A DNA stretch of 58,718 nt from Patescibacteria group bacterium (GCA_038063415.1 JBBTVD010000021.1:1-58718); one strand, 5' to 3'; shown: positions 1-58,718, numbered from the stretch's first letter. Numbers and translations: made by a program. Notes: generated by a model from the letters alone, not told the origin.

Positions 1-306
1 AACACCTTCTTTTACCGCGTATTGCACGCCATACGCTATAAAATTTGTAGGATTTAATTCATTTGCCGGACGTCTCGCAAAAAGAGCCATAAGTGCTTCT
101 TCATGTTCTTTTTCAGGCTTGGTAATATCTTTTTTTGGTGTTGGAGTAGGTGTAGCTGAAGGGGTAGCGGTAGGTGTGATACTGAGAATGGCTGAAATTT
201 CTTCTACCTCAATAAGTTGCCCCTCTACTTGAGCTAAAGCCGAGCTGGCTCCAACAAAATTAAACAAGGAAACTAAGGCTAGAAGTGGGAGAAAAAACTT
301 CCGCAT
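1..306 (-). CDS. Partial CDS (runs off the window's left edge): signal peptide, PT-rich linker, then probable start of a 7TM (7TM_transglut-like) membrane protein
   Basis: Not in ORF track. Own translation from ATG at 306: MRKFFLPLLALVSLFNFVGASSALAQ...TPTATPSATPTPTPKK...NPTNFIAYGVQYAVKEGV, open to the edge; TATAAT at 314-319. Family guess rests on the 'NF..Y.V.YAV.EGV' segment only. Confidence 0.6.
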   Translation of the reverse strand, partial: MRKFFLPLLALVSLFNFVGASSALAQVEGQLIEVEEISAILSITPTATPSATPTPTPKKDITKPEKEHEEALMALFARRPANELNPTNFIAYGVQYAVKEGV

Positions 307-342
307 CCAAAGAATTATACGCAATCACAAATAAAAACACAA

Positions 343-537
343 TTAAGCTTTTATTCTTTGCTCTTCTTCATCGGGTTCATTTTTTCCTGTTCGTTCTGAT
401 TTTCTGCCTTTAACGAAAGGATGCCCATGCAAGGTGCATGATGCATCACCACAAGCAGTCAAACCATTTTTGTATTGGTCTTCTGTTATAACAGCGTGAC
501 AACTACCTAAACAAACATAGGTTGATTGATTATCCAT
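343..537 (-). CDS. Small Cys/His-rich putative metal-binding protein (64 aa)
   Basis: MDNQSTYVCLGSCH...CGDASCTLHGHP; strong SD (GGAGGTGA) 5 nt upstream of ATG 537, so start moved from 546. Confidence 0.7.
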   Translation of the reverse strand: MDNQSTYVCLGSCHAVITEDQYKNGLTACGDASCTLHGHPFVKGRKSERTGKNEPDEEEQRIKA

Positions 538-653
538 GTGTCTCACCTCCCTTCTCTAGTAAGTCTACATTATTATTCTATAAATAAAAAGGTCGATACA
601 CTGATAAAAAATCCCTTTATCCATCTGTTGCATTTATCTGCTAAAATAGATGT

Positions 654-1451
654 ATGGAGAAAGAGAACATATCCCCTTTAGATACAAATTCAGAAGACCA
701 ACTGGTCAAACCAGTAGATATTGTCCCCGAACAAGAATCACGACTAGAAAAACATAAAGAAAAATCAGCGAGGAAAAATGTGCTTTTTGTGTTTGGTGGT
801 ATTCTTCTCCTTGCTCTCTTCCTTTTCTTCTTTGGCGTGCCATTACTTGTGGGATTCAGTACGACACTTGGACTTATCCAAAACGATACTTCCCAACCTA
901 ACACTCAAGAAGAAACAGTATTTATTGCTCCCCCATTACTTGATATTCCCTTTGAATCGACCAGAAGCGCGGAGATTACACTCCAAGGGAGTGCCCCCGG
1001 AGATGAGCTTTCTGTGGACTTATATAACAATGGAAATCTTATCGACAGCACGGCCGTCAAAAAAGATGGCAGTTTTGTCTTCCAAAAGGTTCTGTTGGAA
1101 AAAGGAGGAAATATTATAAAAGCAAAAACAACCAATGAGAAAGATCAAGAAAGTAAATTTTCTGAATCATTTGTGATAACCTACCGAGATAGTGCACCAG
1201 AAGTAGAAATTAGCTCTCCATCTGATGGAGCAACCTTTAAAAAAGAGACTAGTCCACTTACTGTTACTGGAAAAACTGATTCTGGGGAAAATAATGTGAC
1301 AATTAATGACTTCCGTGCGATTGTCGATGCTGACGGCGCATTCTCCTACCGACTTCCGCTGCATGATGGAGAAAATAAAATAACTGTTATCGCAACAGAC
1401 GATGCTGGAAATGAAGGGAAAAAAGAGATAACGATTAAGGTTGAGAACTAA
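654..1451 (+). CDS. Membrane-anchored protein with tandem bacterial Ig-like domains
   Basis: One N-terminal TM, then two beta-sandwich repeats (L..G.N.I..., 'ATDDAGN' turn); TGcTAAAAT 6 nt before ATG. Confidence 0.75.
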   Translation: MEKENISPLDTNSEDQLVKPVDIVPEQESRLEKHKEKSARKNVLFVFGGILLLALFLFFFGVPLLVGFSTTLGLIQNDTSQPNTQEETVFIAPPLLDIPFESTRSAEITLQGSAPGDELSVDLYNNGNLIDSTAVKKDGSFVFQKVLLEKGGNIIKAKTTNEKDQESKFSESFVITYRDSAPEVEISSPSDGATFKKETSPLTVTGKTDSGENNVTINDFRAIVDADGAFSYRLPLHDGENKITVIATDDAGNEGKKEITIKVEN

Positions 1452-2649
1452 GAGTTATCCCGAGTAGCACAAATAACCACAGCATTAACGGAGCAAAAAA
1501 GAGGCTATTGATAAAAAGAGCATGAACAAAAAGACCCAATACTGAGGCTATTGCAACGGTCGGGAAAATAAGGTTTTTCTTCCGCTCATTTCGTAAACGA
1601 ATAAAAACACAGAACCAAAGCCAAAGATACGGACCAAATCCGATAACTCCTGTTGTTGCAAGCACAAAAAGAAAACTGTTATCAACTCCAGCATCAGCAT
1701 GAGAGGGAGCGCCTGTCCACCCAGCCTTGATACCATACAAATCTTTGGCATATCGATAACTATTAAAACCTACACCTAGAAGCGGTCTTTCCTGAATAAT
1801 TTGTATAGCTACCGCATAATTTTCTAAACGTGCCTTACTGGATGCTTCGCGAAAGATGTTGACGTTTTCGATATAGAATTGTGAAGAGATTGCAGAAAAA
1901 AAGAGTATTACTACCCCAATGATTAAAAAGAATAGCTTTTTCTTGCCCAGAAGAAAGAACAAAACACCACTACCTATGATCAACATAAGAAGAGCTGCTC
2001 TTGAGAAAGTAAGAAAAACTGCCAACAGTGTCAAGAGAAGTACAAGAGAAAGTAACATTATTTGTTTTCTCCTGCCAGTATGAGGTTTTTTAAAAAGTAG
2101 TCCTGCAACAAAAAGGAAGTATAGAACAAAGAAACCTCCAGCAAAATTGGGGTCGAGAAAAACAGAAAACATCCGGTACATATGATCATCCCATCCCAGA
2201 TGATACCAACCTTTTAAGCTTGAAAAGAAGAAATACTGTAAATAGCCAATAACAAGAATAAACAATCCATCAAAAAAGAGTAACCAAGTAAGTTTTTGTT
2301 TAAAATGCTTATCAAATTGAAGAATAATCAGCAGAAGCATAGCATAGCTTATCCAACGAAGAAGATATAAGAAAGAAATGAAAAATTCTAATGGTGCAAG
2401 CCAAGTAATATTAATCAAAAGGGCAATAGCTCCAATACTTGCAACAATAAGGATTGGTTTGAGTAATCGATCGGGGGATTTTTTTCGTATATATTGTTTT
2501 ATTAACCAGATACTTCCTACCAATGCCGTAATCCCGACAAGTAGATCAAGGGGCTTAATCCCAACGGTAGTCCCAATATCCAAACGAAGAAATTCTCCAA
2601 AAGGAAACAGAATCAGACATCCTATGATAAGTACCTTAAGCAATTTCAT
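1435..2649 (-). CDS. O-antigen ligase/Wzy_C family membrane protein
   Basis: Polytopic; motifs R..SVFLDPN, LTFSRAA, RPLLGVG, DNSFL...ATTGVIG. Confidence 0.85.
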   Translation of the reverse strand: MKLLKVLIIGCLILFPFGEFLRLDIGTTVGIKPLDLLVGITALVGSIWLIKQYIRKKSPDRLLKPILIVASIGAIALLINITWLAPLEFFISFLYLLRWISYAMLLLIILQFDKHFKQKLTWLLFFDGLFILVIGYLQYFFFSSLKGWYHLGWDDHMYRMFSVFLDPNFAGGFFVLYFLFVAGLLFKKPHTGRRKQIMLLSLVLLLTLLAVFLTFSRAALLMLIIGSGVLFFLLGKKKLFFLIIGVVILFFSAISSQFYIENVNIFREASSKARLENYAVAIQIIQERPLLGVGFNSYRYAKDLYGIKAGWTGAPSHADAGVDNSFLFVLATTGVIGFGPYLWLWFCVFIRLRNERKKNLIFPTVAIASVLGLFVHALFINSLFFAPLMLWLFVLLGITLSSQP

Positions 2650-4253
2650 TTTTTCTTATACAATTTTACCATTGTTCTCTCATTGTGATAGATGAGACGC
2701 CAATCTGCATATTCTTTTGGCAAATCAGCTTTTTGCGTAGCTATATAGTTGAAAATATCTTCTTTTCTTCGCCAGCTTGCATCAACAAAAGGAAAATCAA
2801 CGTAGTAAAGATTATGGAAACCATAAAGTAGTACACGATCCTTGCTTGTCAGATGCTTTTTGAAATATCCATCAGTGTCATAAAAATCAGCAAAAGCAAA
2901 ATTAAGCTGCCGTGTTAAAAAAGCTTCTTTACTTTCTTTTCCAATAATCACCGAAATATATTTCATATTTGCGGCGAAACGATAACAAATGGTAAATAAT
3001 GAAACAAAAATAATAACACCAATAAGAAAATTAGAAAAGAATTTTCCGTACTTTTTTGTATTACTCATAAAGTAATCCAAAATAAACACACAAAGTAAAG
3101 AAAATGCTGGCAAATAAGGTAAGATAAAACGCCCGCCACCTGTACGTGGTGTAAAATACCAGACGATAATTGCACACAAACTATACATAGCAATAATCTT
3201 TATTTCTCTCTTCATTTTGCCAAAACAAAAAACGAGCAGTGGTGAAAGCATGACATACAGTGGAGAAAGTCGGTCAGAAGCATGTGTAAAGACAATCCAC
3301 ACCTCTTGCAAAAAGTTTTGCAAACTTACCGGTTCAGGTGTTATGGAATAGATATCACTAAAGAATGGATAAACTGGATTACCTGTGTGAAGATAGGTAA
3401 AGATAAACCATGGTAATGGAATAAGTAAAGCAAAAGATAGGTAAAAAAACATACTCTGGAACTTTTTCACCACTGCTTCTCTTTTTAAGAAAATAAGAAG
3501 CAAAAAGATAAGTATGCTTCCCATTGCTAGTAATTTTGTTGTTATAGCAAAACCGAGCAATATTGCCGATAAAATAAGCCATTTTCGTTTATCCCCTTCC
3601 CACCAATTGATAACTGCCCAAAGTGCCATTATTTCAAAAAAGGCTCTGACAAGGTCAACATATGCAGTAATTGATTCCCAAGCAACAACAAAATTTGAAT
3701 AAAAAATAACGACTGCAATAAGAGAAATCAGGGGTGAGTAGAATTTGCGAGTAAAGAGATAGAGAGCAAAACAAGTTAATAAACCAAAAGAAAAATGAAT
3801 AAGCTTAACGGTTATTTCATTACCAAAACTAAGACCTGCCACATACAGCATCTCGGCAAGTTTGGGCATAGCACTGTAATACAAGAGTCCCCCTGGAAGA
3901 AATGAAATAGTATGTTCTTGCAAATACAACTTAGGGAGTGTCAGATGGTACCATAGGGCGTCAAATGCGAGTTCTGGACCGAAAACGCCAATAAGATTGA
4001 CCAATGCCTGAATAACAAAAAGTAATAGAAGTAAAAACATAGTCTTGTCATGCTGAAGGTGTTTCAGCATCTTATGCAAAACATTTTTAAGATTCTTAAG
4101 AGAAGCGAAAAAACTTTTTCTATAAAGGAGAAGGATGCCTCCCCAAAAGATAAGAGTCATCCATACAATAATCTCTTGATAAAGTAAGCCCGTAAGCCCC
4201 AGAAAAAAGATTAGGTATGAATAGAGACCAAGAAGAAGAGCAAAAAGAAACAT
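2646..4253 (-). CDS. GT-C (ArnT/PMT-like) membrane glycosyltransferase
   Basis: ~13 TMs, 'FDALWYHL.LPK', 'YVDL', 'TGNPVYPFF', 'RF.LP' motifs, small C-terminal soluble domain. Confidence 0.75.
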   Translation of the reverse strand: MFLFALLLGLYSYLIFFLGLTGLLYQEIIVWMTLIFWGGILLLYRKSFFASLKNLKNVLHKMLKHLQHDKTMFLLLLLFVIQALVNLIGVFGPELAFDALWYHLTLPKLYLQEHTISFLPGGLLYYSAMPKLAEMLYVAGLSFGNEITVKLIHFSFGLLTCFALYLFTRKFYSPLISLIAVVIFYSNFVVAWESITAYVDLVRAFFEIMALWAVINWWEGDKRKWLILSAILLGFAITTKLLAMGSILIFLLLIFLKREAVVKKFQSMFFYLSFALLIPLPWFIFTYLHTGNPVYPFFSDIYSITPEPVSLQNFLQEVWIVFTHASDRLSPLYVMLSPLLVFCFGKMKREIKIIAMYSLCAIIVWYFTPRTGGGRFILPYLPAFSLLCVFILDYFMSNTKKYGKFFSNFLIGVIIFVSLFTICYRFAANMKYISVIIGKESKEAFLTRQLNFAFADFYDTDGYFKKHLTSKDRVLLYGFHNLYYVDFPFVDASWRRKEDIFNYIATQKADLPKEYADWRLIYHNERTMVKLYKKK

Positions 4254-4300
4254 GATTACTTCTTATTATACGCTATGCGAGCTTTATACTATTATGGTAC

Positions 4301-6526
4301 TTATAGTCCGTTTTTTAATTCAGTAAAATCATAGAGAAGTATTTCTTTTGCTGTCGGGTCTAACAATTTTTTGGGACTTGTCTTGAGATGCTTTTCTCCA
4401 CTTTCGAGCAACTTTTTTGCCTGTAGTTGATATCCTCTCTTATATAACTTTTCCGACTTTTTTACCAAATTCGTTAAGCTTATAGCTAGAGAAATATGAA
4501 TCTTTTTGAGCTTCTTTAACTCATTGATATCTTCCAGTGTACTATGGAATGTTACATTCTTCTTGAGGTTTGATTTGGAAAGTACTTGTTTGTCAAATGA
4601 TAGTAAGAACATTTCTTCTTGGCCTGACGCAAGTACACCTCTGACTATCTGAAATTTACTTTCACCATCTTGTGTAATAAGAGTCGCATCTAATTGAATA
4701 TCTTTCGTTGTTGATGAACTAATTTCTACAGTATATGTCCCAGTTTTTGGTTTTGCATACGTAAGTATTTTTAACGGCATTATTAAGTTTGGTTTATAGC
4801 CATTTTCTGTTGGATTGCCAGGTCCATTATCCGTATACGTTTTCCCTACACTATTTCCTTGTGAGTCTCTCAGGATGAGAGAAACTCCATCATCAACTAC
4901 CAATGAAATATAGGACATATCAGAATGAGCAGGGACAAATCGTCTTACTGATGCAGCGGTATTTCCATAATCAGCCAAAGTGCTTCTTGAATAGAAGGGA
5001 TCGTTAATGGTCACGTTATCATCAGCATCTATACCCTTGGCAACAACAAAGTGCATTCCAAAAGGAGTGTTTTCTTGCAAGATATTGGGGATACTATGCT
5101 TTAAGTCATCGAAGAGCTTTGTCGCATTATATGTCCAATCATCATCTACCTCCAGTGAACTATAGGTAAAAGATGGATTAACAGATTTTGCCTTATGAGC
5201 GACGGTGACAGCTACAGCCCAATTGATTCCAAGGTTCCTGTTATAACCTCCAGGCGTCTGTTTTAACCAGGCGTTCAGTGTGCCCGGATGCAAATCTTGA
5301 CCATTAGGCAATTTCATAACACCATAATAATTAAGAACCATTGCGACAGAACTCGTGGCACAACCACATTGTGCCATAGTTGTCCCACAAGAAAACTGTC
5401 CTGCACTCGCATGGTCAAATTCATCTCGTTCCCAAATAGGAAAATTGTCATTTGTCGGATTAATCCCTTGTTTATAAAGAAGCATAGGAAGGTCTAACGG
5501 TAAACCATGAATATAAATCCCTTTATTGGTTGCTACGTATAAAGTATTCTCGTTAATAGAGAGCCAATTTATCTGCATATCAGCTAACGAATCACTCATA
5601 CTTACCCAGCTTACTCCACCGTCTTTACTCTGATAGATATTACCGTTACTTGCTACATATACGGTATTTTCTCTTATTGGATCGGTTATAATATTTTGCT
5701 CTACTTTCCCTAAAAAGGAACTACTTGGAAGAAAATTCCAACTCTGCGCACCATCTAACGTCTTATAGATTCCATTACTTTCTGTCCCAGCATACAAAAC
5801 ATTTGTATCGTTTGGATCAATAGCCAAACCCCTTACTGCTCCAGATGCACCGTTACCGAAAATACTCGCGTCAACGGCTGTCCAATGAGAAGTTGTTGCA
5901 GCGTCCATATTTTTGTAAACGCTTTTTCCTCCAACATAAAGAATATTAGTATTTTTTGGATCTAATAAAACTCGATATATGTCACATGCGGGAGCGTTTC
6001 TTGTCCAATTAATCCCTCCATCAGTGCTTTTCCAAAAACCACCACATGCACTATATATACCAACATAGAGATTGTTTGTATTTAATGGATCTATTGCAAT
6101 ATCAAAAACATATGGAGTTCCAATATTCATACTGATGTCTGTCCAAGTATTCCCGCGATTGATGCTTTTGTAAAGTTTTGAAACTGCTGATACTGCATAA
6201 ACTATGTTTGTATTTGACGGATCTACTTCTATCTTATGTATATTTGTTGATGCTATATCGGCTATTCCATTATTGATCGATTCCCATGAAGAGCCTCCAT
6301 TTGTAGATCTAAATATGCCTGAACTAACCGTCCCTGCATATAAAACATTTGAGTCTACTGGATCAACAACAATTGACTGCACTTGATAATTTTGAAGCCC
6401 TACATATGTCCATTGAGCTACAGAGGCTTCTGCTGTAAAAACAGTGGGAACTACTAGAGAAACCAAAAGTAATAAACTAAGATATATAGCCACCCGAGGA
6501 ATATGTAAAGAATATTTAGTATTCAT
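4301..6526 (-). CDS. Secreted multidomain protein: BNR/VPS10-like beta-propeller, C39-like cysteine peptidase, C-terminal beta and helical modules
   Basis: Signal peptide; repeated Asp-boxes (STNGGSSW, SINRGNTW, STDGGINW, TLDGAQSW, SKDGGVSW); peptidase motifs YKQ, GCATSSVAMVL, HFVV, INDP. Confidence 0.75.
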   Translation of the reverse strand: MNTKYSLHIPRVAIYLSLLLLVSLVVPTVFTAEASVAQWTYVGLQNYQVQSIVVDPVDSNVLYAGTVSSGIFRSTNGGSSWESINNGIADIASTNIHKIEVDPSNTNIVYAVSAVSKLYKSINRGNTWTDISMNIGTPYVFDIAIDPLNTNNLYVGIYSACGGFWKSTDGGINWTRNAPACDIYRVLLDPKNTNILYVGGKSVYKNMDAATTSHWTAVDASIFGNGASGAVRGLAIDPNDTNVLYAGTESNGIYKTLDGAQSWNFLPSSSFLGKVEQNIITDPIRENTVYVASNGNIYQSKDGGVSWVSMSDSLADMQINWLSINENTLYVATNKGIYIHGLPLDLPMLLYKQGINPTNDNFPIWERDEFDHASAGQFSCGTTMAQCGCATSSVAMVLNYYGVMKLPNGQDLHPGTLNAWLKQTPGGYNRNLGINWAVAVTVAHKAKSVNPSFTYSSLEVDDDWTYNATKLFDDLKHSIPNILQENTPFGMHFVVAKGIDADDNVTINDPFYSRSTLADYGNTAASVRRFVPAHSDMSYISLVVDDGVSLILRDSQGNSVGKTYTDNGPGNPTENGYKPNLIMPLKILTYAKPKTGTYTVEISSSTTKDIQLDATLITQDGESKFQIVRGVLASGQEEMFLLSFDKQVLSKSNLKKNVTFHSTLEDINELKKLKKIHISLAISLTNLVKKSEKLYKRGYQLQAKKLLESGEKHLKTSPKKLLDPTAKEILLYDFTELKNGL

Positions 6527-6597
6527 TACATTAATAATAGATATTTATCTAGTATTAAGTCAATAGGATTTTGTCTATCATAATAAGATTAAGTGGG

Positions 6598-8322
6598 TCA
6601 AAATTTAAAGATATAATATTCTTCCCTTTTTCCAACAAAAGTTAAGGATGGACACTGCTTAAGCCTATTAATAACAAATTGCCCATCAAACTCCGTCTTT
6701 CCTTCTTCAAATTCGAGGTCGTACATTCTTTTATCAATGATAATATAGGTTACTCCCAAATTTTTTATGCTTTTAAGAGTTTCTTCACTCGGAAAGTCGC
6801 TTCGTAACTTTTCAAGGAGATTTTGCCATGGGGGTGGAGAGAATCCGCTGTAGCCGTTAACAGTTCTTCTGAAGTTAGTAGTAGAAAAGTATTGCCTTAG
6901 TATTTCCTCTTGTGGGTAAGTCATATTCCAATTATACGCAGGCATAAAGATAACACTTGTATTTGCAGGTGTTGTGTTTAGCCATGAATAGACTGATGGG
7001 AATTCTTTCGTTTGTGGAATGTTGACAAGTGTTATAGGAAATTTAAACTCTGCAACTACTAACAAAATGAATAACAGATAAACCGCAATTCTCGACTTGA
7101 AAGAAAATCTTTTCAACAATTGCGATAAAACAATTGCTATCGCAACAGCCATACAGAGAATAAATAACATCTCCCATCTTGCTGAATTTCTAAATCCCTG
7201 GAAACCAGGTAAAAGATAATAAAAAAGCGCATAAGGTAGTGGAATGGGAAAAGGATCATGAATTGTTTGTCTACCTAAATGCAAAGCCGAACCAAGGCTT
7301 AATATCCCTCCCACAAAGGCAATACTTATAAAAGAATTAATGACTGCATCTTTTCTCCTAAAAAACTTTATGCAGTAAAAAATAGCGATACTACTGAGTA
7401 ATGAAAAAACAAACCCAATATATCCCGGTTTAAAATACCTCTCTGGTGCTTGTTGATTAAAGGGTATTGCAAGGAGATAATCCTGTAGCCGGGTATGTAC
7501 TGAAGGATAGAAGAAATCTTCAGGCTGTAAAGCGAAATGTATTGTTTCACGAATATCTCTTGTGTAATTAAATTCATTTGAGACTTGATAATAAGGAAGA
7601 ACAACAGGAAGCAATAAAACAGAGGTTAACACAAAAAGGCCTATCGTTTTTTTTGTCAAAAGCTTTAACATGAGGGATTCTTTATACAAGAAAAAATACA
7701 TTGAAATAATTAGCAAAGAAAAAATAATAAAATACCCAGGAAGAAAGCTATTATATGTTTGAAGTAAAAAGAATAATAAACTAATAACTAAATACCTTGT
7801 TTTTCCTGAATATATAAAAATAAGATAAAACAATACTGATAGGGGAACCCAAAATATTGCTAGGATTTGCACGTGTGTTGATTTATCAAGTACTGCTGGC
7901 GAATAAATGACAAGTATCCCTGCAAGTAACGATGGTAAAAAATTCTTTGTCAGATAAAAAGACAGCAAATAGATCGAAAAACCAAGTAATATAAGTGAAG
8001 AAAGAAGCGTAAAATTAAAGATAACGATTGGCTCTTTCATTATTTGGAATGGGATAAAAGCCAGAATGCTTGAGGTTAGGAAAAGATCTGAGTAAGCAAG
8101 AGTATTATGATAAGGGAAATACGTATTTGCTTCAAAAAGCGACAAGATATTTCCTGTTTGGAGTATATGGATTACCCAGTTCTGTATCCACGAAATGACA
8201 AGCTCATCCCCTATCCCTACAGACATGTCCCCAAGATGAAAAGCTAAAGGGAAAGTAATATAAATGCCTGAAGCAACGAAAATGAGCAAAGAAAAAAAAG
8301 CAGGAAAAAATTTATTGTGCAC
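6598..8322 (-). CDS. Polytopic membrane protein, GT-C/YfhO-like
   Basis: Many TMs, 'FEANTYFPYHNTLAYSD', 'FRNSARW', 'VNGYSGF.P', 'LGVTYIII' C-terminal domain. Confidence 0.7.
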   Translation of the reverse strand: MHNKFFPAFFSLLIFVASGIYITFPLAFHLGDMSVGIGDELVISWIQNWVIHILQTGNILSLFEANTYFPYHNTLAYSDLFLTSSILAFIPFQIMKEPIVIFNFTLLSSLILLGFSIYLLSFYLTKNFLPSLLAGILVIYSPAVLDKSTHVQILAIFWVPLSVLFYLIFIYSGKTRYLVISLLFFLLQTYNSFLPGYFIIFSLLIISMYFFLYKESLMLKLLTKKTIGLFVLTSVLLLPVVLPYYQVSNEFNYTRDIRETIHFALQPEDFFYPSVHTRLQDYLLAIPFNQQAPERYFKPGYIGFVFSLLSSIAIFYCIKFFRRKDAVINSFISIAFVGGILSLGSALHLGRQTIHDPFPIPLPYALFYYLLPGFQGFRNSARWEMLFILCMAVAIAIVLSQLLKRFSFKSRIAVYLLFILLVVAEFKFPITLVNIPQTKEFPSVYSWLNTTPANTSVIFMPAYNWNMTYPQEEILRQYFSTTNFRRTVNGYSGFSPPPWQNLLEKLRSDFPSEETLKSIKNLGVTYIIIDKRMYDLEFEEGKTEFDGQFVINRLKQCPSLTFVGKREEYYIFKF

Positions 8323-8378
8323 AAGTTATTAGCTTACACACTAATTTGAATAAATACAAGGATAATATTAATAGTTTT

Positions 8379-9152
8379 TTACAGGTGGTTTCCTTTTTCT
8401 GTGCTTATATTCTTTGACTCTAGTGCCCATAGCTTCCCTCGTACCAAAAAGGAATGGAACGACATCATAAGCGCAAAGACCAGTCCTTGTAGGCCATCCA
8501 GAAAGCCCAGCTTGAAGAAATAGTTCACAACAAATTTCCCTGCCGGATAGACAACTATTTGCCAAGGAGCCACAGGCACTTTTTTCTTATGCAATTCTTG
8601 TGCCCGAAGATCAGTATAATAATTAATCTCCTTCAAGAAGGAAGCTACAGTTTGATGAGGATAGTGCATTATAGCTTTTTTAAGGAGTAACGTTTTTCCT
8701 TTTACCTTCCAACGCTCATGCACTTGCCCTTCCCATTCCCCTGCATCTTTTTTTGCTAAACGAAGTAAATTGATATTGCCAGTCTCTCCATGTTTTAGTT
8801 CTTTTCCCCACATCGTGTCAATTCGTTTTATAAAAAATCCATTGTACTGGCTACTTGGATTGTTTGTCTCTTCCATGATCTCATACCAGAGGGCTGAGGT
8901 TACCTTCTCGTCAGCGTCGATAAAAAGTACCCAGTCACCAGATGCTTGTGCGAGGCCGAAATTCCGCTGTGCAGCAAAGTCATTTCCAAGACTATGGGTA
9001 ACAACTTTGGCACCCATTTTTTCGGCTATCGCGACTGTCTTATCGGTAGAATGGTCGTTGATGACAATAATTTCATCACACCAGGCAACACTTTCAAGAC
9101 ATCGTTTGATATCTGCTTCTTCGTTTTTTGCTAAAATAACTACACTAATCAT
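8379..9152 (-). CDS. GT2 glycosyltransferase (beta-1,4-glucosyltransferase WaaE/KdtX-like)
   Basis: ISVVILAKNEE, STDKT, AAQRNFG, FIDADE, VHE, GFLDG motifs. Confidence 0.9.
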   Translation of the reverse strand: MISVVILAKNEEADIKRCLESVAWCDEIIVINDHSTDKTVAIAEKMGAKVVTHSLGNDFAAQRNFGLAQASGDWVLFIDADEKVTSALWYEIMEETNNPSSQYNGFFIKRIDTMWGKELKHGETGNINLLRLAKKDAGEWEGQVHERWKVKGKTLLLKKAIMHYPHQTVASFLKEINYYTDLRAQELHKKKVPVAPWQIVVYPAGKFVVNYFFKLGFLDGLQGLVFALMMSFHSFLVRGKLWALESKNISTEKGNHL

Positions 9153-11340
9153 ATTTTTTTACGACACTGATTCCTTTATCATTTTCTTCTATAAAGAACT
9201 GCAATTTCTCCTTTTTGGATGAGGGACCATGTCCAAGCCACCAAACAAGATATTCATAATTCATCGTGAAGCTCTCAAATTGACTCCCCGGACCTCTGCC
9301 TTGCAAGCTATATGCCTTACTATCTGACTCTCTTATTATATACCTTGCTGCCACAATTTGCTTCTCCAGAGTAATTGGGTATTTGTCAGGGACAAATACC
9401 TGTGTAAAAAAATGAAATAAATTACTGCCAATAATAAGTAGAATCAATGCATATCCCGCAAAGCGGATTCTCCGGTACAGCAACAGCCGAGAAATCGAAA
9501 CCGCCACCATCAAAAGTATCCCGGGAAAAAGCATGGGAAGATATGCATCTGAAGGCGTTCTCACAACAAAAAAACTGCATAAAGGAATAAGCAGGGAATA
9601 ACAGAGAAGGAGAAATGCATTCAGTGTTTTTTTTCTATATGCGGTAATCGCCTGTACAAGAACAAAGAATAAGCTGTAACAGAAAATAATCAGTGCTACC
9701 CAGCCCTGTAGTGCAAAAAGTAATTTTTGTTGTGAGATAAAAGCAAAAGAAGCCATTTGTGACCAACTTGTTGGTGTTGTCTCAGTCAGAGGGGGATAAC
9801 CAAAAAGAACCAGTATCTTATACCCTATCCATGCAAGAAAAAGGAGTGTTTGAGGAAAGCCATGAAAGATATCATAGATAAGCATAGGTAGCATACCAAA
9901 AATGAAAGCACCAAAAGCATGAAAAAGTATCTTTCGTTGAAAAATTCCGGTTGCCCACGAATAATGAAAAAAGAGCCCACTCACCAAAACGAGGCCAACG
10001 ACAACAACAAAGGGGAAAGTAGCTATTTCAAAATTATAAAGTACTGCAAGGAGAAAAATGATCCAAGGAAAAGCGGCTACTTTCCCCTTCGTCCAGGCAA
10101 AAAGAGCCAGAAGAAAAAGAATCACAAAAAGAGAGATTGGGCTTGTATGATAGGGCATTCTGATAAAGGAAAGAACCAAAGGAGATGTTGCATATAAAAG
10201 TGTTCCAATTACAGCAACTGATTTTCCAAACATATTGTTAGCTAGTTTATAAAACAAAATAACAGCTAGCGACTGAACGATTGTTGCTATAATCAAACCT
10301 GTTGTAGGAGCATAACCAAATAAGGCAAAGCCACTTGCAAGAAGATAGGTCCAATATGCTCCTTGATGTAACCAAGGATGACTTGATGCTATACCAACAA
10401 GAGGAATGTCCCCATAAAGGAGCATGTCTCTCGCGGAAAGATAGTACCATCCTTGATCGCCAATAAAGGTCATCAGATCACTTCTATATAATGTAAGAAA
10501 AGAAGTTAGAGCGAGGAGAAAAGTCAGAAAAAATGCCGTTTTATTCAATGATAAAAAGAAAGTAACTACGGCAGCAGCAGCCCACCCAAAATGTTTCTTG
10601 AAGTAGAGAAACCGACTCTGAGCAAAAATAGTGGAGATATCAGATCGCTGTTTGGTACTTGCTCCCCAGATATGAGAGACTTTTGAGTCTGGTATGATAA
10701 AAAGTTTCCAACCAAACTTTCTAACTCGCCTACAAAGATCAAATTCTTCAAAGTAGAGAAAGAACTTTTCATCGAATCTTCCTATTTTTTCAAATATTTC
10801 TCTCCTAATCATAAAAGCTGTTCCGGGTACGACATCCACTTTTTGATTTTTTTTTCTATCCCAATCCGAGAGGAAATAGTTTCTTGAAATTGAATTGTTG
10901 GGAAAGAGTTTATTGAGAAAAGAGAGCGCAATTATTCCTCGTACTGGTGTTAGTTCCAGAGAACCTTGCTGATAAGGCTTACCATCTTTCCCAAGAAGTA
11001 ACGGTGCAACTATTCCTACTTTTTTGTGCTTTTGTAAAAAAGAAACCAAAGTGTCGAGAACTTGTGGAAATACTTTAGTATCAGGATTAAGAAAGAAAAG
11101 ATATTCACCTTTGGCATAGCGAGCGCCCACGTTATTTGCTTGACCAAAACCATTATTGGGATTAGGAATATAGCGTACCTCAGGATATTTTTTATGTAAT
11201 TTGGGGAAAATTTTCTTTTTTTCATCATTATCAACCACAATAATCTCATATGCCATTTTGGGTTTATTTTTAATAAGTGAAGTAATGCAGGCAAACAGTT
11301 CTTTTTTCACCTGATAATTGACAATAACAATAGAAACCAT
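9145..11340 (-). CDS. Fusion: GT2 (WbbL/rhamnosyltransferase-like) plus GT-C (PMT_2/ArnT-like)
   Basis: N-terminal SIVIVNY, GFGQANN, LNPD, FDEKFFLYFEEFD; C-terminal multi-TM with 'FIGDQGW...G.IPLVG'. Confidence 0.8.
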   Translation of the reverse strand: MVSIVIVNYQVKKELFACITSLIKNKPKMAYEIIVVDNDEKKKIFPKLHKKYPEVRYIPNPNNGFGQANNVGARYAKGEYLFFLNPDTKVFPQVLDTLVSFLQKHKKVGIVAPLLLGKDGKPYQQGSLELTPVRGIIALSFLNKLFPNNSISRNYFLSDWDRKKNQKVDVVPGTAFMIRREIFEKIGRFDEKFFLYFEEFDLCRRVRKFGWKLFIIPDSKVSHIWGASTKQRSDISTIFAQSRFLYFKKHFGWAAAAVVTFFLSLNKTAFFLTFLLALTSFLTLYRSDLMTFIGDQGWYYLSARDMLLYGDIPLVGIASSHPWLHQGAYWTYLLASGFALFGYAPTTGLIIATIVQSLAVILFYKLANNMFGKSVAVIGTLLYATSPLVLSFIRMPYHTSPISLFVILFLLALFAWTKGKVAAFPWIIFLLAVLYNFEIATFPFVVVVGLVLVSGLFFHYSWATGIFQRKILFHAFGAFIFGMLPMLIYDIFHGFPQTLLFLAWIGYKILVLFGYPPLTETTPTSWSQMASFAFISQQKLLFALQGWVALIIFCYSLFFVLVQAITAYRKKTLNAFLLLCYSLLIPLCSFFVVRTPSDAYLPMLFPGILLMVAVSISRLLLYRRIRFAGYALILLIIGSNLFHFFTQVFVPDKYPITLEKQIVAARYIIRESDSKAYSLQGRGPGSQFESFTMNYEYLVWWLGHGPSSKKEKLQFFIEENDKGISVVKKYD

Positions 11341-11343
11341 AGC

Positions 11344-13173
11344 TTATTTTTCGAGCGAATAAAGATTATATTTTTTTGTATCTGCTGGATAAGTTGCTAA
11401 CAGAGTAACGGTATGAGGGTTACAATCTAGCAATTGTAATCGATGACAAAACCATTGTATGTCACCACCTTTAATTAATAACCTTGTGACATTATTTCTT
11501 TTTAATAAATGAAACGATCGATGATCCTGGCTAAAAAGATAGTTGATATCAATATACTTAAAATCTGCATAATAATACCCAAAAATGCCGTAGGTTGCAA
11601 CCATATCGTCTGAAGAGATGTGTTTATCGAATAAGTGATTAAAATCATAATAACTTGCATTATCTCTTCCCAAGACACGAGTCAAATAAGCATTCTTATC
11701 AGACCAACCTAAACCATAGGGCAACATAAAGAGAGTATTGACTAAATAATAGAGAAACACCACAGCAAATCCACCATAAAAGAGATAGCGAATAGTAGTA
11801 TATTTGTAAGTAACAAAAATCCCCGCAGAAAAAATAATAACAGCAAAAGTATACCAGGATAATAAATACCTTCCAAGATCAACTTTGACAAAAAGCTGTT
11901 CACTCATGAGTAGTATAAAAAAGAGAGTCAAAGGAAGTTTCTTTACCAGTTTTCCTGTTTGTGTAAAGAAAAAAAGAAACAATAATATGCTAAAAAAGAA
12001 TAAGGGACTATAGACAATCATATTTTCAAATGCAAACATATTCCAATTAAATCCAACGTAACTAAAAGAAGGAGGAATAGTATGCTGACTGGTTTCAAGA
12101 TATTCAAAACGGGCAAAAATAGGATAAATCGGATTCCCTGTCAGCAAAAAAGCCCGAATATACCAAAGCAGAGGAATAAGAAGGGAAAAACACGTAAAAA
12201 ATATAAGTAGACGAAATATTTCTTTGCGTTGCTTATGTTTTTGTAAAAGAGCAATATAAATAAGAACCGCTGGAAGATAAATAAGTGTCCACATTTTAAT
12301 TGCAAAACCCGCCCCAAGCAGTATCCCTGATAATAGAAGTTGCTTTTTGGGTATATCTTTTCTTATAAGAAGTATCGAAAGTAAAAGAACAAATACCAGC
12401 AAAAAATCAACGTATTGTGAAGGTGCATACCTAATAACGATAGGAGATGTCACAAATAATAGAGGTGCGAATTTACTAAAAGAGGATTGTTTTGATTGTG
12501 CAACACAAAAAAGAAGTCTTATGATAAGCAAATAAAATCCAAAATGTATAAAGCGACTAGCCTCTTTATCACCAAAAAATAACGGGATAAGATACACCAT
12601 TTCAGCAAGTTGTGGATATGGAATAACATGCAATGGTTCTCTTGACTCAAGCATACTTGTCTCAGCCATGAGATAAAGATGAGGTAAATCAGTGTGATAG
12701 GCATCCTCAGTAATTTCTGGCGGGATAAGTCTTAAAAAAGAAAGAAGAATAAATAATATTACACCCCAAATCGCAAAATCTTTAAATCGGAGGTTTTTTG
12801 CTTGAGATACGAATATAAAAAAACGACTAATAATTTTTTTAATAGAAAAAGGATAAAGAGCAATTGCGGTGATAACAAAAAGATATGCCCAGATGATTTC
12901 AGTCTTTAATAAAGAAAGTAATCCTAATAGACCAAAACCACTTCCGATAAGGATATATCCAAGAGCAAAATTGATAAAAAACGCATATTGTCTACTATTT
13001 GAAAAAAAAAGAAGACGCAGCTTCTCTCCTACAAGATACAACGTAAGAAAAATACCTGCAGCAAGTACTATATGAGACAAAAAAGCAATTATTCCTGATT
13101 GATGTATAGCAAAACTTATAAAGTCTGTACGAAGAAAATCAAAATTAGTTTGTATGTTATTCAAAAGGTTCAT
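11344..13173 (-). CDS. GT-C membrane glycosyltransferase (paralog of 2646..4253)
   Basis: Multi-TM; 'DAYHTDLP', 'YVDF', 'TGNPIYP', 'GFNW', 'YYDF..F.KH' shared in part with the 2646 ORF. Confidence 0.72.
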   Translation of the reverse strand: MNLLNNIQTNFDFLRTDFISFAIHQSGIIAFLSHIVLAAGIFLTLYLVGEKLRLLFFSNSRQYAFFINFALGYILIGSGFGLLGLLSLLKTEIIWAYLFVITAIALYPFSIKKIISRFFIFVSQAKNLRFKDFAIWGVILFILLSFLRLIPPEITEDAYHTDLPHLYLMAETSMLESREPLHVIPYPQLAEMVYLIPLFFGDKEASRFIHFGFYLLIIRLLFCVAQSKQSSFSKFAPLLFVTSPIVIRYAPSQYVDFLLVFVLLLSILLIRKDIPKKQLLLSGILLGAGFAIKMWTLIYLPAVLIYIALLQKHKQRKEIFRLLIFFTCFSLLIPLLWYIRAFLLTGNPIYPIFARFEYLETSQHTIPPSFSYVGFNWNMFAFENMIVYSPLFFFSILLFLFFFTQTGKLVKKLPLTLFFILLMSEQLFVKVDLGRYLLSWYTFAVIIFSAGIFVTYKYTTIRYLFYGGFAVVFLYYLVNTLFMLPYGLGWSDKNAYLTRVLGRDNASYYDFNHLFDKHISSDDMVATYGIFGYYYADFKYIDINYLFSQDHRSFHLLKRNNVTRLLIKGGDIQWFCHRLQLLDCNPHTVTLLATYPADTKKYNLYSLEK

Positions 13174-13218
13174 TTTTTACTAATTCTTTCTTTATACCAT
13201 CTCCAATATTTTCTGTAG

Positions 13219-14772
13219 TTATTCTCTCCATTTATAAATAAAGACAAGAGTTGCGTCATCTGCTTTGATTTCTTTAATTAAGGAATACTTTTTTTTTATT
13301 TCTGCATCATCAAAACCTTCTCTTATTATATTATAGTAATTAACAATCACATAATCGTATCTTTTGCCACTGGACCATTTTTGGTAGTTTAATCCTGTAA
13401 AACGAGGGAAAACATGCTCAGGAGACAGTGCCAAGCCAATTGATGCTCCAGGAGACGCAACTTGTTTTATATAGAGTCCTGCTTCTCGTTCTCCTTGACC
13501 CCACCAGCCTTGCTGAAATAATCGATGCTGATAAACCATATTTGTCCCACCAACGAGCTCATTAAAGTAATCGAGATAATATGGTTTTAGTTGCCAAAGC
13601 AGTACAGAAAGATATACTATAACTGGGATAAAAAGCAGTAACTTTTTGGTTTCTTTTTGTGTTAGCTTACTAACAAGAGCATCGAACCCAATGGCACTAA
13701 TAAGGGCAATAGCAGGATAAATTTCGATAATATATCGTAGCCCATGTTGTCTCCATGAGTAAAATGATAAGGCGAAAGGAACAAGAAACCAAACGATTAG
13801 GCTATACCATACCCAATCTTTCTTATGAAAAATTTTTTTCACTCCGATAAAGAATAGCGCAAGAATAATAACCGGAATTGAAATAAAGAAATAAACAATA
13901 TAATAAAAATTTGGCACTGGCATAAGACGTCCAAAAAATATTTCTGGTGGTGCCAATGTTATGTGCCACGGATATGGAGAAAACTGCACACTCCAATAGC
14001 CGTCATGAATTTTGGCGATTTCTGAAGAGAAAAACAGGAGATGCGGCCAAAAAAGAATAAAAACGATACCACTTATCAAGGTAATCAAAACTAAAGCAAT
14101 TGAGCATTTGTTAAGAAATGCTATCTTTTTACGCTTACTGACTTGTCTATAGTAAAGGAAAGCGAGCAACGCAAAGATCAGCAAAAGCAGCCCATCTGAT
14201 TGCTTCGCTTGAAGAGCAATCCCCGTAATAATTCCTGCGATAAATAATCGTTTTACTGAATACTTCTTTATAAGCAAGAGATACGAAAGCATCGTGAGAG
14301 GATAAATTAAAATTTTTAAACTTTCTGTCGTTACGAGTTGTGAAAGTCCAAGAGAAAATGGTAACATAGCCAAAATGATTGCTGCAATGATGCCAATAAC
14401 AGGAGAAAAGAAATACCATCCAATGATCGCAACAACAATAACACCAAAAGAAAACATAACAGAAGAAAGTGTTCGTGATGCAGTCAAGTCGTACCGCAAC
14501 AGAGCATCTCCTCCCGCAGTAACTTTTTCAACATCTAACTGAGCTGATAAACCATAGAGATATTTAATAAGCGGTGGATGATCATAGGTGGTATAAAAAA
14601 AGCTATTTGTTACATCTCCTTTTTTTAACAAGGTAATCATCTTATGTCCTTGTTCAACATAGAGCGACTCATCCCATGTCCTACCAATTTCATTAAGCGT
14701 ACTAAGCCGAAGCAGTAGCGAAAAGAGAAATATGCCAAGCAAAACTCCTATGGTAACTATTGTCTTTTTCAT
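13219..14772 (-). CDS. GT-C (dolichyl/polyprenyl-phosphate-sugar protein transferase-like, PMT_2)
   Basis: 'TWDESLY', 'DHPPL.KY', 'RYI..IYP', 'YFNELVGG'; start moved to 14772 (ATGA overlap with upstream stop). Confidence 0.78.
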   Translation of the reverse strand: MKKTIVTIGVLLGIFLFSLLLRLSTLNEIGRTWDESLYVEQGHKMITLLKKGDVTNSFFYTTYDHPPLIKYLYGLSAQLDVEKVTAGGDALLRYDLTASRTLSSVMFSFGVIVVAIIGWYFFSPVIGIIAAIILAMLPFSLGLSQLVTTESLKILIYPLTMLSYLLLIKKYSVKRLFIAGIITGIALQAKQSDGLLLLIFALLAFLYYRQVSKRKKIAFLNKCSIALVLITLISGIVFILFWPHLLFFSSEIAKIHDGYWSVQFSPYPWHITLAPPEIFFGRLMPVPNFYYIVYFFISIPVIILALFFIGVKKIFHKKDWVWYSLIVWFLVPFALSFYSWRQHGLRYIIEIYPAIALISAIGFDALVSKLTQKETKKLLLFIPVIVYLSVLLWQLKPYYLDYFNELVGGTNMVYQHRLFQQGWWGQGEREAGLYIKQVASPGASIGLALSPEHVFPRFTGLNYQKWSSGKRYDYVIVNYYNIIREGFDDAEIKKKYSLIKEIKADDATLVFIYKWRE

Positions 14773-15854
14773 CGTAGATGTCTTTCTATTTGTTTCGTGC
14801 TCTTCTCCATTGTCCAATTTTCTACGACATGTTCTCGAGCATTTCTTCCTAATTGTTTTGTGATAGCTTCGTTTCTTAAAAGACTAGTTATTTTTTTTGC
14901 AATAATGCTTCCATTTCTGGGCAACAAATAGCCTGTATTGTTGTGAAGAATAGTTTCAAGATATCCTCCTTCGTTTACTGCGACAACGGGTATGCCACAA
15001 GCCATTGCTTCAAGAGGTATAAGCCCAAAAGGGTCATCATGAGACAAACAAACAACAAGTTTTGCTTTGTTATAGAGTTTTACAAATTGCGTTTCGTCCT
15101 CAATCCAATCTTCACCAATAATATGTTTTTTTATAGATATCTCCCTTGGCAACTCCCCTTCAATTTCTCGAAGTAAAATATACCCATCATCTTCAGTTTT
15201 TGCTCCAATAAAAAGGATGTCATATTCTTTTTTTTGAGCTAGTGGTCTAAATAAATGAGTATCAACCCCTAAGTAACTAACAACGCTTTTAATTTTGTAT
15301 GCCTCTTCAATACGTTTTTTTGTATACTTTGAATTTGTTATTACCATATCTGCCTTTTTTAAATTTTCTCTATCAATTCTTTTTCGTAGTAGCCTATTAA
15401 ACTTTTCGTAGATTTTCTTTATCAATGGAATATTCTTAGGAATCTCAAATTGCGATTCATAGACTAAACGTAGTGGCTCTTCGCAATAGTAAACCTTTCG
15501 TGTTTTGAGAAAACGTAAAATAAAAGGAGCCTGCGTATACTGAGAAGGATGAATAAAAGCAACATCATACTCTCCATTATTAATATCTGCTGCCATTTTT
15601 TTATGTAGTTGATAAAGCTTCATTAATTCAAGAGTATCTTTATATAGTTTTAGCCTCCAATTGCCTCCTCTCCAATCTTTGGGAGTGAATGGATACAGGT
15701 GGACCTGGTGAAAAAAGGCTCTTTCTGCTGAGTCTTCTTTTATATCGACAATATACAAATCAACCGTGTGCTTTTTTTGTAGTTCCTTCGCAAATTCATT
15801 AACAGCACGTCGAGCTCCTCCTTGTTGTAATTCGTGAAAAATAGCTATCCTCAT
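14769..15854 (-). CDS. GT4 glycosyltransferase
   Basis: MRIAIFH..GGA.R, 'DPFGLIPLEAMACGIPVVA...GG..ETI'. Confidence 0.9.
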   Translation of the reverse strand: MRIAIFHELQQGGARRAVNEFAKELQKKHTVDLYIVDIKEDSAERAFFHQVHLYPFTPKDWRGGNWRLKLYKDTLELMKLYQLHKKMAADINNGEYDVAFIHPSQYTQAPFILRFLKTRKVYYCEEPLRLVYESQFEIPKNIPLIKKIYEKFNRLLRKRIDRENLKKADMVITNSKYTKKRIEEAYKIKSVVSYLGVDTHLFRPLAQKKEYDILFIGAKTEDDGYILLREIEGELPREISIKKHIIGEDWIEDETQFVKLYNKAKLVVCLSHDDPFGLIPLEAMACGIPVVAVNEGGYLETILHNNTGYLLPRNGSIIAKKITSLLRNEAITKQLGRNAREHVVENWTMEKSTKQIERHLR

Positions 15855-16684
15855 TTGTTATTTCGTAAAACTCCTATAAAAATAGCTCCAAAAAGTAAAT
15901 TTATTGGAGTAAATCTTGATAAAGGATACAATGTCGTTAACGCATTATACACAGTTGTTCGTAGTCCCTTTCCCTTTTTTACAAATCCTATCTCAATCTG
16001 TAACTTGCCAGTAAAATGATATTTTTTAAAGAGATTCTTCAAATAAAAATATGTGGGTTCATTAACATGTTGTATTTTTTCCTCGGGTGTCCGTGGATCA
16101 TCTGGCAAAGGATTATATTTCTTTCCTTTAATTACTTGGTCAATTTTTGTAAGCAGCTTGTTCATAGGTAAGATATACCAACGATAGGTGAAATTATATA
16201 ACAGTCTGTTTGGTCCTGTATGAACAAAAAGAATACCATCTTTCTTGAGCACTCGAGAAATTTCATTGAGAGCTAACGGTACTTCTTCTTTATAAAGATG
16301 TTCAAGTACATCAATACAAATAACAACATCAAAATAATTATCAGGTAACTGCAATTTTTTTATATCCATCTGATGAAACTGTAAAAATTTTTTTACCTTT
16401 GGATCAGATATTTTTTTTAGCTTTTCAGCAATATCTATGGCAGCCTCAGCATAATCGATACCTATAGATAGGTGACCTTTATTTGCAAAATAATAAGAGA
16501 TGTCTCCACGACCACATCCCACATCAAGAATTTTTGCATCAGAAGGAATTGGTATTGTCTGAAGTAGTTGGCGTAGTCTTGGATGCAGCTCTCTCCCTTT
16601 AGTTTTTTTAAACTCTTCAGAGCCCAAACATACTTTTAGATAGTATTCCTTTGTATAAATCTTCGAATCAATTGATTGCATCAC
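15851..16684 (-). CDS. Class I SAM-dependent methyltransferase
   Basis: ILDVGCGRG, FDVVICIDVLEHL, RVLKKDG. Confidence 0.88.
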   Translation of the reverse strand: MMQSIDSKIYTKEYYLKVCLGSEEFKKTKGRELHPRLRQLLQTIPIPSDAKILDVGCGRGDISYYFANKGHLSIGIDYAEAAIDIAEKLKKISDPKVKKFLQFHQMDIKKLQLPDNYFDVVICIDVLEHLYKEEVPLALNEISRVLKKDGILFVHTGPNRLLYNFTYRWYILPMNKLLTKIDQVIKGKKYNPLPDDPRTPEEKIQHVNEPTYFYLKNLFKKYHFTGKLQIEIGFVKKGKGLRTTVYNALTTLYPLSRFTPINLLFGAIFIGVLRNNK

Positions 16685-17904
16685 TATACCTTTCTAAAAA
16701 TTTTAAGAGAATAATATACATATAAAGGAGCCGCAATGAGTGATCCAGTGAGTGCCGAAAAGGCGGCTCCCAAAAGACCATAGAGATGTACCAAAGGGAA
16801 AATTACAAGGAGTAACCCTGTAATACTCACAAACGTAACTACTGTTAAATACTCTTGCTTACCAACCGCAAGAAATAATGCAGAACTTGAACCTGAAATC
16901 GCGCGTATTACACCAAATGCAGCAAGAACTGGTAGAATCGGCACAACAGCAAGCCATTTTTCTCCGAGAATCAAAAGGACAATCTCTTGTGGAAAAAACC
17001 ATAAAACCAATCCAAACGATATGGCAAGTCCGGCAATAAGGACTGTAGTTTTAATAAACGCTCGCCGTAAACGAGCTAGATCTCCAGCAATCTTAGTATA
17101 AACCGGGAAAGTCACCCGTGCAAAAACATCTGCAATTTCAGTAATCGGTAACATTGAAAAAGAGTACCCCATCTGATAAATACCAAGAGATCCAGTACCA
17201 AGCATCCTACCGACCACAATATTGTCCGCGTTGTGAAAAAGGTAATTAAAAACCCCACTTGCAGTTACCCACTTACCTCTATGGAAAATTTTTAACAGAT
17301 ATTCTTTATGAAATGTAAGGGTTGGCCATGGTCTGACCATGATATAGGAGAGAATTATTTCTACAATAACTCCCGCAATAAACCCCCAAATAATACCAAT
17401 CGGATCATGAAGAATCAATGTCGCAATGACCGCAACTAGTGAATCAACAAGGAAAATACTACCTCTATACCAAAATTCTACATGAAAACGAAGCTCTTTC
17501 TGAAACTTAACGACAGAAGGATTAATAAAGCCACGTAAAAATGGCACAACGCTAATCGTATAGAGCAAAGGAGCTGCATCAGGAGAACGAAAGAACGCCA
17601 CAATGAAAGGTGTCAGGAGAATAATAACTACTGAAATGATAATTCCTCGAATAATCGAGACCATCCAAGCAGAGCTTATGTAGCGATCTGTTTCTTTTTC
17701 TTGAATTAATAGAATATTAACTCCTGTTTCTGTCATGACTTCCAGAAAGCCAAGAACCAAAAGAGCAACGCCGTACGTACCAAACTGTGCGGGAAGCAAA
17801 ATACGAGCAAGCACAATTGTTTTAAGAAAAGAAAGTGCTCGAGTAGTGAACCTAAGAACTGCGATCCAGGACACGCCTTTTATTGCTGCTCGTGTATATC
17901 CCAT
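16684..17904 (-). CDS. wzx: Wzx/PST-family oligosaccharide flippase
   Basis: 'IVLARILLPAQFG', 'DNIVVGRMLG...LGIYQ', 'LILGEKW'; start set at 17904 by TGtTATAAT 7 nt upstream. Confidence 0.85.
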   Translation of the reverse strand: MGYTRAAIKGVSWIAVLRFTTRALSFLKTIVLARILLPAQFGTYGVALLVLGFLEVMTETGVNILLIQEKETDRYISSAWMVSIIRGIIISVVIILLTPFIVAFFRSPDAAPLLYTISVVPFLRGFINPSVVKFQKELRFHVEFWYRGSIFLVDSLVAVIATLILHDPIGIIWGFIAGVIVEIILSYIMVRPWPTLTFHKEYLLKIFHRGKWVTASGVFNYLFHNADNIVVGRMLGTGSLGIYQMGYSFSMLPITEIADVFARVTFPVYTKIAGDLARLRRAFIKTTVLIAGLAISFGLVLWFFPQEIVLLILGEKWLAVVPILPVLAAFGVIRAISGSSSALFLAVGKQEYLTVVTFVSITGLLLVIFPLVHLYGLLGAAFSALTGSLIAAPLYVYYSLKIFRKV

Positions 17905-18015
17905 ATACAACATTATAACAATATTTATCCATGTCTGTAGCAGAAAGAAGGTTCTCTTATTGAAATTATATGAGGTTTTATTCTATAATGAATCAATTAA
18001 GACACTGATATACTA

Positions 18016-19245
18016 ATGCAAACAAAAGCACCATTGCTCCAAGAATGCCGCTCATGTAATTCAAAAAAGCTCGTTGACATTATTTCTCTTGGGAAAATTT
18101 ATCTTTCAGATTTTGTAAAAGATAAAACTAAGCCTCAAAAGTATGCTCTTGTTCTTGTTATGTGTAGAAATTGTTCACTTATCCAACTGAAGCATACTCC
18201 TCCACAGTCAGCCCTCTACACTGAACATTACGGCTATCGCTCAGGAATTAACCAAACAATGCAAAATGAGCTTAAAGAAATTGCAGAAAAGAACTTAGCG
18301 CTTATTGATAAACCACAAAAAGAAATTATTGCTGTTGATATCGGAGCCAATGATGGAACACTTCTCAAGTCCTATCCCAAAAGCATTGAACGTATTGGTA
18401 TTGAACCGATTAAAAAACTTGCCAAACAATGTAAAGAACATGCAACAATAGTGGTTAATGATTTTTTTACTTATGAAGCATATACGCATGCTTTGGGCGA
18501 TAAAAAAGCTGATATCGTCAGCGCGATTTCCTGTTTTTATGACATGGAAGAGCCAAATACTTTTGTTGCTGACGTCAAAAAGATACTTAAAGAAGATGGT
18601 ATCTTTGTCATTCAACAGAATTATCTGGTAAAGATGCTTACACAAAATGCTTTTGATAATATCGTTCATGAACATCTTGAGTATTACTCATTACTTTCGC
18701 TACAACACTTACTCAAAAAACATGGACTCGAAGTCTTTGATCTTGAACTTCGAGAACTCAATGGAGGGAGTTTTAGAACATACATCGGATACGAAAACAA
18801 ACGACCAATAACAAATGCAGTTCGTGAGCAGGAGGAACTCGAGAAGCTTATTGGTCTCCACCGTAAAAAGATTTATATAGATTTTGCTAAAAGAATACGG
18901 TTAACAAAGAAAGAACTTCATCAATTTATCAAAAATGAAGTGAAAGCTGGAAAAAAAGTGTATGTTTATGGAGCCTCTACTCGAGGAAATACGCTTCTTC
19001 AATATTTTGATTTGGATAATAAGCTTATTGAAAAAGCAGTTGAACGTAATCCTGAAAAATGGGGAAAGACATTTGCTGCGGTAGGTATACCTATTATCTC
19101 AGAAGAACAAGCACGAGCTGAAAAACCTGATTATATGCTTGTTTTACCTTGGTTTTTCAAGGAAGAATTCCTTAAGAGAGAAAAGAAATACCTACAAGCA
19201 GGAGGACACTTTATCTTCCCTCTTCCACAGATGGAGGTTATTTAA
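18016..19245 (+). CDS. NDP-sugar C-methyltransferase family (Zn-binding N-terminus, SAM domain, C-terminal Methyltransf_14 domain)
   Basis: CRSC...CRNC..IQL, DIGANDG, HEHLEYYS, YGASTRGN.LL, PDY.LVLPW.F, GG.FI.PLP. Confidence 0.88.
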   Translation: MQTKAPLLQECRSCNSKKLVDIISLGKIYLSDFVKDKTKPQKYALVLVMCRNCSLIQLKHTPPQSALYTEHYGYRSGINQTMQNELKEIAEKNLALIDKPQKEIIAVDIGANDGTLLKSYPKSIERIGIEPIKKLAKQCKEHATIVVNDFFTYEAYTHALGDKKADIVSAISCFYDMEEPNTFVADVKKILKEDGIFVIQQNYLVKMLTQNAFDNIVHEHLEYYSLLSLQHLLKKHGLEVFDLELRELNGGSFRTYIGYENKRPITNAVREQEELEKLIGLHRKKIYIDFAKRIRLTKKELHQFIKNEVKAGKKVYVYGASTRGNTLLQYFDLDNKLIEKAVERNPEKWGKTFAAVGIPIISEEQARAEKPDYMLVLPWFFKEEFLKREKKYLQAGGHFIFPLPQMEVI

Positions 19246-20210
19246 TTACCGTTATTAACGGCTGGGACATAAAGTTCATTATTAATATAAAAACGGCACA
19301 TATTTGGCGATGCCATAGGAGGATCGTACTTCCAAATAGAAGCAGCCGTACCGCCTAATTCCATAAGTGCATATTGACATGCGGCAGTATTAAGATCTGA
19401 CGACATAATATTTTCTGATGATACACGATTACCTATAGAAGCGAGTCTACTAGGGGTAGCTACTGGAAATACCTGCACTTTAGTCTCATCAGGAAAATTT
19501 TCAGAGAAGTTTTCCATCAGGTGAGCAATGCGTAACCAATGTGCTGACTGTGTTATGACAACTACCCTGTTAGGAGATCGATCTCTGTTTTTACCTACTT
19601 TTATTTCATGTAAATCAAGTCCTTCTATTTGATGACCTGTATGTTTAATAACATTTTCCTGTCCATCTTTCCCACGATAATTACCATAAACAATAAAATT
19701 CTCTGGAGGGAAGTTATGAATCTCTTTATCTCGTAAATCAGTAATTAGTTCAGTGAAAAGAGCATTCTCTTTTGGTGTTGCAGTATACATAATAAGCGGA
19801 GGATTCTTCTCTGGACGCAAACTTGTAACTTTCATTGCCACCATAAGCCCCATTCTTATTCGTGCTCGATCCATACCCCGTGACCAGTCATATGGCTCAT
19901 ACTGATAATCTCCTTTATGCGTTCCAGGTAAATATGCACCTGGACCAGAATCAATATAAACAATATCTGTGTCAGAATAGACTTGTGATACTGGCACAGT
20001 AGCCTGCTCCACTGTATCAATAAGGTGTACTCCGTTCTGAACAAATTCTTTCAATACGCCCACTGGGGCATATTGCCCAAATTCTCTCTGCAATTTCTCA
20101 GTCGCGCAATCAATCAGACCGACTTTTTGATCTTCGCTAAAAACAGGACTATATAACGGACGACCATCTTTTCTACGTAAGATTCTTCCTCCTTCAATTC
20201 CAATTGCCAT
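19242..20210 (-). CDS. Hypothetical protein, weak DUF218/YdcF-like motif
   Basis: 322-aa ORF with own TATAAT 7 nt before ATG; 'HTGHQI' and 'VVVITQSAHWLR' recall the DUF218 T..N / VT..H..R motifs. Confidence 0.5.
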   Translation of the reverse strand: MAIGIEGGRILRRKDGRPLYSPVFSEDQKVGLIDCATEKLQREFGQYAPVGVLKEFVQNGVHLIDTVEQATVPVSQVYSDTDIVYIDSGPGAYLPGTHKGDYQYEPYDWSRGMDRARIRMGLMVAMKVTSLRPEKNPPLIMYTATPKENALFTELITDLRDKEIHNFPPENFIVYGNYRGKDGQENVIKHTGHQIEGLDLHEIKVGKNRDRSPNRVVVITQSAHWLRIAHLMENFSENFPDETKVQVFPVATPSRLASIGNRVSSENIMSSDLNTAACQYALMELGGTAASIWKYDPPMASPNMCRFYINNELYVPAVNNGN

Positions 20211-20243
20211 AAAGAATATTATACTATATTTTTAGAGCATTCC

Positions 20244-22805
20244 TTATTTTTCTGTTGTCTGAGAAACTTTGTGATAGAGAGAAATTCTCTCAGGGCTTGC
20301 AACAAGAAGGCCAGATAGATAAAAATCTTCTCTTGTACCAAACACTTCATAATAAGTAAAATTCGGAGAAAAATCAGCTATTTTTTTATATTTTTCTTTT
20401 TCCAGGCGATGTACGAGATCATTTTTGGGAGACTTTTTTACCAGCCTTTCCTCCATAACATCATTTGTTATAACCACATATACGGGCAATTCCTTACTGG
20501 TACTGGCAACAAGTTTGTAGCGGTAAACATTGTTGTTGCGGACATCATATTGAGAGTAATAAAACTCCTGTTGTATAAGATCAGGCAGCATTTGATAAAT
20601 GGGAATATTCTCTACGCCAATAACAGCACCATCAGGGATATTGCTTCGTATCCAATCAGAACTTATTTCTTGCACACTTCTTGCAGATTTAATGCTAACC
20701 CATGAGAAGACTTCATATACCTGTATTAAACCAACAATGCAGAGCATAAAAAGTATTATATTTTTCCTTTTTGTTTGGAGTAATCGTTTCAGTGCCATCG
20801 CAATAAGTAAAACAAAAAATGGCAAAAGCACTAAACTTCTGTTCCCTACAGCAGAAAGCTGTAATGGCAACAAGCTCAACAAGAAAACAATCATCCCTGC
20901 AAAAAGAAAGGCGGTGATTTTATGTTTTGTTATCCCCTCTTTAAAGAAAAGATGCAGTAAATAGATTAACGAAACAATAAGTAAAAAGATAAATCCATGA
21001 CCAAAAAGGAGTGGATAGTGCTGCGTAAATAAATAGATGTATGGATTAACTCCAAGAGAAAAATTCTGTGTCAGATTTGGACTATGAATAATATTGTCGT
21101 ATAAATAGTATAAAATATTTCCTCTTCCAAATAATGTGTCGGGAAAACCAAAGAGAGTAATACCAAGCAACAAAAAACCAAATCCAAACAAGAATGTTTT
21201 TATATTTTTTCTCCAAGAAGGATAAAATAATAGATAGACCATAACGTATAGGATAAGTAACGGAGCAGCACTCACTTTTACAGAAATAGCCAATACTTGA
21301 GGTATCGCTGCTATTAAAAAATTATGGCGGGAGGGTTTTTTGGCAAATCTAATGAAGAAGAATAAGGAAAGAAGTATCCAAAATGAGAGCGCGATATCGT
21401 ATTTAAAATAACCGCTTAACATAAGCCAAACAGGTGTTGTAGCAAAGAACAATACTGCTATTTTCTTTGAAGCATGAAGTGCATGAACTGTCGCATAAAG
21501 AAGCATAAGTGTACCCACTCCCCAAAGTAGGGTATTTAGCCGTAAAAGGGTAAAAAGCCTCTCACGCATTTCCCAATCAGTGATAGTAAATGCAGTAGGA
21601 TCTACAACGTTAAAGATAACAAAAGGTGCAAGAAAAAAAGCACTTAAAAGAAAGTGAAACATTGTCCCGTTGGCTGAACCTTCGGTATTTGGCGTCCCAT
21701 CAGTAATGGTTGTTACAACAGCATGGAATTGATGCCATTCATCCATGTGATACGGGAAAGGACGAGAACTGTCAGGAATCCCCCAGCGTAAGGTGAGTAA
21801 TAAATATCCTACATAAATTGCTACTATCAAAAGTAAAAATTTATTTTGTCCTATGAAAGTAAGATACTTATACTGAATAACACGTTTGACTATACCGAAT
21901 ATTGTCCCCAGGATGACCGCAACATCTGAAGTAAATTGCAGTAACGGCAAATAAAAATTTGCTAAAGGGAGTTTGACATAGCGATAATTCTTGGTAATCG
22001 ACCAAACGATATACCCTACGAAAAGCATTCCAACAACCACGGCACCGAGTACAGAGCGATACAACAAGCATAAAAAGATAAGATACAAGCCAATAAAATA
22101 TCGAGCAAGGAGAAGTAATACCTTTGCTCTCCATATGCCAGCTTCGACGTCACCAAGAGCAAAACGGAAGAACATAATAAAAGCTTGTTTGAAATTATCA
22201 CGAGGAATCCAGTAGACAATCGCATCTTTGACAAAGACCATCTTTGCGTGAGCTGCTTCGAGACGCTTGGCAAAAGCATAATCTTCGTTGTGCGAAAGAC
22301 GTTCATCAAATCCGCCTATTTTCTTCCATATTGCCTTAGTAAACGCAACGGAGCGAGTTGCTGGCAAGAAGTGTTCTGGATTAACTTGATCAGGCATCAC
22401 AAACACATACGGAAGTAAACATTTTTGAAAAACATTTTTGGGTTTTGCAGCATAATACCCAGCAACTACATCTATCTTTTTATCTCCGAATGGCTGAGTT
22501 ATCTTTTTTAACCAATTTTTATCTAAAATATTTCCTGCATCAGAACAAGCGATGATGCTTCCTGTTGCTTTTTGAATAGCGAGGTTACGACCTACTGATC
22601 TATTGCCTTTCTTCTGAATTATTTTTACCTTTTTACTGGAAATTGGAAATTGGAAATTGGAAATTATCGAAAAAGTATCATCGGTACTTCCTCCATCAAC
22701 AATAATAATCTCATCTGGTAGTTTGGTTTGTGCAAGGAGAGAGTTGAGGAAGTTATCAATGGTGTGCTCTTCGTTAAAAACAGTGGTTATAAAAGAAACC
22801 TTCAT
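20244..22805 (-). CDS. Fusion: GT2 plus GT-C membrane glycosyltransferase
   Basis: VSFITTVFNEE, VDGGSTD, SDAG, GGFDE...EDY; then multi-TM region with 'PYHMDE' loop. Confidence 0.8.
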   Translation of the reverse strand: MKVSFITTVFNEEHTIDNFLNSLLAQTKLPDEIIIVDGGSTDDTFSIISNFQFPISSKKVKIIQKKGNRSVGRNLAIQKATGSIIACSDAGNILDKNWLKKITQPFGDKKIDVVAGYYAAKPKNVFQKCLLPYVFVMPDQVNPEHFLPATRSVAFTKAIWKKIGGFDERLSHNEDYAFAKRLEAAHAKMVFVKDAIVYWIPRDNFKQAFIMFFRFALGDVEAGIWRAKVLLLLARYFIGLYLIFLCLLYRSVLGAVVVGMLFVGYIVWSITKNYRYVKLPLANFYLPLLQFTSDVAVILGTIFGIVKRVIQYKYLTFIGQNKFLLLIVAIYVGYLLLTLRWGIPDSSRPFPYHMDEWHQFHAVVTTITDGTPNTEGSANGTMFHFLLSAFFLAPFVIFNVVDPTAFTITDWEMRERLFTLLRLNTLLWGVGTLMLLYATVHALHASKKIAVLFFATTPVWLMLSGYFKYDIALSFWILLSLFFFIRFAKKPSRHNFLIAAIPQVLAISVKVSAAPLLILYVMVYLLFYPSWRKNIKTFLFGFGFLLLGITLFGFPDTLFGRGNILYYLYDNIIHSPNLTQNFSLGVNPYIYLFTQHYPLLFGHGFIFLLIVSLIYLLHLFFKEGITKHKITAFLFAGMIVFLLSLLPLQLSAVGNRSLVLLPFFVLLIAMALKRLLQTKRKNIILFMLCIVGLIQVYEVFSWVSIKSARSVQEISSDWIRSNIPDGAVIGVENIPIYQMLPDLIQQEFYYSQYDVRNNNVYRYKLVASTSKELPVYVVITNDVMEERLVKKSPKNDLVHRLEKEKYKKIADFSPNFTYYEVFGTREDFYLSGLLVASPERISLYHKVSQTTEK
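22637..22664. repeat. Heptamer tandem repeat (TGGAAAT)x4 inside GT2 coding sequence
   Basis: Four exact copies read directly; encodes ISNFQFPIS. Confidence 0.9.
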
Positions 22806-22826
22806 CGGTAGGGCTATTATAGCAGC

Positions 22827-23756
22827 TTAGTCTTGTTTCTTTTTCCCTTTAAGCTTGCCAATAAATACGACGATACTGATCCCAACAACCATACCAATCA
22901 CAAGCGCAGCAACTAAAAAGAGCGGATTGGCTGCCAGCGTCTCGAGAAGCGAATTATTTCCTTTCATCAACGGATTATCCGCCTGCATGTCAAGATTAAT
23001 GCCAAGGGTCAATACAGGGCTCTTGCCCTTTACATTGACAATACTTTCTCCTACCTTTTTATTATCTTGCTCAATGACCACGTCATAAATACCTTCTTTC
23101 AAGTCAGCAAACGTCGCTGTTCCCGATTTGTCAGTTTTTGTTTCTTTGCCATCTTTCTTCTCAACGGTTTTGAGAGTAACCTCAAGATTTTCGACTGGTT
23201 TACTCTCGGAGGATACTTTGATATTAACCGTATACATTCCTTCCTTTTGGCTTTTTGTTTGTTCACCAAGGATTGCTGCATCTTTGGAAACCCCCGTAAT
23301 CGTATACTTTCCTCCTTGTTTACTTGAGAGAATCTCGACCGCATCTCCATATCTTTTGACACTTCCCTTGGCAATAGCAAGACTTGCCTCTCCTTTCTTT
23401 ATCGGTGCTACTTTCAAGGAATAAGCAGTACATTTCTCAGAATAGCTTGAGAGAATAACGCCTTCAAAGGATGGATCTTCCATTGTTGGCGTAGTAAGGA
23501 AAGAAAAATGACAATCTCCAAGATTTATTTCCTGCACTTTAAGATTATCAGGCACGGTTACGGTGGCCTGAGCAGCGTTAAATTTCTCTCCCTGACCATC
23601 AATCATGAGATTTACCGTAAAAGGCTTCGCATATGAACCAGATGAGGGAGAAAAGCTCATGGTACTACTTACCGCAAAGGTGGGTGCTACAGCAATGAAC
23701 AAAAGAAAAACAGTGGTGGAGAGGAAGAGGGAAAGAAGCTTTTTTGTTCTGAACAT
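22827..23756 (-). CDS. Membrane-anchored cohesin-like protein (signal peptide, cohesin-like, prealbumin/CarboxypepD_reg-like Ig, C-terminal TM)
   Basis: 'SPSSG...PFTVNL..DG.GEKFNAAQATV' homologous to the domain in the three neighbours; 'TDKSG.A.F.DL.EG.Y.V'; terminal TM plus KKK tail. Confidence 0.72.
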   Translation of the reverse strand: MFRTKKLLSLFLSTTVFLLFIAVAPTFAVSSTMSFSPSSGSYAKPFTVNLMIDGQGEKFNAAQATVTVPDNLKVQEINLGDCHFSFLTTPTMEDPSFEGVILSSYSEKCTAYSLKVAPIKKGEASLAIAKGSVKRYGDAVEILSSKQGGKYTITGVSKDAAILGEQTKSQKEGMYTVNIKVSSESKPVENLEVTLKTVEKKDGKETKTDKSGTATFADLKEGIYDVVIEQDNKKVGESIVNVKGKSPVLTLGINLDMQADNPLMKGNNSLLETLAANPLFLVAALVIGMVVGISIVVFIGKLKGKKKQD

Positions 23757-23775
23757 ACATCAGTTATACAACAAC

Positions 23776-24590
23776 TTATTGCAATTTGGCAAGGATAGAG
23801 AGATCGGTGAGATCTACTGAGTTGTCTCCATTCATGTCTGAGAGGATGTAGGTTAGTCCTTCTGTCTTATCCCAGTCTATGGCAAATAAGGAGGCATCTA
23901 TGAGATCTATTTCACCATCTCCATTGATGTCTCCAAGCGTATGTCTATCTACGGTTACTGTCTGTGTTGCTGTTTGGTTAGTGCCATCACTCCCATAGAT
24001 GGTAAAGTTATTCTCTCCTAGGTTAAGGGTGACTGGTACTTCCCAGGTGGTATCTGTTGGATAGGTACTGTCTGTATCTTCTCCATTAATAAAGATACTC
24101 GTGATAGTACTTAGTTTGGTTCCTGTGATGGTAAAGTTCTCAAGATACGTCTCAATGGGACTGGTAACTGAGAACTCAAGCATTGCTGTTGGGGTGGGTG
24201 TTGGTCCATCAGTGAGTGTAAAGGATGCATTGGTTGCTCCAGTAAGTAATTCTCCATTGTCGTCATAAGCTTTGACAGAACCGTTGGTAAAGGTGATGGT
24301 TCCTGTTCCCTCTGCATTGGGGGTTACTACCATACTGTAGACGGTACAGTCCTCTGATGAGTCTCCAAAGATACCTCCGGCAAAACTAGGGTTCTCTTTG
24401 GTAGGGGTGGTTGTGTAGTGCAGGTTACAAGCGTTACTGGTTGGGTTAGAGATACTATTCACCGTCAGGTTCTCGGATACCTCTACCGTTGCCCGGGCTG
24501 CGTTGAATGCTTCATCTCCCGCGACGGAGACGTTCACCGTGAAAGGACTACCTACCGTCTTTGTCCCCGTTGATGGAGATGCCAGGATAA
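23776..24590 (-). repeat. Dispersed repeat copy 1 (cohesin-Ig-dockerin cassette); copies at ~25262-26085 (more diverged) and ~29771-30585
   Basis: DNA similarity visible by eye, e.g. 'tctgtcttatcccagtc', 'gccatcactcccatagat', 'accgtcaggttctc' occur in both the 23.8-24.6 kb and 29.8-30.6 kb copies. Confidence 0.85.
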
Positions 24591-25185
24591 CCGTTGACTC
24601 TGGAAGATCTTCAATTAAGACATTATCTGAATAGTAGGTTGTAAAGATATTGTCGTAATAGCCATTGTCGTTATAGAAATACGTTTTTCCAGAAGACCAC
24701 GTACTATCTTCTGCAGAAGCAGTTAAGTTACCATCGATATAAAAAGTAAGATCAGAACCATCAGCACATAATTTTATATTGTGTGCTCCTTCAGATAAAC
24801 TAACATTACCACTGTCCAAGATATCTCCCCATCGTCTCAATTCATAATTACCACTCGCATGCAATTGTCCATAGTATCCCTGATCAGTACCCATGTTGGC
24901 ACGGACGACAATCAAGCCGTTATTATCATGTGGTACAAAATCAAAAGATGCACAATAATCTCCTAGCGTTACATTTGAAGGGCCAAAATAGTTACCACTA
25001 TCAAGATGATTATTGTTTATATGTAAGATACCAGAGTAAGGGTATTCGTAGTCACTATTATATGTTTGTAGTTCAGTCCCATCAGTAGCAGTAAAATCAT
25101 CAGAGAAGATCGTTGCAGCCTGAGTAGGTGACGCAAAGAAGAAAAAGAGTGGTAACAAGAGAATAAGATATAAAAACTTTTTCAT
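23776..25185 (-). CDS. Secreted protein: ConA/LamG-like N-domain, cohesin-like, Ig, dockerin
   Basis: Signal peptide; 'IFSDDF...H.I.L...GS.LTFYIDG.L.ASA.DS..SSG'; duplicated Ca-loop GDINGDGEIDLID / SDMNGDNSVDLTD. Confidence 0.78.
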   Translation of the reverse strand: MKKFLYLILLLPLFFFFASPTQAATIFSDDFTATDGTELQTYNSDYEYPYSGILHINNNHLDSGNYFGPSNVTLGDYCASFDFVPHDNNGLIVVRANMGTDQGYYGQLHASGNYELRRWGDILDSGNVSLSEGAHNIKLCADGSDLTFYIDGNLTASAEDSTWSSGKTYFYNDNGYYDNIFTTYYSDNVLIEDLPESTVILASPSTGTKTVGSPFTVNVSVAGDEAFNAARATVEVSENLTVNSISNPTSNACNLHYTTTPTKENPSFAGGIFGDSSEDCTVYSMVVTPNAEGTGTITFTNGSVKAYDDNGELLTGATNASFTLTDGPTPTPTAMLEFSVTSPIETYLENFTITGTKLSTITSIFINGEDTDSTYPTDTTWEVPVTLNLGENNFTIYGSDGTNQTATQTVTVDRHTLGDINGDGEIDLIDASLFAIDWDKTEGLTYILSDMNGDNSVDLTDLSILAKLQ

Positions 25186-25261
25186 AGATAACTCTACTAT
25201 TTATAATCCAATAATTCGCTAATAAAAACAAGAGTGATTAACTGAATCAAAGAACAACAAC

Positions 25262-28200
25262 TTATTCTTCTAACTTTGCAAGAATAGAAAGATCCGTCAG
25301 ATCTACCTGTCCATCGTCATTCATATCAGAAAGCAAATAGGTTAAATCCGCAGTCTTATCCCAATCAACAGCCATAAATGATGCATCAATTAGGTTTACT
25401 TCGCCATCGCCATTAATGTCTCCCAGTGTATGACGTTTAATAGTTATATTTTTGGTGGCTGTCTGATTGCCAGCAGTATCACTTCCGTACAATATAAAGT
25501 TATTGGCTCCCAGATTGAGCGTCACAGGAACCTGCCAGCTGGTAGTGGTGGGATACATACTTTCGGTATCTGAGCCGTTTACAAACATATGTGCTAATGA
25601 AGATACTTTGGTTCCAAGAAGAGTAAATGATTCTTTATACGTTTTGTCAGCATTGGTAATAGTAAAGGATAACGGACTCAGTGTCGGAGAAATGGTAGAA
25701 GCTGTGATATCGACAATGCCATTCTGCGTCACCTCAAGCATTTCAGACGCATCTGCGTAGGATTTAAGAGAGGCATTGGAGATATTAACCGTCCCTGCAC
25801 CAGTTGCCGTCGGAGTAAGGATCAGTGAATAGACCGTACAGTGCGTGGAAGACTCACCCGTTAATGCGCCAGCAAAAGAAGGATCTTGCTTGGTCGGTGT
25901 CTTGGTATAGTTCAGACGGCAAGCCTGATCTTTGGGCTGCTGGACACTCGTAATGGACAGATTATCCGAGACAGACACCGCTGCCCTCGCGGCATTGAAA
26001 GCAGTCTGTCCCCCATCCAAAATCACATCAACCTTAAAGGGCTTCCCGACTGTAACAGTGTCAGCAGCAGGAGATGCAGTAATTTGTCCAGATTGGGTGA
26101 ATGGTGGAGTAAAAGTATGTAGTGCTTCACCCGTTAACCGATAACTTGGAGGAAGCTGACGATCTGTCGTCCCATCATTGTCCGTATCCACAGAAAGGAT
26201 TGGCTCATCTTGTGAAAGATTCATTTCTGAAGTTGTGTCGGTAGTTTGATCTATTCCAAGGTATAATAGCTCACGAGTAAGCTCACTTTCTTCGTATGTT
26301 TTTACTTTGAGGTCAAAGCTTCCGACACCTGTAGCATTGGTTCGAATCTCATACTCCCCTTCTTCAGGAAGAGAAATAAACTTAGCCTCTCCCAATTCAT
26401 CATAAGAAGAGTCTGGGATGTTCGTTTCGATAGTCCCATCTTCTGTCGGACCAGTATGATTGCCCTCACTATCATAGGCATGGAGAGCAACAGGACTATG
26501 GACAGAGATTATCTTCCCCTTATACTTAAACGGAGTCGTCTGAACCCCCGGAATAAGGCTGGTATCATTCTTTAGTAATTTAAGCCCCATCTGAAGAGCA
26601 GTTCCTTTTACGAGATCCAAATGTTTTTGTTTTACATAGAACACGTTTTCACTTTGGTTGAGTGTCGCACTACGAATAGGCACTGTATCATCCCCGTTGA
26701 TAGCAATTGCATCCAGCTTGATAAGGCCTGTGTTACCCGATTCGTATTCCATCACCTGCCCAATAGTATCGAAGCCTGATCCTGCAATCATATAGGTATC
26801 TACTCCGTTGGTGTCTGTATAACTTGCATCGAGTACCCCATGCACCAATTCCGCTACGTTCAAAAGATGTGTATCCTTTCCTAGATTAGCGAGCATTGTT
26901 TTTGTCTGATCGTAATTTAGTTTTCCTGTAACATTGTTATTATCTATATCCCTTATATCGTTAAATGGATATAAGTTAGGATAGAGATCATAATATGTCT
27001 GGGAGGGAAGAAGCTCATAAGCACTAGTAAAATGTTTCACAAGCTTATTAACTTCATTTCCATTTACGGCACAAATAAAATCTTTCCATTTTATACACAC
27101 TGGATACATGAGCATTGCTAAAGATTTTGGACTTCCTACATGAGGAGTACCAAAGGTAACAAGTGTATCTACTTTATGAGCGACATCGTCTCTTCTGATG
27201 TACTCTCTGGCTACTAATCCCCCCATACTATGTGCCATGATATTAACCTGAGATGCACTCGCTGTTGCAAGGACAGCATCTATTTTATTACTCAATGTAT
27301 GGAGTGAAATACCAATATCTTGCCGCCAATCATATGGGAGAATAAAAAGGTCTTGATCAAGGGTGTACCCCTGCTGCAGGAGTAGAGGGATAGTATCATT
27401 ATTATAAGGAATGTCAGTAAGACTCCCTTTCAAACCCACTTGCGTATAGAGAGGGGTTTCTCCATCTGATTGCAGTTGTAATACGTCAAGGAACTTACCA
27501 TCACATCCTTTATATTTATAACCCACATTTATTAGATCGGTAAAAAGCCACACAAGATCATCCTGATTATATGCAAAATCGTTACCATCGGGGAGACAGT
27601 TATCAATCTCTGGATCAAAAGTTTCTTTCACTTCAAATTCACTTCCCATAATTCCAGGAATAAGGATGAGTGGCTCTCTACCTTGTGTATACTCGGGCTC
27701 TACTTCGATTGAATCAATTAAAAGTGTCGTGTTTTGTGTGTCAAAGACGGTATTGAGGTAGATAGTTCCATTGCTTGCCATATCTGGTGAGATAAAATAA
27801 TTTAGGTGGGGTGAATTAATATTTTCAAAGGGAACATCTATAAAAAATTCATATGTTTGATAAGCACCATTTATAACAAATTGTTGACTACCATCTCGAT
27901 AAGTATCATCAGGATAAAAACCTCCCTCGAAAGAAAATAAAGGACGGACTAATCCACAATAAGGGAGAAAGCAAGTCGCTTGTGCACGTACCTTGATGTT
28001 AAAACCTGTTACGAGATGATCTTCGGGTACAGAAAAATTCCATCCATGAAATTTGAGCATTCCGCCCCCATTTCCAAGAGTCGTTATATCGAGAGTATCT
28101 TCATCATTTTGCGCCAGTGCTGAATCGGTACAGTTGATATAGGAAGTCTCTTGTACTTCCAAACAATCTACATTGATTGCAGGAGTATAATCAGCAGAAG

Positions 28201-28279
28201 CTTTGGACGGATAGAAGCAAAAGATGCCAAGGAGCAAAAAAACAAGAAGAAAACGCTTTAAAGAACTTGTTATTATCAT
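25262..28279 (-). CDS. Secreted alpha/beta-hydrolase (LCAT/PGAP1-like lipase or phospholipase) fused to cohesin-like, Ig and dockerin domains
   Basis: PLILIPGIMGS, PYDWR, AHSMGG nucleophile elbow, GTPH.GSP, GDDTVP, KHLDL; same C-terminal tail as the 23776 ORF. Confidence 0.82.
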   Translation of the reverse strand: MIITSSLKRFLLVFLLLGIFCFYPSKASADYTPAINVDCLEVQETSYINCTDSALAQNDEDTLDITTLGNGGGMLKFHGWNFSVPEDHLVTGFNIKVRAQATCFLPYCGLVRPLFSFEGGFYPDDTYRDGSQQFVINGAYQTYEFFIDVPFENINSPHLNYFISPDMASNGTIYLNTVFDTQNTTLLIDSIEVEPEYTQGREPLILIPGIMGSEFEVKETFDPEIDNCLPDGNDFAYNQDDLVWLFTDLINVGYKYKGCDGKFLDVLQLQSDGETPLYTQVGLKGSLTDIPYNNDTIPLLLQQGYTLDQDLFILPYDWRQDIGISLHTLSNKIDAVLATASASQVNIMAHSMGGLVAREYIRRDDVAHKVDTLVTFGTPHVGSPKSLAMLMYPVCIKWKDFICAVNGNEVNKLVKHFTSAYELLPSQTYYDLYPNLYPFNDIRDIDNNNVTGKLNYDQTKTMLANLGKDTHLLNVAELVHGVLDASYTDTNGVDTYMIAGSGFDTIGQVMEYESGNTGLIKLDAIAINGDDTVPIRSATLNQSENVFYVKQKHLDLVKGTALQMGLKLLKNDTSLIPGVQTTPFKYKGKIISVHSPVALHAYDSEGNHTGPTEDGTIETNIPDSSYDELGEAKFISLPEEGEYEIRTNATGVGSFDLKVKTYEESELTRELLYLGIDQTTDTTSEMNLSQDEPILSVDTDNDGTTDRQLPPSYRLTGEALHTFTPPFTQSGQITASPAADTVTVGKPFKVDVILDGGQTAFNAARAAVSVSDNLSITSVQQPKDQACRLNYTKTPTKQDPSFAGALTGESSTHCTVYSLILTPTATGAGTVNISNASLKSYADASEMLEVTQNGIVDITASTISPTLSPLSFTITNADKTYKESFTLLGTKVSSLAHMFVNGSDTESMYPTTTSWQVPVTLNLGANNFILYGSDTAGNQTATKNITIKRHTLGDINGDGEVNLIDASFMAVDWDKTADLTYLLSDMNDDGQVDLTDLSILAKLEE

Positions 28280-28332
28280 AAATATTCCTCTTCCACATTA
28301 CCTAGCAAGCTTTTATTTATTCAAGAACGAAA

Positions 28333-28698
28333 TTATAAAATTATAGGATTGAATGTACAGGTAACATTATTACCAAATGCAACAATAGCTGTACTTACTA
28401 CAAGAAGAAAGAGCAGCAGAAGAAAAACTTTAAAGTAATATGCATGTTTAAGAGTTCTTTTAGAGATGAGATAGATAAGAAAGGCTATAGGAATGATGCT
28501 TCCAAAAATGACTAAGTAAAGATATGCATAATTACATCTGCTTGGACTGGAATAACCAGGAAGACTACTGACCTCAGGAATAAAGTAATAAACAATCCAC
28601 GGAGAAATAAATACGGCAATAATTAGAAAGCATATCAATACAGCTGCTGCTGCAGTTCCTAACCCTTTTTCTTTATGCATTTTCTTTGAAGGTTTCAT
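28333..28698 (-). CDS. Small 3-TM membrane protein
   Basis: Three hydrophobic segments and two loop/tail Cys; start MKPSKK chosen over the longer ORF start 28776. Confidence 0.55.
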   Translation of the reverse strand: MKPSKKMHKEKGLGTAAAAVLICFLIIAVFISPWIVYYFIPEVSSLPGYSSPSRCNYAYLYLVIFGSIIPIAFLIYLISKRTLKHAYYFKVFLLLLFLLVVSTAIVAFGNNVTCTFNPIIL

Positions 28699-28799
28699 AA
28701 TATGAACTCTTCTTCTATCGTACACGTGATAGGCAATCATATTCAAGAGGAATTTTAAGTTATTGTAAAGAATCACGATTCTCTGTACTATTAATATGT

Positions 28800-29138
28800 A
28801 TGATTGACGTTATCCTTGGTTCAGAATTAGGTCTTTTTTTAATTCTTATAGATTTTGTTTTGATGTTCTTTATTGGTGCAATACCTGGAACCTATATCTC
28901 ATTTCTTCTTCTAAATCAATTCTCAAAAAGATATCGATCATTGTGGGTTATCATCTCACTTATCATTGGTTCCTTTTGCGGTTACTATAGCTTCTCTACA
29001 ATTATTGGTATTTTTTCATCTCCAAATCTTCTTACACATACATGGCCATGGTGGATTGTCATGATTGTTGTAGGAATAGAAATATTTATTGTTATAATGT
29101 ATCGCTCACGTATTAGAAAGCATAAAGTGAAAAAATAA
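28800..29138 (+). CDS. Small 3-TM membrane protein
   Basis: 112-aa hydrophobic ORF with basic C-tail. Confidence 0.55.
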   Translation: MIDVILGSELGLFLILIDFVLMFFIGAIPGTYISFLLLNQFSKRYRSLWVIISLIIGSFCGYYSFSTIIGIFSSPNLLTHTWPWWIVMIVVGIEIFIVIMYRSRIRKHKVKK

Positions 29139-29168
29139 CACCTAAGAAGAAAAAGAACTCTTAACCTC

Positions 29169-29438
29169 ATGGAAATCGTACCTATCAATACCCCGACAGG
29201 CATACTCATACTTCTTCTTTATATCGTACCCTTTGTCGTAGGTTTTTGTACAAACTTTTATGGAATCTTTCACTTTTTTTCCAAAAAGAATAAAAGGAAG
29301 AAGTGGCACATAGCATCACCAGCACTACGCGCACTTACTGCTTTCTGCTTATCCCTCTTTATAGGGGTAGTAAGCACATATGCTTTTATCTTTATTTTGG
29401 AAACCCTGCGCAGCATGAACATTCCTATCATTATCTGA
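29169..29438 (+). CDS. Small 2-TM membrane protein
   Basis: Two TMs separated by a basic loop (SKKNKRKK). Confidence 0.5.
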   Translation: MEIVPINTPTGILILLLYIVPFVVGFCTNFYGIFHFFSKKNKRKKWHIASPALRALTAFCLSLFIGVVSTYAFIFILETLRSMNIPIII

Positions 29439-29443
29439 TAGTT

Positions 29444-29764
29444 CTATAAGAAGCCAAATGAGCAAGAAAAAAATTCACAATAAACAGCCATATAAAGAAA
29501 TGGACCAATGACTCCTAATACAAAAAATATAAGCCCACTAAGTAATACTGTTAGAAGAAAACTAAGATCATACGAATCATTTCTTTTCTTTTGCTTAAAT
29601 ACTTTTGGAAATATAAAAAAGGCTAAAAGAATACCGAGAATATAAGAGCCAATCATTAACATTCTCTGAAAGAAGGTTGTATCCATAGTAAGAAACGTCA
29701 GACCAACAATATAATAAAGGAGTAATACAAAGATGGGGTATAAGATTAACAGAACCTTTTTCAT
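29444..29764 (-). CDS. Small 3-TM membrane protein
   Basis: Starts 6 nt after the stop of the 29771 ORF; C-terminal CxxxxC. Confidence 0.6.
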   Translation of the reverse strand: MKKVLLILYPIFVLLLYYIVGLTFLTMDTTFFQRMLMIGSYILGILLAFFIFPKVFKQKKRNDSYDLSFLLTVLLSGLIFFVLGVIGPFLYMAVYCEFFSCSFGFL

Positions 29765-29770
29765 AAGCTA

Positions 29771-30988
29771 CTACTGTAACTTAGCAAGGATAGAGAGGTC
29801 AGTGAGGTCTACTACTCCGTCATCATTCATATCTGAGAGATTGTAGGTCAGGTCTTCTGTCTTATCCCAGTCGACAGCGAATAAGGATGCATCAATGAGA
29901 TCTATTTCTCCATCGCCATTGATATCTCCAAGCGTGTGTCTCTCTACCGTTACTGTCTGGCTTGCTGTTTGGTTGCTGCCATCACTCCCATAGATAGTGA
30001 AATTGTTCTCTCCCAGTGAAAGGTCTACGATGTTCTCCCAACTGGTACTGGTTGGATAGGTTGAGTTGGTGTCCTCTCCGTTCACAAAGATACTGGTTAT
30101 ACTCGTAAGTTTGGTTCCAGTCAGTGGATAGGTTGCATTGTAGGTTGGTAATACTGATGCGATAGTAAAGCCTAGGTCTGGAGTTGGGGTGGCTGTTGGG
30201 CCATCGACTATGGTGAAGGATGCATTTTGTACGCCAGTCAGTATTTCGGAGTTATCTGCATATGATTTGACCGATCCATTGGTAAACGTAACCGTTCCAG
30301 TGCCCTCTTCATTCGGAGTAATGACCATACTATACACGTTACAATTCTCTGCTGAGTCGCCAAAGATTGCTCCGGCAAAACTTGGATTACTGGTTGTTGG
30401 AGTGGTGGTGTAGTGGAGATTACAGGCGTTACTCGTTGGGTTAGAAATACTATTTACCGTCAGGTTCTCTGATACTGCTACCGTTGCTCTGGCTGCATTG
30501 AATTCCTCCCCTGCATTTACTGCTACGTTTACCGTGAATGGACTCCCTACTGTTTTATTACCACCTGATGGTGAAGCTTTGATAACAACTTCTGAAGCAG
30601 AGATGTTAAAATTATTAGTATTATACGCATTGTCATAATTATTGTCTTTCGCAGAGAAAATAAAGTAAGTATTTGGTGTAAAAGAGAAACTTACAGGATC
30701 GGTAAAAGCAACTTGGATAGATGTATCCGAAATAGTAGTACAAGAGCTTCCTGTCAATCCGTTCCCTAATGTCCCTCCGGCTAATACAGTAGCTGGATCA
30801 GAAGTAGCATAAAGCTGTGTATACCAAAAACCGCTACAACCAGTCCATCCAGAACCGATATTGTCTATCTGTACGGTATTATCATTAACTTGAGTAACGG
30901 TACCTGACACTGGCCAGTCTGCTGAAGCCGAAGAGGCTGAGAAAAGAAAAATTGGCAAAAGCAGAAATGATAATAAAACTTTCTTCAT
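29771..30988 (-). CDS. Secreted protein: unknown N-domain, cohesin-like, Ig, dockerin
   Basis: Signal peptide (ASA-D); C-terminal ~270 aa clearly paralogous to the 23776 ORF; dockerin GDINGDGEIDLID / SDMNDDGVVDLTD. Confidence 0.78.
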   Translation of the reverse strand: MKKVLLSFLLLPIFLFSASSASADWPVSGTVTQVNDNTVQIDNIGSGWTGCSGFWYTQLYATSDPATVLAGGTLGNGLTGSSCTTISDTSIQVAFTDPVSFSFTPNTYFIFSAKDNNYDNAYNTNNFNISASEVVIKASPSGGNKTVGSPFTVNVAVNAGEEFNAARATVAVSENLTVNSISNPTSNACNLHYTTTPTTSNPSFAGAIFGDSAENCNVYSMVITPNEEGTGTVTFTNGSVKSYADNSEILTGVQNASFTIVDGPTATPTPDLGFTIASVLPTYNATYPLTGTKLTSITSIFVNGEDTNSTYPTSTSWENIVDLSLGENNFTIYGSDGSNQTASQTVTVERHTLGDINGDGEIDLIDASLFAVDWDKTEDLTYNLSDMNDDGVVDLTDLSILAKLQ

Positions 30989-31103
30989 TAAGATCTATTA
31001 AATCATAAAAGGATAACTCTGTGTCAACTAGGATTAAATAGATCAGTTTGCACGATTAATTTTATACTTGCGATTTATCCCTTAGCAAGGGTATTATAGC
31101 TAT

Positions 31104-32870
31104 ATGATTGATCCATACAGAATGATCATTGTAAATAGCATCGTTTTACTAGCTCTTTGCCTAGGGGTTTTATTCTATAGATATATATACCCAAAACGAA
31201 AGGTTAACCTATTTGTATTATTACTTCTCATTTCAATGCTTCCCCTAATAAGCATTCTAAGAAGCGGCGCTTATGAAAGTGGAGATTTTACTATTCATAT
31301 TTATAGAATTATGTCTTTCTATGACTCTTTAAAGGAAGGGATTTTTATGCCCTCATGGGCTGCGGAACTTAATGCCAGTTATGGAAATCCACTTTTTATT
31401 TTTAATTATTCATTTTCATATTACCTCATTTCTTTATTTCATTTCATAGGATTAAGCTTTATAGCAAGCACAAAATTATATCTTGGACTTAATCTGTTCC
31501 TTTCCGGTATCTTTATGTACATCCTTGTAAGGGAGTTAACGGGGAATAAACTTGCGGCATTCACTTCAAGTATTTTTTATCTATTCAATCCTTATCATCT
31601 GGTTGATATTCACTTTCGAGCTACACTAGGAGAATCGACAATTTTCACCATTGCACCATTAGTACTTTATTTTTTAACAAAATATTTCAAAAAGAAACAG
31701 CTTATATTTTTAACTTTAAGTAGTTTATTTACTTTCTTATTATTTTTGGCACATCCTCTTCTTGCACTTATATTTGTAAGTATTACTTCCTTATATGTAC
31801 TCTTTTGGGGTTATGTTAATAAAAATTTTAGGTTATCAATATTAGCAATAATTTCATTAGTTGTTGGCTCAATTAGTGCATTCTACACAGTTATTTCTTT
31901 TCCACTTTATGCACCTTATACTTTCCCACATCCAGCAGGTACGCAGGGCATCTCATCTGAAATATTTTACAACTTTAACTATTTATTTTATTCCCCTTGG
32001 AGATATGGATTTTTGTTCCAAGGTCATCAAGGAGAACTTGCTTTAATTATTGGATATACACAGCTTTGTATTATGCTTGGCGCAGTGTTTCTTTTATTCA
32101 AAAAAATTGGCCCTTCACAAAATAGGCTTCAGCTATTATTTTGGATTCTTCTCTTTTTCTTTTTTTTACTGCTTATGCATCCCGCTTCACAAATTTTTTG
32201 GAAATTCTTTCCTAGCTTGTGGATGCTTCTTCCTTTTGGTCGTCTCTCATTAGCTCTTGCTCTTTGCACATCGCTTATAGCAGGCTATTTTACGCTTTTA
32301 TTTTCTACCTCGAAAACAAAAAAAAGAATCATATATATACTAATACTCATGACAATAATATCTACTATTTTGAATTGGGGACATCGAAAAGTTATACCAG
32401 AAATTAATGATACATATCTTCGACAAGGTGTATGGAAAAGCACATTGACAGAAGGAACTACAGCTTATTTTCTTAACAATAAATGGGCAGATATTAATCA
32501 TTTTTGGTTCTCTGAACTACCCAAAAACCATCTTGAGATACTCAAAGGAGAAGCGACTATTAAGGAACTTAAAAGAACTTCAACAAAACATCTCTATATC
32601 ATAGATGCAGAAACGCCCCTAACTATTAGAGAAAACACTCTCTATTTCCCGGGGTGGTTCTTAAAAAGTAATGATAAACTAATTACTATTTATCCAGGGG
32701 AAAGAGGTGTAATAAATGCAAAACTTCCGCAAGGTTTACAATACATAGAAGTTGCCTATGATGATATCCTAGAATATAAGATATCTAAAATAATAAGTGT
32801 TACAATTTTTCTTAGTCTAGTAACACTTCTCACATTCCAATTCATTCGTTTAAAAATAAAAAGAGAATAA
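31104..32870 (+). CDS. PTPS-related/YfhO-like GT-C membrane protein
   Basis: 'D...HI.R...F..SL.EG...P.W...LN..YG.PLF.F.Y', 'PYHLVDI..R..LGE', 'YFPGW'. Confidence 0.8.
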   Translation: MIDPYRMIIVNSIVLLALCLGVLFYRYIYPKRKVNLFVLLLLISMLPLISILRSGAYESGDFTIHIYRIMSFYDSLKEGIFMPSWAAELNASYGNPLFIFNYSFSYYLISLFHFIGLSFIASTKLYLGLNLFLSGIFMYILVRELTGNKLAAFTSSIFYLFNPYHLVDIHFRATLGESTIFTIAPLVLYFLTKYFKKKQLIFLTLSSLFTFLLFLAHPLLALIFVSITSLYVLFWGYVNKNFRLSILAIISLVVGSISAFYTVISFPLYAPYTFPHPAGTQGISSEIFYNFNYLFYSPWRYGFLFQGHQGELALIIGYTQLCIMLGAVFLLFKKIGPSQNRLQLLFWILLFFFFLLLMHPASQIFWKFFPSLWMLLPFGRLSLALALCTSLIAGYFTLLFSTSKTKKRIIYILILMTIISTILNWGHRKVIPEINDTYLRQGVWKSTLTEGTTAYFLNNKWADINHFWFSELPKNHLEILKGEATIKELKRTSTKHLYIIDAETPLTIRENTLYFPGWFLKSNDKLITIYPGERGVINAKLPQGLQYIEVAYDDILEYKISKIISVTIFLSLVTLLTFQFIRLKIKRE

Positions 32871-32878
32871 TTAATTTA

Positions 32879-33760
32879 TTAGCTTTTTTTTCGTCCTATC
32901 CAAAACATCTCTCCAGGCAAACGTAAATACCATATAGATTTTACTGCAAATGCAATCTTAATGAAGGGTAACATGTATTTTTTAAATTTATATCTATTGA
33001 GAGAATTTGCCATTTGTTCAAATGTTGCAGCAATAGGATAACGTCTTGTTAAGACATGTTCAAATCCAGTTAATTCCGCAAGATGATTAAGGCTCTTATG
33101 TGTAAAGTATTGAATATGTTGTCCCTGCCAATACCACCAACGACGCTGTAATATTCGACTCATTAACCCATCAACGTCACCAGTCCAAATTACTAAAAAA
33201 CCGCCTGGCTTAAGAAGTTCATTTAGATATAACATCTCTTTTTTGGGATCTTGAAAGTGTTCTATAACACCCCATAAGGTAATGACATCATATTTTTGAG
33301 GATATTCTTTTGAGAGAGATTTCAAGGTCTTTCTATGTATTTTTATATGCTGTTTACGAGCGAGACTTGAAGACCAATGAGATAACTCTAATCCTTCTAT
33401 CGCATAGCCATACTTTTTTGCAATTTTTAAAAAGTCTCCCGTTGCGCATCCAACATCTAATAACTTACCATAAGATATATACTTTCTAATAGTTTTCAGA
33501 ACTGTTTCTGCTGAAAGCTCTCGAGTTTTCCAATGTCGTAAGTATTCCTCATCAACTACATCTTCATAAAATTTGTATATATCCTTGGGTAGTGGTGAAC
33601 AAAAAACATGTGTGCAATTATTACAGCGAACAATACGAAATGTTTTTTGAGACTGCGGAGAAAATTCATATGTGAAACTTAGACTCTTTGAGTCAATATT
33701 TTCAGGGTACCATTCACTAGTATCCTTTGATTTACAAATAACACATTTATCAATTTTCAT
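32879..33760 (-). CDS. Class I SAM methyltransferase with N-terminal Zn-ribbon
   Basis: CVIC...CNNC, LLDVGCATG, DVITLWGVIEH..DP, LLKPGG. Confidence 0.88.
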   Translation of the reverse strand: MKIDKCVICKSKDTSEWYPENIDSKSLSFTYEFSPQSQKTFRIVRCNNCTHVFCSPLPKDIYKFYEDVVDEEYLRHWKTRELSAETVLKTIRKYISYGKLLDVGCATGDFLKIAKKYGYAIEGLELSHWSSSLARKQHIKIHRKTLKSLSKEYPQKYDVITLWGVIEHFQDPKKEMLYLNELLKPGGFLVIWTGDVDGLMSRILQRRWWYWQGQHIQYFTHKSLNHLAELTGFEHVLTRRYPIAATFEQMANSLNRYKFKKYMLPFIKIAFAVKSIWYLRLPGEMFWIGRKKS

Positions 33761-33834
33761 CTAAATGGGCAATCAACAGATTTATCTTGTTAAATAGTAA
33801 CATTTTTGTTTAAGCTAAATCTATCAAGAAACTT

Positions 33835-34656
33835 CTATTTCTTTTTAAGAGGTTTTTTCGCAATAATAAGTAAATTTGTCCCCTCTTTTTCTTCCTCATC
33901 AACATATTTTAGAAATCTTTTTGTCAATATATCTTCAACAAACTTTGGACGAAAAACAACCCGCTTACCAATAAATGGACGAGAAAGTTGCGAAGGCCAA
34001 GCAAAAATAATAAATTTATCAAATAGCTTTGTGACTTGAGAAGAAATTATTTCTCTATATGTTTCGATAACAAAACCGGCTTTTTCAATTTTACCCCGCC
34101 ATACTTTTTTGGGTAGCAACGTATGACGATGAAATAATGCGTTATACTGCTTGGTTAGCATATCACTGAGAAAACCTAATCCATTCTTTTTTAATAAAGG
34201 ACGGTAAAAGGTAGCTCCATCAACTTCATCCGTTTCAAGGGTCAAAAAAAGCGTCCCTCCTGGCTTGAGAACACGATATAATTCCTTTAGGACCTTATCA
34301 GAATTTTCGATATGCTCAAGCGTACTAATTGAAAAAACAGATCCGTAGGTATTATCAGCAAAAGGCAATTCCCGAGCATCTGCAAGAGTTAAGTTTTTAT
34401 ATTTTCCTGTTTTTGAAGCAATATAAAGATCTCTTGCATAATTATCAATTCCCATATCGATTGGCTCCTCAGCAAAAGCAAGAGCAAATTCTCCAAATCC
34501 ACAACCAATATCTAATACGGGTTTTTCGAGCTTTATACGGCTTAAATGCTTGGCCTCAACGGCTCTCCAGAGAGCCAAACTAAGCGGACCAATGCGAAGA
34601 TATCTTCTAAAATATTTTTCGGCAGAGGGATGATTTTCTTTCTTTCTTTTCTGCAT
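33835..34656 (-). CDS. Class I SAM-dependent methyltransferase
   Basis: VLDIGCGFG, ADARELPF, STLEHI, RVLKPGG. Confidence 0.88.
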   Translation of the reverse strand: MQKRKKENHPSAEKYFRRYLRIGPLSLALWRAVEAKHLSRIKLEKPVLDIGCGFGEFALAFAEEPIDMGIDNYARDLYIASKTGKYKNLTLADARELPFADNTYGSVFSISTLEHIENSDKVLKELYRVLKPGGTLFLTLETDEVDGATFYRPLLKKNGLGFLSDMLTKQYNALFHRHTLLPKKVWRGKIEKAGFVIETYREIISSQVTKLFDKFIIFAWPSQLSRPFIGKRVVFRPKFVEDILTKRFLKYVDEEEKEGTNLLIIAKKPLKKK

Positions 34657-34676
34657 AATAATATTACTATACTATA

Positions 34677-35396
34677 TCATTGTCTCTCAAATCTCAAGAG
34701 CAAAAGCGTACGAATCGCCTCTTTCACTTCTTGCATATTCATATTTGAATTTCCGATGACTTGCTGCTTGAAATCAAATGGTATTTCTGCAATCGTGAAG
34801 CCTTTTTTATACACACGATAGACTATCTCTGACAAAAGAACAAATCCTTTTGCTTGTAGTTTTTGACTCACTAGATACGCAACAACTGGCCTAGTATAGC
34901 AGCGATAACCATTGGAATAATCGGTAATGGGCACTTGCAGGATAGTCTTAGCACCAAAGTTCATTAATTTACTCATCAGCCTTCTTTTTAAAGTCAAACC
35001 AGCAATGGTCGATTGTGGTAAATATTTTGAAACAATGACCATGTCTGCATCGGTACACTTCGCAATCATTTTTGGGATGTATTTGGGAGGATGGCAGAGA
35101 TCTGCATCCATTTCAATAAAATACTGTATATCTTTATTTTTTAATGCTTCTTTAAACCCGACAATAACAGCAGACCCTCGACCCCCCTTACCCTTTCGTA
35201 TAAGAACTGTCACTTTTTTATCTTTTGCAAAATGTTGTTTTACCAACATACCTGTACCATCCGGAGAATTATCATCAACAACGAATACCAGTGCATGAGG
35301 GGCATCTTGTTTAATACTTTTTACTAATGCAATGATCGATCCCCGAGCATTATAGGTAGGAATAATAATGGCAATCTCCAATAAAGAAGCTTTCAT
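34677..35396 (-). CDS. Polyprenol-phosphate sugar synthase (DPM1/Ppm1-like GT2)
   Basis: IIIPTYN, VDDNSPDGT, MDADLCHPP, D.SNGYRCY, EIPF.F; start moved to MKASLL (35396). Confidence 0.85.
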   Translation of the reverse strand: MKASLLEIAIIIPTYNARGSIIALVKSIKQDAPHALVFVVDDNSPDGTGMLVKQHFAKDKKVTVLIRKGKGGRGSAVIVGFKEALKNKDIQYFIEMDADLCHPPKYIPKMIAKCTDADMVIVSKYLPQSTIAGLTLKRRLMSKLMNFGAKTILQVPITDYSNGYRCYTRPVVAYLVSQKLQAKGFVLLSEIVYRVYKKGFTIAEIPFDFKQQVIGNSNMNMQEVKEAIRTLLLLRFERQ

Positions 35397-35465
35397 AGAG
35401 TTATTAGTTATTATACAATGATCATGACTAAAATACAGGAGAAGATATGATGAGAGACTGAGCAT

Positions 35466-36488
35466 CTATGAGTGCGTCTTCCAGAGGTTCAGATATAATT
35501 CCGCCATGTTCTCCCATGTTTGTTTTCCTACCCAAGTAAATGATTTACTAATAAGTTTCTTTTCTTTTTCTGGATGTTTCAGGTAATAAAGTACTTTTTC
35601 TGCAAGTTCCTGCGCGTTTTTGGCAATTACTATGGTATCCGCAAATGGAGCTAACCGTAGATAATCTTCCTTCACTGGATTATCATAAAGTGCAAATACG
35701 AGTCTTTTGGCAGCAAATGCTTCAAGAATTGATAAATACCGTGATACAAAGGCAAAATGATAAGGAGCGAAATACCTTTCAGGATCCTTTTTGAAACCCA
35801 ACACGTTTGTTTTTTTCTCCACCAGCTTTCTTTCTTTTCCATCTCCAACAACGAGCATGGTGAATCCAGGAATTTGTTTTTTTACCAAATTAAAGGCGTT
35901 AAGATATTCTCGTATACCAGTTTGTTCATCTAATCTACCAATAAAGACTGCTGAAGACGATTTTACCTTTGCTATTTGCCTTTTATTATTTGCCAAGTTA
36001 ACCGCCCCATAACTAACAAACGTTGGCTTTGTCCCGTACCACTTAGTAATAAAATCACCAATGCAAATATTTCCCCAGGAAAGTTTTTCTGAAAGTTTGC
36101 GGATAAGGATCGCTTTTTTCTTGATAGGATAGCTCTCGTATCCATGAAACGTCGTATAGACCGGCTTCTCTGGATAGAGGAAGCGAAATGGAAGGTACCA
36201 AAAGAAAACATCATGACAGTGAACAAGATCAGCTTTTTGGATAAGCTCTCTTTTTTTCAGAAGATAACTCCACAGATAAAATTTTTTGGATCGCCCTTCT
36301 TTTCTTACAGGGATTCTATAGACCTGTATCCCACTGATGGTTTCTTGTTGTTTTGCTCCGGAGAAAGACTCAGTAATAACACTGACTTGATGGCCTCTCT
36401 GAAGGAGTTGTTTACTCAGTTCCAAGACATGTTTTTCTACGCCACCAATCTGAGGATAAAAACGCCTGCAGAAAAAAAGGATACTCAT
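35466..36488 (-). CDS. GT4 glycosyltransferase
   Basis: FYPQIGGVE, VHCHD, FIGRL, ILEA motifs. Confidence 0.85.
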   Translation of the reverse strand: MSILFFCRRFYPQIGGVEKHVLELSKQLLQRGHQVSVITESFSGAKQQETISGIQVYRIPVRKEGRSKKFYLWSYLLKKRELIQKADLVHCHDVFFWYLPFRFLYPEKPVYTTFHGYESYPIKKKAILIRKLSEKLSWGNICIGDFITKWYGTKPTFVSYGAVNLANNKRQIAKVKSSSAVFIGRLDEQTGIREYLNAFNLVKKQIPGFTMLVVGDGKERKLVEKKTNVLGFKKDPERYFAPYHFAFVSRYLSILEAFAAKRLVFALYDNPVKEDYLRLAPFADTIVIAKNAQELAEKVLYYLKHPEKEKKLISKSFTWVGKQTWENMAELYLNLWKTHS

Positions 36489-37729
36489 ATTTCAAGATAA
36501 TTAGTCAAATGAGTTCTTACTTGTGAAATAAACTGTCTAACTTGATGCACATTTATTCTTTGTATCTTCCTTCTCTTTGAATTTACTTCCTTCTCTTTTA
36601 TTAATTTCTCATAAAGTTTCTCTAAATATAAGGCAGTCTTCTCGATTGAAAATTTTTCAACGGATAACCGTGCTTCTTGAGAGAAAGCCTGGTGTACTGG
36701 CCTATTGTTAATAACAGTAAGTGCTCTTTCTGCAAATTCTTTCGAGTCACTTACAAGATATCCATTCTTGCCACTGGTAATAACCCCTTCAAAAACATCA
36801 TCTTTTACTGCTACAACTGGCACTCCTGAAGCAAGTGCTTCAAGAATCACCAATCCTTGTGTTTCTGATTGGGAAGCAAAGACAAAAAGATCAGCATCTG
36901 CATACACCTTAGGTATGTTCTTATGAGCTATTACCCCACAGAAGTAAACACTTTTCTCTATTTTTAGATCTTTTGCCAAATTTTTAAGATTCTCTTTTTC
37001 ATGTCCGTCCCCAATTAATACAAGCACTGTATCTGGAGACTCTTTGTGAATCAAGCTAAAAGATTTAATAACAAAATCTACTGATTTTTCTTTTCCTAAT
37101 CGAGCAATACATAAGAGTATTTTTTTATTTTGTGCTAACTTAAGTTTCCTTCTCAGAAATCCTTTTTCGATATTCTGATAATTATTCGTATCTATCCCAC
37201 TTGGCAAAATATGAATTGGTCTTTTTATGCCATAAGACACCAGTTCTGTTTTTACTCTTTTTGTTGGAGCAATAATATAGTCAAGAAGATTTCCAACCAA
37301 CTTTGTTAGGAAATCAACCATTTTGGGATTTATAACTTTTCCATATAGCACATAATGGGTATAACGGTTCAAAAAAGTATGATATGTTACTACATAAGGG
37401 ATATTTTTAAATCGGGCTGTTTCTAGACCTAAGAAAGTAATTCCTCCACCTGATGGATGACCATGAATAATATCAAAATCAATTCCAACAATCTGTAAAA
37501 GAGCTTTCTCAGGCAATTGCAATGCCATACGAAACCCTGTTGATTTAGGTAGTTTAACTGATAGCAGACGATATACACGTTCTCTTTTTTCTTTATATCT
37601 TGGATATTTTGGCGCAATGATATACACTTCGTGACCACGGGCTTCAAGAGCTTGAGCACATGTCTCAACAGATATGGTAACTCCATTAATATGAGGCAGG
37701 TATGTGTCGGTAAAAAATCCAATTTTCAT
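36485..37729 (-). CDS. GT4 glycosyltransferase (diacylglycerol glucosyltransferase-like)
   Basis: MKIGFFTDTYLP.INGV..S, TYHT, RL..EK, SETQGLVILEALASGVPVVA. Confidence 0.88.
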   Translation of the reverse strand: MKIGFFTDTYLPHINGVTISVETCAQALEARGHEVYIIAPKYPRYKEKRERVYRLLSVKLPKSTGFRMALQLPEKALLQIVGIDFDIIHGHPSGGGITFLGLETARFKNIPYVVTYHTFLNRYTHYVLYGKVINPKMVDFLTKLVGNLLDYIIAPTKRVKTELVSYGIKRPIHILPSGIDTNNYQNIEKGFLRRKLKLAQNKKILLCIARLGKEKSVDFVIKSFSLIHKESPDTVLVLIGDGHEKENLKNLAKDLKIEKSVYFCGVIAHKNIPKVYADADLFVFASQSETQGLVILEALASGVPVVAVKDDVFEGVITSGKNGYLVSDSKEFAERALTVINNRPVHQAFSQEARLSVEKFSIEKTALYLEKLYEKLIKEKEVNSKRRKIQRINVHQVRQFISQVRTHLTNYLEI

Positions 37730-37847
37730 ATTTTTTGAGATATCTTTAGCATTATAAAAATATACTATATTATAGCATGCGGATGATTTGAAAGAATGGA
37801 GAGTAATAGGAGCCGTGGTAAGTATGGTATAATTTTAGAATGTTCAT

Positions 37848-38594
37848 ATGAAAAATGCTTCTTCGCCACAGAAAACCATGGCTGGTTTACCTTTTATTTC
37901 TGTTGTTATCGCTGCATATAATGAAGAGAAATATCTCCCTTATTGTTTAGAAGCTTTACAACAGCAAACATACCCTCGAACAAATTTTGAAATTATTGTT
38001 GTGGATAATAACTCAACGGATAAGACTGCTGCTATTGCTAAGGCTGCAGGAGCAAAAATTATCACCGAAAAGCGTCAAGGGAATATTTTTGCTGTTACTA
38101 CTGGTATGACAAAAGCAGAAGGAGAGATCATTGCGACAACGGATGCTGATACCATCCCACATGCCAATTGGTTGCAGAAGATTGCTGAGACACTACAGCC
38201 GAAAGAGATTATTGGATTAACGGGAGCGATTACTCTCGAGATCAAAAATCCTCTCAAAAGAGTTATTGCTGAAAAAATATATGATCTTTTTCAGCAAGTT
38301 CACTTTTTTATAGGAAAACCTAATTTTTCAGGTTTTAATCTTGCAGTCAAAAGAAAATCCTTTCATAAGGTTGGAGGAATCGATATGGACTACAAGATGA
38401 GCTGTGATGTTGATCTCGGGTTACGACTTGGGGAAACAGGAAAGGTAGTTTATGCCAAAGACGTCATCGCCACTACTTCGCTGCGTCGCTGGGAAAAAGG
38501 ATTTTTCAAAACATTTGGAGAATATGCGAGTTCATATGTATACGTTACCTGGTTGCGGAAACCATCTCCTGTGAGCCAGTCTATTGTACGCTGA
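37848..38594 (+). CDS. GT2 glycosyltransferase
   Basis: ISVVIAAYNEE, VDNNSTD, TDAD, G.NLAV, TS.RR. Confidence 0.88.
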   Translation: MKNASSPQKTMAGLPFISVVIAAYNEEKYLPYCLEALQQQTYPRTNFEIIVVDNNSTDKTAAIAKAAGAKIITEKRQGNIFAVTTGMTKAEGEIIATTDADTIPHANWLQKIAETLQPKEIIGLTGAITLEIKNPLKRVIAEKIYDLFQQVHFFIGKPNFSGFNLAVKRKSFHKVGGIDMDYKMSCDVDLGLRLGETGKVVYAKDVIATTSLRRWEKGFFKTFGEYASSYVYVTWLRKPSPVSQSIVR

Positions 38595-38670
38595 ATTTGA
38601 TGGATCAAGAGAAGAAATTGAAAAAGCTTTTGCTACAAAAAAATAGCCTGATTGAATAAGCTATTTATAT

Positions 38671-39810
38671 TTATCTTTGAAAAACAGTTCCTCCAATAGC
38701 TCTCTTGGGGTCAGCAACAGGATCTGCTGGATGAGTTATTGACTCGTCAACTCTGACGCGATTCGCAGGATCTACTGACACCGATTCGTAAAACCGTAAG
38801 GCATGTTTTGCCGAAACCAAAAAATCATACTCCGGAACTCTCCAGTAAACTGATGCTCCCTTTTCTTCTAATTCAACAAATTTTTTAAATGGTTTATTTC
38901 CTCCACCTCGTACAAGAGCTGAGAGAGCACCTTTGGCGAGTATTTTAGGGAGAAAGCCTGGAGGAGGATTATCTCTATTATCGTCGTCTAAGGCACCCTC
39001 AAAAATCTTACCTAAAGCAGGTTTTGTCAAAGCACCTCGTTCTCTGAGGTATTTTCGTACAGCAGCTCCATCATTACGCATACCAGCACGTGAAAGCTCT
39101 CCATCAAGGACATCAAGATCACTCAGTTGATCAGGAGTTAAAAATCTCTCTAAATAATTCTGGTTAGATGCCTCTGAGACATATGGATTTACTGGAAGCT
39201 CTCCCGTCATATTTGACCAACGAGAACCTAACGCGCTTCTTATCTGCTCAGGTAACAAGGCATTTTCTTCCCGTGAAGGGAAAGCATTAAAAGAGTCAAG
39301 ACCACATTCCAAGGTCCTAGAACGTAAAACATGACGAGATACTAATCGAGGGAAGCCTTTAGCAACAACGTTCGAACGTTCTTTTATTCCTTGGAATACA
39401 CCTACTGGACCACGAAGCTCGATACGAATATTTTTAGTGTTTTCCGGATCATCAAAAAAGCCTTCGACGTGCTTCTCAATCCATTCTATTGCTCGCAATA
39501 CTTCGACGGCTCCAAGGGAATGAGCATAAATATCTAATCCCGTTCCTGCATGTGCAAGAATTACTCCAGCCATCTTTTCAACCCGCTTAGAATCGGGCTT
39601 ATCGGAAGAAACAACCGAATTAAAGACGCTTACATTCTCTTTCCCTCCATATTGTTCGCCCCATACATTATGTAGGCGAGTTAATCCTACATTGGTGGCT
39701 GACATCCCACCAGCAAAAAGACAATGTCTTGGTGCTTTTGGCTGATTCTCAACCGCAACCAATGGAAGTCCCTTCTCAGGACTATAAACATTACCTTCTA
39801 TGCCTAGCAT
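38671..39810 (-). CDS. Hypothetical protein with alpha/beta-hydrolase-like nucleophile motif
   Basis: 'LFAGG', 'IYAHSLGA', 'EYD', 'TH' motifs; start set at 39810 by TGgTATAAT 6 nt upstream. Confidence 0.5.
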   Translation of the reverse strand: MLGIEGNVYSPEKGLPLVAVENQPKAPRHCLFAGGMSATNVGLTRLHNVWGEQYGGKENVSVFNSVVSSDKPDSKRVEKMAGVILAHAGTGLDIYAHSLGAVEVLRAIEWIEKHVEGFFDDPENTKNIRIELRGPVGVFQGIKERSNVVAKGFPRLVSRHVLRSRTLECGLDSFNAFPSREENALLPEQIRSALGSRWSNMTGELPVNPYVSEASNQNYLERFLTPDQLSDLDVLDGELSRAGMRNDGAAVRKYLRERGALTKPALGKIFEGALDDDNRDNPPPGFLPKILAKGALSALVRGGGNKPFKKFVELEEKGASVYWRVPEYDFLVSAKHALRFYESVSVDPANRVRVDESITHPADPVADPKRAIGGTVFQR

Positions 39811-39816
39811 AGGATA

Positions 39817-39825
39817 ATTATACCA
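39817..39825 (-). promoter_or_regulatory. Extended -10 promoter (TGGTATAAT) 6 nt before ATG 39810; example of the leaderless architecture
   Basis: Exact TGnTATAAT match read on the minus strand. Confidence 0.65.
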
Positions 39826-39915
39826 TAAAATAAATATTAAATAAATACTATAGGGATTTCTAGAGCGCCCTATTCTCGTTTGACAAATTGAGCCCATTTA
39901 CGGCATAATTGAGCA

Positions 39916-40485
39916 ATGATTGAGTACCTCAAAAAAGCTTATTTTTTCTTCCTCGACTTCATGCAGACGGTTCTCCTCGCAGCTTCTGTATTTCTGGTTA
40001 TTTATATCTTTCTTTTTCGTCCCTTCCAGGTAAGTGGAGAATCGATGTTCCCAACTTTTAAAAATAAAGAATATATTTTGACCAATCTCGTCGGTATGCG
40101 TTTTAGCGACCCACAGCGTGGAGAAGTCATCGTCTTTCATTCCCCTGTTGATAAAGAAAAAGATTACATTAAACGAGTGATTGGTACTCCTGGTGACACT
40201 GTTTCTGTTAAAGATGGTGACGTCTATGTCAATGGAACCAAGCTCGATGAAGTTGGCTACCTTGATAGTTCAGTAAAAACCTACGGAGGAGCTTTTCTGC
40301 AAGATGGAGCTGATCCGATAACTGTACCTGAAGGTCAGTATATTGTTATGGGGGATAACCGTCCATATAGTTCAGATTCTCGAGAATGGGGTCTTCTTAA
40401 AAAAGAAGAAATCATTGGAAAATCATTTTTTGTTTATTGGCCGGTTAATACTGCAAGAATAGTAGAAAACCCCCTGCAAGAGTAA
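39916..40485 (+). CDS. lepB: Signal peptidase I
   Basis: VSGESMFPT (Ser), YIKRVIG.PGD (Lys), MGDNR..S.DSR.WG. Confidence 0.95.
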   Translation: MIEYLKKAYFFFLDFMQTVLLAASVFLVIYIFLFRPFQVSGESMFPTFKNKEYILTNLVGMRFSDPQRGEVIVFHSPVDKEKDYIKRVIGTPGDTVSVKDGDVYVNGTKLDEVGYLDSSVKTYGGAFLQDGADPITVPEGQYIVMGDNRPYSSDSREWGLLKKEEIIGKSFFVYWPVNTARIVENPLQE

Positions 40486-40497
40486 TACTTATGCCAC

Positions 40498-40569
40498 TGT
40501 CATTCCTGCGTAGGCAGGAATCTATTTCAATTGAAATATCACTGGATCCCCGCATACGCGAGGATGACA
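40498..40569. repeat. REP/RPE-like palindromic element (TGTCAT...ATGACA) between convergent lepB and parB; possible bidirectional terminator
   Basis: Two inverted ~27-bp hairpin arms (TGTCATTCCTGCGTAGGCAGGAATC / GATCCCCGCATACGCGAGGATGACA) around the palindrome TATTTCAATTGAAATA. Confidence 0.85.
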
Positions 40570-40584
40570 AGAAAAAGTGGAATA

Positions 40585-41409
40585 CTACTTCGTGAGGACG
40601 TCGTGGATTTGTTTGAGTTTGTCTGATGTTGCCTGAGGATCGCCCTTCATAACGATAGTGATACGTGCGAGTTTACTTGACTGGAAGATTGCAACCTTAT
40701 CTGCAACATATTTTTCTTCAATTTCTTTGGCCATTTGATCTTGCTCTGGAATCCATAATTGGTCTTTTTTGGAAGCTGGTTCTTTCTTCTGGACATCTCC
40801 CTTAATCCTTCTTGCCAATTCTTCTGTCTGACGTACCGTATAATTCTCTCGGAGGATTGTTTTGAAGACGTCAAGCATTAGCTTGTGATCCCCCAAAGAT
40901 AACAATGGTCGAACATGCCCTTCACTGATAACACCAGCAACCAATGCATCTTTGATAGCGTCAGGAAGGGAAAGCAAACGGATAGTATTGGAAACAGCAG
41001 GGACACTTTTACCTACTCTTTTTGCAACTTCAGTAGTCCCCAAGCCAAATTCATCAATAAGTCGACGATAAGCAAGCGCTCGCTCAATTGGGTTAAGATC
41101 TTCACGCTGTACATTCTCAACGATAGACATTTCAAGCATTCCCTGAGGAGTTGTTATTTTGACTACTACAGGAACTTTGATAAGTCCGAGAATTTTGGAT
41201 GCACGCCACCTGCGCTCTCCAGCAATAATTTGATACCCAGCAGGAGTTTTTGCAACAACAATAGGCTCAAGTATTCCCTGTTCTCTAATCGATTCGACCA
41301 AATCGGTTAATGAGTCGGGAGTAATAACGCCACGTGGCTGAAGAGGATTAGATTGGAGCTGATTAGTCTCCAATTCATAGATTTTATCGATTGCTTGAGA
41401 ATTATCCAT
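40585..41409 (-). CDS. parB: ParB/Spo0J chromosome partitioning protein
   Basis: [32 protein letters not shown] 'VAKRVGKS...[10 protein letters not shown]'. Confidence 0.95.
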
Positions 41410-41653
41410 TGATGACTTCTATGTATTGTTTGCCTCTCAAGGTTTTGAATTGAACAATTCCTTCCTTGATTGCAAAAAGAGTGAAGTCTTTGCCCATGGA
41501 AACACCTGTTCCTGCAAAGAATTTATTTCCTACTTGTCTGACAATGATGTTGCCTGGAGTAACTTTTTGGCCACCATAACGCTTCACGCCCCGATTTTTT
41601 GGTCGCGAATCTCGATTACCTTTAACTGATCCCTGTGCTTTTGTATGTGCCAT
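41402..41653 (-). CDS. rpmA: 50S ribosomal protein L27
   Basis: [30 protein letters not shown]. Confidence 0.97.
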
Positions 41654-41662
41654 AGTATATTA

Positions 41663-42019
41663 TTATTCTACTGCTTCTTTACTTTCTGTCTTTGCTGCTT
41701 TTGCCTTACCTGCTGCAATTTTAATGATCTTGACTTGTGTCAACTGCTGGCGGTGGCCATATACTTTACGATACCGTGCTTTCGCTTTGAACTTTGCTAC
41801 TCGAATCTTTGGTGCTTTGAACTGACTAACAACTTGGCCGATTACGACCATATTGGTAAGAACTGGCGTCCCGACTGAAAAAGTATCACCTGCTGCATGA
41901 AAAAGCACATCGAAATTGATGTCTTTACCATCTTCGATTGCAAGCTTCTCAACGGCAATAGTATCGCCTTCAGCAACTTTATATTGTTTACCACCTGTTT
42001 GAATTACTGCGTAGTTCAT
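41663..42019 (-). CDS. rplU: 50S ribosomal protein L21
   Basis: YAVIQTGGKQYKV.EG, GHRQQLT; start MNYAV at 42019. Confidence 0.97.
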   Translation of the reverse strand: MNYAVIQTGGKQYKVAEGDTIAVEKLAIEDGKDINFDVLFHAAGDTFSVGTPVLTNMVVIGQVVSQFKAPKIRVAKFKAKARYRKVYGHRQQLTQVKIIKIAAGKAKAAKTESKEAVE

Positions 42020-42045
42020 ACGATTGAACAATTATAGCAGACTTA

Positions 42046-43122
42046 TCATCTAATTTCCAGAACTTCTTTGTGTCTATGAGAAACACTTAATGAGGATAAC
42101 ATACCCAGGAAGATAAAGTTTGCGAGAAGAGAGCTTCCTCCAAAGGAAACAAACGGAAGCGTAACTCCAACAATAGGTAAAAATCCCATATTCATCCCGA
42201 TATTTACTACTCCTTGAATAAGGAAAAAAGCAAAACAGCTCGCTGCAAAAAGCTTGGTAAACTGGTCATTTGTTTGGGTAAATACTTTACCTATCCGATA
42301 ACAGAGAAAAAGTAAGGTAAGTATGACAATTGCTCCTCCTACAAATCCTAATCCTTCCGCCAACGTAGCAAAAATAAAATCAGTATGTCGTTCAGGGAGG
42401 AAGCGTAATCCTGACTGTGTGCCTTCTGAAAGCCCTTTACCAAAAAATGTCCCTGATCCGACAGCAATAATCGCTTGAATCGTATTGTAGGACGTCCCAA
42501 GAGGGTCTGCTGTGGGGTTCAGGAAGGTAAAGATACGTTGTTTTTGATAATCATGAAGCCGCATCCAAAGAAAAGGTGAAACAAAAAGAAAGGGCAATGA
42601 AGAAAAGAAAAACCATTTGAAAGGAAATCCACGAACAAGAAGCACAAAAAAAGCAGTTCCAGCATACATAAGAGCGCTTCCCAGATCAGGTTGGAGATCG
42701 ATTGCCAAGAGGATTGGAAAGAGAAGCAACAAGCTTAAAAAGAAGGTCTTTAGGTCAGAAAAGCGAGTCTGCAAAAGAAAGGTAACAAATGCTATAGAAA
42801 GAAAAGGCTTGAGAACCTCTGAAAATTGAATACTTACTCCGAAGAGCTCTACCCATCGTGCCGCTCCGCGACTTTCAAAACCGAGTATCAGCACAATACC
42901 GAGCAAAACTAACGACACTATATATATCGGCAATGAAAGTCGCTGAAAGAGAGCTAAACGAAACTGAGAGAAAAAAAGAAAGCCAAGCAGGGCAATACCT
43001 GTTGAAATAAGCTGGAAACGAAAATATACCGGGTTAATAGCGAAAAGAACAGTAAGACTAACGGCAACAAGAACGAGGGCGGGTATCAGTAACCAAAAAT
43101 CAATTTTGAAACGGGAAGTCAT
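42046..43122 (-). CDS. rodA: SEDS-family peptidoglycan polymerase (RodA/FtsW)
   Basis: GAARW, QPDLG, YQKQRI, AVGSG...GKG, FLPERHTDFIF, LPFVSFGGSS. Confidence 0.9.
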   Translation of the reverse strand: MTSRFKIDFWLLIPALVLVAVSLTVLFAINPVYFRFQLISTGIALLGFLFFSQFRLALFQRLSLPIYIVSLVLLGIVLILGFESRGAARWVELFGVSIQFSEVLKPFLSIAFVTFLLQTRFSDLKTFFLSLLLLFPILLAIDLQPDLGSALMYAGTAFFVLLVRGFPFKWFFFSSLPFLFVSPFLWMRLHDYQKQRIFTFLNPTADPLGTSYNTIQAIIAVGSGTFFGKGLSEGTQSGLRFLPERHTDFIFATLAEGLGFVGGAIVILTLLFLCYRIGKVFTQTNDQFTKLFAASCFAFFLIQGVVNIGMNMGFLPIVGVTLPFVSFGGSSLLANFIFLGMLSSLSVSHRHKEVLEIR

Positions 43123-43146
43123 ATGTCACAACGTTTAATTTAATAT

Positions 43147-43224
43147 TTGTCATCCCGGACTTGATCCGGGATCCATACATTTGGACTTACTAACGCTGGA
43201 TTCCCGCTTTCGCGGGAAGGACAA
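43147..43224. repeat. REP/RPE-like palindromic element (TTGTC...GACAA) between ileS and rodA
   Basis: Arms GTCATCCCGGACTTGATCCGGGATCCA and TGGATTCCCGCTTTCGCGGGAAGGAC; same architecture as the 40498 element. Confidence 0.85.
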
Positions 43225-43236
43225 CTAAGAAGATAC

Positions 43237-46146
43237 TTATGCATTATTTATTCTCTTCACTTCAAAATCACCTTTACCAATCTCTTCCGCGAGAGCATTG
43301 CGTTTGATATATGCTTCCTGCTCCAGTGGCCATTCTTCAAGAGTAATATGTACTTTTTCATCAAGTTTTGTACCAAGTTTCTTTCGCTCTTCCTGAATCT
43401 TACGGACAATTTCCCGAGCCTGTCCAAGTGCTTTCAACTCATCATTCATTGTCCGGGTATCCAAACTAACGGCTAATGTTCCCTTTTTATCGGTTATCGC
43501 AAGTACATTTACTTCATCCTTAATCAATTGCTTGAGAGGATCAGAAAGTATGATATCACTGGTAACGTCAAGCGCAGCAAGCGGTTGTCTGACTTTAATT
43601 TGCGCATTTTTCCTTTGAGCAAGCGCCATTTCGACAACTTTACGTACTAAAACCATCTCTTCAATGAGTGCTGTCTCTTTTACTTTTGCAGTTTTATCTA
43701 TTGTCGGCCAATCAGCAAGATGTACTGATTCTTCATCCGTAATGTTGGTATAGATCGCATCTGCGATAAATGGGGCAATTGGAGAAAGCAATTTACAAAG
43801 TGTCGTCAAAACTTCATGCGTTGTTTCATAAAACGCTGTTTTGTCAGCCTTATCTTCTGCGGAAGAACCAACTCGATCACGACTACGTCTGATGTACCAG
43901 GTAGAAAAGTCCGTAATAAATGATTTAAGATTATCAATGGCTGCAACCGTATCATAGCCGTCTAGACTTTTTGTCACGTCGGTAACAAGCTGATCAAGTA
44001 AGGTAAGAATCCACTCATCAAGCACATTTTGCGTCATTCTGGCTCCCGCCTGCCAAGGCCTGGCACTGGCGGGCAGGTGTCCAGAATCGATTCTGGAGTC
44101 GCTTTGCTCCCCAGAATGACGTGGCGTCCACTCATCCAGGTTTGCATAGGTTACAAAGAAATTATAGACATTCCAAAGAATCAGCATCGTCCCGCGAACT
44201 TGTTGTTTGTAATGATCTTCTGAAATAAGAATATCTTCCCCATGCATGACAGGACTTCCCATAAGGTAGAGTCGCAGAGCATCTCCACCATATTTTTGCA
44301 GCAGTTCTTTGGGATCTGGATAGTTTTTAAAGTTTTTACTCATTTTACGCCCATCAGTACCAAGAATGACACCTTCAACCAGCACATTTCGTGAAAGGAT
44401 GTTTTGTCCATCAGATCTGAGTGCCAAGGCATTTGCAATCACATGCAAGACATAAAACCAGGCTCTGATTTGTCCAGTGTATTCTCCGATAAAATCTGGG
44501 GGATAAAAACTATCAAGCGGTCGCTGATCACCAAAAGGATAATGCCGCTCGCCAAACGACGCAGACCCTGCTTCAATCCAACTATCGAGTACTTCAGGGA
44601 CTCGATGTACTTCTTTACCACATTTGTCACATGCTACCGTGACTTCGTCAATTTCAGGTTTATGCAGATTGGTTACTTTTTTACCTGATTTCTCTTCGAG
44701 TTCTTTGATCGATCCTGGCACAAAGCGTTCGCCACATTGGCACTCCCACACGGGGACAGGACTTCCCCAATACCTGTTGCGGGAAATATTCCAATCAGGT
44801 GCGTTTTCAAGACTTTTTTCAAATCGACCATGCTTGAAGTGCTTTGGGAACCAGTTCACTTGCTCATTGGTTTCTTTCATTTGCTTCTTAAGTCCTTGGA
44901 CATTGACGTACCATGCATTGATTGGGGCGTAGTAAAGCCGTGTGTGACAACGCCAACAGAGAGGGACTCTGTGCGTCATTTTCTCGGTCTTATAAATTAA
45001 TCCCCGCTTCTCCAAATCTTCGTCTACTGCTTTATTTGCCTTGAGGTAATACATCCCCCCAAAAAGAGGCACTTCCTTTTTGATATGTCCTTCTTCATCA
45101 ACGTGGAGCACAATATGCACATTTTGCTCGCGCATGACTTTCAAGTCCTCTTCTCCGTAGGCAGCAATAGTTACGATACCCGTACCATCTTCAGCAGTAA
45201 CATAATCTGCTAGGACTATCTCAAAAATTTTTTCTCCAGGTTTTACATTAGCTTTATAATAGTCATAATGTGGTTCAAACTTTTTACCAGCTAAATCTGC
45301 ACCTTTATATTCTGCAACGATCTTGTAACTCTTCTCATCACCTAGGGTTTTAAGTGTGGTCTTGGCCAAAATGTAAAATTCATTATTTTGTGAGACTTTG
45401 ACATAGGCAAGTTTGGGATTTACCGCAAGCACTGGTGTAACGATCTTGTTCCAAGGAGTCGTAGACCATGCCAAAAAATACGTGTCTTTCTCATCCACCA
45501 CAGGATATTTATAAGTTGTGCCTTCTTCTTCAAGCTCTTTATAATTCTCAGCATCCATTGCAACTTCAAAGTTTGAAATAGGTGTCGCACAATGAGGACA
45601 ATAGAGAGAAACTTTTAGACCTTTATAGATGTAATCCTTGTCGTACATTTGCTTAAACACCCACATGACTGACTCCATGTAGGGAAGATCCCAGGTCTTG
45701 TAGGCATTCTTAAAATCAGTCCAACGACCAATATGGTCAACATACCATTCCCATTCCCCTGAGACTTGATTAACATAATGCAGACATCGCTCGATAAACT
45801 TCTTCACACCCACCACGTCCTCTATATCACGCTTACTTTTAAGCTCAAGTTCTCCCTCGACTTTGTTCTCAATGGGAAGTCCATGTCCATCCCAACCCCA
45901 CACACGACGCACTCGATAGCCCTTCATTGTCCAATACCGACCGAAGACATCTTTGGGAAGACTGGAGAGAAGTGAACCATAATGCGGCATACCCGTAACA
46001 AACGGTGGCCCATCAAGAAACGTCCATTCTTTGTCTTTAGGACGTGCCTCGATAGATTTTTCAAAAATCTTATTTGCTTTCCAATACTTGAGGATTTCTT
46101 CCTCAATTGCCGGAAAGTTTATATTTGGTGAAATTGGCTTGAACAT
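43237..46146 (-). CDS. ileS: Isoleucyl-tRNA synthetase, type 2 (IleRS2)
   Basis: DGPPF, PHYGS (HIGH), GWDGHGLPIE, DWNISRNRYWG, EYTGQIRAWFY, KMSKN, WYIRRSR, KVRQPL; no C-terminal Zn finger. Confidence 0.95.
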   Translation of the reverse strand: MFKPISPNINFPAIEEEILKYWKANKIFEKSIEARPKDKEWTFLDGPPFVTGMPHYGSLLSSLPKDVFGRYWTMKGYRVRRVWGWDGHGLPIENKVEGELELKSKRDIEDVVGVKKFIERCLHYVNQVSGEWEWYVDHIGRWTDFKNAYKTWDLPYMESVMWVFKQMYDKDYIYKGLKVSLYCPHCATPISNFEVAMDAENYKELEEEGTTYKYPVVDEKDTYFLAWSTTPWNKIVTPVLAVNPKLAYVKVSQNNEFYILAKTTLKTLGDEKSYKIVAEYKGADLAGKKFEPHYDYYKANVKPGEKIFEIVLADYVTAEDGTGIVTIAAYGEEDLKVMREQNVHIVLHVDEEGHIKKEVPLFGGMYYLKANKAVDEDLEKRGLIYKTEKMTHRVPLCWRCHTRLYYAPINAWYVNVQGLKKQMKETNEQVNWFPKHFKHGRFEKSLENAPDWNISRNRYWGSPVPVWECQCGERFVPGSIKELEEKSGKKVTNLHKPEIDEVTVACDKCGKEVHRVPEVLDSWIEAGSASFGERHYPFGDQRPLDSFYPPDFIGEYTGQIRAWFYVLHVIANALALRSDGQNILSRNVLVEGVILGTDGRKMSKNFKNYPDPKELLQKYGGDALRLYLMGSPVMHGEDILISEDHYKQQVRGTMLILWNVYNFFVTYANLDEWTPRHSGEQSDSRIDSGHLPASARPWQAGARMTQNVLDEWILTLLDQLVTDVTKSLDGYDTVAAIDNLKSFITDFSTWYIRRSRDRVGSSAEDKADKTAFYETTHEVLTTLCKLLSPIAPFIADAIYTNITDEESVHLADWPTIDKTAKVKETALIEEMVLVRKVVEMALAQRKNAQIKVRQPLAALDVTSDIILSDPLKQLIKDEVNVLAITDKKGTLAVSLDTRTMNDELKALGQAREIVRKIQEERKKLGTKLDEKVHITLEEWPLEQEAYIKRNALAEEIGKGDFEVKRINNA
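44032..44121. mobile_element. 90-bp palindromic element inserted in frame in ileS
   Basis: Perfect 11-bp terminal inverted repeats CGTCATTCTGG/CCAGAATGACG and internal 18-bp palindrome TCCAGAATCGATTCTGGA; translates to RHSGEQSDSRIDSGHLPASARPWQAGARMT. Confidence 0.85.
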
Positions 46147-46215
46147 GAGTACAATTGTACTTCAATTGTGGGGCTAATTCAAGGGAAAAGGCATCTATAT
46201 GTTATACTCTTAACC

Positions 46216-46749
46216 ATGGCAGCAGAAATAAGTGTAGATAGAGGGATTTGTGTTGGTCCAGAAGGCGGAAGGCCAACAAGAATCATAACTCTGTTTAGAC
46301 AAAGACCAGAGCAAAGTACGACACATTGCGGAAATATCACTCCAAACAACACTTGTGGACTTAGCTCAGGAGATTTACTCTGTCCAAGAGTTAATGCAGA
46401 AACGACTGTTTCAGCTAAGCCCGCACTTCTCCAACGAGAAACAGAAGCAGGGCCTTTAGAACTTAACCTTGATACAAATGAGGTGACTTCTCCTCTTTCT
46501 GATAAAGTAGAAGCATTGTCACTTGCAGAGACCGCGCTATTAACTACTCTTATGCTCAGACAAGGAACTGAACCTGTGCAAGCAGAAGCACTAGCGGAGA
46601 TAAGTGACATTAGCTTTTCATCGTTTAATCCAACTTTACAAAAAACACGAAAAAAACTTAGAGATACTGTTGGTAGAGATCGTGGTAGACCTATTATTCA
46701 GACTATACACGGGGAAAAGTCTTACCTGCTTAGTGAATCTTCAGAATGA
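46216..46749 (+). CDS. Orphan protein with C-terminal OmpR/Trans_reg_C-like winged helix
   Basis: 'GPLELN','LS.AE..LL..LM','L...RKKL','IQTIHG..Y.L'; Cys-rich N-part with no receiver domain; TGtTATACT 7 nt before ATG 46216. Confidence 0.65.
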   Translation: MAAEISVDRGICVGPEGGRPTRIITLFRQRPEQSTTHCGNITPNNTCGLSSGDLLCPRVNAETTVSAKPALLQRETEAGPLELNLDTNEVTSPLSDKVEALSLAETALLTTLMLRQGTEPVQAEALAEISDISFSSFNPTLQKTRKKLRDTVGRDRGRPIIQTIHGEKSYLLSESSE

Positions 46750-46760
46750 ATTAAATTATT

Positions 46761-47312
46761 TTACGAAAATAATTTTCTCCTAAAGTCTTCTAATTTCTTT
46801 TTATCCAATTTCATCTTCAAAATATCAAACGCCAATTCGTTACCCCAATATTTTTCTGAAATTACCAATTCAACAAACTCCTCAAAGCTCATCTCAATCG
46901 TTTCAATCTTCTCTCCAGCATCCAGCTGTTGCTCGGCAACTTTTTTACAGTTTCGAGCGACATAGAGAAAAATCTGCCAATCGATTTTGTGATACGGTTC
47001 AAACACTTTCAGAAGCTCCCAATCATTTGACTGCAAGCCTGATTCTTCAAGTAATTCTCTTTTGGCTGTTGTTTCGGGCGCTTCATCAGGTTCTCCACGC
47101 CCTCCAAAAAGAGAGTAATAATTATGATGATTTGGCTGTGATTGTTTGGAGAGAAGGATTTTGTCTCCTTGTGCCGCGATTATTTCTATCGTATTGGGAC
47201 GTTTAAGCATCTCAAAAGTTTCGTGAGAGCCATCAAACATCTCCTGCTCCCAATGATATACGTCAAAGATCTTGCCGGCAAATACTTTTTTTGCTTCTTC
47301 TGGGACTCGCAT
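46761..47312 (-). CDS. NUDIX hydrolase (ADP-ribose pyrophosphatase-like)
   Basis: Nudix box GGRGEPDEAPETTAKRELLEESG; QLDAGEKIE. Confidence 0.9.
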   Translation of the reverse strand: MRVPEEAKKVFAGKIFDVYHWEQEMFDGSHETFEMLKRPNTIEIIAAQGDKILLSKQSQPNHHNYYSLFGGRGEPDEAPETTAKRELLEESGLQSNDWELLKVFEPYHKIDWQIFLYVARNCKKVAEQQLDAGEKIETIEMSFEEFVELVISEKYWGNELAFDILKMKLDKKKLEDFRRKLFS

Positions 47313-47356
47313 CATGGTCAGTTTAGCAAATACACACTCTTGTTGCAATTAAAAAG

Positions 47357-49360
47357 TTATTCTGCATTCTTGGAGATAATATAATAGAGAATCGATAGTG
47401 GGCTTCGCTCTTCTATCTTAAGATTCTTGGGAATATCCTGTATCGCAACGGGTTCATAATATGACTTCCACATCCAGATAAGATTTGCCCACTCAGTAGA
47501 GAAGCTGCCACCGGATGCGAGCAAATCCTTTTCATAGGGCTCAAATGACGGCAACGTCCCCAAATAATCAGATGCTGGAGTAAAGGGCAGCAATTGGATA
47601 CCATAAATCATATTACCCTTATCACTAAACCAGGTAGCAAAATCAACTTTGCCTCCCCAGACAATTGATGCAATACGGTGCTTATAGGGAGCTTTATACA
47701 TACCTTTGCTGTCAAACCAATAGTATTTGGCTGCTTCTATTTCGGTTCTGTATAAGGCCAACGCATAATCACGAAGTGTGGTGTTCTTCGTCATCTCACT
47801 CCACAAATATAAGCTATACCACGTATTAATGGCTTCAGAGGTAGACTCTTGATTATTGCCATCGGGAGCTTTTGCTTCACCATCTGCCCACGAATGCCCT
47901 TCATAAATTTCAAAGTTACGAAGGAATGGATACTTGTCTGAGGAACGATCTGTTGTGGCGATATCACTAACCATTTCATCAATAACTGGCTGCACCGTTG
48001 CTTGAATCGTCGGATCCATTCGGGATAGAATTGCTGCTGTCTGAATGTAATACCCATAATGGAAATGATGATCATTGAGTTTTTCATTACCAAATTCAGG
48101 TTTCTTCGCAATGAGACTGGTTTTTGACTCATCATACGAATAGTACTTAAGACTCTCTTTAAAAATTGGCGTTATATAGGTAACTAGCTTCTTCTTTTCG
48201 CTTTCCATACTGAGCGTTTCTGCGATAAGTAGCAGCCTATTTGCGGTCCCAAACCAGGTTCCCATGAAATAATTACGACTTTCTGGAACTGGTTCTTTGA
48301 TAAAGTCAGCAATATCTTTTGTTAGCTGCTTTTTTACTTCAGCTTGGTTTTTTGTTAAGGATGGAAATGTTGCTGAAGGAGCATCAAGTGGCATACTTGT
48401 CGTGAAATTACTTGCTCGAAGTAAGGTCATCTCACCTCGAAGGGTATCGTACGTGCCAATTTCCTCCCCATCACTACTTAAGAAATCAACCTGGTGTGGG
48501 AATAATGCAATAAGCGGTGTGCCAGTTGTTGTAGACAAAGCATACGTACTTACAAGCTCATCTTCTGAAACGGCATACGCTACACGAGTATTGGTAATTT
48601 CACTCTGCGCGCTTGCAATAAACGTATCAATATGAGCAGGATCATCAAGCACCCCAACGAAGATGGTTTTTACTTCTGGAATAGTAAGCGTATTCTTTGT
48701 CTTTGTGACCGCATATGCTTGATCAAAAGAAAAAACGTAATAGGCATCTTTTACTTTTACCAAGAATGATTTTATTGAAAAAGTATCCTCTTTTATTTCT
48801 TTCTCTGGAGAATTCTCGTAGGTGGTAAAAGCATGTTTTGTTTTGATCACCACATCCTGCCCTTTTACCGAGATAACAGTTGAAGGCACCCCTTGCGTCA
48901 ACATAAATGCTAAGGACTTACTACCAGCACTTGTTAGATCGAGACCGACATTCCAGTCTCCAACATGAGTGACTTGCGATTTTGTTATAGGTGAAGTAAA
49001 TCCAATGGTAAAGTCCTCATCATATCCGGCAAAGATCGTCTTTTCAGTTCGATTTACTTTGGGAAAAGAAAATCCAAGACCATCTGAAGTGAGTTTGTAG
49101 GCAAGTGGGAAAGCATACAGCGCTTGTGAAGGAAAAGAAGCTACCGAGCTATACCATTTGTTTGATTTAACTGTCGAGAGGGAATGTTCAGCACTTACAT
49201 CCACTGTTTTTGTTCCTGAAGGTTGGTTGCTAACCATTCCAGTAATCGCCTTGGGGATAGTATTCTGTGCATAAACAAAAGAGAAATAGACAACTCCAAA
49301 AAAGAGAGCCGTTCCTGCCATAAGGAAAAAAAGGATAGTCTTGTGTGATTTACTTATCAT
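47357..49360 (-). CDS. GH81 endo-beta-1,3-glucanase, N-terminally membrane-anchored or exported
   Basis: SNKWYS, NDHHFHYGYY, YPFLRNF..Y.GHSWA.G, DGNNQESTSEA, YGIQLLPFTP. Confidence 0.9.
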   Translation of the reverse strand: MISKSHKTILFFLMAGTALFFGVVYFSFVYAQNTIPKAITGMVSNQPSGTKTVDVSAEHSLSTVKSNKWYSSVASFPSQALYAFPLAYKLTSDGLGFSFPKVNRTEKTIFAGYDEDFTIGFTSPITKSQVTHVGDWNVGLDLTSAGSKSLAFMLTQGVPSTVISVKGQDVVIKTKHAFTTYENSPEKEIKEDTFSIKSFLVKVKDAYYVFSFDQAYAVTKTKNTLTIPEVKTIFVGVLDDPAHIDTFIASAQSEITNTRVAYAVSEDELVSTYALSTTTGTPLIALFPHQVDFLSSDGEEIGTYDTLRGEMTLLRASNFTTSMPLDAPSATFPSLTKNQAEVKKQLTKDIADFIKEPVPESRNYFMGTWFGTANRLLLIAETLSMESEKKKLVTYITPIFKESLKYYSYDESKTSLIAKKPEFGNEKLNDHHFHYGYYIQTAAILSRMDPTIQATVQPVIDEMVSDIATTDRSSDKYPFLRNFEIYEGHSWADGEAKAPDGNNQESTSEAINTWYSLYLWSEMTKNTTLRDYALALYRTEIEAAKYYWFDSKGMYKAPYKHRIASIVWGGKVDFATWFSDKGNMIYGIQLLPFTPASDYLGTLPSFEPYEKDLLASGGSFSTEWANLIWMWKSYYEPVAIQDIPKNLKIEERSPLSILYYIISKNAE

Positions 49361-49364
49361 GGTA

Positions 49365-50141
49365 TTATTCTTTCAAAGAAAGTAGTCCGTTCCAAAAATT
49401 TACAAAGAAATCGATTGGCTTATTGATCTGATCTTCATCAGTTACCACTTTTAATTCTAAATCTTCATTATGAAGCAGACTTGCAGCATCACTTTTGTCA
49501 GCAAAGACAAAATAAAGCCCCAACTTTTTTGCATTAATTTCCTTATCTTCTTCTGCTTCGGGCTTTAGCTTTTCAGCTTTTACCTGAAAACTTTGGTTGA
49601 GTCGAGCACTATACGCTTTGATATTTTGCAGCTTTTGCACCTGCTGATACTCCTCAACAGTCAACTCCGAAAGGAACCGTACATGCTCACTTGAATAGAT
49701 TTCCATTGCTTTGGATAGATCATTGACCGGACCTCCTTCGGTAATCGTAATTTCTCCAACAATCCCATCAACTGATGAGACAATAATCAAATTTTTCAAC
49801 TCTTCTTCAGCAACCTTTGCCTCTGTTTGCGCTGAAACATTGTCTTTAAATTCTTTTAATGAATTTATTTTTGAACGAAGCATCGGATTGTCAATTCTCA
49901 CCAACACTTGCCCTTTTTTCACATGATCACCAGTCTTTACCTTAATTGAGGTTACAATACCATCAGAAAGTGCTAGCACAGGAACAATTTGCTTTACCAC
50001 TACCCCATGGATATCATTGGTGTTTTCTGCACGATACTCATTTACTTTTTTGGTAAGCGCAATGGTTGCGACAGAAATTGCCAACACGGCAACAATAGTG
50101 AAAAAAAGAATGTTTAAAATAATACTCCAAAAACGTTTCAT
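49365..50141 (-). CDS. HlyD/membrane-fusion-like adaptor (lipoyl-like halves, short coiled hairpin)
   Basis: N-terminal TM; 'SDGIV..I.VK.GD.VKKGQVL.RI' and 'I.SSVDGIV..I....G..V'. Confidence 0.78.
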   Translation of the reverse strand: MKRFWSIILNILFFTIVAVLAISVATIALTKKVNEYRAENTNDIHGVVVKQIVPVLALSDGIVTSIKVKTGDHVKKGQVLVRIDNPMLRSKINSLKEFKDNVSAQTEAKVAEEELKNLIIVSSVDGIVGEITITEGGPVNDLSKAMEIYSSEHVRFLSELTVEEYQQVQKLQNIKAYSARLNQSFQVKAEKLKPEAEEDKEINAKKLGLYFVFADKSDAASLLHNEDLELKVVTDEDQINKPIDFFVNFWNGLLSLKE

Positions 50142-50143
50142 AG

Positions 50144-51625
50144 TTATTCTGTTAATCCATTCTTAATAAAAGCAAACAAAAAATAAGCGTTCATTAGCAC
50201 CCAGAAGGTGGTAATACTGGTTGTGACGATATCAACGGGATTAAACCAACCTACCAGTACCGATAGTAATGAAAGAATAATGATAAAGACATGAGGCCAG
50301 ATATCAGTCATTATAACAGAAAGCGATTTTCTTTTTGATTCAGTTGCGACCCATGTATAATGATTTTTTAAGACAACTGAAAAGAATGCTTTAATATACG
50401 GATAAAAACTTGCCATTGATGTACTGATTGTCGAAAGTCGTAAACTACCAAGCAAAAAAATAGGCAAGAAATAGACCGTCAGAAAATAAGGAACATAATG
50501 CTCCAACCAAATATTTCCATGAGACAAATTCATCGGATGTAGGCCAAAAAGGAGATAAAAAATTGGTAATGTAATATAAATAAGTACCGAAAAAGCACCA
50601 AAGTAATGGAGATTGGAAAAGAAATACTGTAATTTCTGGTCAGAGGTCAAACCACTGACAAACAGTGGATTATGAGTAAAGAAGAGAGAGAACCCACCTC
50701 TCGCCCATCTATTTTGTTGGCGGAAAAAAGCATTGATCGTTTCTGGAGCAATTCCTTCTGCAAGTATCTTGTTATAAAAAATTGATTCAAACCCTTTTTC
50801 ATGCAACATAATCGTTGTCCAAACATCTTCTGAGTGATTTACCTTTGCAATGCCTCCTATTGCTTCAATCGAAGACTTTCGATAAATCATATTGGTTCCC
50901 ACACAAAAAGAGGCATTTGAACTATTCTTTGCTGGCTGTACATATTTATAAAACACATCTTGTGCTTGTGCTGTCCCCGAAGCGATAAAACTATGTGTGT
51001 TAACAAAATGCTGTGGTGTTTGTACAAGAGCTACTTTTTCATTTTCAAAAAATGGTAAAAGCTCGGTCAAAAAAGTCTTCTTCGGGATATGATCCGCATC
51101 AAAAACCGCGAAGAACTCACCATGGAAAAATTTAAGACCGTAATTTAAGTTACCTGATTTTGCATACCCTTTTGCGTGTGCGGGACGCGCGATATAAAAA
51201 GCACCAACTTCCTTGGCAAAAGCTTCTACCTCAGCAGATTTCCCATCATCCAAGATGCAGGTTTCATGTAGATAGTCCATTTTTACGGCGTTGATGACTG
51301 TTTTACGAATAATCTCAATTGGTTCGTTGGCTACTGGGATAAAAACACCAACTCGTAATTTGTTTTCTTCGATCCATGCTTTTTTATATCGATATTCTCT
51401 TTTATGATACTCAGGCAAAATAAGATCGAGCAAAATCGTCAGCCACAACGTCCCCAACACCACAATTGCGATAAAATCCGCGACTATTTGTAAAATATAC
51501 AGATAGATATTTCCCGCATTTACCGGATTAAAAACATATACGGCATAATATAAAATCGTAAATGGCGCAAGCAGAATAAAAAGAAGCGCGGTATTTTGTA
51601 ATTTTTTTGTTTTGATTGTTCTCAT
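50144..51625 (-). CDS. Processive GT2 beta-glucan synthase (BcsA/CrdS/BgsA-like) without PilZ domain
   Basis: LDDG, YAKSGNLN, FDADH, QTPQ.F, FCVGT, SED, QQNRW (QxxRW); 2 N-terminal plus ~4-5 C-terminal TMs. Confidence 0.88.
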   Translation of the reverse strand: MRTIKTKKLQNTALLFILLAPFTILYYAVYVFNPVNAGNIYLYILQIVADFIAIVVLGTLWLTILLDLILPEYHKREYRYKKAWIEENKLRVGVFIPVANEPIEIIRKTVINAVKMDYLHETCILDDGKSAEVEAFAKEVGAFYIARPAHAKGYAKSGNLNYGLKFFHGEFFAVFDADHIPKKTFLTELLPFFENEKVALVQTPQHFVNTHSFIASGTAQAQDVFYKYVQPAKNSSNASFCVGTNMIYRKSSIEAIGGIAKVNHSEDVWTTIMLHEKGFESIFYNKILAEGIAPETINAFFRQQNRWARGGFSLFFTHNPLFVSGLTSDQKLQYFFSNLHYFGAFSVLIYITLPIFYLLFGLHPMNLSHGNIWLEHYVPYFLTVYFLPIFLLGSLRLSTISTSMASFYPYIKAFFSVVLKNHYTWVATESKRKSLSVIMTDIWPHVFIIILSLLSVLVGWFNPVDIVTTSITTFWVLMNAYFLFAFIKNGLTE

Positions 51626-53619
51626 TGTTTTTTCTTATGGTGAATAAACCCTAGATAGATTCGAGCTATCACAATTTGTATCGGAATAAGTAGGATCAAA
51701 AAGACTCCAATATGGAAATAAACTGGCCAGCTATGTTTGAGTACCAATTCTCCACCAGCCTCTTTATTATCCAAGCTAACAAGCATAAAGTTAGGACCAC
51801 TTGGCCGTATCTTTTGCTCTCTCCCATCAAAATAGGCTTTCCAACCAATATCGTGACTCTCATTGATATAGACCAAATTACTTGCTCTATTGGCAGGAAT
51901 CGAAACTTGCAGCGTATCAGGTGTAGGATAGACTACCGACAATGGAATGTTTTCAGATTTATATAAGATACCACTTAACCGTTTTACGTAATCGTCAAGG
52001 GCTATTTGATCATTGACGCTTGAGAATTTCAGATCAAAAGGGAAATGCTTTAAAGCTTTCTCATCCTTCTGATCAACCAGGACACTATTTCTCGTTTCCC
52101 AAGGCACTTCAAACCCATGATAAAGAGAAGTACTTGTCTCAATCTCCCCTAAATCCTTATAACCCAGCTGTGTTTTATTTTTGTATGAGTAAGTAAATGG
52201 AGAACTCTTTTCAAAAATGAGATACCTTGTTCCGGTGATTTTATAATAATCACTCAACCGTTGCAATGTGGCATCAGGTGCTTCCTCAAAATACGGGTGA
52301 TAAAACATAAGCTGAGACAATCGCTGTGGAATTTGATTTGAATCCATATGTTCCATATATGAGTATGGATATTTAGCATCAGCCGGCCCCAAATAACTTG
52401 ACCAATGAATCGTTGGTGTAAAAACTCTTGCACTTGCCGTATCAATCAGTTGCTTGTCGTGTGCTACGGCAACCACATCTTCTGCTTTTTTAATTGGCTG
52501 CGGAGAATAGATACTGGTAAACCATAATCCTTCGATCAATGAGAGGAGAAAGATAAAAACAACAACTCCCTTAAATACACGGGATTTAAGCTGGATAATT
52601 CGCTCAACTACTACAGCAAAAGTAAACAAAATAGCAATGCCGATTAACGTCGTTCCACGAGAATACTGAAATTGATATAACGCCCCCGGAAGATCAAGCG
52701 AGACACCAACAATAATAAGTGTCAAATAAATGAGTGAGAAAACAAGCAACACCTTTGCCCAACCAAGTTTGGCTGGAAGCGGTTTGAACATCCAGAAAAA
52801 AGATAATCCAAGTGCAAGAAAAAGAAAGAGACTCAATCCATAATAACTATATTTTGAGATAGCAAAGTCGAGAAAATATTGTGTTGAAAAAACTGGGTTT
52901 GAATAAAAATAAGATAACTTACTGACAATCGGAAACCAAAAAAGTGATGACGTCGCAAGGATAATAAGAAATTGTATAAAAATAGGCCAAGAAATAATTT
53001 TTTTCTCAGAAAGAATAACTGATAATACCCATAATCCCATCGCACTAAAGCCAAGCAGGGGATGCATATAAAAACAACTACCTGCAATATAAGGGTATAC
53101 ATACTTTATTTTCCCCTGATGGTATTTTGTCCAAGCAAAAATGATAAGTGGAAAAAAAGTAAAGGCAAAAAGCAAAGAATAGTCTCCAATGCCACTCCAA
53201 TATTGCCCAATAGCAAAAGATAAAATGGCACAGATAAAAGCGGTAAGAGGGCTAAAGCTAAGAAGACGCAAAATAAAATAAATGAGAAGTCTTAACCCAA
53301 CAAATTGAACGATAGTCATAATCACCATTGCGCGATGTATCTCTAGATGCAAAAGTTCGGCAATCCCTAAAGTCAGATAGTGAGGAATAAATTGGTAGCT
53401 ACGCCAAATACTAATGCCATTGGACCAGGCGTGCACCCACGAAGTAAATCCATAGTCTTCAAGAAGTTTGATACGAAAAGATTGTACGATCCAGTCAGCA
53501 TACCCTGTTTGCAGATATTGTGCGTCAAAATAAAAAGAGATGAGAGCTAACGAGATAGTTGTTAACAACGAGAGGAAAAGAAGATCGAGTAAAAAAACTT
53601 TCTTAAATATCTTATGCAT
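51622..53619 (-). CDS. YfhO-like / GT-C polytopic membrane protein
   Basis: 'W...WSNG..I..SYQ', many TMs, C-terminal 'INES.D.GWKAY.DG' followed by a last TM. Confidence 0.72.
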   Translation of the reverse strand: MHKIFKKVFLLDLLFLSLLTTISLALISFYFDAQYLQTGYADWIVQSFRIKLLEDYGFTSWVHAWSNGISIWRSYQFIPHYLTLGIAELLHLEIHRAMVIMTIVQFVGLRLLIYFILRLLSFSPLTAFICAILSFAIGQYWSGIGDYSLLFAFTFFPLIIFAWTKYHQGKIKYVYPYIAGSCFYMHPLLGFSAMGLWVLSVILSEKKIISWPIFIQFLIILATSSLFWFPIVSKLSYFYSNPVFSTQYFLDFAISKYSYYGLSLFLFLALGLSFFWMFKPLPAKLGWAKVLLVFSLIYLTLIIVGVSLDLPGALYQFQYSRGTTLIGIAILFTFAVVVERIIQLKSRVFKGVVVFIFLLSLIEGLWFTSIYSPQPIKKAEDVVAVAHDKQLIDTASARVFTPTIHWSSYLGPADAKYPYSYMEHMDSNQIPQRLSQLMFYHPYFEEAPDATLQRLSDYYKITGTRYLIFEKSSPFTYSYKNKTQLGYKDLGEIETSTSLYHGFEVPWETRNSVLVDQKDEKALKHFPFDLKFSSVNDQIALDDYVKRLSGILYKSENIPLSVVYPTPDTLQVSIPANRASNLVYINESHDIGWKAYFDGREQKIRPSGPNFMLVSLDNKEAGGELVLKHSWPVYFHIGVFLILLIPIQIVIARIYLGFIHHKKKQ

Positions 53620-53706
53620 GGTAAATATCTATGTTAAATAGATAGTCATTTATTCTACCACAAAAGAGCGAAAGAAAGAAAATACTAATAAGAATAGAGG
53701 AAAGAA

Positions 53707-54528
53707 TTATAATTTTCTGAAGTACCCATGGGTTTCACCACCAGCAATAAGCACGCCTACTTGTTCTTTTTTATCTTTAAAGAATTCATCGCAGGCTTTC
53801 TTAACCCCTGGCAAGATATTGTTGACGTCGTGAACCTTGGGATCACTATAGTCATCGATCACCACAATTGCCCCTTTGGACAATTTGGGATAGACATTGA
53901 TAAGGCTCTCAAAAATTGAGGAGTAAAAATCTCCATCCAAATGAGCAAAACTTATTTGCTTGGGCAATCCTTTTGGCAAGGTATCTGCAAACCATCCTTC
54001 ATGAATTTTTGGCAATTTAGTTTTGTGCTGTTTAAAATTGTGTATGAGTGCTTCTTTTTGGGTTTTACAGCTTCCAGCATAAAAAGCAGTAACACCATCT
54101 TTTGTTGACTTCTCTGGTAGGCCTTCAAAAGAATCGTAAGCATGAATCGTTTTTTTGGAACCAAGCTGATCGAGTGTTTTTTGTATCAGGATTGAGGTCG
54201 TGCCGTCATACGAACCAAGTTCAACGATATCTCCGGGGATCTTCAGCAGTACCGTTTGTGTCAGGAGATGGTAGATATTAATGGCTTGCTCGACATTTGA
54301 CCAATCTCCAGCAAGCATATTTTCTTTGGAATCATACTTTTTGGTATTTTTGATCTGATATACACGATTTAAGTTATCGTTTTTGAATTTGAGTTTGAGA
54401 AATCGTTGGTTGCCATTAAAGAACTTAATCATTTGGGCAAGAATATTTCTTTTGGTGTCTGTTTTTGTTTTTTGTTTTTGAAGGCTAAGGATGAAGGTGT
54501 TATCAATAGGGTTAGTACTTTTGCTCAC
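53707..54528 (-). CDS. TylF/MycF/NovP-family O-methyltransferase
   Basis: IPGDIVELG, YDSFEGLP, GWF.DTLP, HLDGDFYSS, IDDY; start uncertain (GTG 54528 chosen from upstream TATAAT). Confidence 0.88.
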   Translation of the reverse strand: MSKSTNPIDNTFILSLQKQKTKTDTKRNILAQMIKFFNGNQRFLKLKFKNDNLNRVYQIKNTKKYDSKENMLAGDWSNVEQAINIYHLLTQTVLLKIPGDIVELGSYDGTTSILIQKTLDQLGSKKTIHAYDSFEGLPEKSTKDGVTAFYAGSCKTQKEALIHNFKQHKTKLPKIHEGWFADTLPKGLPKQISFAHLDGDFYSSIFESLINVYPKLSKGAIVVIDDYSDPKVHDVNNILPGVKKACDEFFKDKKEQVGVLIAGGETHGYFRKL

Positions 54529-54588
54529 AATAAAACTATTATACACTAGATCATTCCCTATCGTCTAATGGGAAGAGAAATTTTATAA

Positions 54589-55287
54589 TTATTTAAAATA
54601 TGTTTTCACCATAGGATATATTTCTTTTTCCCAAAGAGCGTATTGTTTTGCCGAAGGATGCAATTCGTCAGCGGCAATCAAACTTGGGTCAGTACGTGCT
54701 TTTTGACTAAGAGGATAAATATCGACCACATGGAGATTTCGTTTTTTACCTTCTTCTTTAATGATTTCATTGAATTCGGAAATTCCAACTGCGATATCTC
54801 GCCCATTACTATACCGCTTGCCTGTGGGTGTGACAGAAAAATCAGGAATGGTGATAAGAAGAAGATTTTGCTTTTGTGAAAGATTTTGCTGCATACGATC
54901 AAGAATAACAATAAGATTGTTATGAAACGTTTCCTTATCCACTCCCTGCACCCAATCATTGACGCCAATAAGAAGTGTAGCAAAAGTTGGATTAGACCTA
55001 TCATACAGAGGGAGTTCTTTATCAATAACATCCTGTGTTGTCCAACCAGTTACGGAAGGATTGGCAATAAGTCCAATATCGATTCCCTCTTTCTGTAAAT
55101 GATCCACGAGCAACACAGGCCAAGATTCTCCTTCTGACGCTCCTTCTCCAATCGTATATGAATCTCCTAGTGCGACATACCGTATTGTGTGAGAATTCAC
55201 TTTTTGCATATTTTTATTATTCTGAATTACAAAGATAATAGCAATGATAACAATTATAATTACCCCAATGAGAATATACTTGTTCAT
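54589..55287 (-). CDS. SGNH/GDSL hydrolase with N-terminal TM
   Basis: ALGDSYT, G.TT, IGVND, DELHPS blocks. Confidence 0.9.
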   Translation of the reverse strand: MNKYILIGVIIIVIIAIIFVIQNNKNMQKVNSHTIRYVALGDSYTIGEGASEGESWPVLLVDHLQKEGIDIGLIANPSVTGWTTQDVIDKELPLYDRSNPTFATLLIGVNDWVQGVDKETFHNNLIVILDRMQQNLSQKQNLLLITIPDFSVTPTGKRYSNGRDIAVGISEFNEIIKEEGKKRNLHVVDIYPLSQKARTDPSLIAADELHPSAKQYALWEKEIYPMVKTYFK

Positions 55288-56066
55288 CTTTTTTTTTCTT
55301 GCAAGCTGCGTGCTACTTTTGCAGCAAGACTTGGAGGGACAAATCGAGAGATCTCAACACCTATTCTATTCTTAATCCCTGGAACAATAAGCGTTTTGTT
55401 ATTCATCAATCCTTCATAGGCAATTTGAGCAACCAGTGATGCTTTCATATTTTCTCCACTAAAGAGCTTTGAACTTTCTAAATGTGCTTTTTTAACAAAA
55501 CCGGTATCAGTCGGCCCTGGACAAAGAACTGAAAGAGAAACACCAGTTCCCATAAGTTCATTGGCAAGCGCCTCTGAAAATGAAAGCACATAGGCTTTGG
55601 AAGCATAATAAACCGCCATCAAGGGGCCAGGAAGAAAGGCAGCAGTTGAAGCAACATTAAGAATTTTTCCTTCTTTCCGCTTGACCATATTTCGTACAAA
55701 AAGTTTGGTAAGGTGAGTAAGCGTAACAATATTAACTTGCAGCTCCTCCAATTCTTTTTCCAATTCTATTTCAGTAAACAAACCATATGTTGCAAACCCG
55801 GCATTATTAACAAGAACATCAATCTTAATGCCTTTATGATGAAGTTCATTATAGAGTTTAGCTGGAGCTTTGGCATCTGACAAGTCCTTTACCATACAGT
55901 AAATTTCAATCCCTTCTCTTTGTAATTCTTTTCCAGATTGCAAGAGTTTTTCTTTATCTCTTGCAACAAGAACAAGATTGTATGTATTCGCAGCAAAGAT
56001 TTTAGCTAACTCAAACCCAATGCCTGAAGATGAGCCAGTAATAAGGACTGTTTTATTTGCACTCAT
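55284..56066 (-). CDS. Short-chain dehydrogenase/reductase
   Basis: ITGSSSGIG, LVNNAG, YYASK, CPGPT.T. Confidence 0.92.
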   Translation of the reverse strand: MSANKTVLITGSSSGIGFELAKIFAANTYNLVLVARDKEKLLQSGKELQREGIEIYCMVKDLSDAKAPAKLYNELHHKGIKIDVLVNNAGFATYGLFTEIELEKELEELQVNIVTLTHLTKLFVRNMVKRKEGKILNVASTAAFLPGPLMAVYYASKAYVLSFSEALANELMGTGVSLSVLCPGPTDTGFVKKAHLESSKLFSGENMKASLVAQIAYEGLMNNKTLIVPGIKNRIGVEISRFVPPSLAAKVARSLQEKKR

Positions 56067-56123
56067 TTACTTAGTATAACAGGAGATAGCTTTGTGATTT
56101 TGGAGCAAAATGTTAGTTTCTCT

Positions 56124-56151
56124 GTCTTAGAAATGCGGGGATTTCTAAGAC
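56124..56151. other. Perfect 11-bp inverted repeat (GTCTTAGAAAT-N6-ATTTCTAAGAC)
   Basis: Read directly in the 283-bp divergent intergenic region. Confidence 0.7.
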
Positions 56152-56349
56152 GAACTCCCTTTTTAGCCTCAATTCTCAATCAAGCACCATTACAAAACCC
56201 TGTGTTTTTTTATGTCAACTAATACGGTTTCATTATATTTGCTACGGATTTTTTATGCAACTTTTAAGTGAACCAATTAGCTCTGAATGGAATACCTACT
56301 AAAGTGGTTGTAGTAGGATTTCGTCCTGATTGATGTATACTAGAAGCAC

Positions 56350-56712
56350 ATGCCAAGACAAATTGGACCAGTTGAAGAAAGAATAATAGAAGAGGTTTAT
56401 TTGCATATTCTTGACGCTCCAAGAACAAGAGTACGAACTGTTACTATTTCAAAGTTGCAAAATTCACCATCTCCTCTTGATCCCAATAATCCAACAGCAC
56501 ATCTACCAGCGAGTCATGTGTGTCATGCGAATCTTCTAGATAATGTTGACATACTAAAAGCATTGGAGGGAAAAGAGTATGCGAGGATTGATATAAAAGA
56601 TAATGATGGCACAATATTAGTGAAAATGCACAATGCAAAAATAATAGATGTTAATATTGAATCAGAGGAAATTACCATTGACTTGGGGATTTTAGCAATA
56701 CCTAATTCTTAA
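56350..56712 (+). CDS. Hypothetical protein
   Basis: 120-aa ORF; TATACT 8 nt before ATG. Confidence 0.55.
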   Translation: MPRQIGPVEERIIEEVYLHILDAPRTRVRTVTISKLQNSPSPLDPNNPTAHLPASHVCHANLLDNVDILKALEGKEYARIDIKDNDGTILVKMHNAKIIDVNIESEEITIDLGILAIPNS

Positions 56713-57433
56713 ACACTAAAGGAAACTTCTTTTCAATTACTTCAAATTTTAATGCAAAAACATTAAATGTGTTAATGTTTTCTGTTCTCAGATTTTCATA
56801 AGTAATTTTTTTTGCCATTCCTTTGCGTAAAGATACACGCTCAGGTATAGAATACTTTTTCGCAGTTTCACCAGCGTTAAAAGTAACTGTTTTTGTAAGT
56901 CTTGGCCAAACACGAGTAATTGAGAATGCTCCTGCTGTATTCAATGGTTTGCCTACAATATAAATTGTAGGTTTTGGATTAATATTTTGGAGATTGTCAT
57001 AAATAGACTTAGGATCAAATTTGATCCTTTTATTGATTACTAAAGTAATAAGATCATTCTCAGAGTAGCTTTTCTTCTTTGACAATTTTGTTCCCATAAG
57101 AAATTCAAACGGGTCATTAGTTTCCATATGCTCTTCCATCTCGACAAGCTCTATTTGTACCATTTCCAGCAAGATTGGCTTATTTGGTATTTCAGTTAGT
57201 TTTGCAGCCATTACATCCGGGGATGGTGATTGATTGTTTGATTGCATAAAGTATTTGTTTTCTGGACTTAGTTCATATGCTCCTAGTAAAGTAATTGCAC
57301 CCATGAACATCTCTTGCGCACGTCTGAAAACAGGATCTTCAATTTTTGACTCATAAACCTGACTCAGTTTGCTAAATTCCTTTATAATCCTGACTGGAGA
57401 GTACCATGGTTCTTGTTGTTCATTGTAGTCCAT
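56702..57433 (-). CDS. Hypothetical protein, possible PD-(D/E)XK-like fold
   Basis: 243 aa; TATAAT 6 nt before ATG; 'E...SPDV...IELVE' pattern. Confidence 0.55.
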   Translation of the reverse strand: MDYNEQQEPWYSPVRIIKEFSKLSQVYESKIEDPVFRRAQEMFMGAITLLGAYELSPENKYFMQSNNQSPSPDVMAAKLTEIPNKPILLEMVQIELVEMEEHMETNDPFEFLMGTKLSKKKSYSENDLITLVINKRIKFDPKSIYDNLQNINPKPTIYIVGKPLNTAGAFSITRVWPRLTKTVTFNAGETAKKYSIPERVSLRKGMAKKITYENLRTENINTFNVFALKFEVIEKKFPLVFKN

Positions 57434-57481
57434 GCTCGCATTATATACGATAATCTCTAATTTAGTGTTACTGTATGGTAT

Positions 57482-58291
57482 CTATTGAAGTTCAAGCCAA
57501 AAGTCTTGCCTTTTTTGTGATTTATTGTGAATTTTAAATTTTTGAGAATAAAGCTGTCCTAATGTTGACACGATTATTTCACCATCAAATTCCCCTTGCC
57601 CAAACTGGTACGTATTATTTCTAAAGCCTGAATGGACTGGTAAATAACTTTCGTTATTAAATCCATAAAATTCATCTTCATTCTCATATTTTATTCCTAC
57701 AGCTAATTCAACTGCTTCTTGTGCTACCGTATAGGGATAAATATCTTCTCTTGGATGAACTAAAGCCACATTGACAATGTTCGAGATATTGCCTATTGGT
57801 TGTTCTTTAGAAGTCCACCTACCAATAAAGGATTTATCTTCAATTTTCACTATTGCCTTACAAGCAAAAGCAGGTGAAGAAGTAAATGGATTGTACCAAT
57901 GTTTTCTTTTTAAATTTTTAATTTTTATATGTATAAATCGCCATTTATTTGTATTGTCTTCTGAAATAGAACCAACTTCAAAAACTAGCTTTGGCTCTTT
58001 CAACTTATCTACAACCCAAACAGATAAAAATCCTAAAATCCAACCAATAAAAGCACCGAGTAAAAGCTCTTGCCAATTTAGTCCACCTGATTTACTTTGT
58101 TGAGATTGATTGAGCGTGGCTGGTTTGTATTGCTCATTAATATATTTGGTCGGCTGTGTACTAATGGCTTCATTTGTTTTATTACCATTCACTAATGACG
58201 CTCCTCCAGCAAATACTTCCTTTGGCAAGAAAAAGGAAGTAAAACAGATAACAATAGCAATGACAAATAAAAACAAAACTTTAGTTCTCAT
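57482..58291 (-). CDS. Hypothetical membrane protein (signal peptide, TM, beta-rich domain)
   Basis: 269-aa ORF; hydrophobic N-terminus and internal TM followed by 'KEPKL.FE'. Confidence 0.55.
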   Translation of the reverse strand: MRTKVLFLFVIAIVICFTSFFLPKEVFAGGASLVNGNKTNEAISTQPTKYINEQYKPATLNQSQQSKSGGLNWQELLLGAFIGWILGFLSVWVVDKLKEPKLVFEVGSISEDNTNKWRFIHIKIKNLKRKHWYNPFTSSPAFACKAIVKIEDKSFIGRWTSKEQPIGNISNIVNVALVHPREDIYPYTVAQEAVELAVGIKYENEDEFYGFNNESYLPVHSGFRNNTYQFGQGEFDGEIIVSTLGQLYSQKFKIHNKSQKRQDFWLELQ

Positions 58292-58462
58292 AATCTACAA
58301 CTTGCATTTTACCTCAACATCCTGCTTTTTGATACCATTGTGTGTGCTCAGTCTCACTTGAGGCATGATGAAAATACTCCAGTAGCAAGTTGTAGATGAT
58401 CTACACTTTACTATATGGATCGTGTAGGAAAACATAAATACAACTGCTACAATTTGCGTATC

Positions 58463-58718
58463 ATGACACAAGGCAAACACGCAGGAGGAAGACCAAAGAC
58501 ATCAGAAGAACAAAAGGAAGCGATGCTCTCAAAACTAGAGCCGTACCTAAAGAGTGGTTTACCTCTCAGAAAAGCCTTGCTTGAAGCTGGAATTGCACCT
58601 GCTACATTCTATCGAATAAAGAGGGTAGATCCTAGTTTTGATAGTAAGATAGAGAGGCAGAGGCAATATCTTCCTGTGCTGTACAACAGCTCTATTGTGA
58701 AGCACTTACATTATATTG
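58463..58718 (+). CDS. Partial HTH protein resembling the N-terminus of a phage terminase small subunit
   Basis: Not in ORF track. Own translation MTQGKHAGGRPKTSEEQKEAMLSKLEPYLKSGLPLRKALLEAGIAPATFYRIKRVDPSF..., open to the window end; TGcTACAAT upstream. Confidence 0.55.
   Translation, partial: MTQGKHAGGRPKTSEEQKEAMLSKLEPYLKSGLPLRKALLEAGIAPATFYRIKRVDPSFDSKIERQRQYLPVLYNSSIVKHLHYI

Follow-up and report, generated by a model that had tools for sequence, protein, structure and literature searches.

A conserved four-gene cassette joining a BcsA-like GT2 and a GH81 homologue in Patescibacteria, and its putative role in beta-glucan synthesis

In an ultra-small groundwater bacterium, whose cell is without an outer membrane, four genes are inherited as one unit: they encode a GT-C-fold membrane protein (here named memX), a BcsA-like GT2 synthase, an HlyD-type adaptor and a GH81 homologue. 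The gene content of this cassette, its co-inheritance and the folds of its components are demonstrated below. The cassette probably encodes a self-contained system in which a synthase produces a surface beta-glucan for a Patescibacteria/CPR cell with a single membrane, and, judged from the association with GH81, the product may be curdlan-like or of mixed linkage, i.e., contain beta-1,3 bonds. No description of the trio of synthase, HlyD-type protein and GH81 was found in the literature searched.

Gene order and inheritance of the cassette

The window, i.e., the whole 58,718-nt Patescibacteria contig that was analyzed, harbors four tightly packed open reading frames between positions 47357 and 53619 (ORF calling), all on the minus strand:

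memX, 53619..51622, minus strand: membrane protein of 665 aa with a GT-C fold
BcsA-like GT2, 51625..50144, minus strand: processive glycosyltransferase of 493 aa without PilZ
HlyD-type adaptor, 50141..49365, minus strand: short membrane-fusion protein of 258 aa
[quoted passage not shown]

The memX and GT2 genes overlap by 4 nt (51622-51625), while gaps of 2 nt (50142-50143) and 4 nt (49361-49364) separate the GT2 gene from the adaptor gene and the adaptor gene from the GH81 gene, respectively. These coordinates bear out the arrangement described in an earlier, sequence-only reading of this DNA.

Close GT2 orthologues (61-66% identity) are found in 4 of 40 relatives. At all four loci memX is located directly upstream of the GT2 gene, and on the three contigs that extend further the HlyD-like and GH81 genes follow it as they do in the window. 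A search with a memX profile identified 14 loci, of which 11 display the order memX-GT2-HlyD-GH81 and the remaining three are cut by contig ends; none of the 11 complete loci deviates from the order. Because every complete related locus shows the same order, the arrangement reflects more than chance, where the relatives of the cassette are to be seen as kin rather than as independent samples. The flanks differ: none of the genes that border the cassette in the window is shared among the memX-profile loci. The four genes are thus co-conserved, as had been predicted.

The host genome is 90% complete, and gene absences are therefore provisional. In this 90%-complete genome no match was found to OEP/TolC (PF02321, present in 7 of 14 control genomes), GGDEF, PilZ or GH3 (PF00933, the sole beta-glucosidase family searched), and a GalU-like gene scores 308 bits, just under the cut-off of 326.8 bits. 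The earlier remark that there is no obvious TolC partner therefore holds for this genome, and the proposal that the system may be independent of c-di-GMP is plausible given that neither GGDEF nor PilZ was found there.

In a sample of 400 genomes of the phylum, GH81 occurs in seven, and six of these seven genes adjoin a BcsA-like GT2 gene, in several gene orders; four of the six loci also harbor an HlyD-like gene encoding 213-253 aa. These data bear on an alternative in which GH81 serves nutrition or attack by digesting host or environmental beta-1,3-glucan (from fungi, algae or curdlan producers) and merely shares its regulation with an unrelated synthase. Such a role would fit the origin of the solved bacterial GH81 enzymes, which come from polysaccharide degraders, as well as the three plasmid-borne genes examined (Streptomyces, Deinococcus and Halopiger), all of which encode 890-1166 aa and reside beside regulators or transporters with no GT2 gene nearby. 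Furthermore, one CPR locus (L039) carries GH81 without a GT2 gene within the 14.7 kb examined, and at another (L041) alpha-glucan genes (GT4/5, GH57 and GH15) directly border the cassette. However, the adjacency to a synthase in six of seven cases, across various gene orders, and a linkage that persists in all complete loci while the flanks change both argue against nutrition, as does the lack of a GH3 match in the host genome. In addition, the window GH81 is anchored in the membrane and is devoid of the CBM-rich extensions seen in the degraders of 890-1166 aa, and no gene for a sugar transporter is located nearby. A nutritional function is thus very improbable, and the data favor the earlier view of a GH81 tied to a synthase rather than to uptake genes.

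Synthase, adaptor and GT-C-fold protein

The GT2 protein matches the Pfam families PF13641 (9.2e-20) and PF13632 (3.9e-16). Its translation contains the motifs DDG at 126, FDADH at 175, SED at 265 and QQNRW at 303, and the hydropathy profile places the cytosolic GT domain between two TM helices at the N-terminus and a TM bundle at the C-terminus. With D,D,D,Q(Q/R)xRW and TM segments flanking the GT domain, the protein is, as judged from its sequence, a predicted processive beta-glucan synthase. It ends at residue 493, past the last hydrophobic helix, without a C-terminal cytosolic domain, and a Pfam/NCBIfam scan of the protein found no PilZ. Its best curated match is the cellulose synthase CelA (TIGR03030; 4.5e-70), with 236.5 bits against a cut-off of 699.1 bits, the score for NF008558 is 198 bits against 992, and its best solved relative is BcsA (PDB 7lby; 9.5e-50, residues 92-483). 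With scores far below both cut-offs, no PilZ and an end after the last TM helix, an assignment as UDP-forming cellulose synthase BcsA was rejected.

The adaptor matches HlyD_D23 (4.3e-09; 36.4 bits against 30), Biotin_lipoyl_2 (33.6 against 29.8) and HlyD_3 in Pfam, and its match to the NCBIfam model RND_mfp (7.6e-13) lies below the cut-off. An AF2 model (pLDDT 81.7) shows a TM helix at the N-terminus, a lipoyl domain into which an alpha-hairpin of only ~30 residues is inserted, a beta-barrel and a short C-terminal helix; the hairpin helices, residues 86-96 and 102-116 (11 and 15 residues), are found between the lipoyl halves. Foldseek retrieves MexA, AcrA, MacA, EmrA, Spr0693 and BesA at ~1e-11 to 1e-9. 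The modeled protein, with lipoyl and beta-barrel domains and a hairpin within the former, is of the HlyD/AcrA type. Both the HlyD-like adaptor and the processive GT2 (D,D,D,QQNRW, no PilZ) had been recognized in the sequence-only reading and are confirmed by these scans, motifs and models. Membership of the adaptor in a TolC-dependent tripartite system (BgsBA-TolC, XcsAB-TolC or type I secretion) was also considered and rejected on account of the short hairpin and of the lack of an OEP match in the 90%-complete genome.

A model of the GT2-adaptor complex yielded a median ipSAE of 0.74, compared to 0.00 for the best of three controls. Among solved complexes 58 of 80 attain the mark for this score, compared to 2 of 110 mismatched pairs, counts that hold only roughly because our own alignments were used for the complex runs. 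Between runs at least 98% of the contacts are the same, and the pLDDT of the partner is at least 76. Residues 5-36 of the adaptor contact residues 359-360 and 435-462 of the GT2 in this model. The model supports binding of the adaptor to the synthase.

The memX protein is predicted (hydropathy and model) to begin with a bundle of ~11-12 TM helices and to continue with ~260 aa (~residues 372-630) that form an extracytoplasmic domain, followed by a C-terminal TM helix. A profile scan of the 665-aa protein gave zero Pfam or NCBIfam matches. Full-length relatives amount to 37 other proteins among 5.8 billion, all unnamed or "hypothetical", and the family is small, with 234 representatives at E<=1e-3 among 1.84 billion. 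An AF2 model (pLDDT 88, pTM 0.87) has 23 Foldseek matches in the PDB at E<=0.001, all 23 of which are GT-C enzymes or complexes that contain them, including AftD (6.4e-8), PglB, STT3, DPY19, ALG12 and AftA. On the basis of this model, memX is a GT-C-fold protein of a family that has no Pfam model.

Profile chaining from memX arrives at proteins with PF10131 or PF09586 above cut-off, and the Atlas neighbors of memX are YfhO/PTPS_related proteins. These share with memX the GT-C fold, the N-terminal TM bundle, an extracytoplasmic C-terminal domain and the last TM helix; memX itself, in contrast, has no match to either Pfam model. PF09586 and PF10131 are passed only by three remote relatives (P0179, P0180 and P0187) among 38 proteins scanned, and YfhO matches one of 27 family members, at 1.6e-4 and under the cut-off. 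Accordingly, of the label "YfhO/GT-C" given in the earlier reading, the GT-C part stands on fold and profile chaining, but YfhO is not a direct match because the window protein has no Pfam or NCBIfam match; at the level of sequence profiles the relationship is distant, i.e., of clan rank rather than family membership.

GT-C enzymes carry a catalytic acid right after TM1. The most conserved motif of the memX family, YxDW...R, is found 16-23 residues past TM1, where D42 is at least 90% conserved and R49 is invariant, and the conserved Asp suggests that memX may be catalytically competent. A different role would be that of a scaffold similar to BcsB, in which the outside domain and the C-terminal TM helix hold or guide the glucan and the GT-C body is a platform rather than an active glycosyltransferase. 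In BcsB, a large domain outside the membrane leads into a single C-terminal TM helix that packs on the synthase, and memX recalls this layout; the memX gene comes first in the cassette and shares 4 nt with the synthase gene, and within the cassette there is no gene for a polyprenyl-phosphate-sugar synthase or a flippase. The high conservation of the motif right after TM1 is, however, at odds with a mere platform. So are a distant family member fused to a PF00535 GT2, a cassette locus (L032) with a PF00535 GT2 gene directly 3' of the cassette, and the recruitment of another GT-C family by a GH8-linked cassette described below. A scaffold is therefore possible, if somewhat doubtful. The host genome also holds an ORF containing GtrA_DPMS_TM. 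Pairing of such a GT-C protein with a processive synthase was not found in the papers searched.

GH81, synthase lineages and the predicted linkage

The GH81 protein matches Glyco_hydro81C (PF17652; 2.6e-53, 182 bits against a cut-off of 25.6 bits) and aligns to PDB 6fop (4.9e-71, residues 62-643) and to the BH0236 structures (~3e-49). Its sole TM helix, or signal anchor, corresponds to a hydrophobic segment near the N-terminus (residues 8-26). The motifs NDHHFHYGY and NNQESTSEA line up with those of the solved enzymes and contain what we take to be the catalytic residues (a conserved Asp and Glu-x-x-x-Glu); all 19 GH81 genes of this study retain the second motif, and 18 of the 19 the first. 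By sequence the window protein is a member of GH81, with predicted endo-beta-1,3-glucanase activity; to our knowledge, characterized GH81 enzymes are beta-1,3-glucanases (CAZy).

In a tree of 46 GT2 rows (support given as UFBoot/SH-aLRT), the 10 rows linked to GH81 and HlyD genes form one clade (94/95), and eight GH8-linked rows together with one contig-cut row form another (100/100), i.e., the hydrolase family tracks the synthase lineage. One genome (G034) harbors both clades. Two further GH81-linked GT2s (L037 and L038) belong to a different deep clade and have no HlyD gene, which shows that the GH81 link is not confined to one synthase lineage. A phylogeny against BcsA, CrdS and BgsA, proposed earlier as a check, does not unite the window GT2 with CrdS or BgsA; these group with proteobacterial BcsA (98/91 in one tree and 100 in another), apart from the window protein.

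Residues specific to CrdS are Q237, Q259, K270, H374, W422, E439 and H442, together with an Arg at position 260, which corresponds to BcsA Glu299 and is Arg in both CrdS and BgsA, according to PMC6821405. The window GT2 has Q237, Q259 and K270, which are also present in the GH8-linked paralogues, but at positions 260, 374, 422, 439 and 442 it has D, F, Y, T and T instead of R, H, W, E and H, where alignment of the TM region is less certain. It shares the FCVGT motif with CrdS, and xCVG[ST] is also seen in GT2s linked to GH10 genes, GH26-like genes or no hydrolase. Assignment to the CrdS subfamily was rejected, as the protein falls outside the CrdS/BgsA/BcsA group in both trees and shares the specificity residues only in part; assignment as BgsA was rejected since the protein is not in the BgsA clade and has no C-terminal extension (493 vs 664 aa). 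With the synthase outside these groups and the shared residues also found in GH8-linked paralogues, it is therefore solely the association with GH81 that points to the type of linkage.

The product could instead be cellulose or another polymer lacking beta-1,3 bonds, with a GH81 homologue of shifted specificity or in a non-hydrolytic role (release or binding). This alternative draws on the CelA and BcsA matches given above, on source annotations that label close homologues "cellulose synthase (UDP-forming)", and on the acidic, BcsA-like residue at CrdS position 260; moreover, according to PMC10374906, RiGT2 models cannot separate a mixed-linkage product from cellulose. However, the TIGR03030 score (236 bits) is far below 699, the motifs of the solved GH81 enzymes are strictly kept in a family whose characterized members are beta-1,3-glucanases, and a distinct GT2 clade of the same phylum, and even of the same genome, is paired with GH8, the family of BcsZ. 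The existence of this separate clade implies that the GH81-linked clade probably makes something else, and a product devoid of beta-1,3 bonds is unlikely.

Proposed mechanism and comparison with known systems

We infer from the observations above which sugar donor is used, how the polymer is linked, what GH81 and memX do, and that the proteins form a physical complex. In the proposed mechanism, the GT2 would use UDP-glucose on the cytoplasmic side to build a glucose polymer and thread the chain through its own membrane channel, without a c-di-GMP switch. Bound to the synthase by its N-terminal TM helix, the adaptor would act as an extracytoplasmic collar and receive or guide the chain. The adaptor hairpin appears too short for an outer-membrane duct, and no duct would be needed. 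The membrane-tethered GH81 may cut the chain as it emerges or when it stalls, in the way that BcsZ or XcsC acts on cellulose, and such trimming would imply beta-1,3 linkages in the polymer. Most likely, memX would decorate the glucan outside the membrane from a polyprenyl-phosphate sugar; a role in tethering the glucan to an acceptor in the envelope is less likely.

The closest parallels differ in part from this cassette. The Xcs system, a conserved operon in S. elongatus PCC 7942 and N. punctiforme, is composed of a synthase (XcsA), an HlyD-like protein (XcsB) and an endoglucanase (XcsC), with exit through TolC proposed (PMC12430437). The cassette has the same three core parts, in that its BcsA-like synthase is likewise joined by an HlyD-type adaptor and an endoglucanase homologue, but Xcs makes cellulose, has PilZ in its synthase, and uses a beta-1,4-endoglucanase and a proposed TolC-like duct. 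The cassette has neither PilZ nor a TolC gene, carries GH81 in place of the cellulase and a short-hairpin adaptor, and includes the additional GT-C gene.

The bgsBA genes with TolC of Sinorhizobium meliloti constitute a mixed-linkage beta-glucan system (PMC13438883). At this locus (L043), a GT2 without PilZ is likewise translationally coupled to an HlyD-type protein, and the GT domains are ~33-34% identical. In contrast, BgsA (664 aa) has a C-terminal c-di-GMP-binding region of ~100 residues, BgsB (410 aa) needs TolC, and the operon is without a hydrolase or GT-C gene.

The curdlan operon of Agrobacterium is crdASC, where the function of CrdC is stated as unknown in PMC10819609. As a proxy we used a CrdS orthologue on pAt2 (L044), which matches nine of nine AtumCrdS residues numbered in PMC6821405 and lies beside a gene annotated as HlyD family in the position of crdA. 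This order, an HlyD-family gene followed by a GT2 without PilZ, is shared with the cassette, as is a beta-1,3-glucan, i.e., curdlan there and the proposed product here. The differences are the diderm host, the longer CrdA (484 aa) and CrdS (655 aa), and the lack of GH81 or GT-C genes.

With BcsA-BcsB-BcsZ(-BcsC), the cassette shares a processive GT2 (D,D,D,QxxRW), a matching endoglucanase in the operon, and a partner TM helix that packs on the synthase (in the case of the adaptor, by model), whereas BcsB, BcsC and PilZ are lacking. The analogy to BcsZ drawn in the sequence-only reading gains a natural control in the GH8-linked sister cassette. There, a different GT-C protein (PMT_2) is found in 6 of 10 loci, and this GH8-GT2-PMT_2 cassette is the true Bcs analogue in the phylum.

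Composition and conservation of the cassette

The cassette is composed of four co-directional genes (47357-53619) in which, as the sequence-only reading had described, a 4-nt overlap is followed by gaps of 2 and 4 nt:

53619..51622, minus strand: memX (a working name), 665 aa, an ORF with no Pfam or NCBIfam match
51625..50144, minus strand: GT2 synthase, 493 aa, matching Pfam GT2 families
50141..49365, minus strand: HlyD-type adaptor, 258 aa, matching Pfam HlyD_D23/Biotin_lipoyl_2
49360..47357, minus strand: GH81, 667 aa, matching Pfam Glyco_hydro81C (2.6e-53)

The genome containing the window (1.57 Mb in 32 contigs) is 90% complete, and the genomes of relatives range from 0.6 to 1.8 Mb. A close GT2 orthologue (61-66% identity) is found in 4 of 40 relatives. 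In tblastn searches with ten local window proteins, the gene immediately upstream of the GT2 is memX at all four loci, and the HlyD-like gene and GH81 follow in the same order in all three contigs that continue far enough; no gene that flanks the cassette in the window recurs at these four loci. A memX profile run against one genome per species identified 14 loci, four of which are on the same contigs as in the tblastn set. All four genes are found in the same order, i.e., memX-GT2-HlyD-GH81, at 11 of these 14 loci, and the other three are cut by contig ends, which supports co-conservation of the four genes. The flanks change from locus to locus. Conservation of the same four genes within differing flanks indicates that the cassette is a discrete unit, either mobile or independently retained; it is real and conserved, and probably functional.

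The records that carry orthologues are labelled Candidatus Levyibacteriota or Levybacteria, Gottesmanbacteria and Parcubacteria, and the labels uncultured Gammaproteobacteria, Methylomirabilota and Sulfotelmatobacter on some of them we take to be binning errors; the organism is accordingly treated here as a Patescibacteria/CPR member of the Microgenomates type. Six DNA sequencing runs match the stretch wholly or partly, four of them (study P1) labelled groundwater metagenome, of which three may be its source, and no RNA runs are listed as matching it. A promoter and terminator scan was uninformative (37 vs 35.2 and 10 vs 7.9, respectively, expected after shuffling).

Genes adjacent to the cassette were considered as additional members. 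A NUDIX gene (46761-47348, minus strand), which begins 8 nt past the GH81 stop, was rejected as a fifth gene because NUDIX is found downstream in one (L024) of the ten other loci with downstream sequence. Near GH81 it also occurs in L039, upstream of a lone GH81 gene, and it is absent from nine other cassette loci; as a nucleotide-sugar pyrophosphatase its product could adjust the supply of UDP-glucose, or its position could be a coincidence. On the upstream side, genes for a TylF-like O-methyltransferase, a GDSL/SGNH hydrolase and a short-chain dehydrogenase (53707-56066, minus strand) are co-directional with memX, at a gap of 87 nt. Neither these three genes nor that of IleRS downstream are beside the cassette at other loci, and they were rejected as members. 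Two other cassette loci have a gene of a different kind following GH81: in L028 (11953-13350) it is GH16-like (24.1 bits vs a 22-bit cut-off), which would add a second family of beta-1,3-glucanases, and in L032 (15348-16064) it is a small PF00535 GT2, possibly a lipid-sugar synthase for memX.

Pairing of hydrolases and synthases across the phylum

Among 400 evenly drawn genomes of the phylum, memX is found in one (G253, 24% identity), GH81 in seven and BcsA-like GT2s in 28, at 35 places. GH81 is located directly beside a BcsA-like GT2 in six of its seven cases, and the gene order at these loci takes several forms; a HlyD-like gene (213-253 aa) is also present at four of the six and a memX-like gene at one, in G253. 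This distant cassette (L040, G253:C4) has the order GH81-GT2-HlyD-memX-like, and its GH81 gene has one in-frame TGA, which may be due to pseudogenization, a sequencing error or recoding.

The remaining 28 GT2 loci were retrieved and 94 neighbouring ORFs were scanned. GH8 adjoins the GT2 in six of these loci, as well as in two loci from relatives, and in the GH8 clade a PMT_2-type GT-C is found on the other side of the GT2 in 6 of 10 loci. GH10 is located beside two GT2s (L056, L070), a GH26-like gene beside four (L058, L065, L067, L075) and a UDP-glucose dehydrogenase gene beside four. The accessory genes of the GH81 and GH8 cassettes display no sequence similarity: memX is not similar to PMT_2, nor is the HlyD-like protein to a 252-aa Pro/Ser/Thr-rich protein.

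The GT2 tree has 46 rows, with seven near-duplicates of the window clade, six loci with unexamined neighbours and three truncated genes omitted. The 10 rows linked to GH81 and HlyD form one clade (UFBoot 94, SH-aLRT 95), and the eight GH8-linked rows form another, together with one contig-cut row (100/100). L037 and L038, which are GH81-linked GT2s without a HlyD gene, lie in a separate deep clade. The separation of the GH81+HlyD clade from the GH8 clade indicates that synthase lineage and hydrolase family go together, which is the main argument for GH81 acting on the product of the synthase. In a contrast set of three plasmid GH81 genes (Streptomyces, Deinococcus, Halopiger), the proteins are longer (890-1166 aa) and the genes reside beside regulators or transporters, with no GT2 near any of the three; the plasmid collection yielded stand-alone GH81s only.

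More generally, a glycoside hydrolase recurs as the partner of BcsA-like GT2s in Patescibacteria (L049-L076, L019, L020), and its family varies with the clade of the GT2, i.e., GH8 (with PMT_2), GH81 (with a short HlyD), GH10 (with UDP-glucose dehydrogenase) or a GH26-like enzyme. The synthases linked to GH10 and UDP-glucose dehydrogenase could make a xylan-type polymer.

The synthase, its adaptor and the linkage of the product

The GT2 translation contains the motifs DDG (126), FDADH (175), SED (265) and QQNRW (303), it stops at residue 493, after the last transmembrane (TM) helix, and the Pfam scan is without PilZ; the description as a D,D,D,QQNRW enzyme lacking PilZ is therefore correct. 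The best curated match is the cellulose synthase CelA (236 vs a 699-bit cut-off) and the best solved relative is BcsA (9.5e-50). For comparison, bgsBA of S. meliloti (L043) was included, as was a GT2 from the Agrobacterium plasmid pAt2 (L044), used as a CrdS proxy as it has 9/9 of the numbered AtumCrdS residues quoted in PMC6821405; the gene upstream of the latter carries a HlyD family annotation. Both trees place CrdS and BgsA with proteobacterial BcsA, apart from the clade of the window GT2, i.e., a kinship of this synthase to CrdS/BgsA is not supported. A second HlyD-family and GT2 pair, annotated 'cellulose synthase catalytic subunit', is found on the Agrobacterium fabrum pAt plasmid (L045), and its GT2 groups with CrdS and BgsA, apart from BcsA.

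Of the specificity positions of PMC6821405, 237, 259 and 270 carry the CrdS residue in the window GT2, and 260, 374, 422, 439 and 442 do not; the three CrdS-type residues are common to the GH8-linked paralogues too. A motif that reads FFCGS in BcsA and FCVGT in CrdS has the FCVGT form in all GH81-linked GT2s. A V at the position of the BcsA Cys, as in CrdS, is found in 10/10 GH81-linked GT2s examined, and a C in the GH8-linked ones. As a beta-1,3 signature FCVGT was rejected because another 13 GT2s, which are linked to GH10, a GH26-like enzyme or no hydrolase, also contain xCVG[ST]. The tree position, the partly shared residues and the widespread xCVG[ST] together imply that the GT2 sequence does not decide the linkage. 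Instead, a beta-1,3 linkage is inferred from GH81, which is membrane-anchored and in which the motifs in common with solved GH81 enzymes are conserved. Among the possible products, a beta-1,3-containing glucan has the best support; it is unproven, and we consider it reasonably likely.

The AF2 model of the adaptor (pLDDT 81.7) consists of a TM helix, a hairpin-split lipoyl domain and a beta-barrel domain, where the hairpin has only 11 + 15 helical residues. Its Foldseek matches are MexA, AcrA, MacA, EmrA, pneumococcal Spr0693 and BesA. In a model of the complex with the GT2, the predicted interface is formed by the adaptor TM helix (residues 5-36) and GT2 residues 359-360 and 435-462, at a score of 0.74 (best of three controls, 0.00). 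Of 80 solved complexes 58 reach this mark, as do 2 of 110 mismatched pairs, a calibration that is approximate because own alignments were used. At least 98% of the contacts agree between runs, with a partner pLDDT of at least 76, and the model supports, as a prediction, binding of the adaptor to the GT2.

No OEP/TolC family member, GGDEF or PilZ was found in the genome, and these absences are provisional because it is 90% complete. The first is in line with the suggested lack of a TolC partner. The absence of GGDEF and PilZ, combined with that of a C-terminal domain in the GT2, fits the c-di-GMP independence that had been raised as a possibility.

memX and the relation to known systems

The memX family is small and unnamed: a set of 5.8 billion proteins contains 37 full-length relatives besides memX itself, and the profile matches 234 representatives at E<=1e-3 among 1.84 billion. 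Among 38 distant matches scanned, 28 are without a Pfam family, two are PTPS_related and one is YfhO above cut-off; the Atlas neighbours are YfhO/PTPS_related. One distant relative (P0084, 945 aa) has an N-terminal PF00535 GT2 fused to a memX-like body, which would be the arrangement expected of a polyprenyl-P-sugar synthase joined to its GT-C. With a 27-member memX profile, no PDB sequence is matched at E<=10. Assigning memX directly to a family failed, with zero Pfam or NCBIfam matches, and its GT-C nature is settled solely by the fold: the AF2 model (pLDDT 88, pTM 0.87) matches GT-C enzymes exclusively in Foldseek at E<=0.001 (AftD, PglB, STT3, DPY19, ALG12, AftA). From the original label 'YfhO/GT-C', the second part is thus retained and membership of the YfhO family is not. 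The most conserved motif of the family is YxDW..R (D42, R49), after TM1, the same genome harbors a GtrA_DPMS_TM-containing ORF and a GalU-like gene, and many GT2, GT4 and PMT_2 genes are found in the window. Based on the fold, the motif and these genes, we read memX as a GT-C that would use a lipid-linked sugar and act on the extruded glucan; the main alternative is that memX is a BcsB-like scaffold.

[quoted passage not shown] In contrast to these systems, the cassette has GH81 in place of a cellulase, no PilZ or c-di-GMP module, a short-hairpin adaptor, no outer-membrane partner and an extra GT-C gene of an undescribed family. The literature searched, where subscription journals are thinly covered, contained no description of a GT2-HlyD-GH81 operon or of CPR glucan synthases.

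To our knowledge, the genetics of bacterial beta-1,3-glucan (curdlan) synthesis is understood in diderm Alphaproteobacteria only. Even there, CrdA and CrdC have no function assigned to them (PMC10819609). In the case of Gram-positive curdlan producers, e.g., Cellulomonas, the 2013 genome paper offers only GT2s with low CrdS identity and finds no polymer re-use route (PMC3544764). A PilZ-less synthase with a pared-down membrane-fusion adaptor and a tethered GH81 is a testable candidate for the missing curdlan machinery, where the adaptor is a predicted membrane-fusion protein that would operate without an outer membrane. The GT-C gene suggests that synthase-dependent and lipid-linked-sugar pathways cooperate on one polymer, and the cassette speaks for a glucan layer made by CPR organisms themselves, which are usually called biosynthetically minimal.

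These elements may be joined in a broader reading, which we regard as speculative and rather unlikely as it stands. Here, each processive GT2 lineage of Patescibacteria would as a rule be co-inherited with a polymer-matching endo-hydrolase (GH81, GH8, GH10 or GH26-like), GT2/short-HlyD/GH81 would be the curdlan-type machinery of single-membrane bacteria, and the new GT-C family would attach lipid-linked sugars to the glucan, or else the glucan to the envelope. If so, a beta-1,3-glucan layer would provide an episymbiont with a wall or a matrix for attachment.

The rest of the window (1-43000) is a surface-glycan island:

1435-2649: Wzy_C
8379-11340: GT2s
11344-14817: two PMT_2 GT-Cs
14769-15854: GT4
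16684-17913: Wzx-like flippase
20244-22805: GT2+PMT_2 fusion
34677-38594: further GT4/GT2 genes
within 1-43000: several methyltransferases
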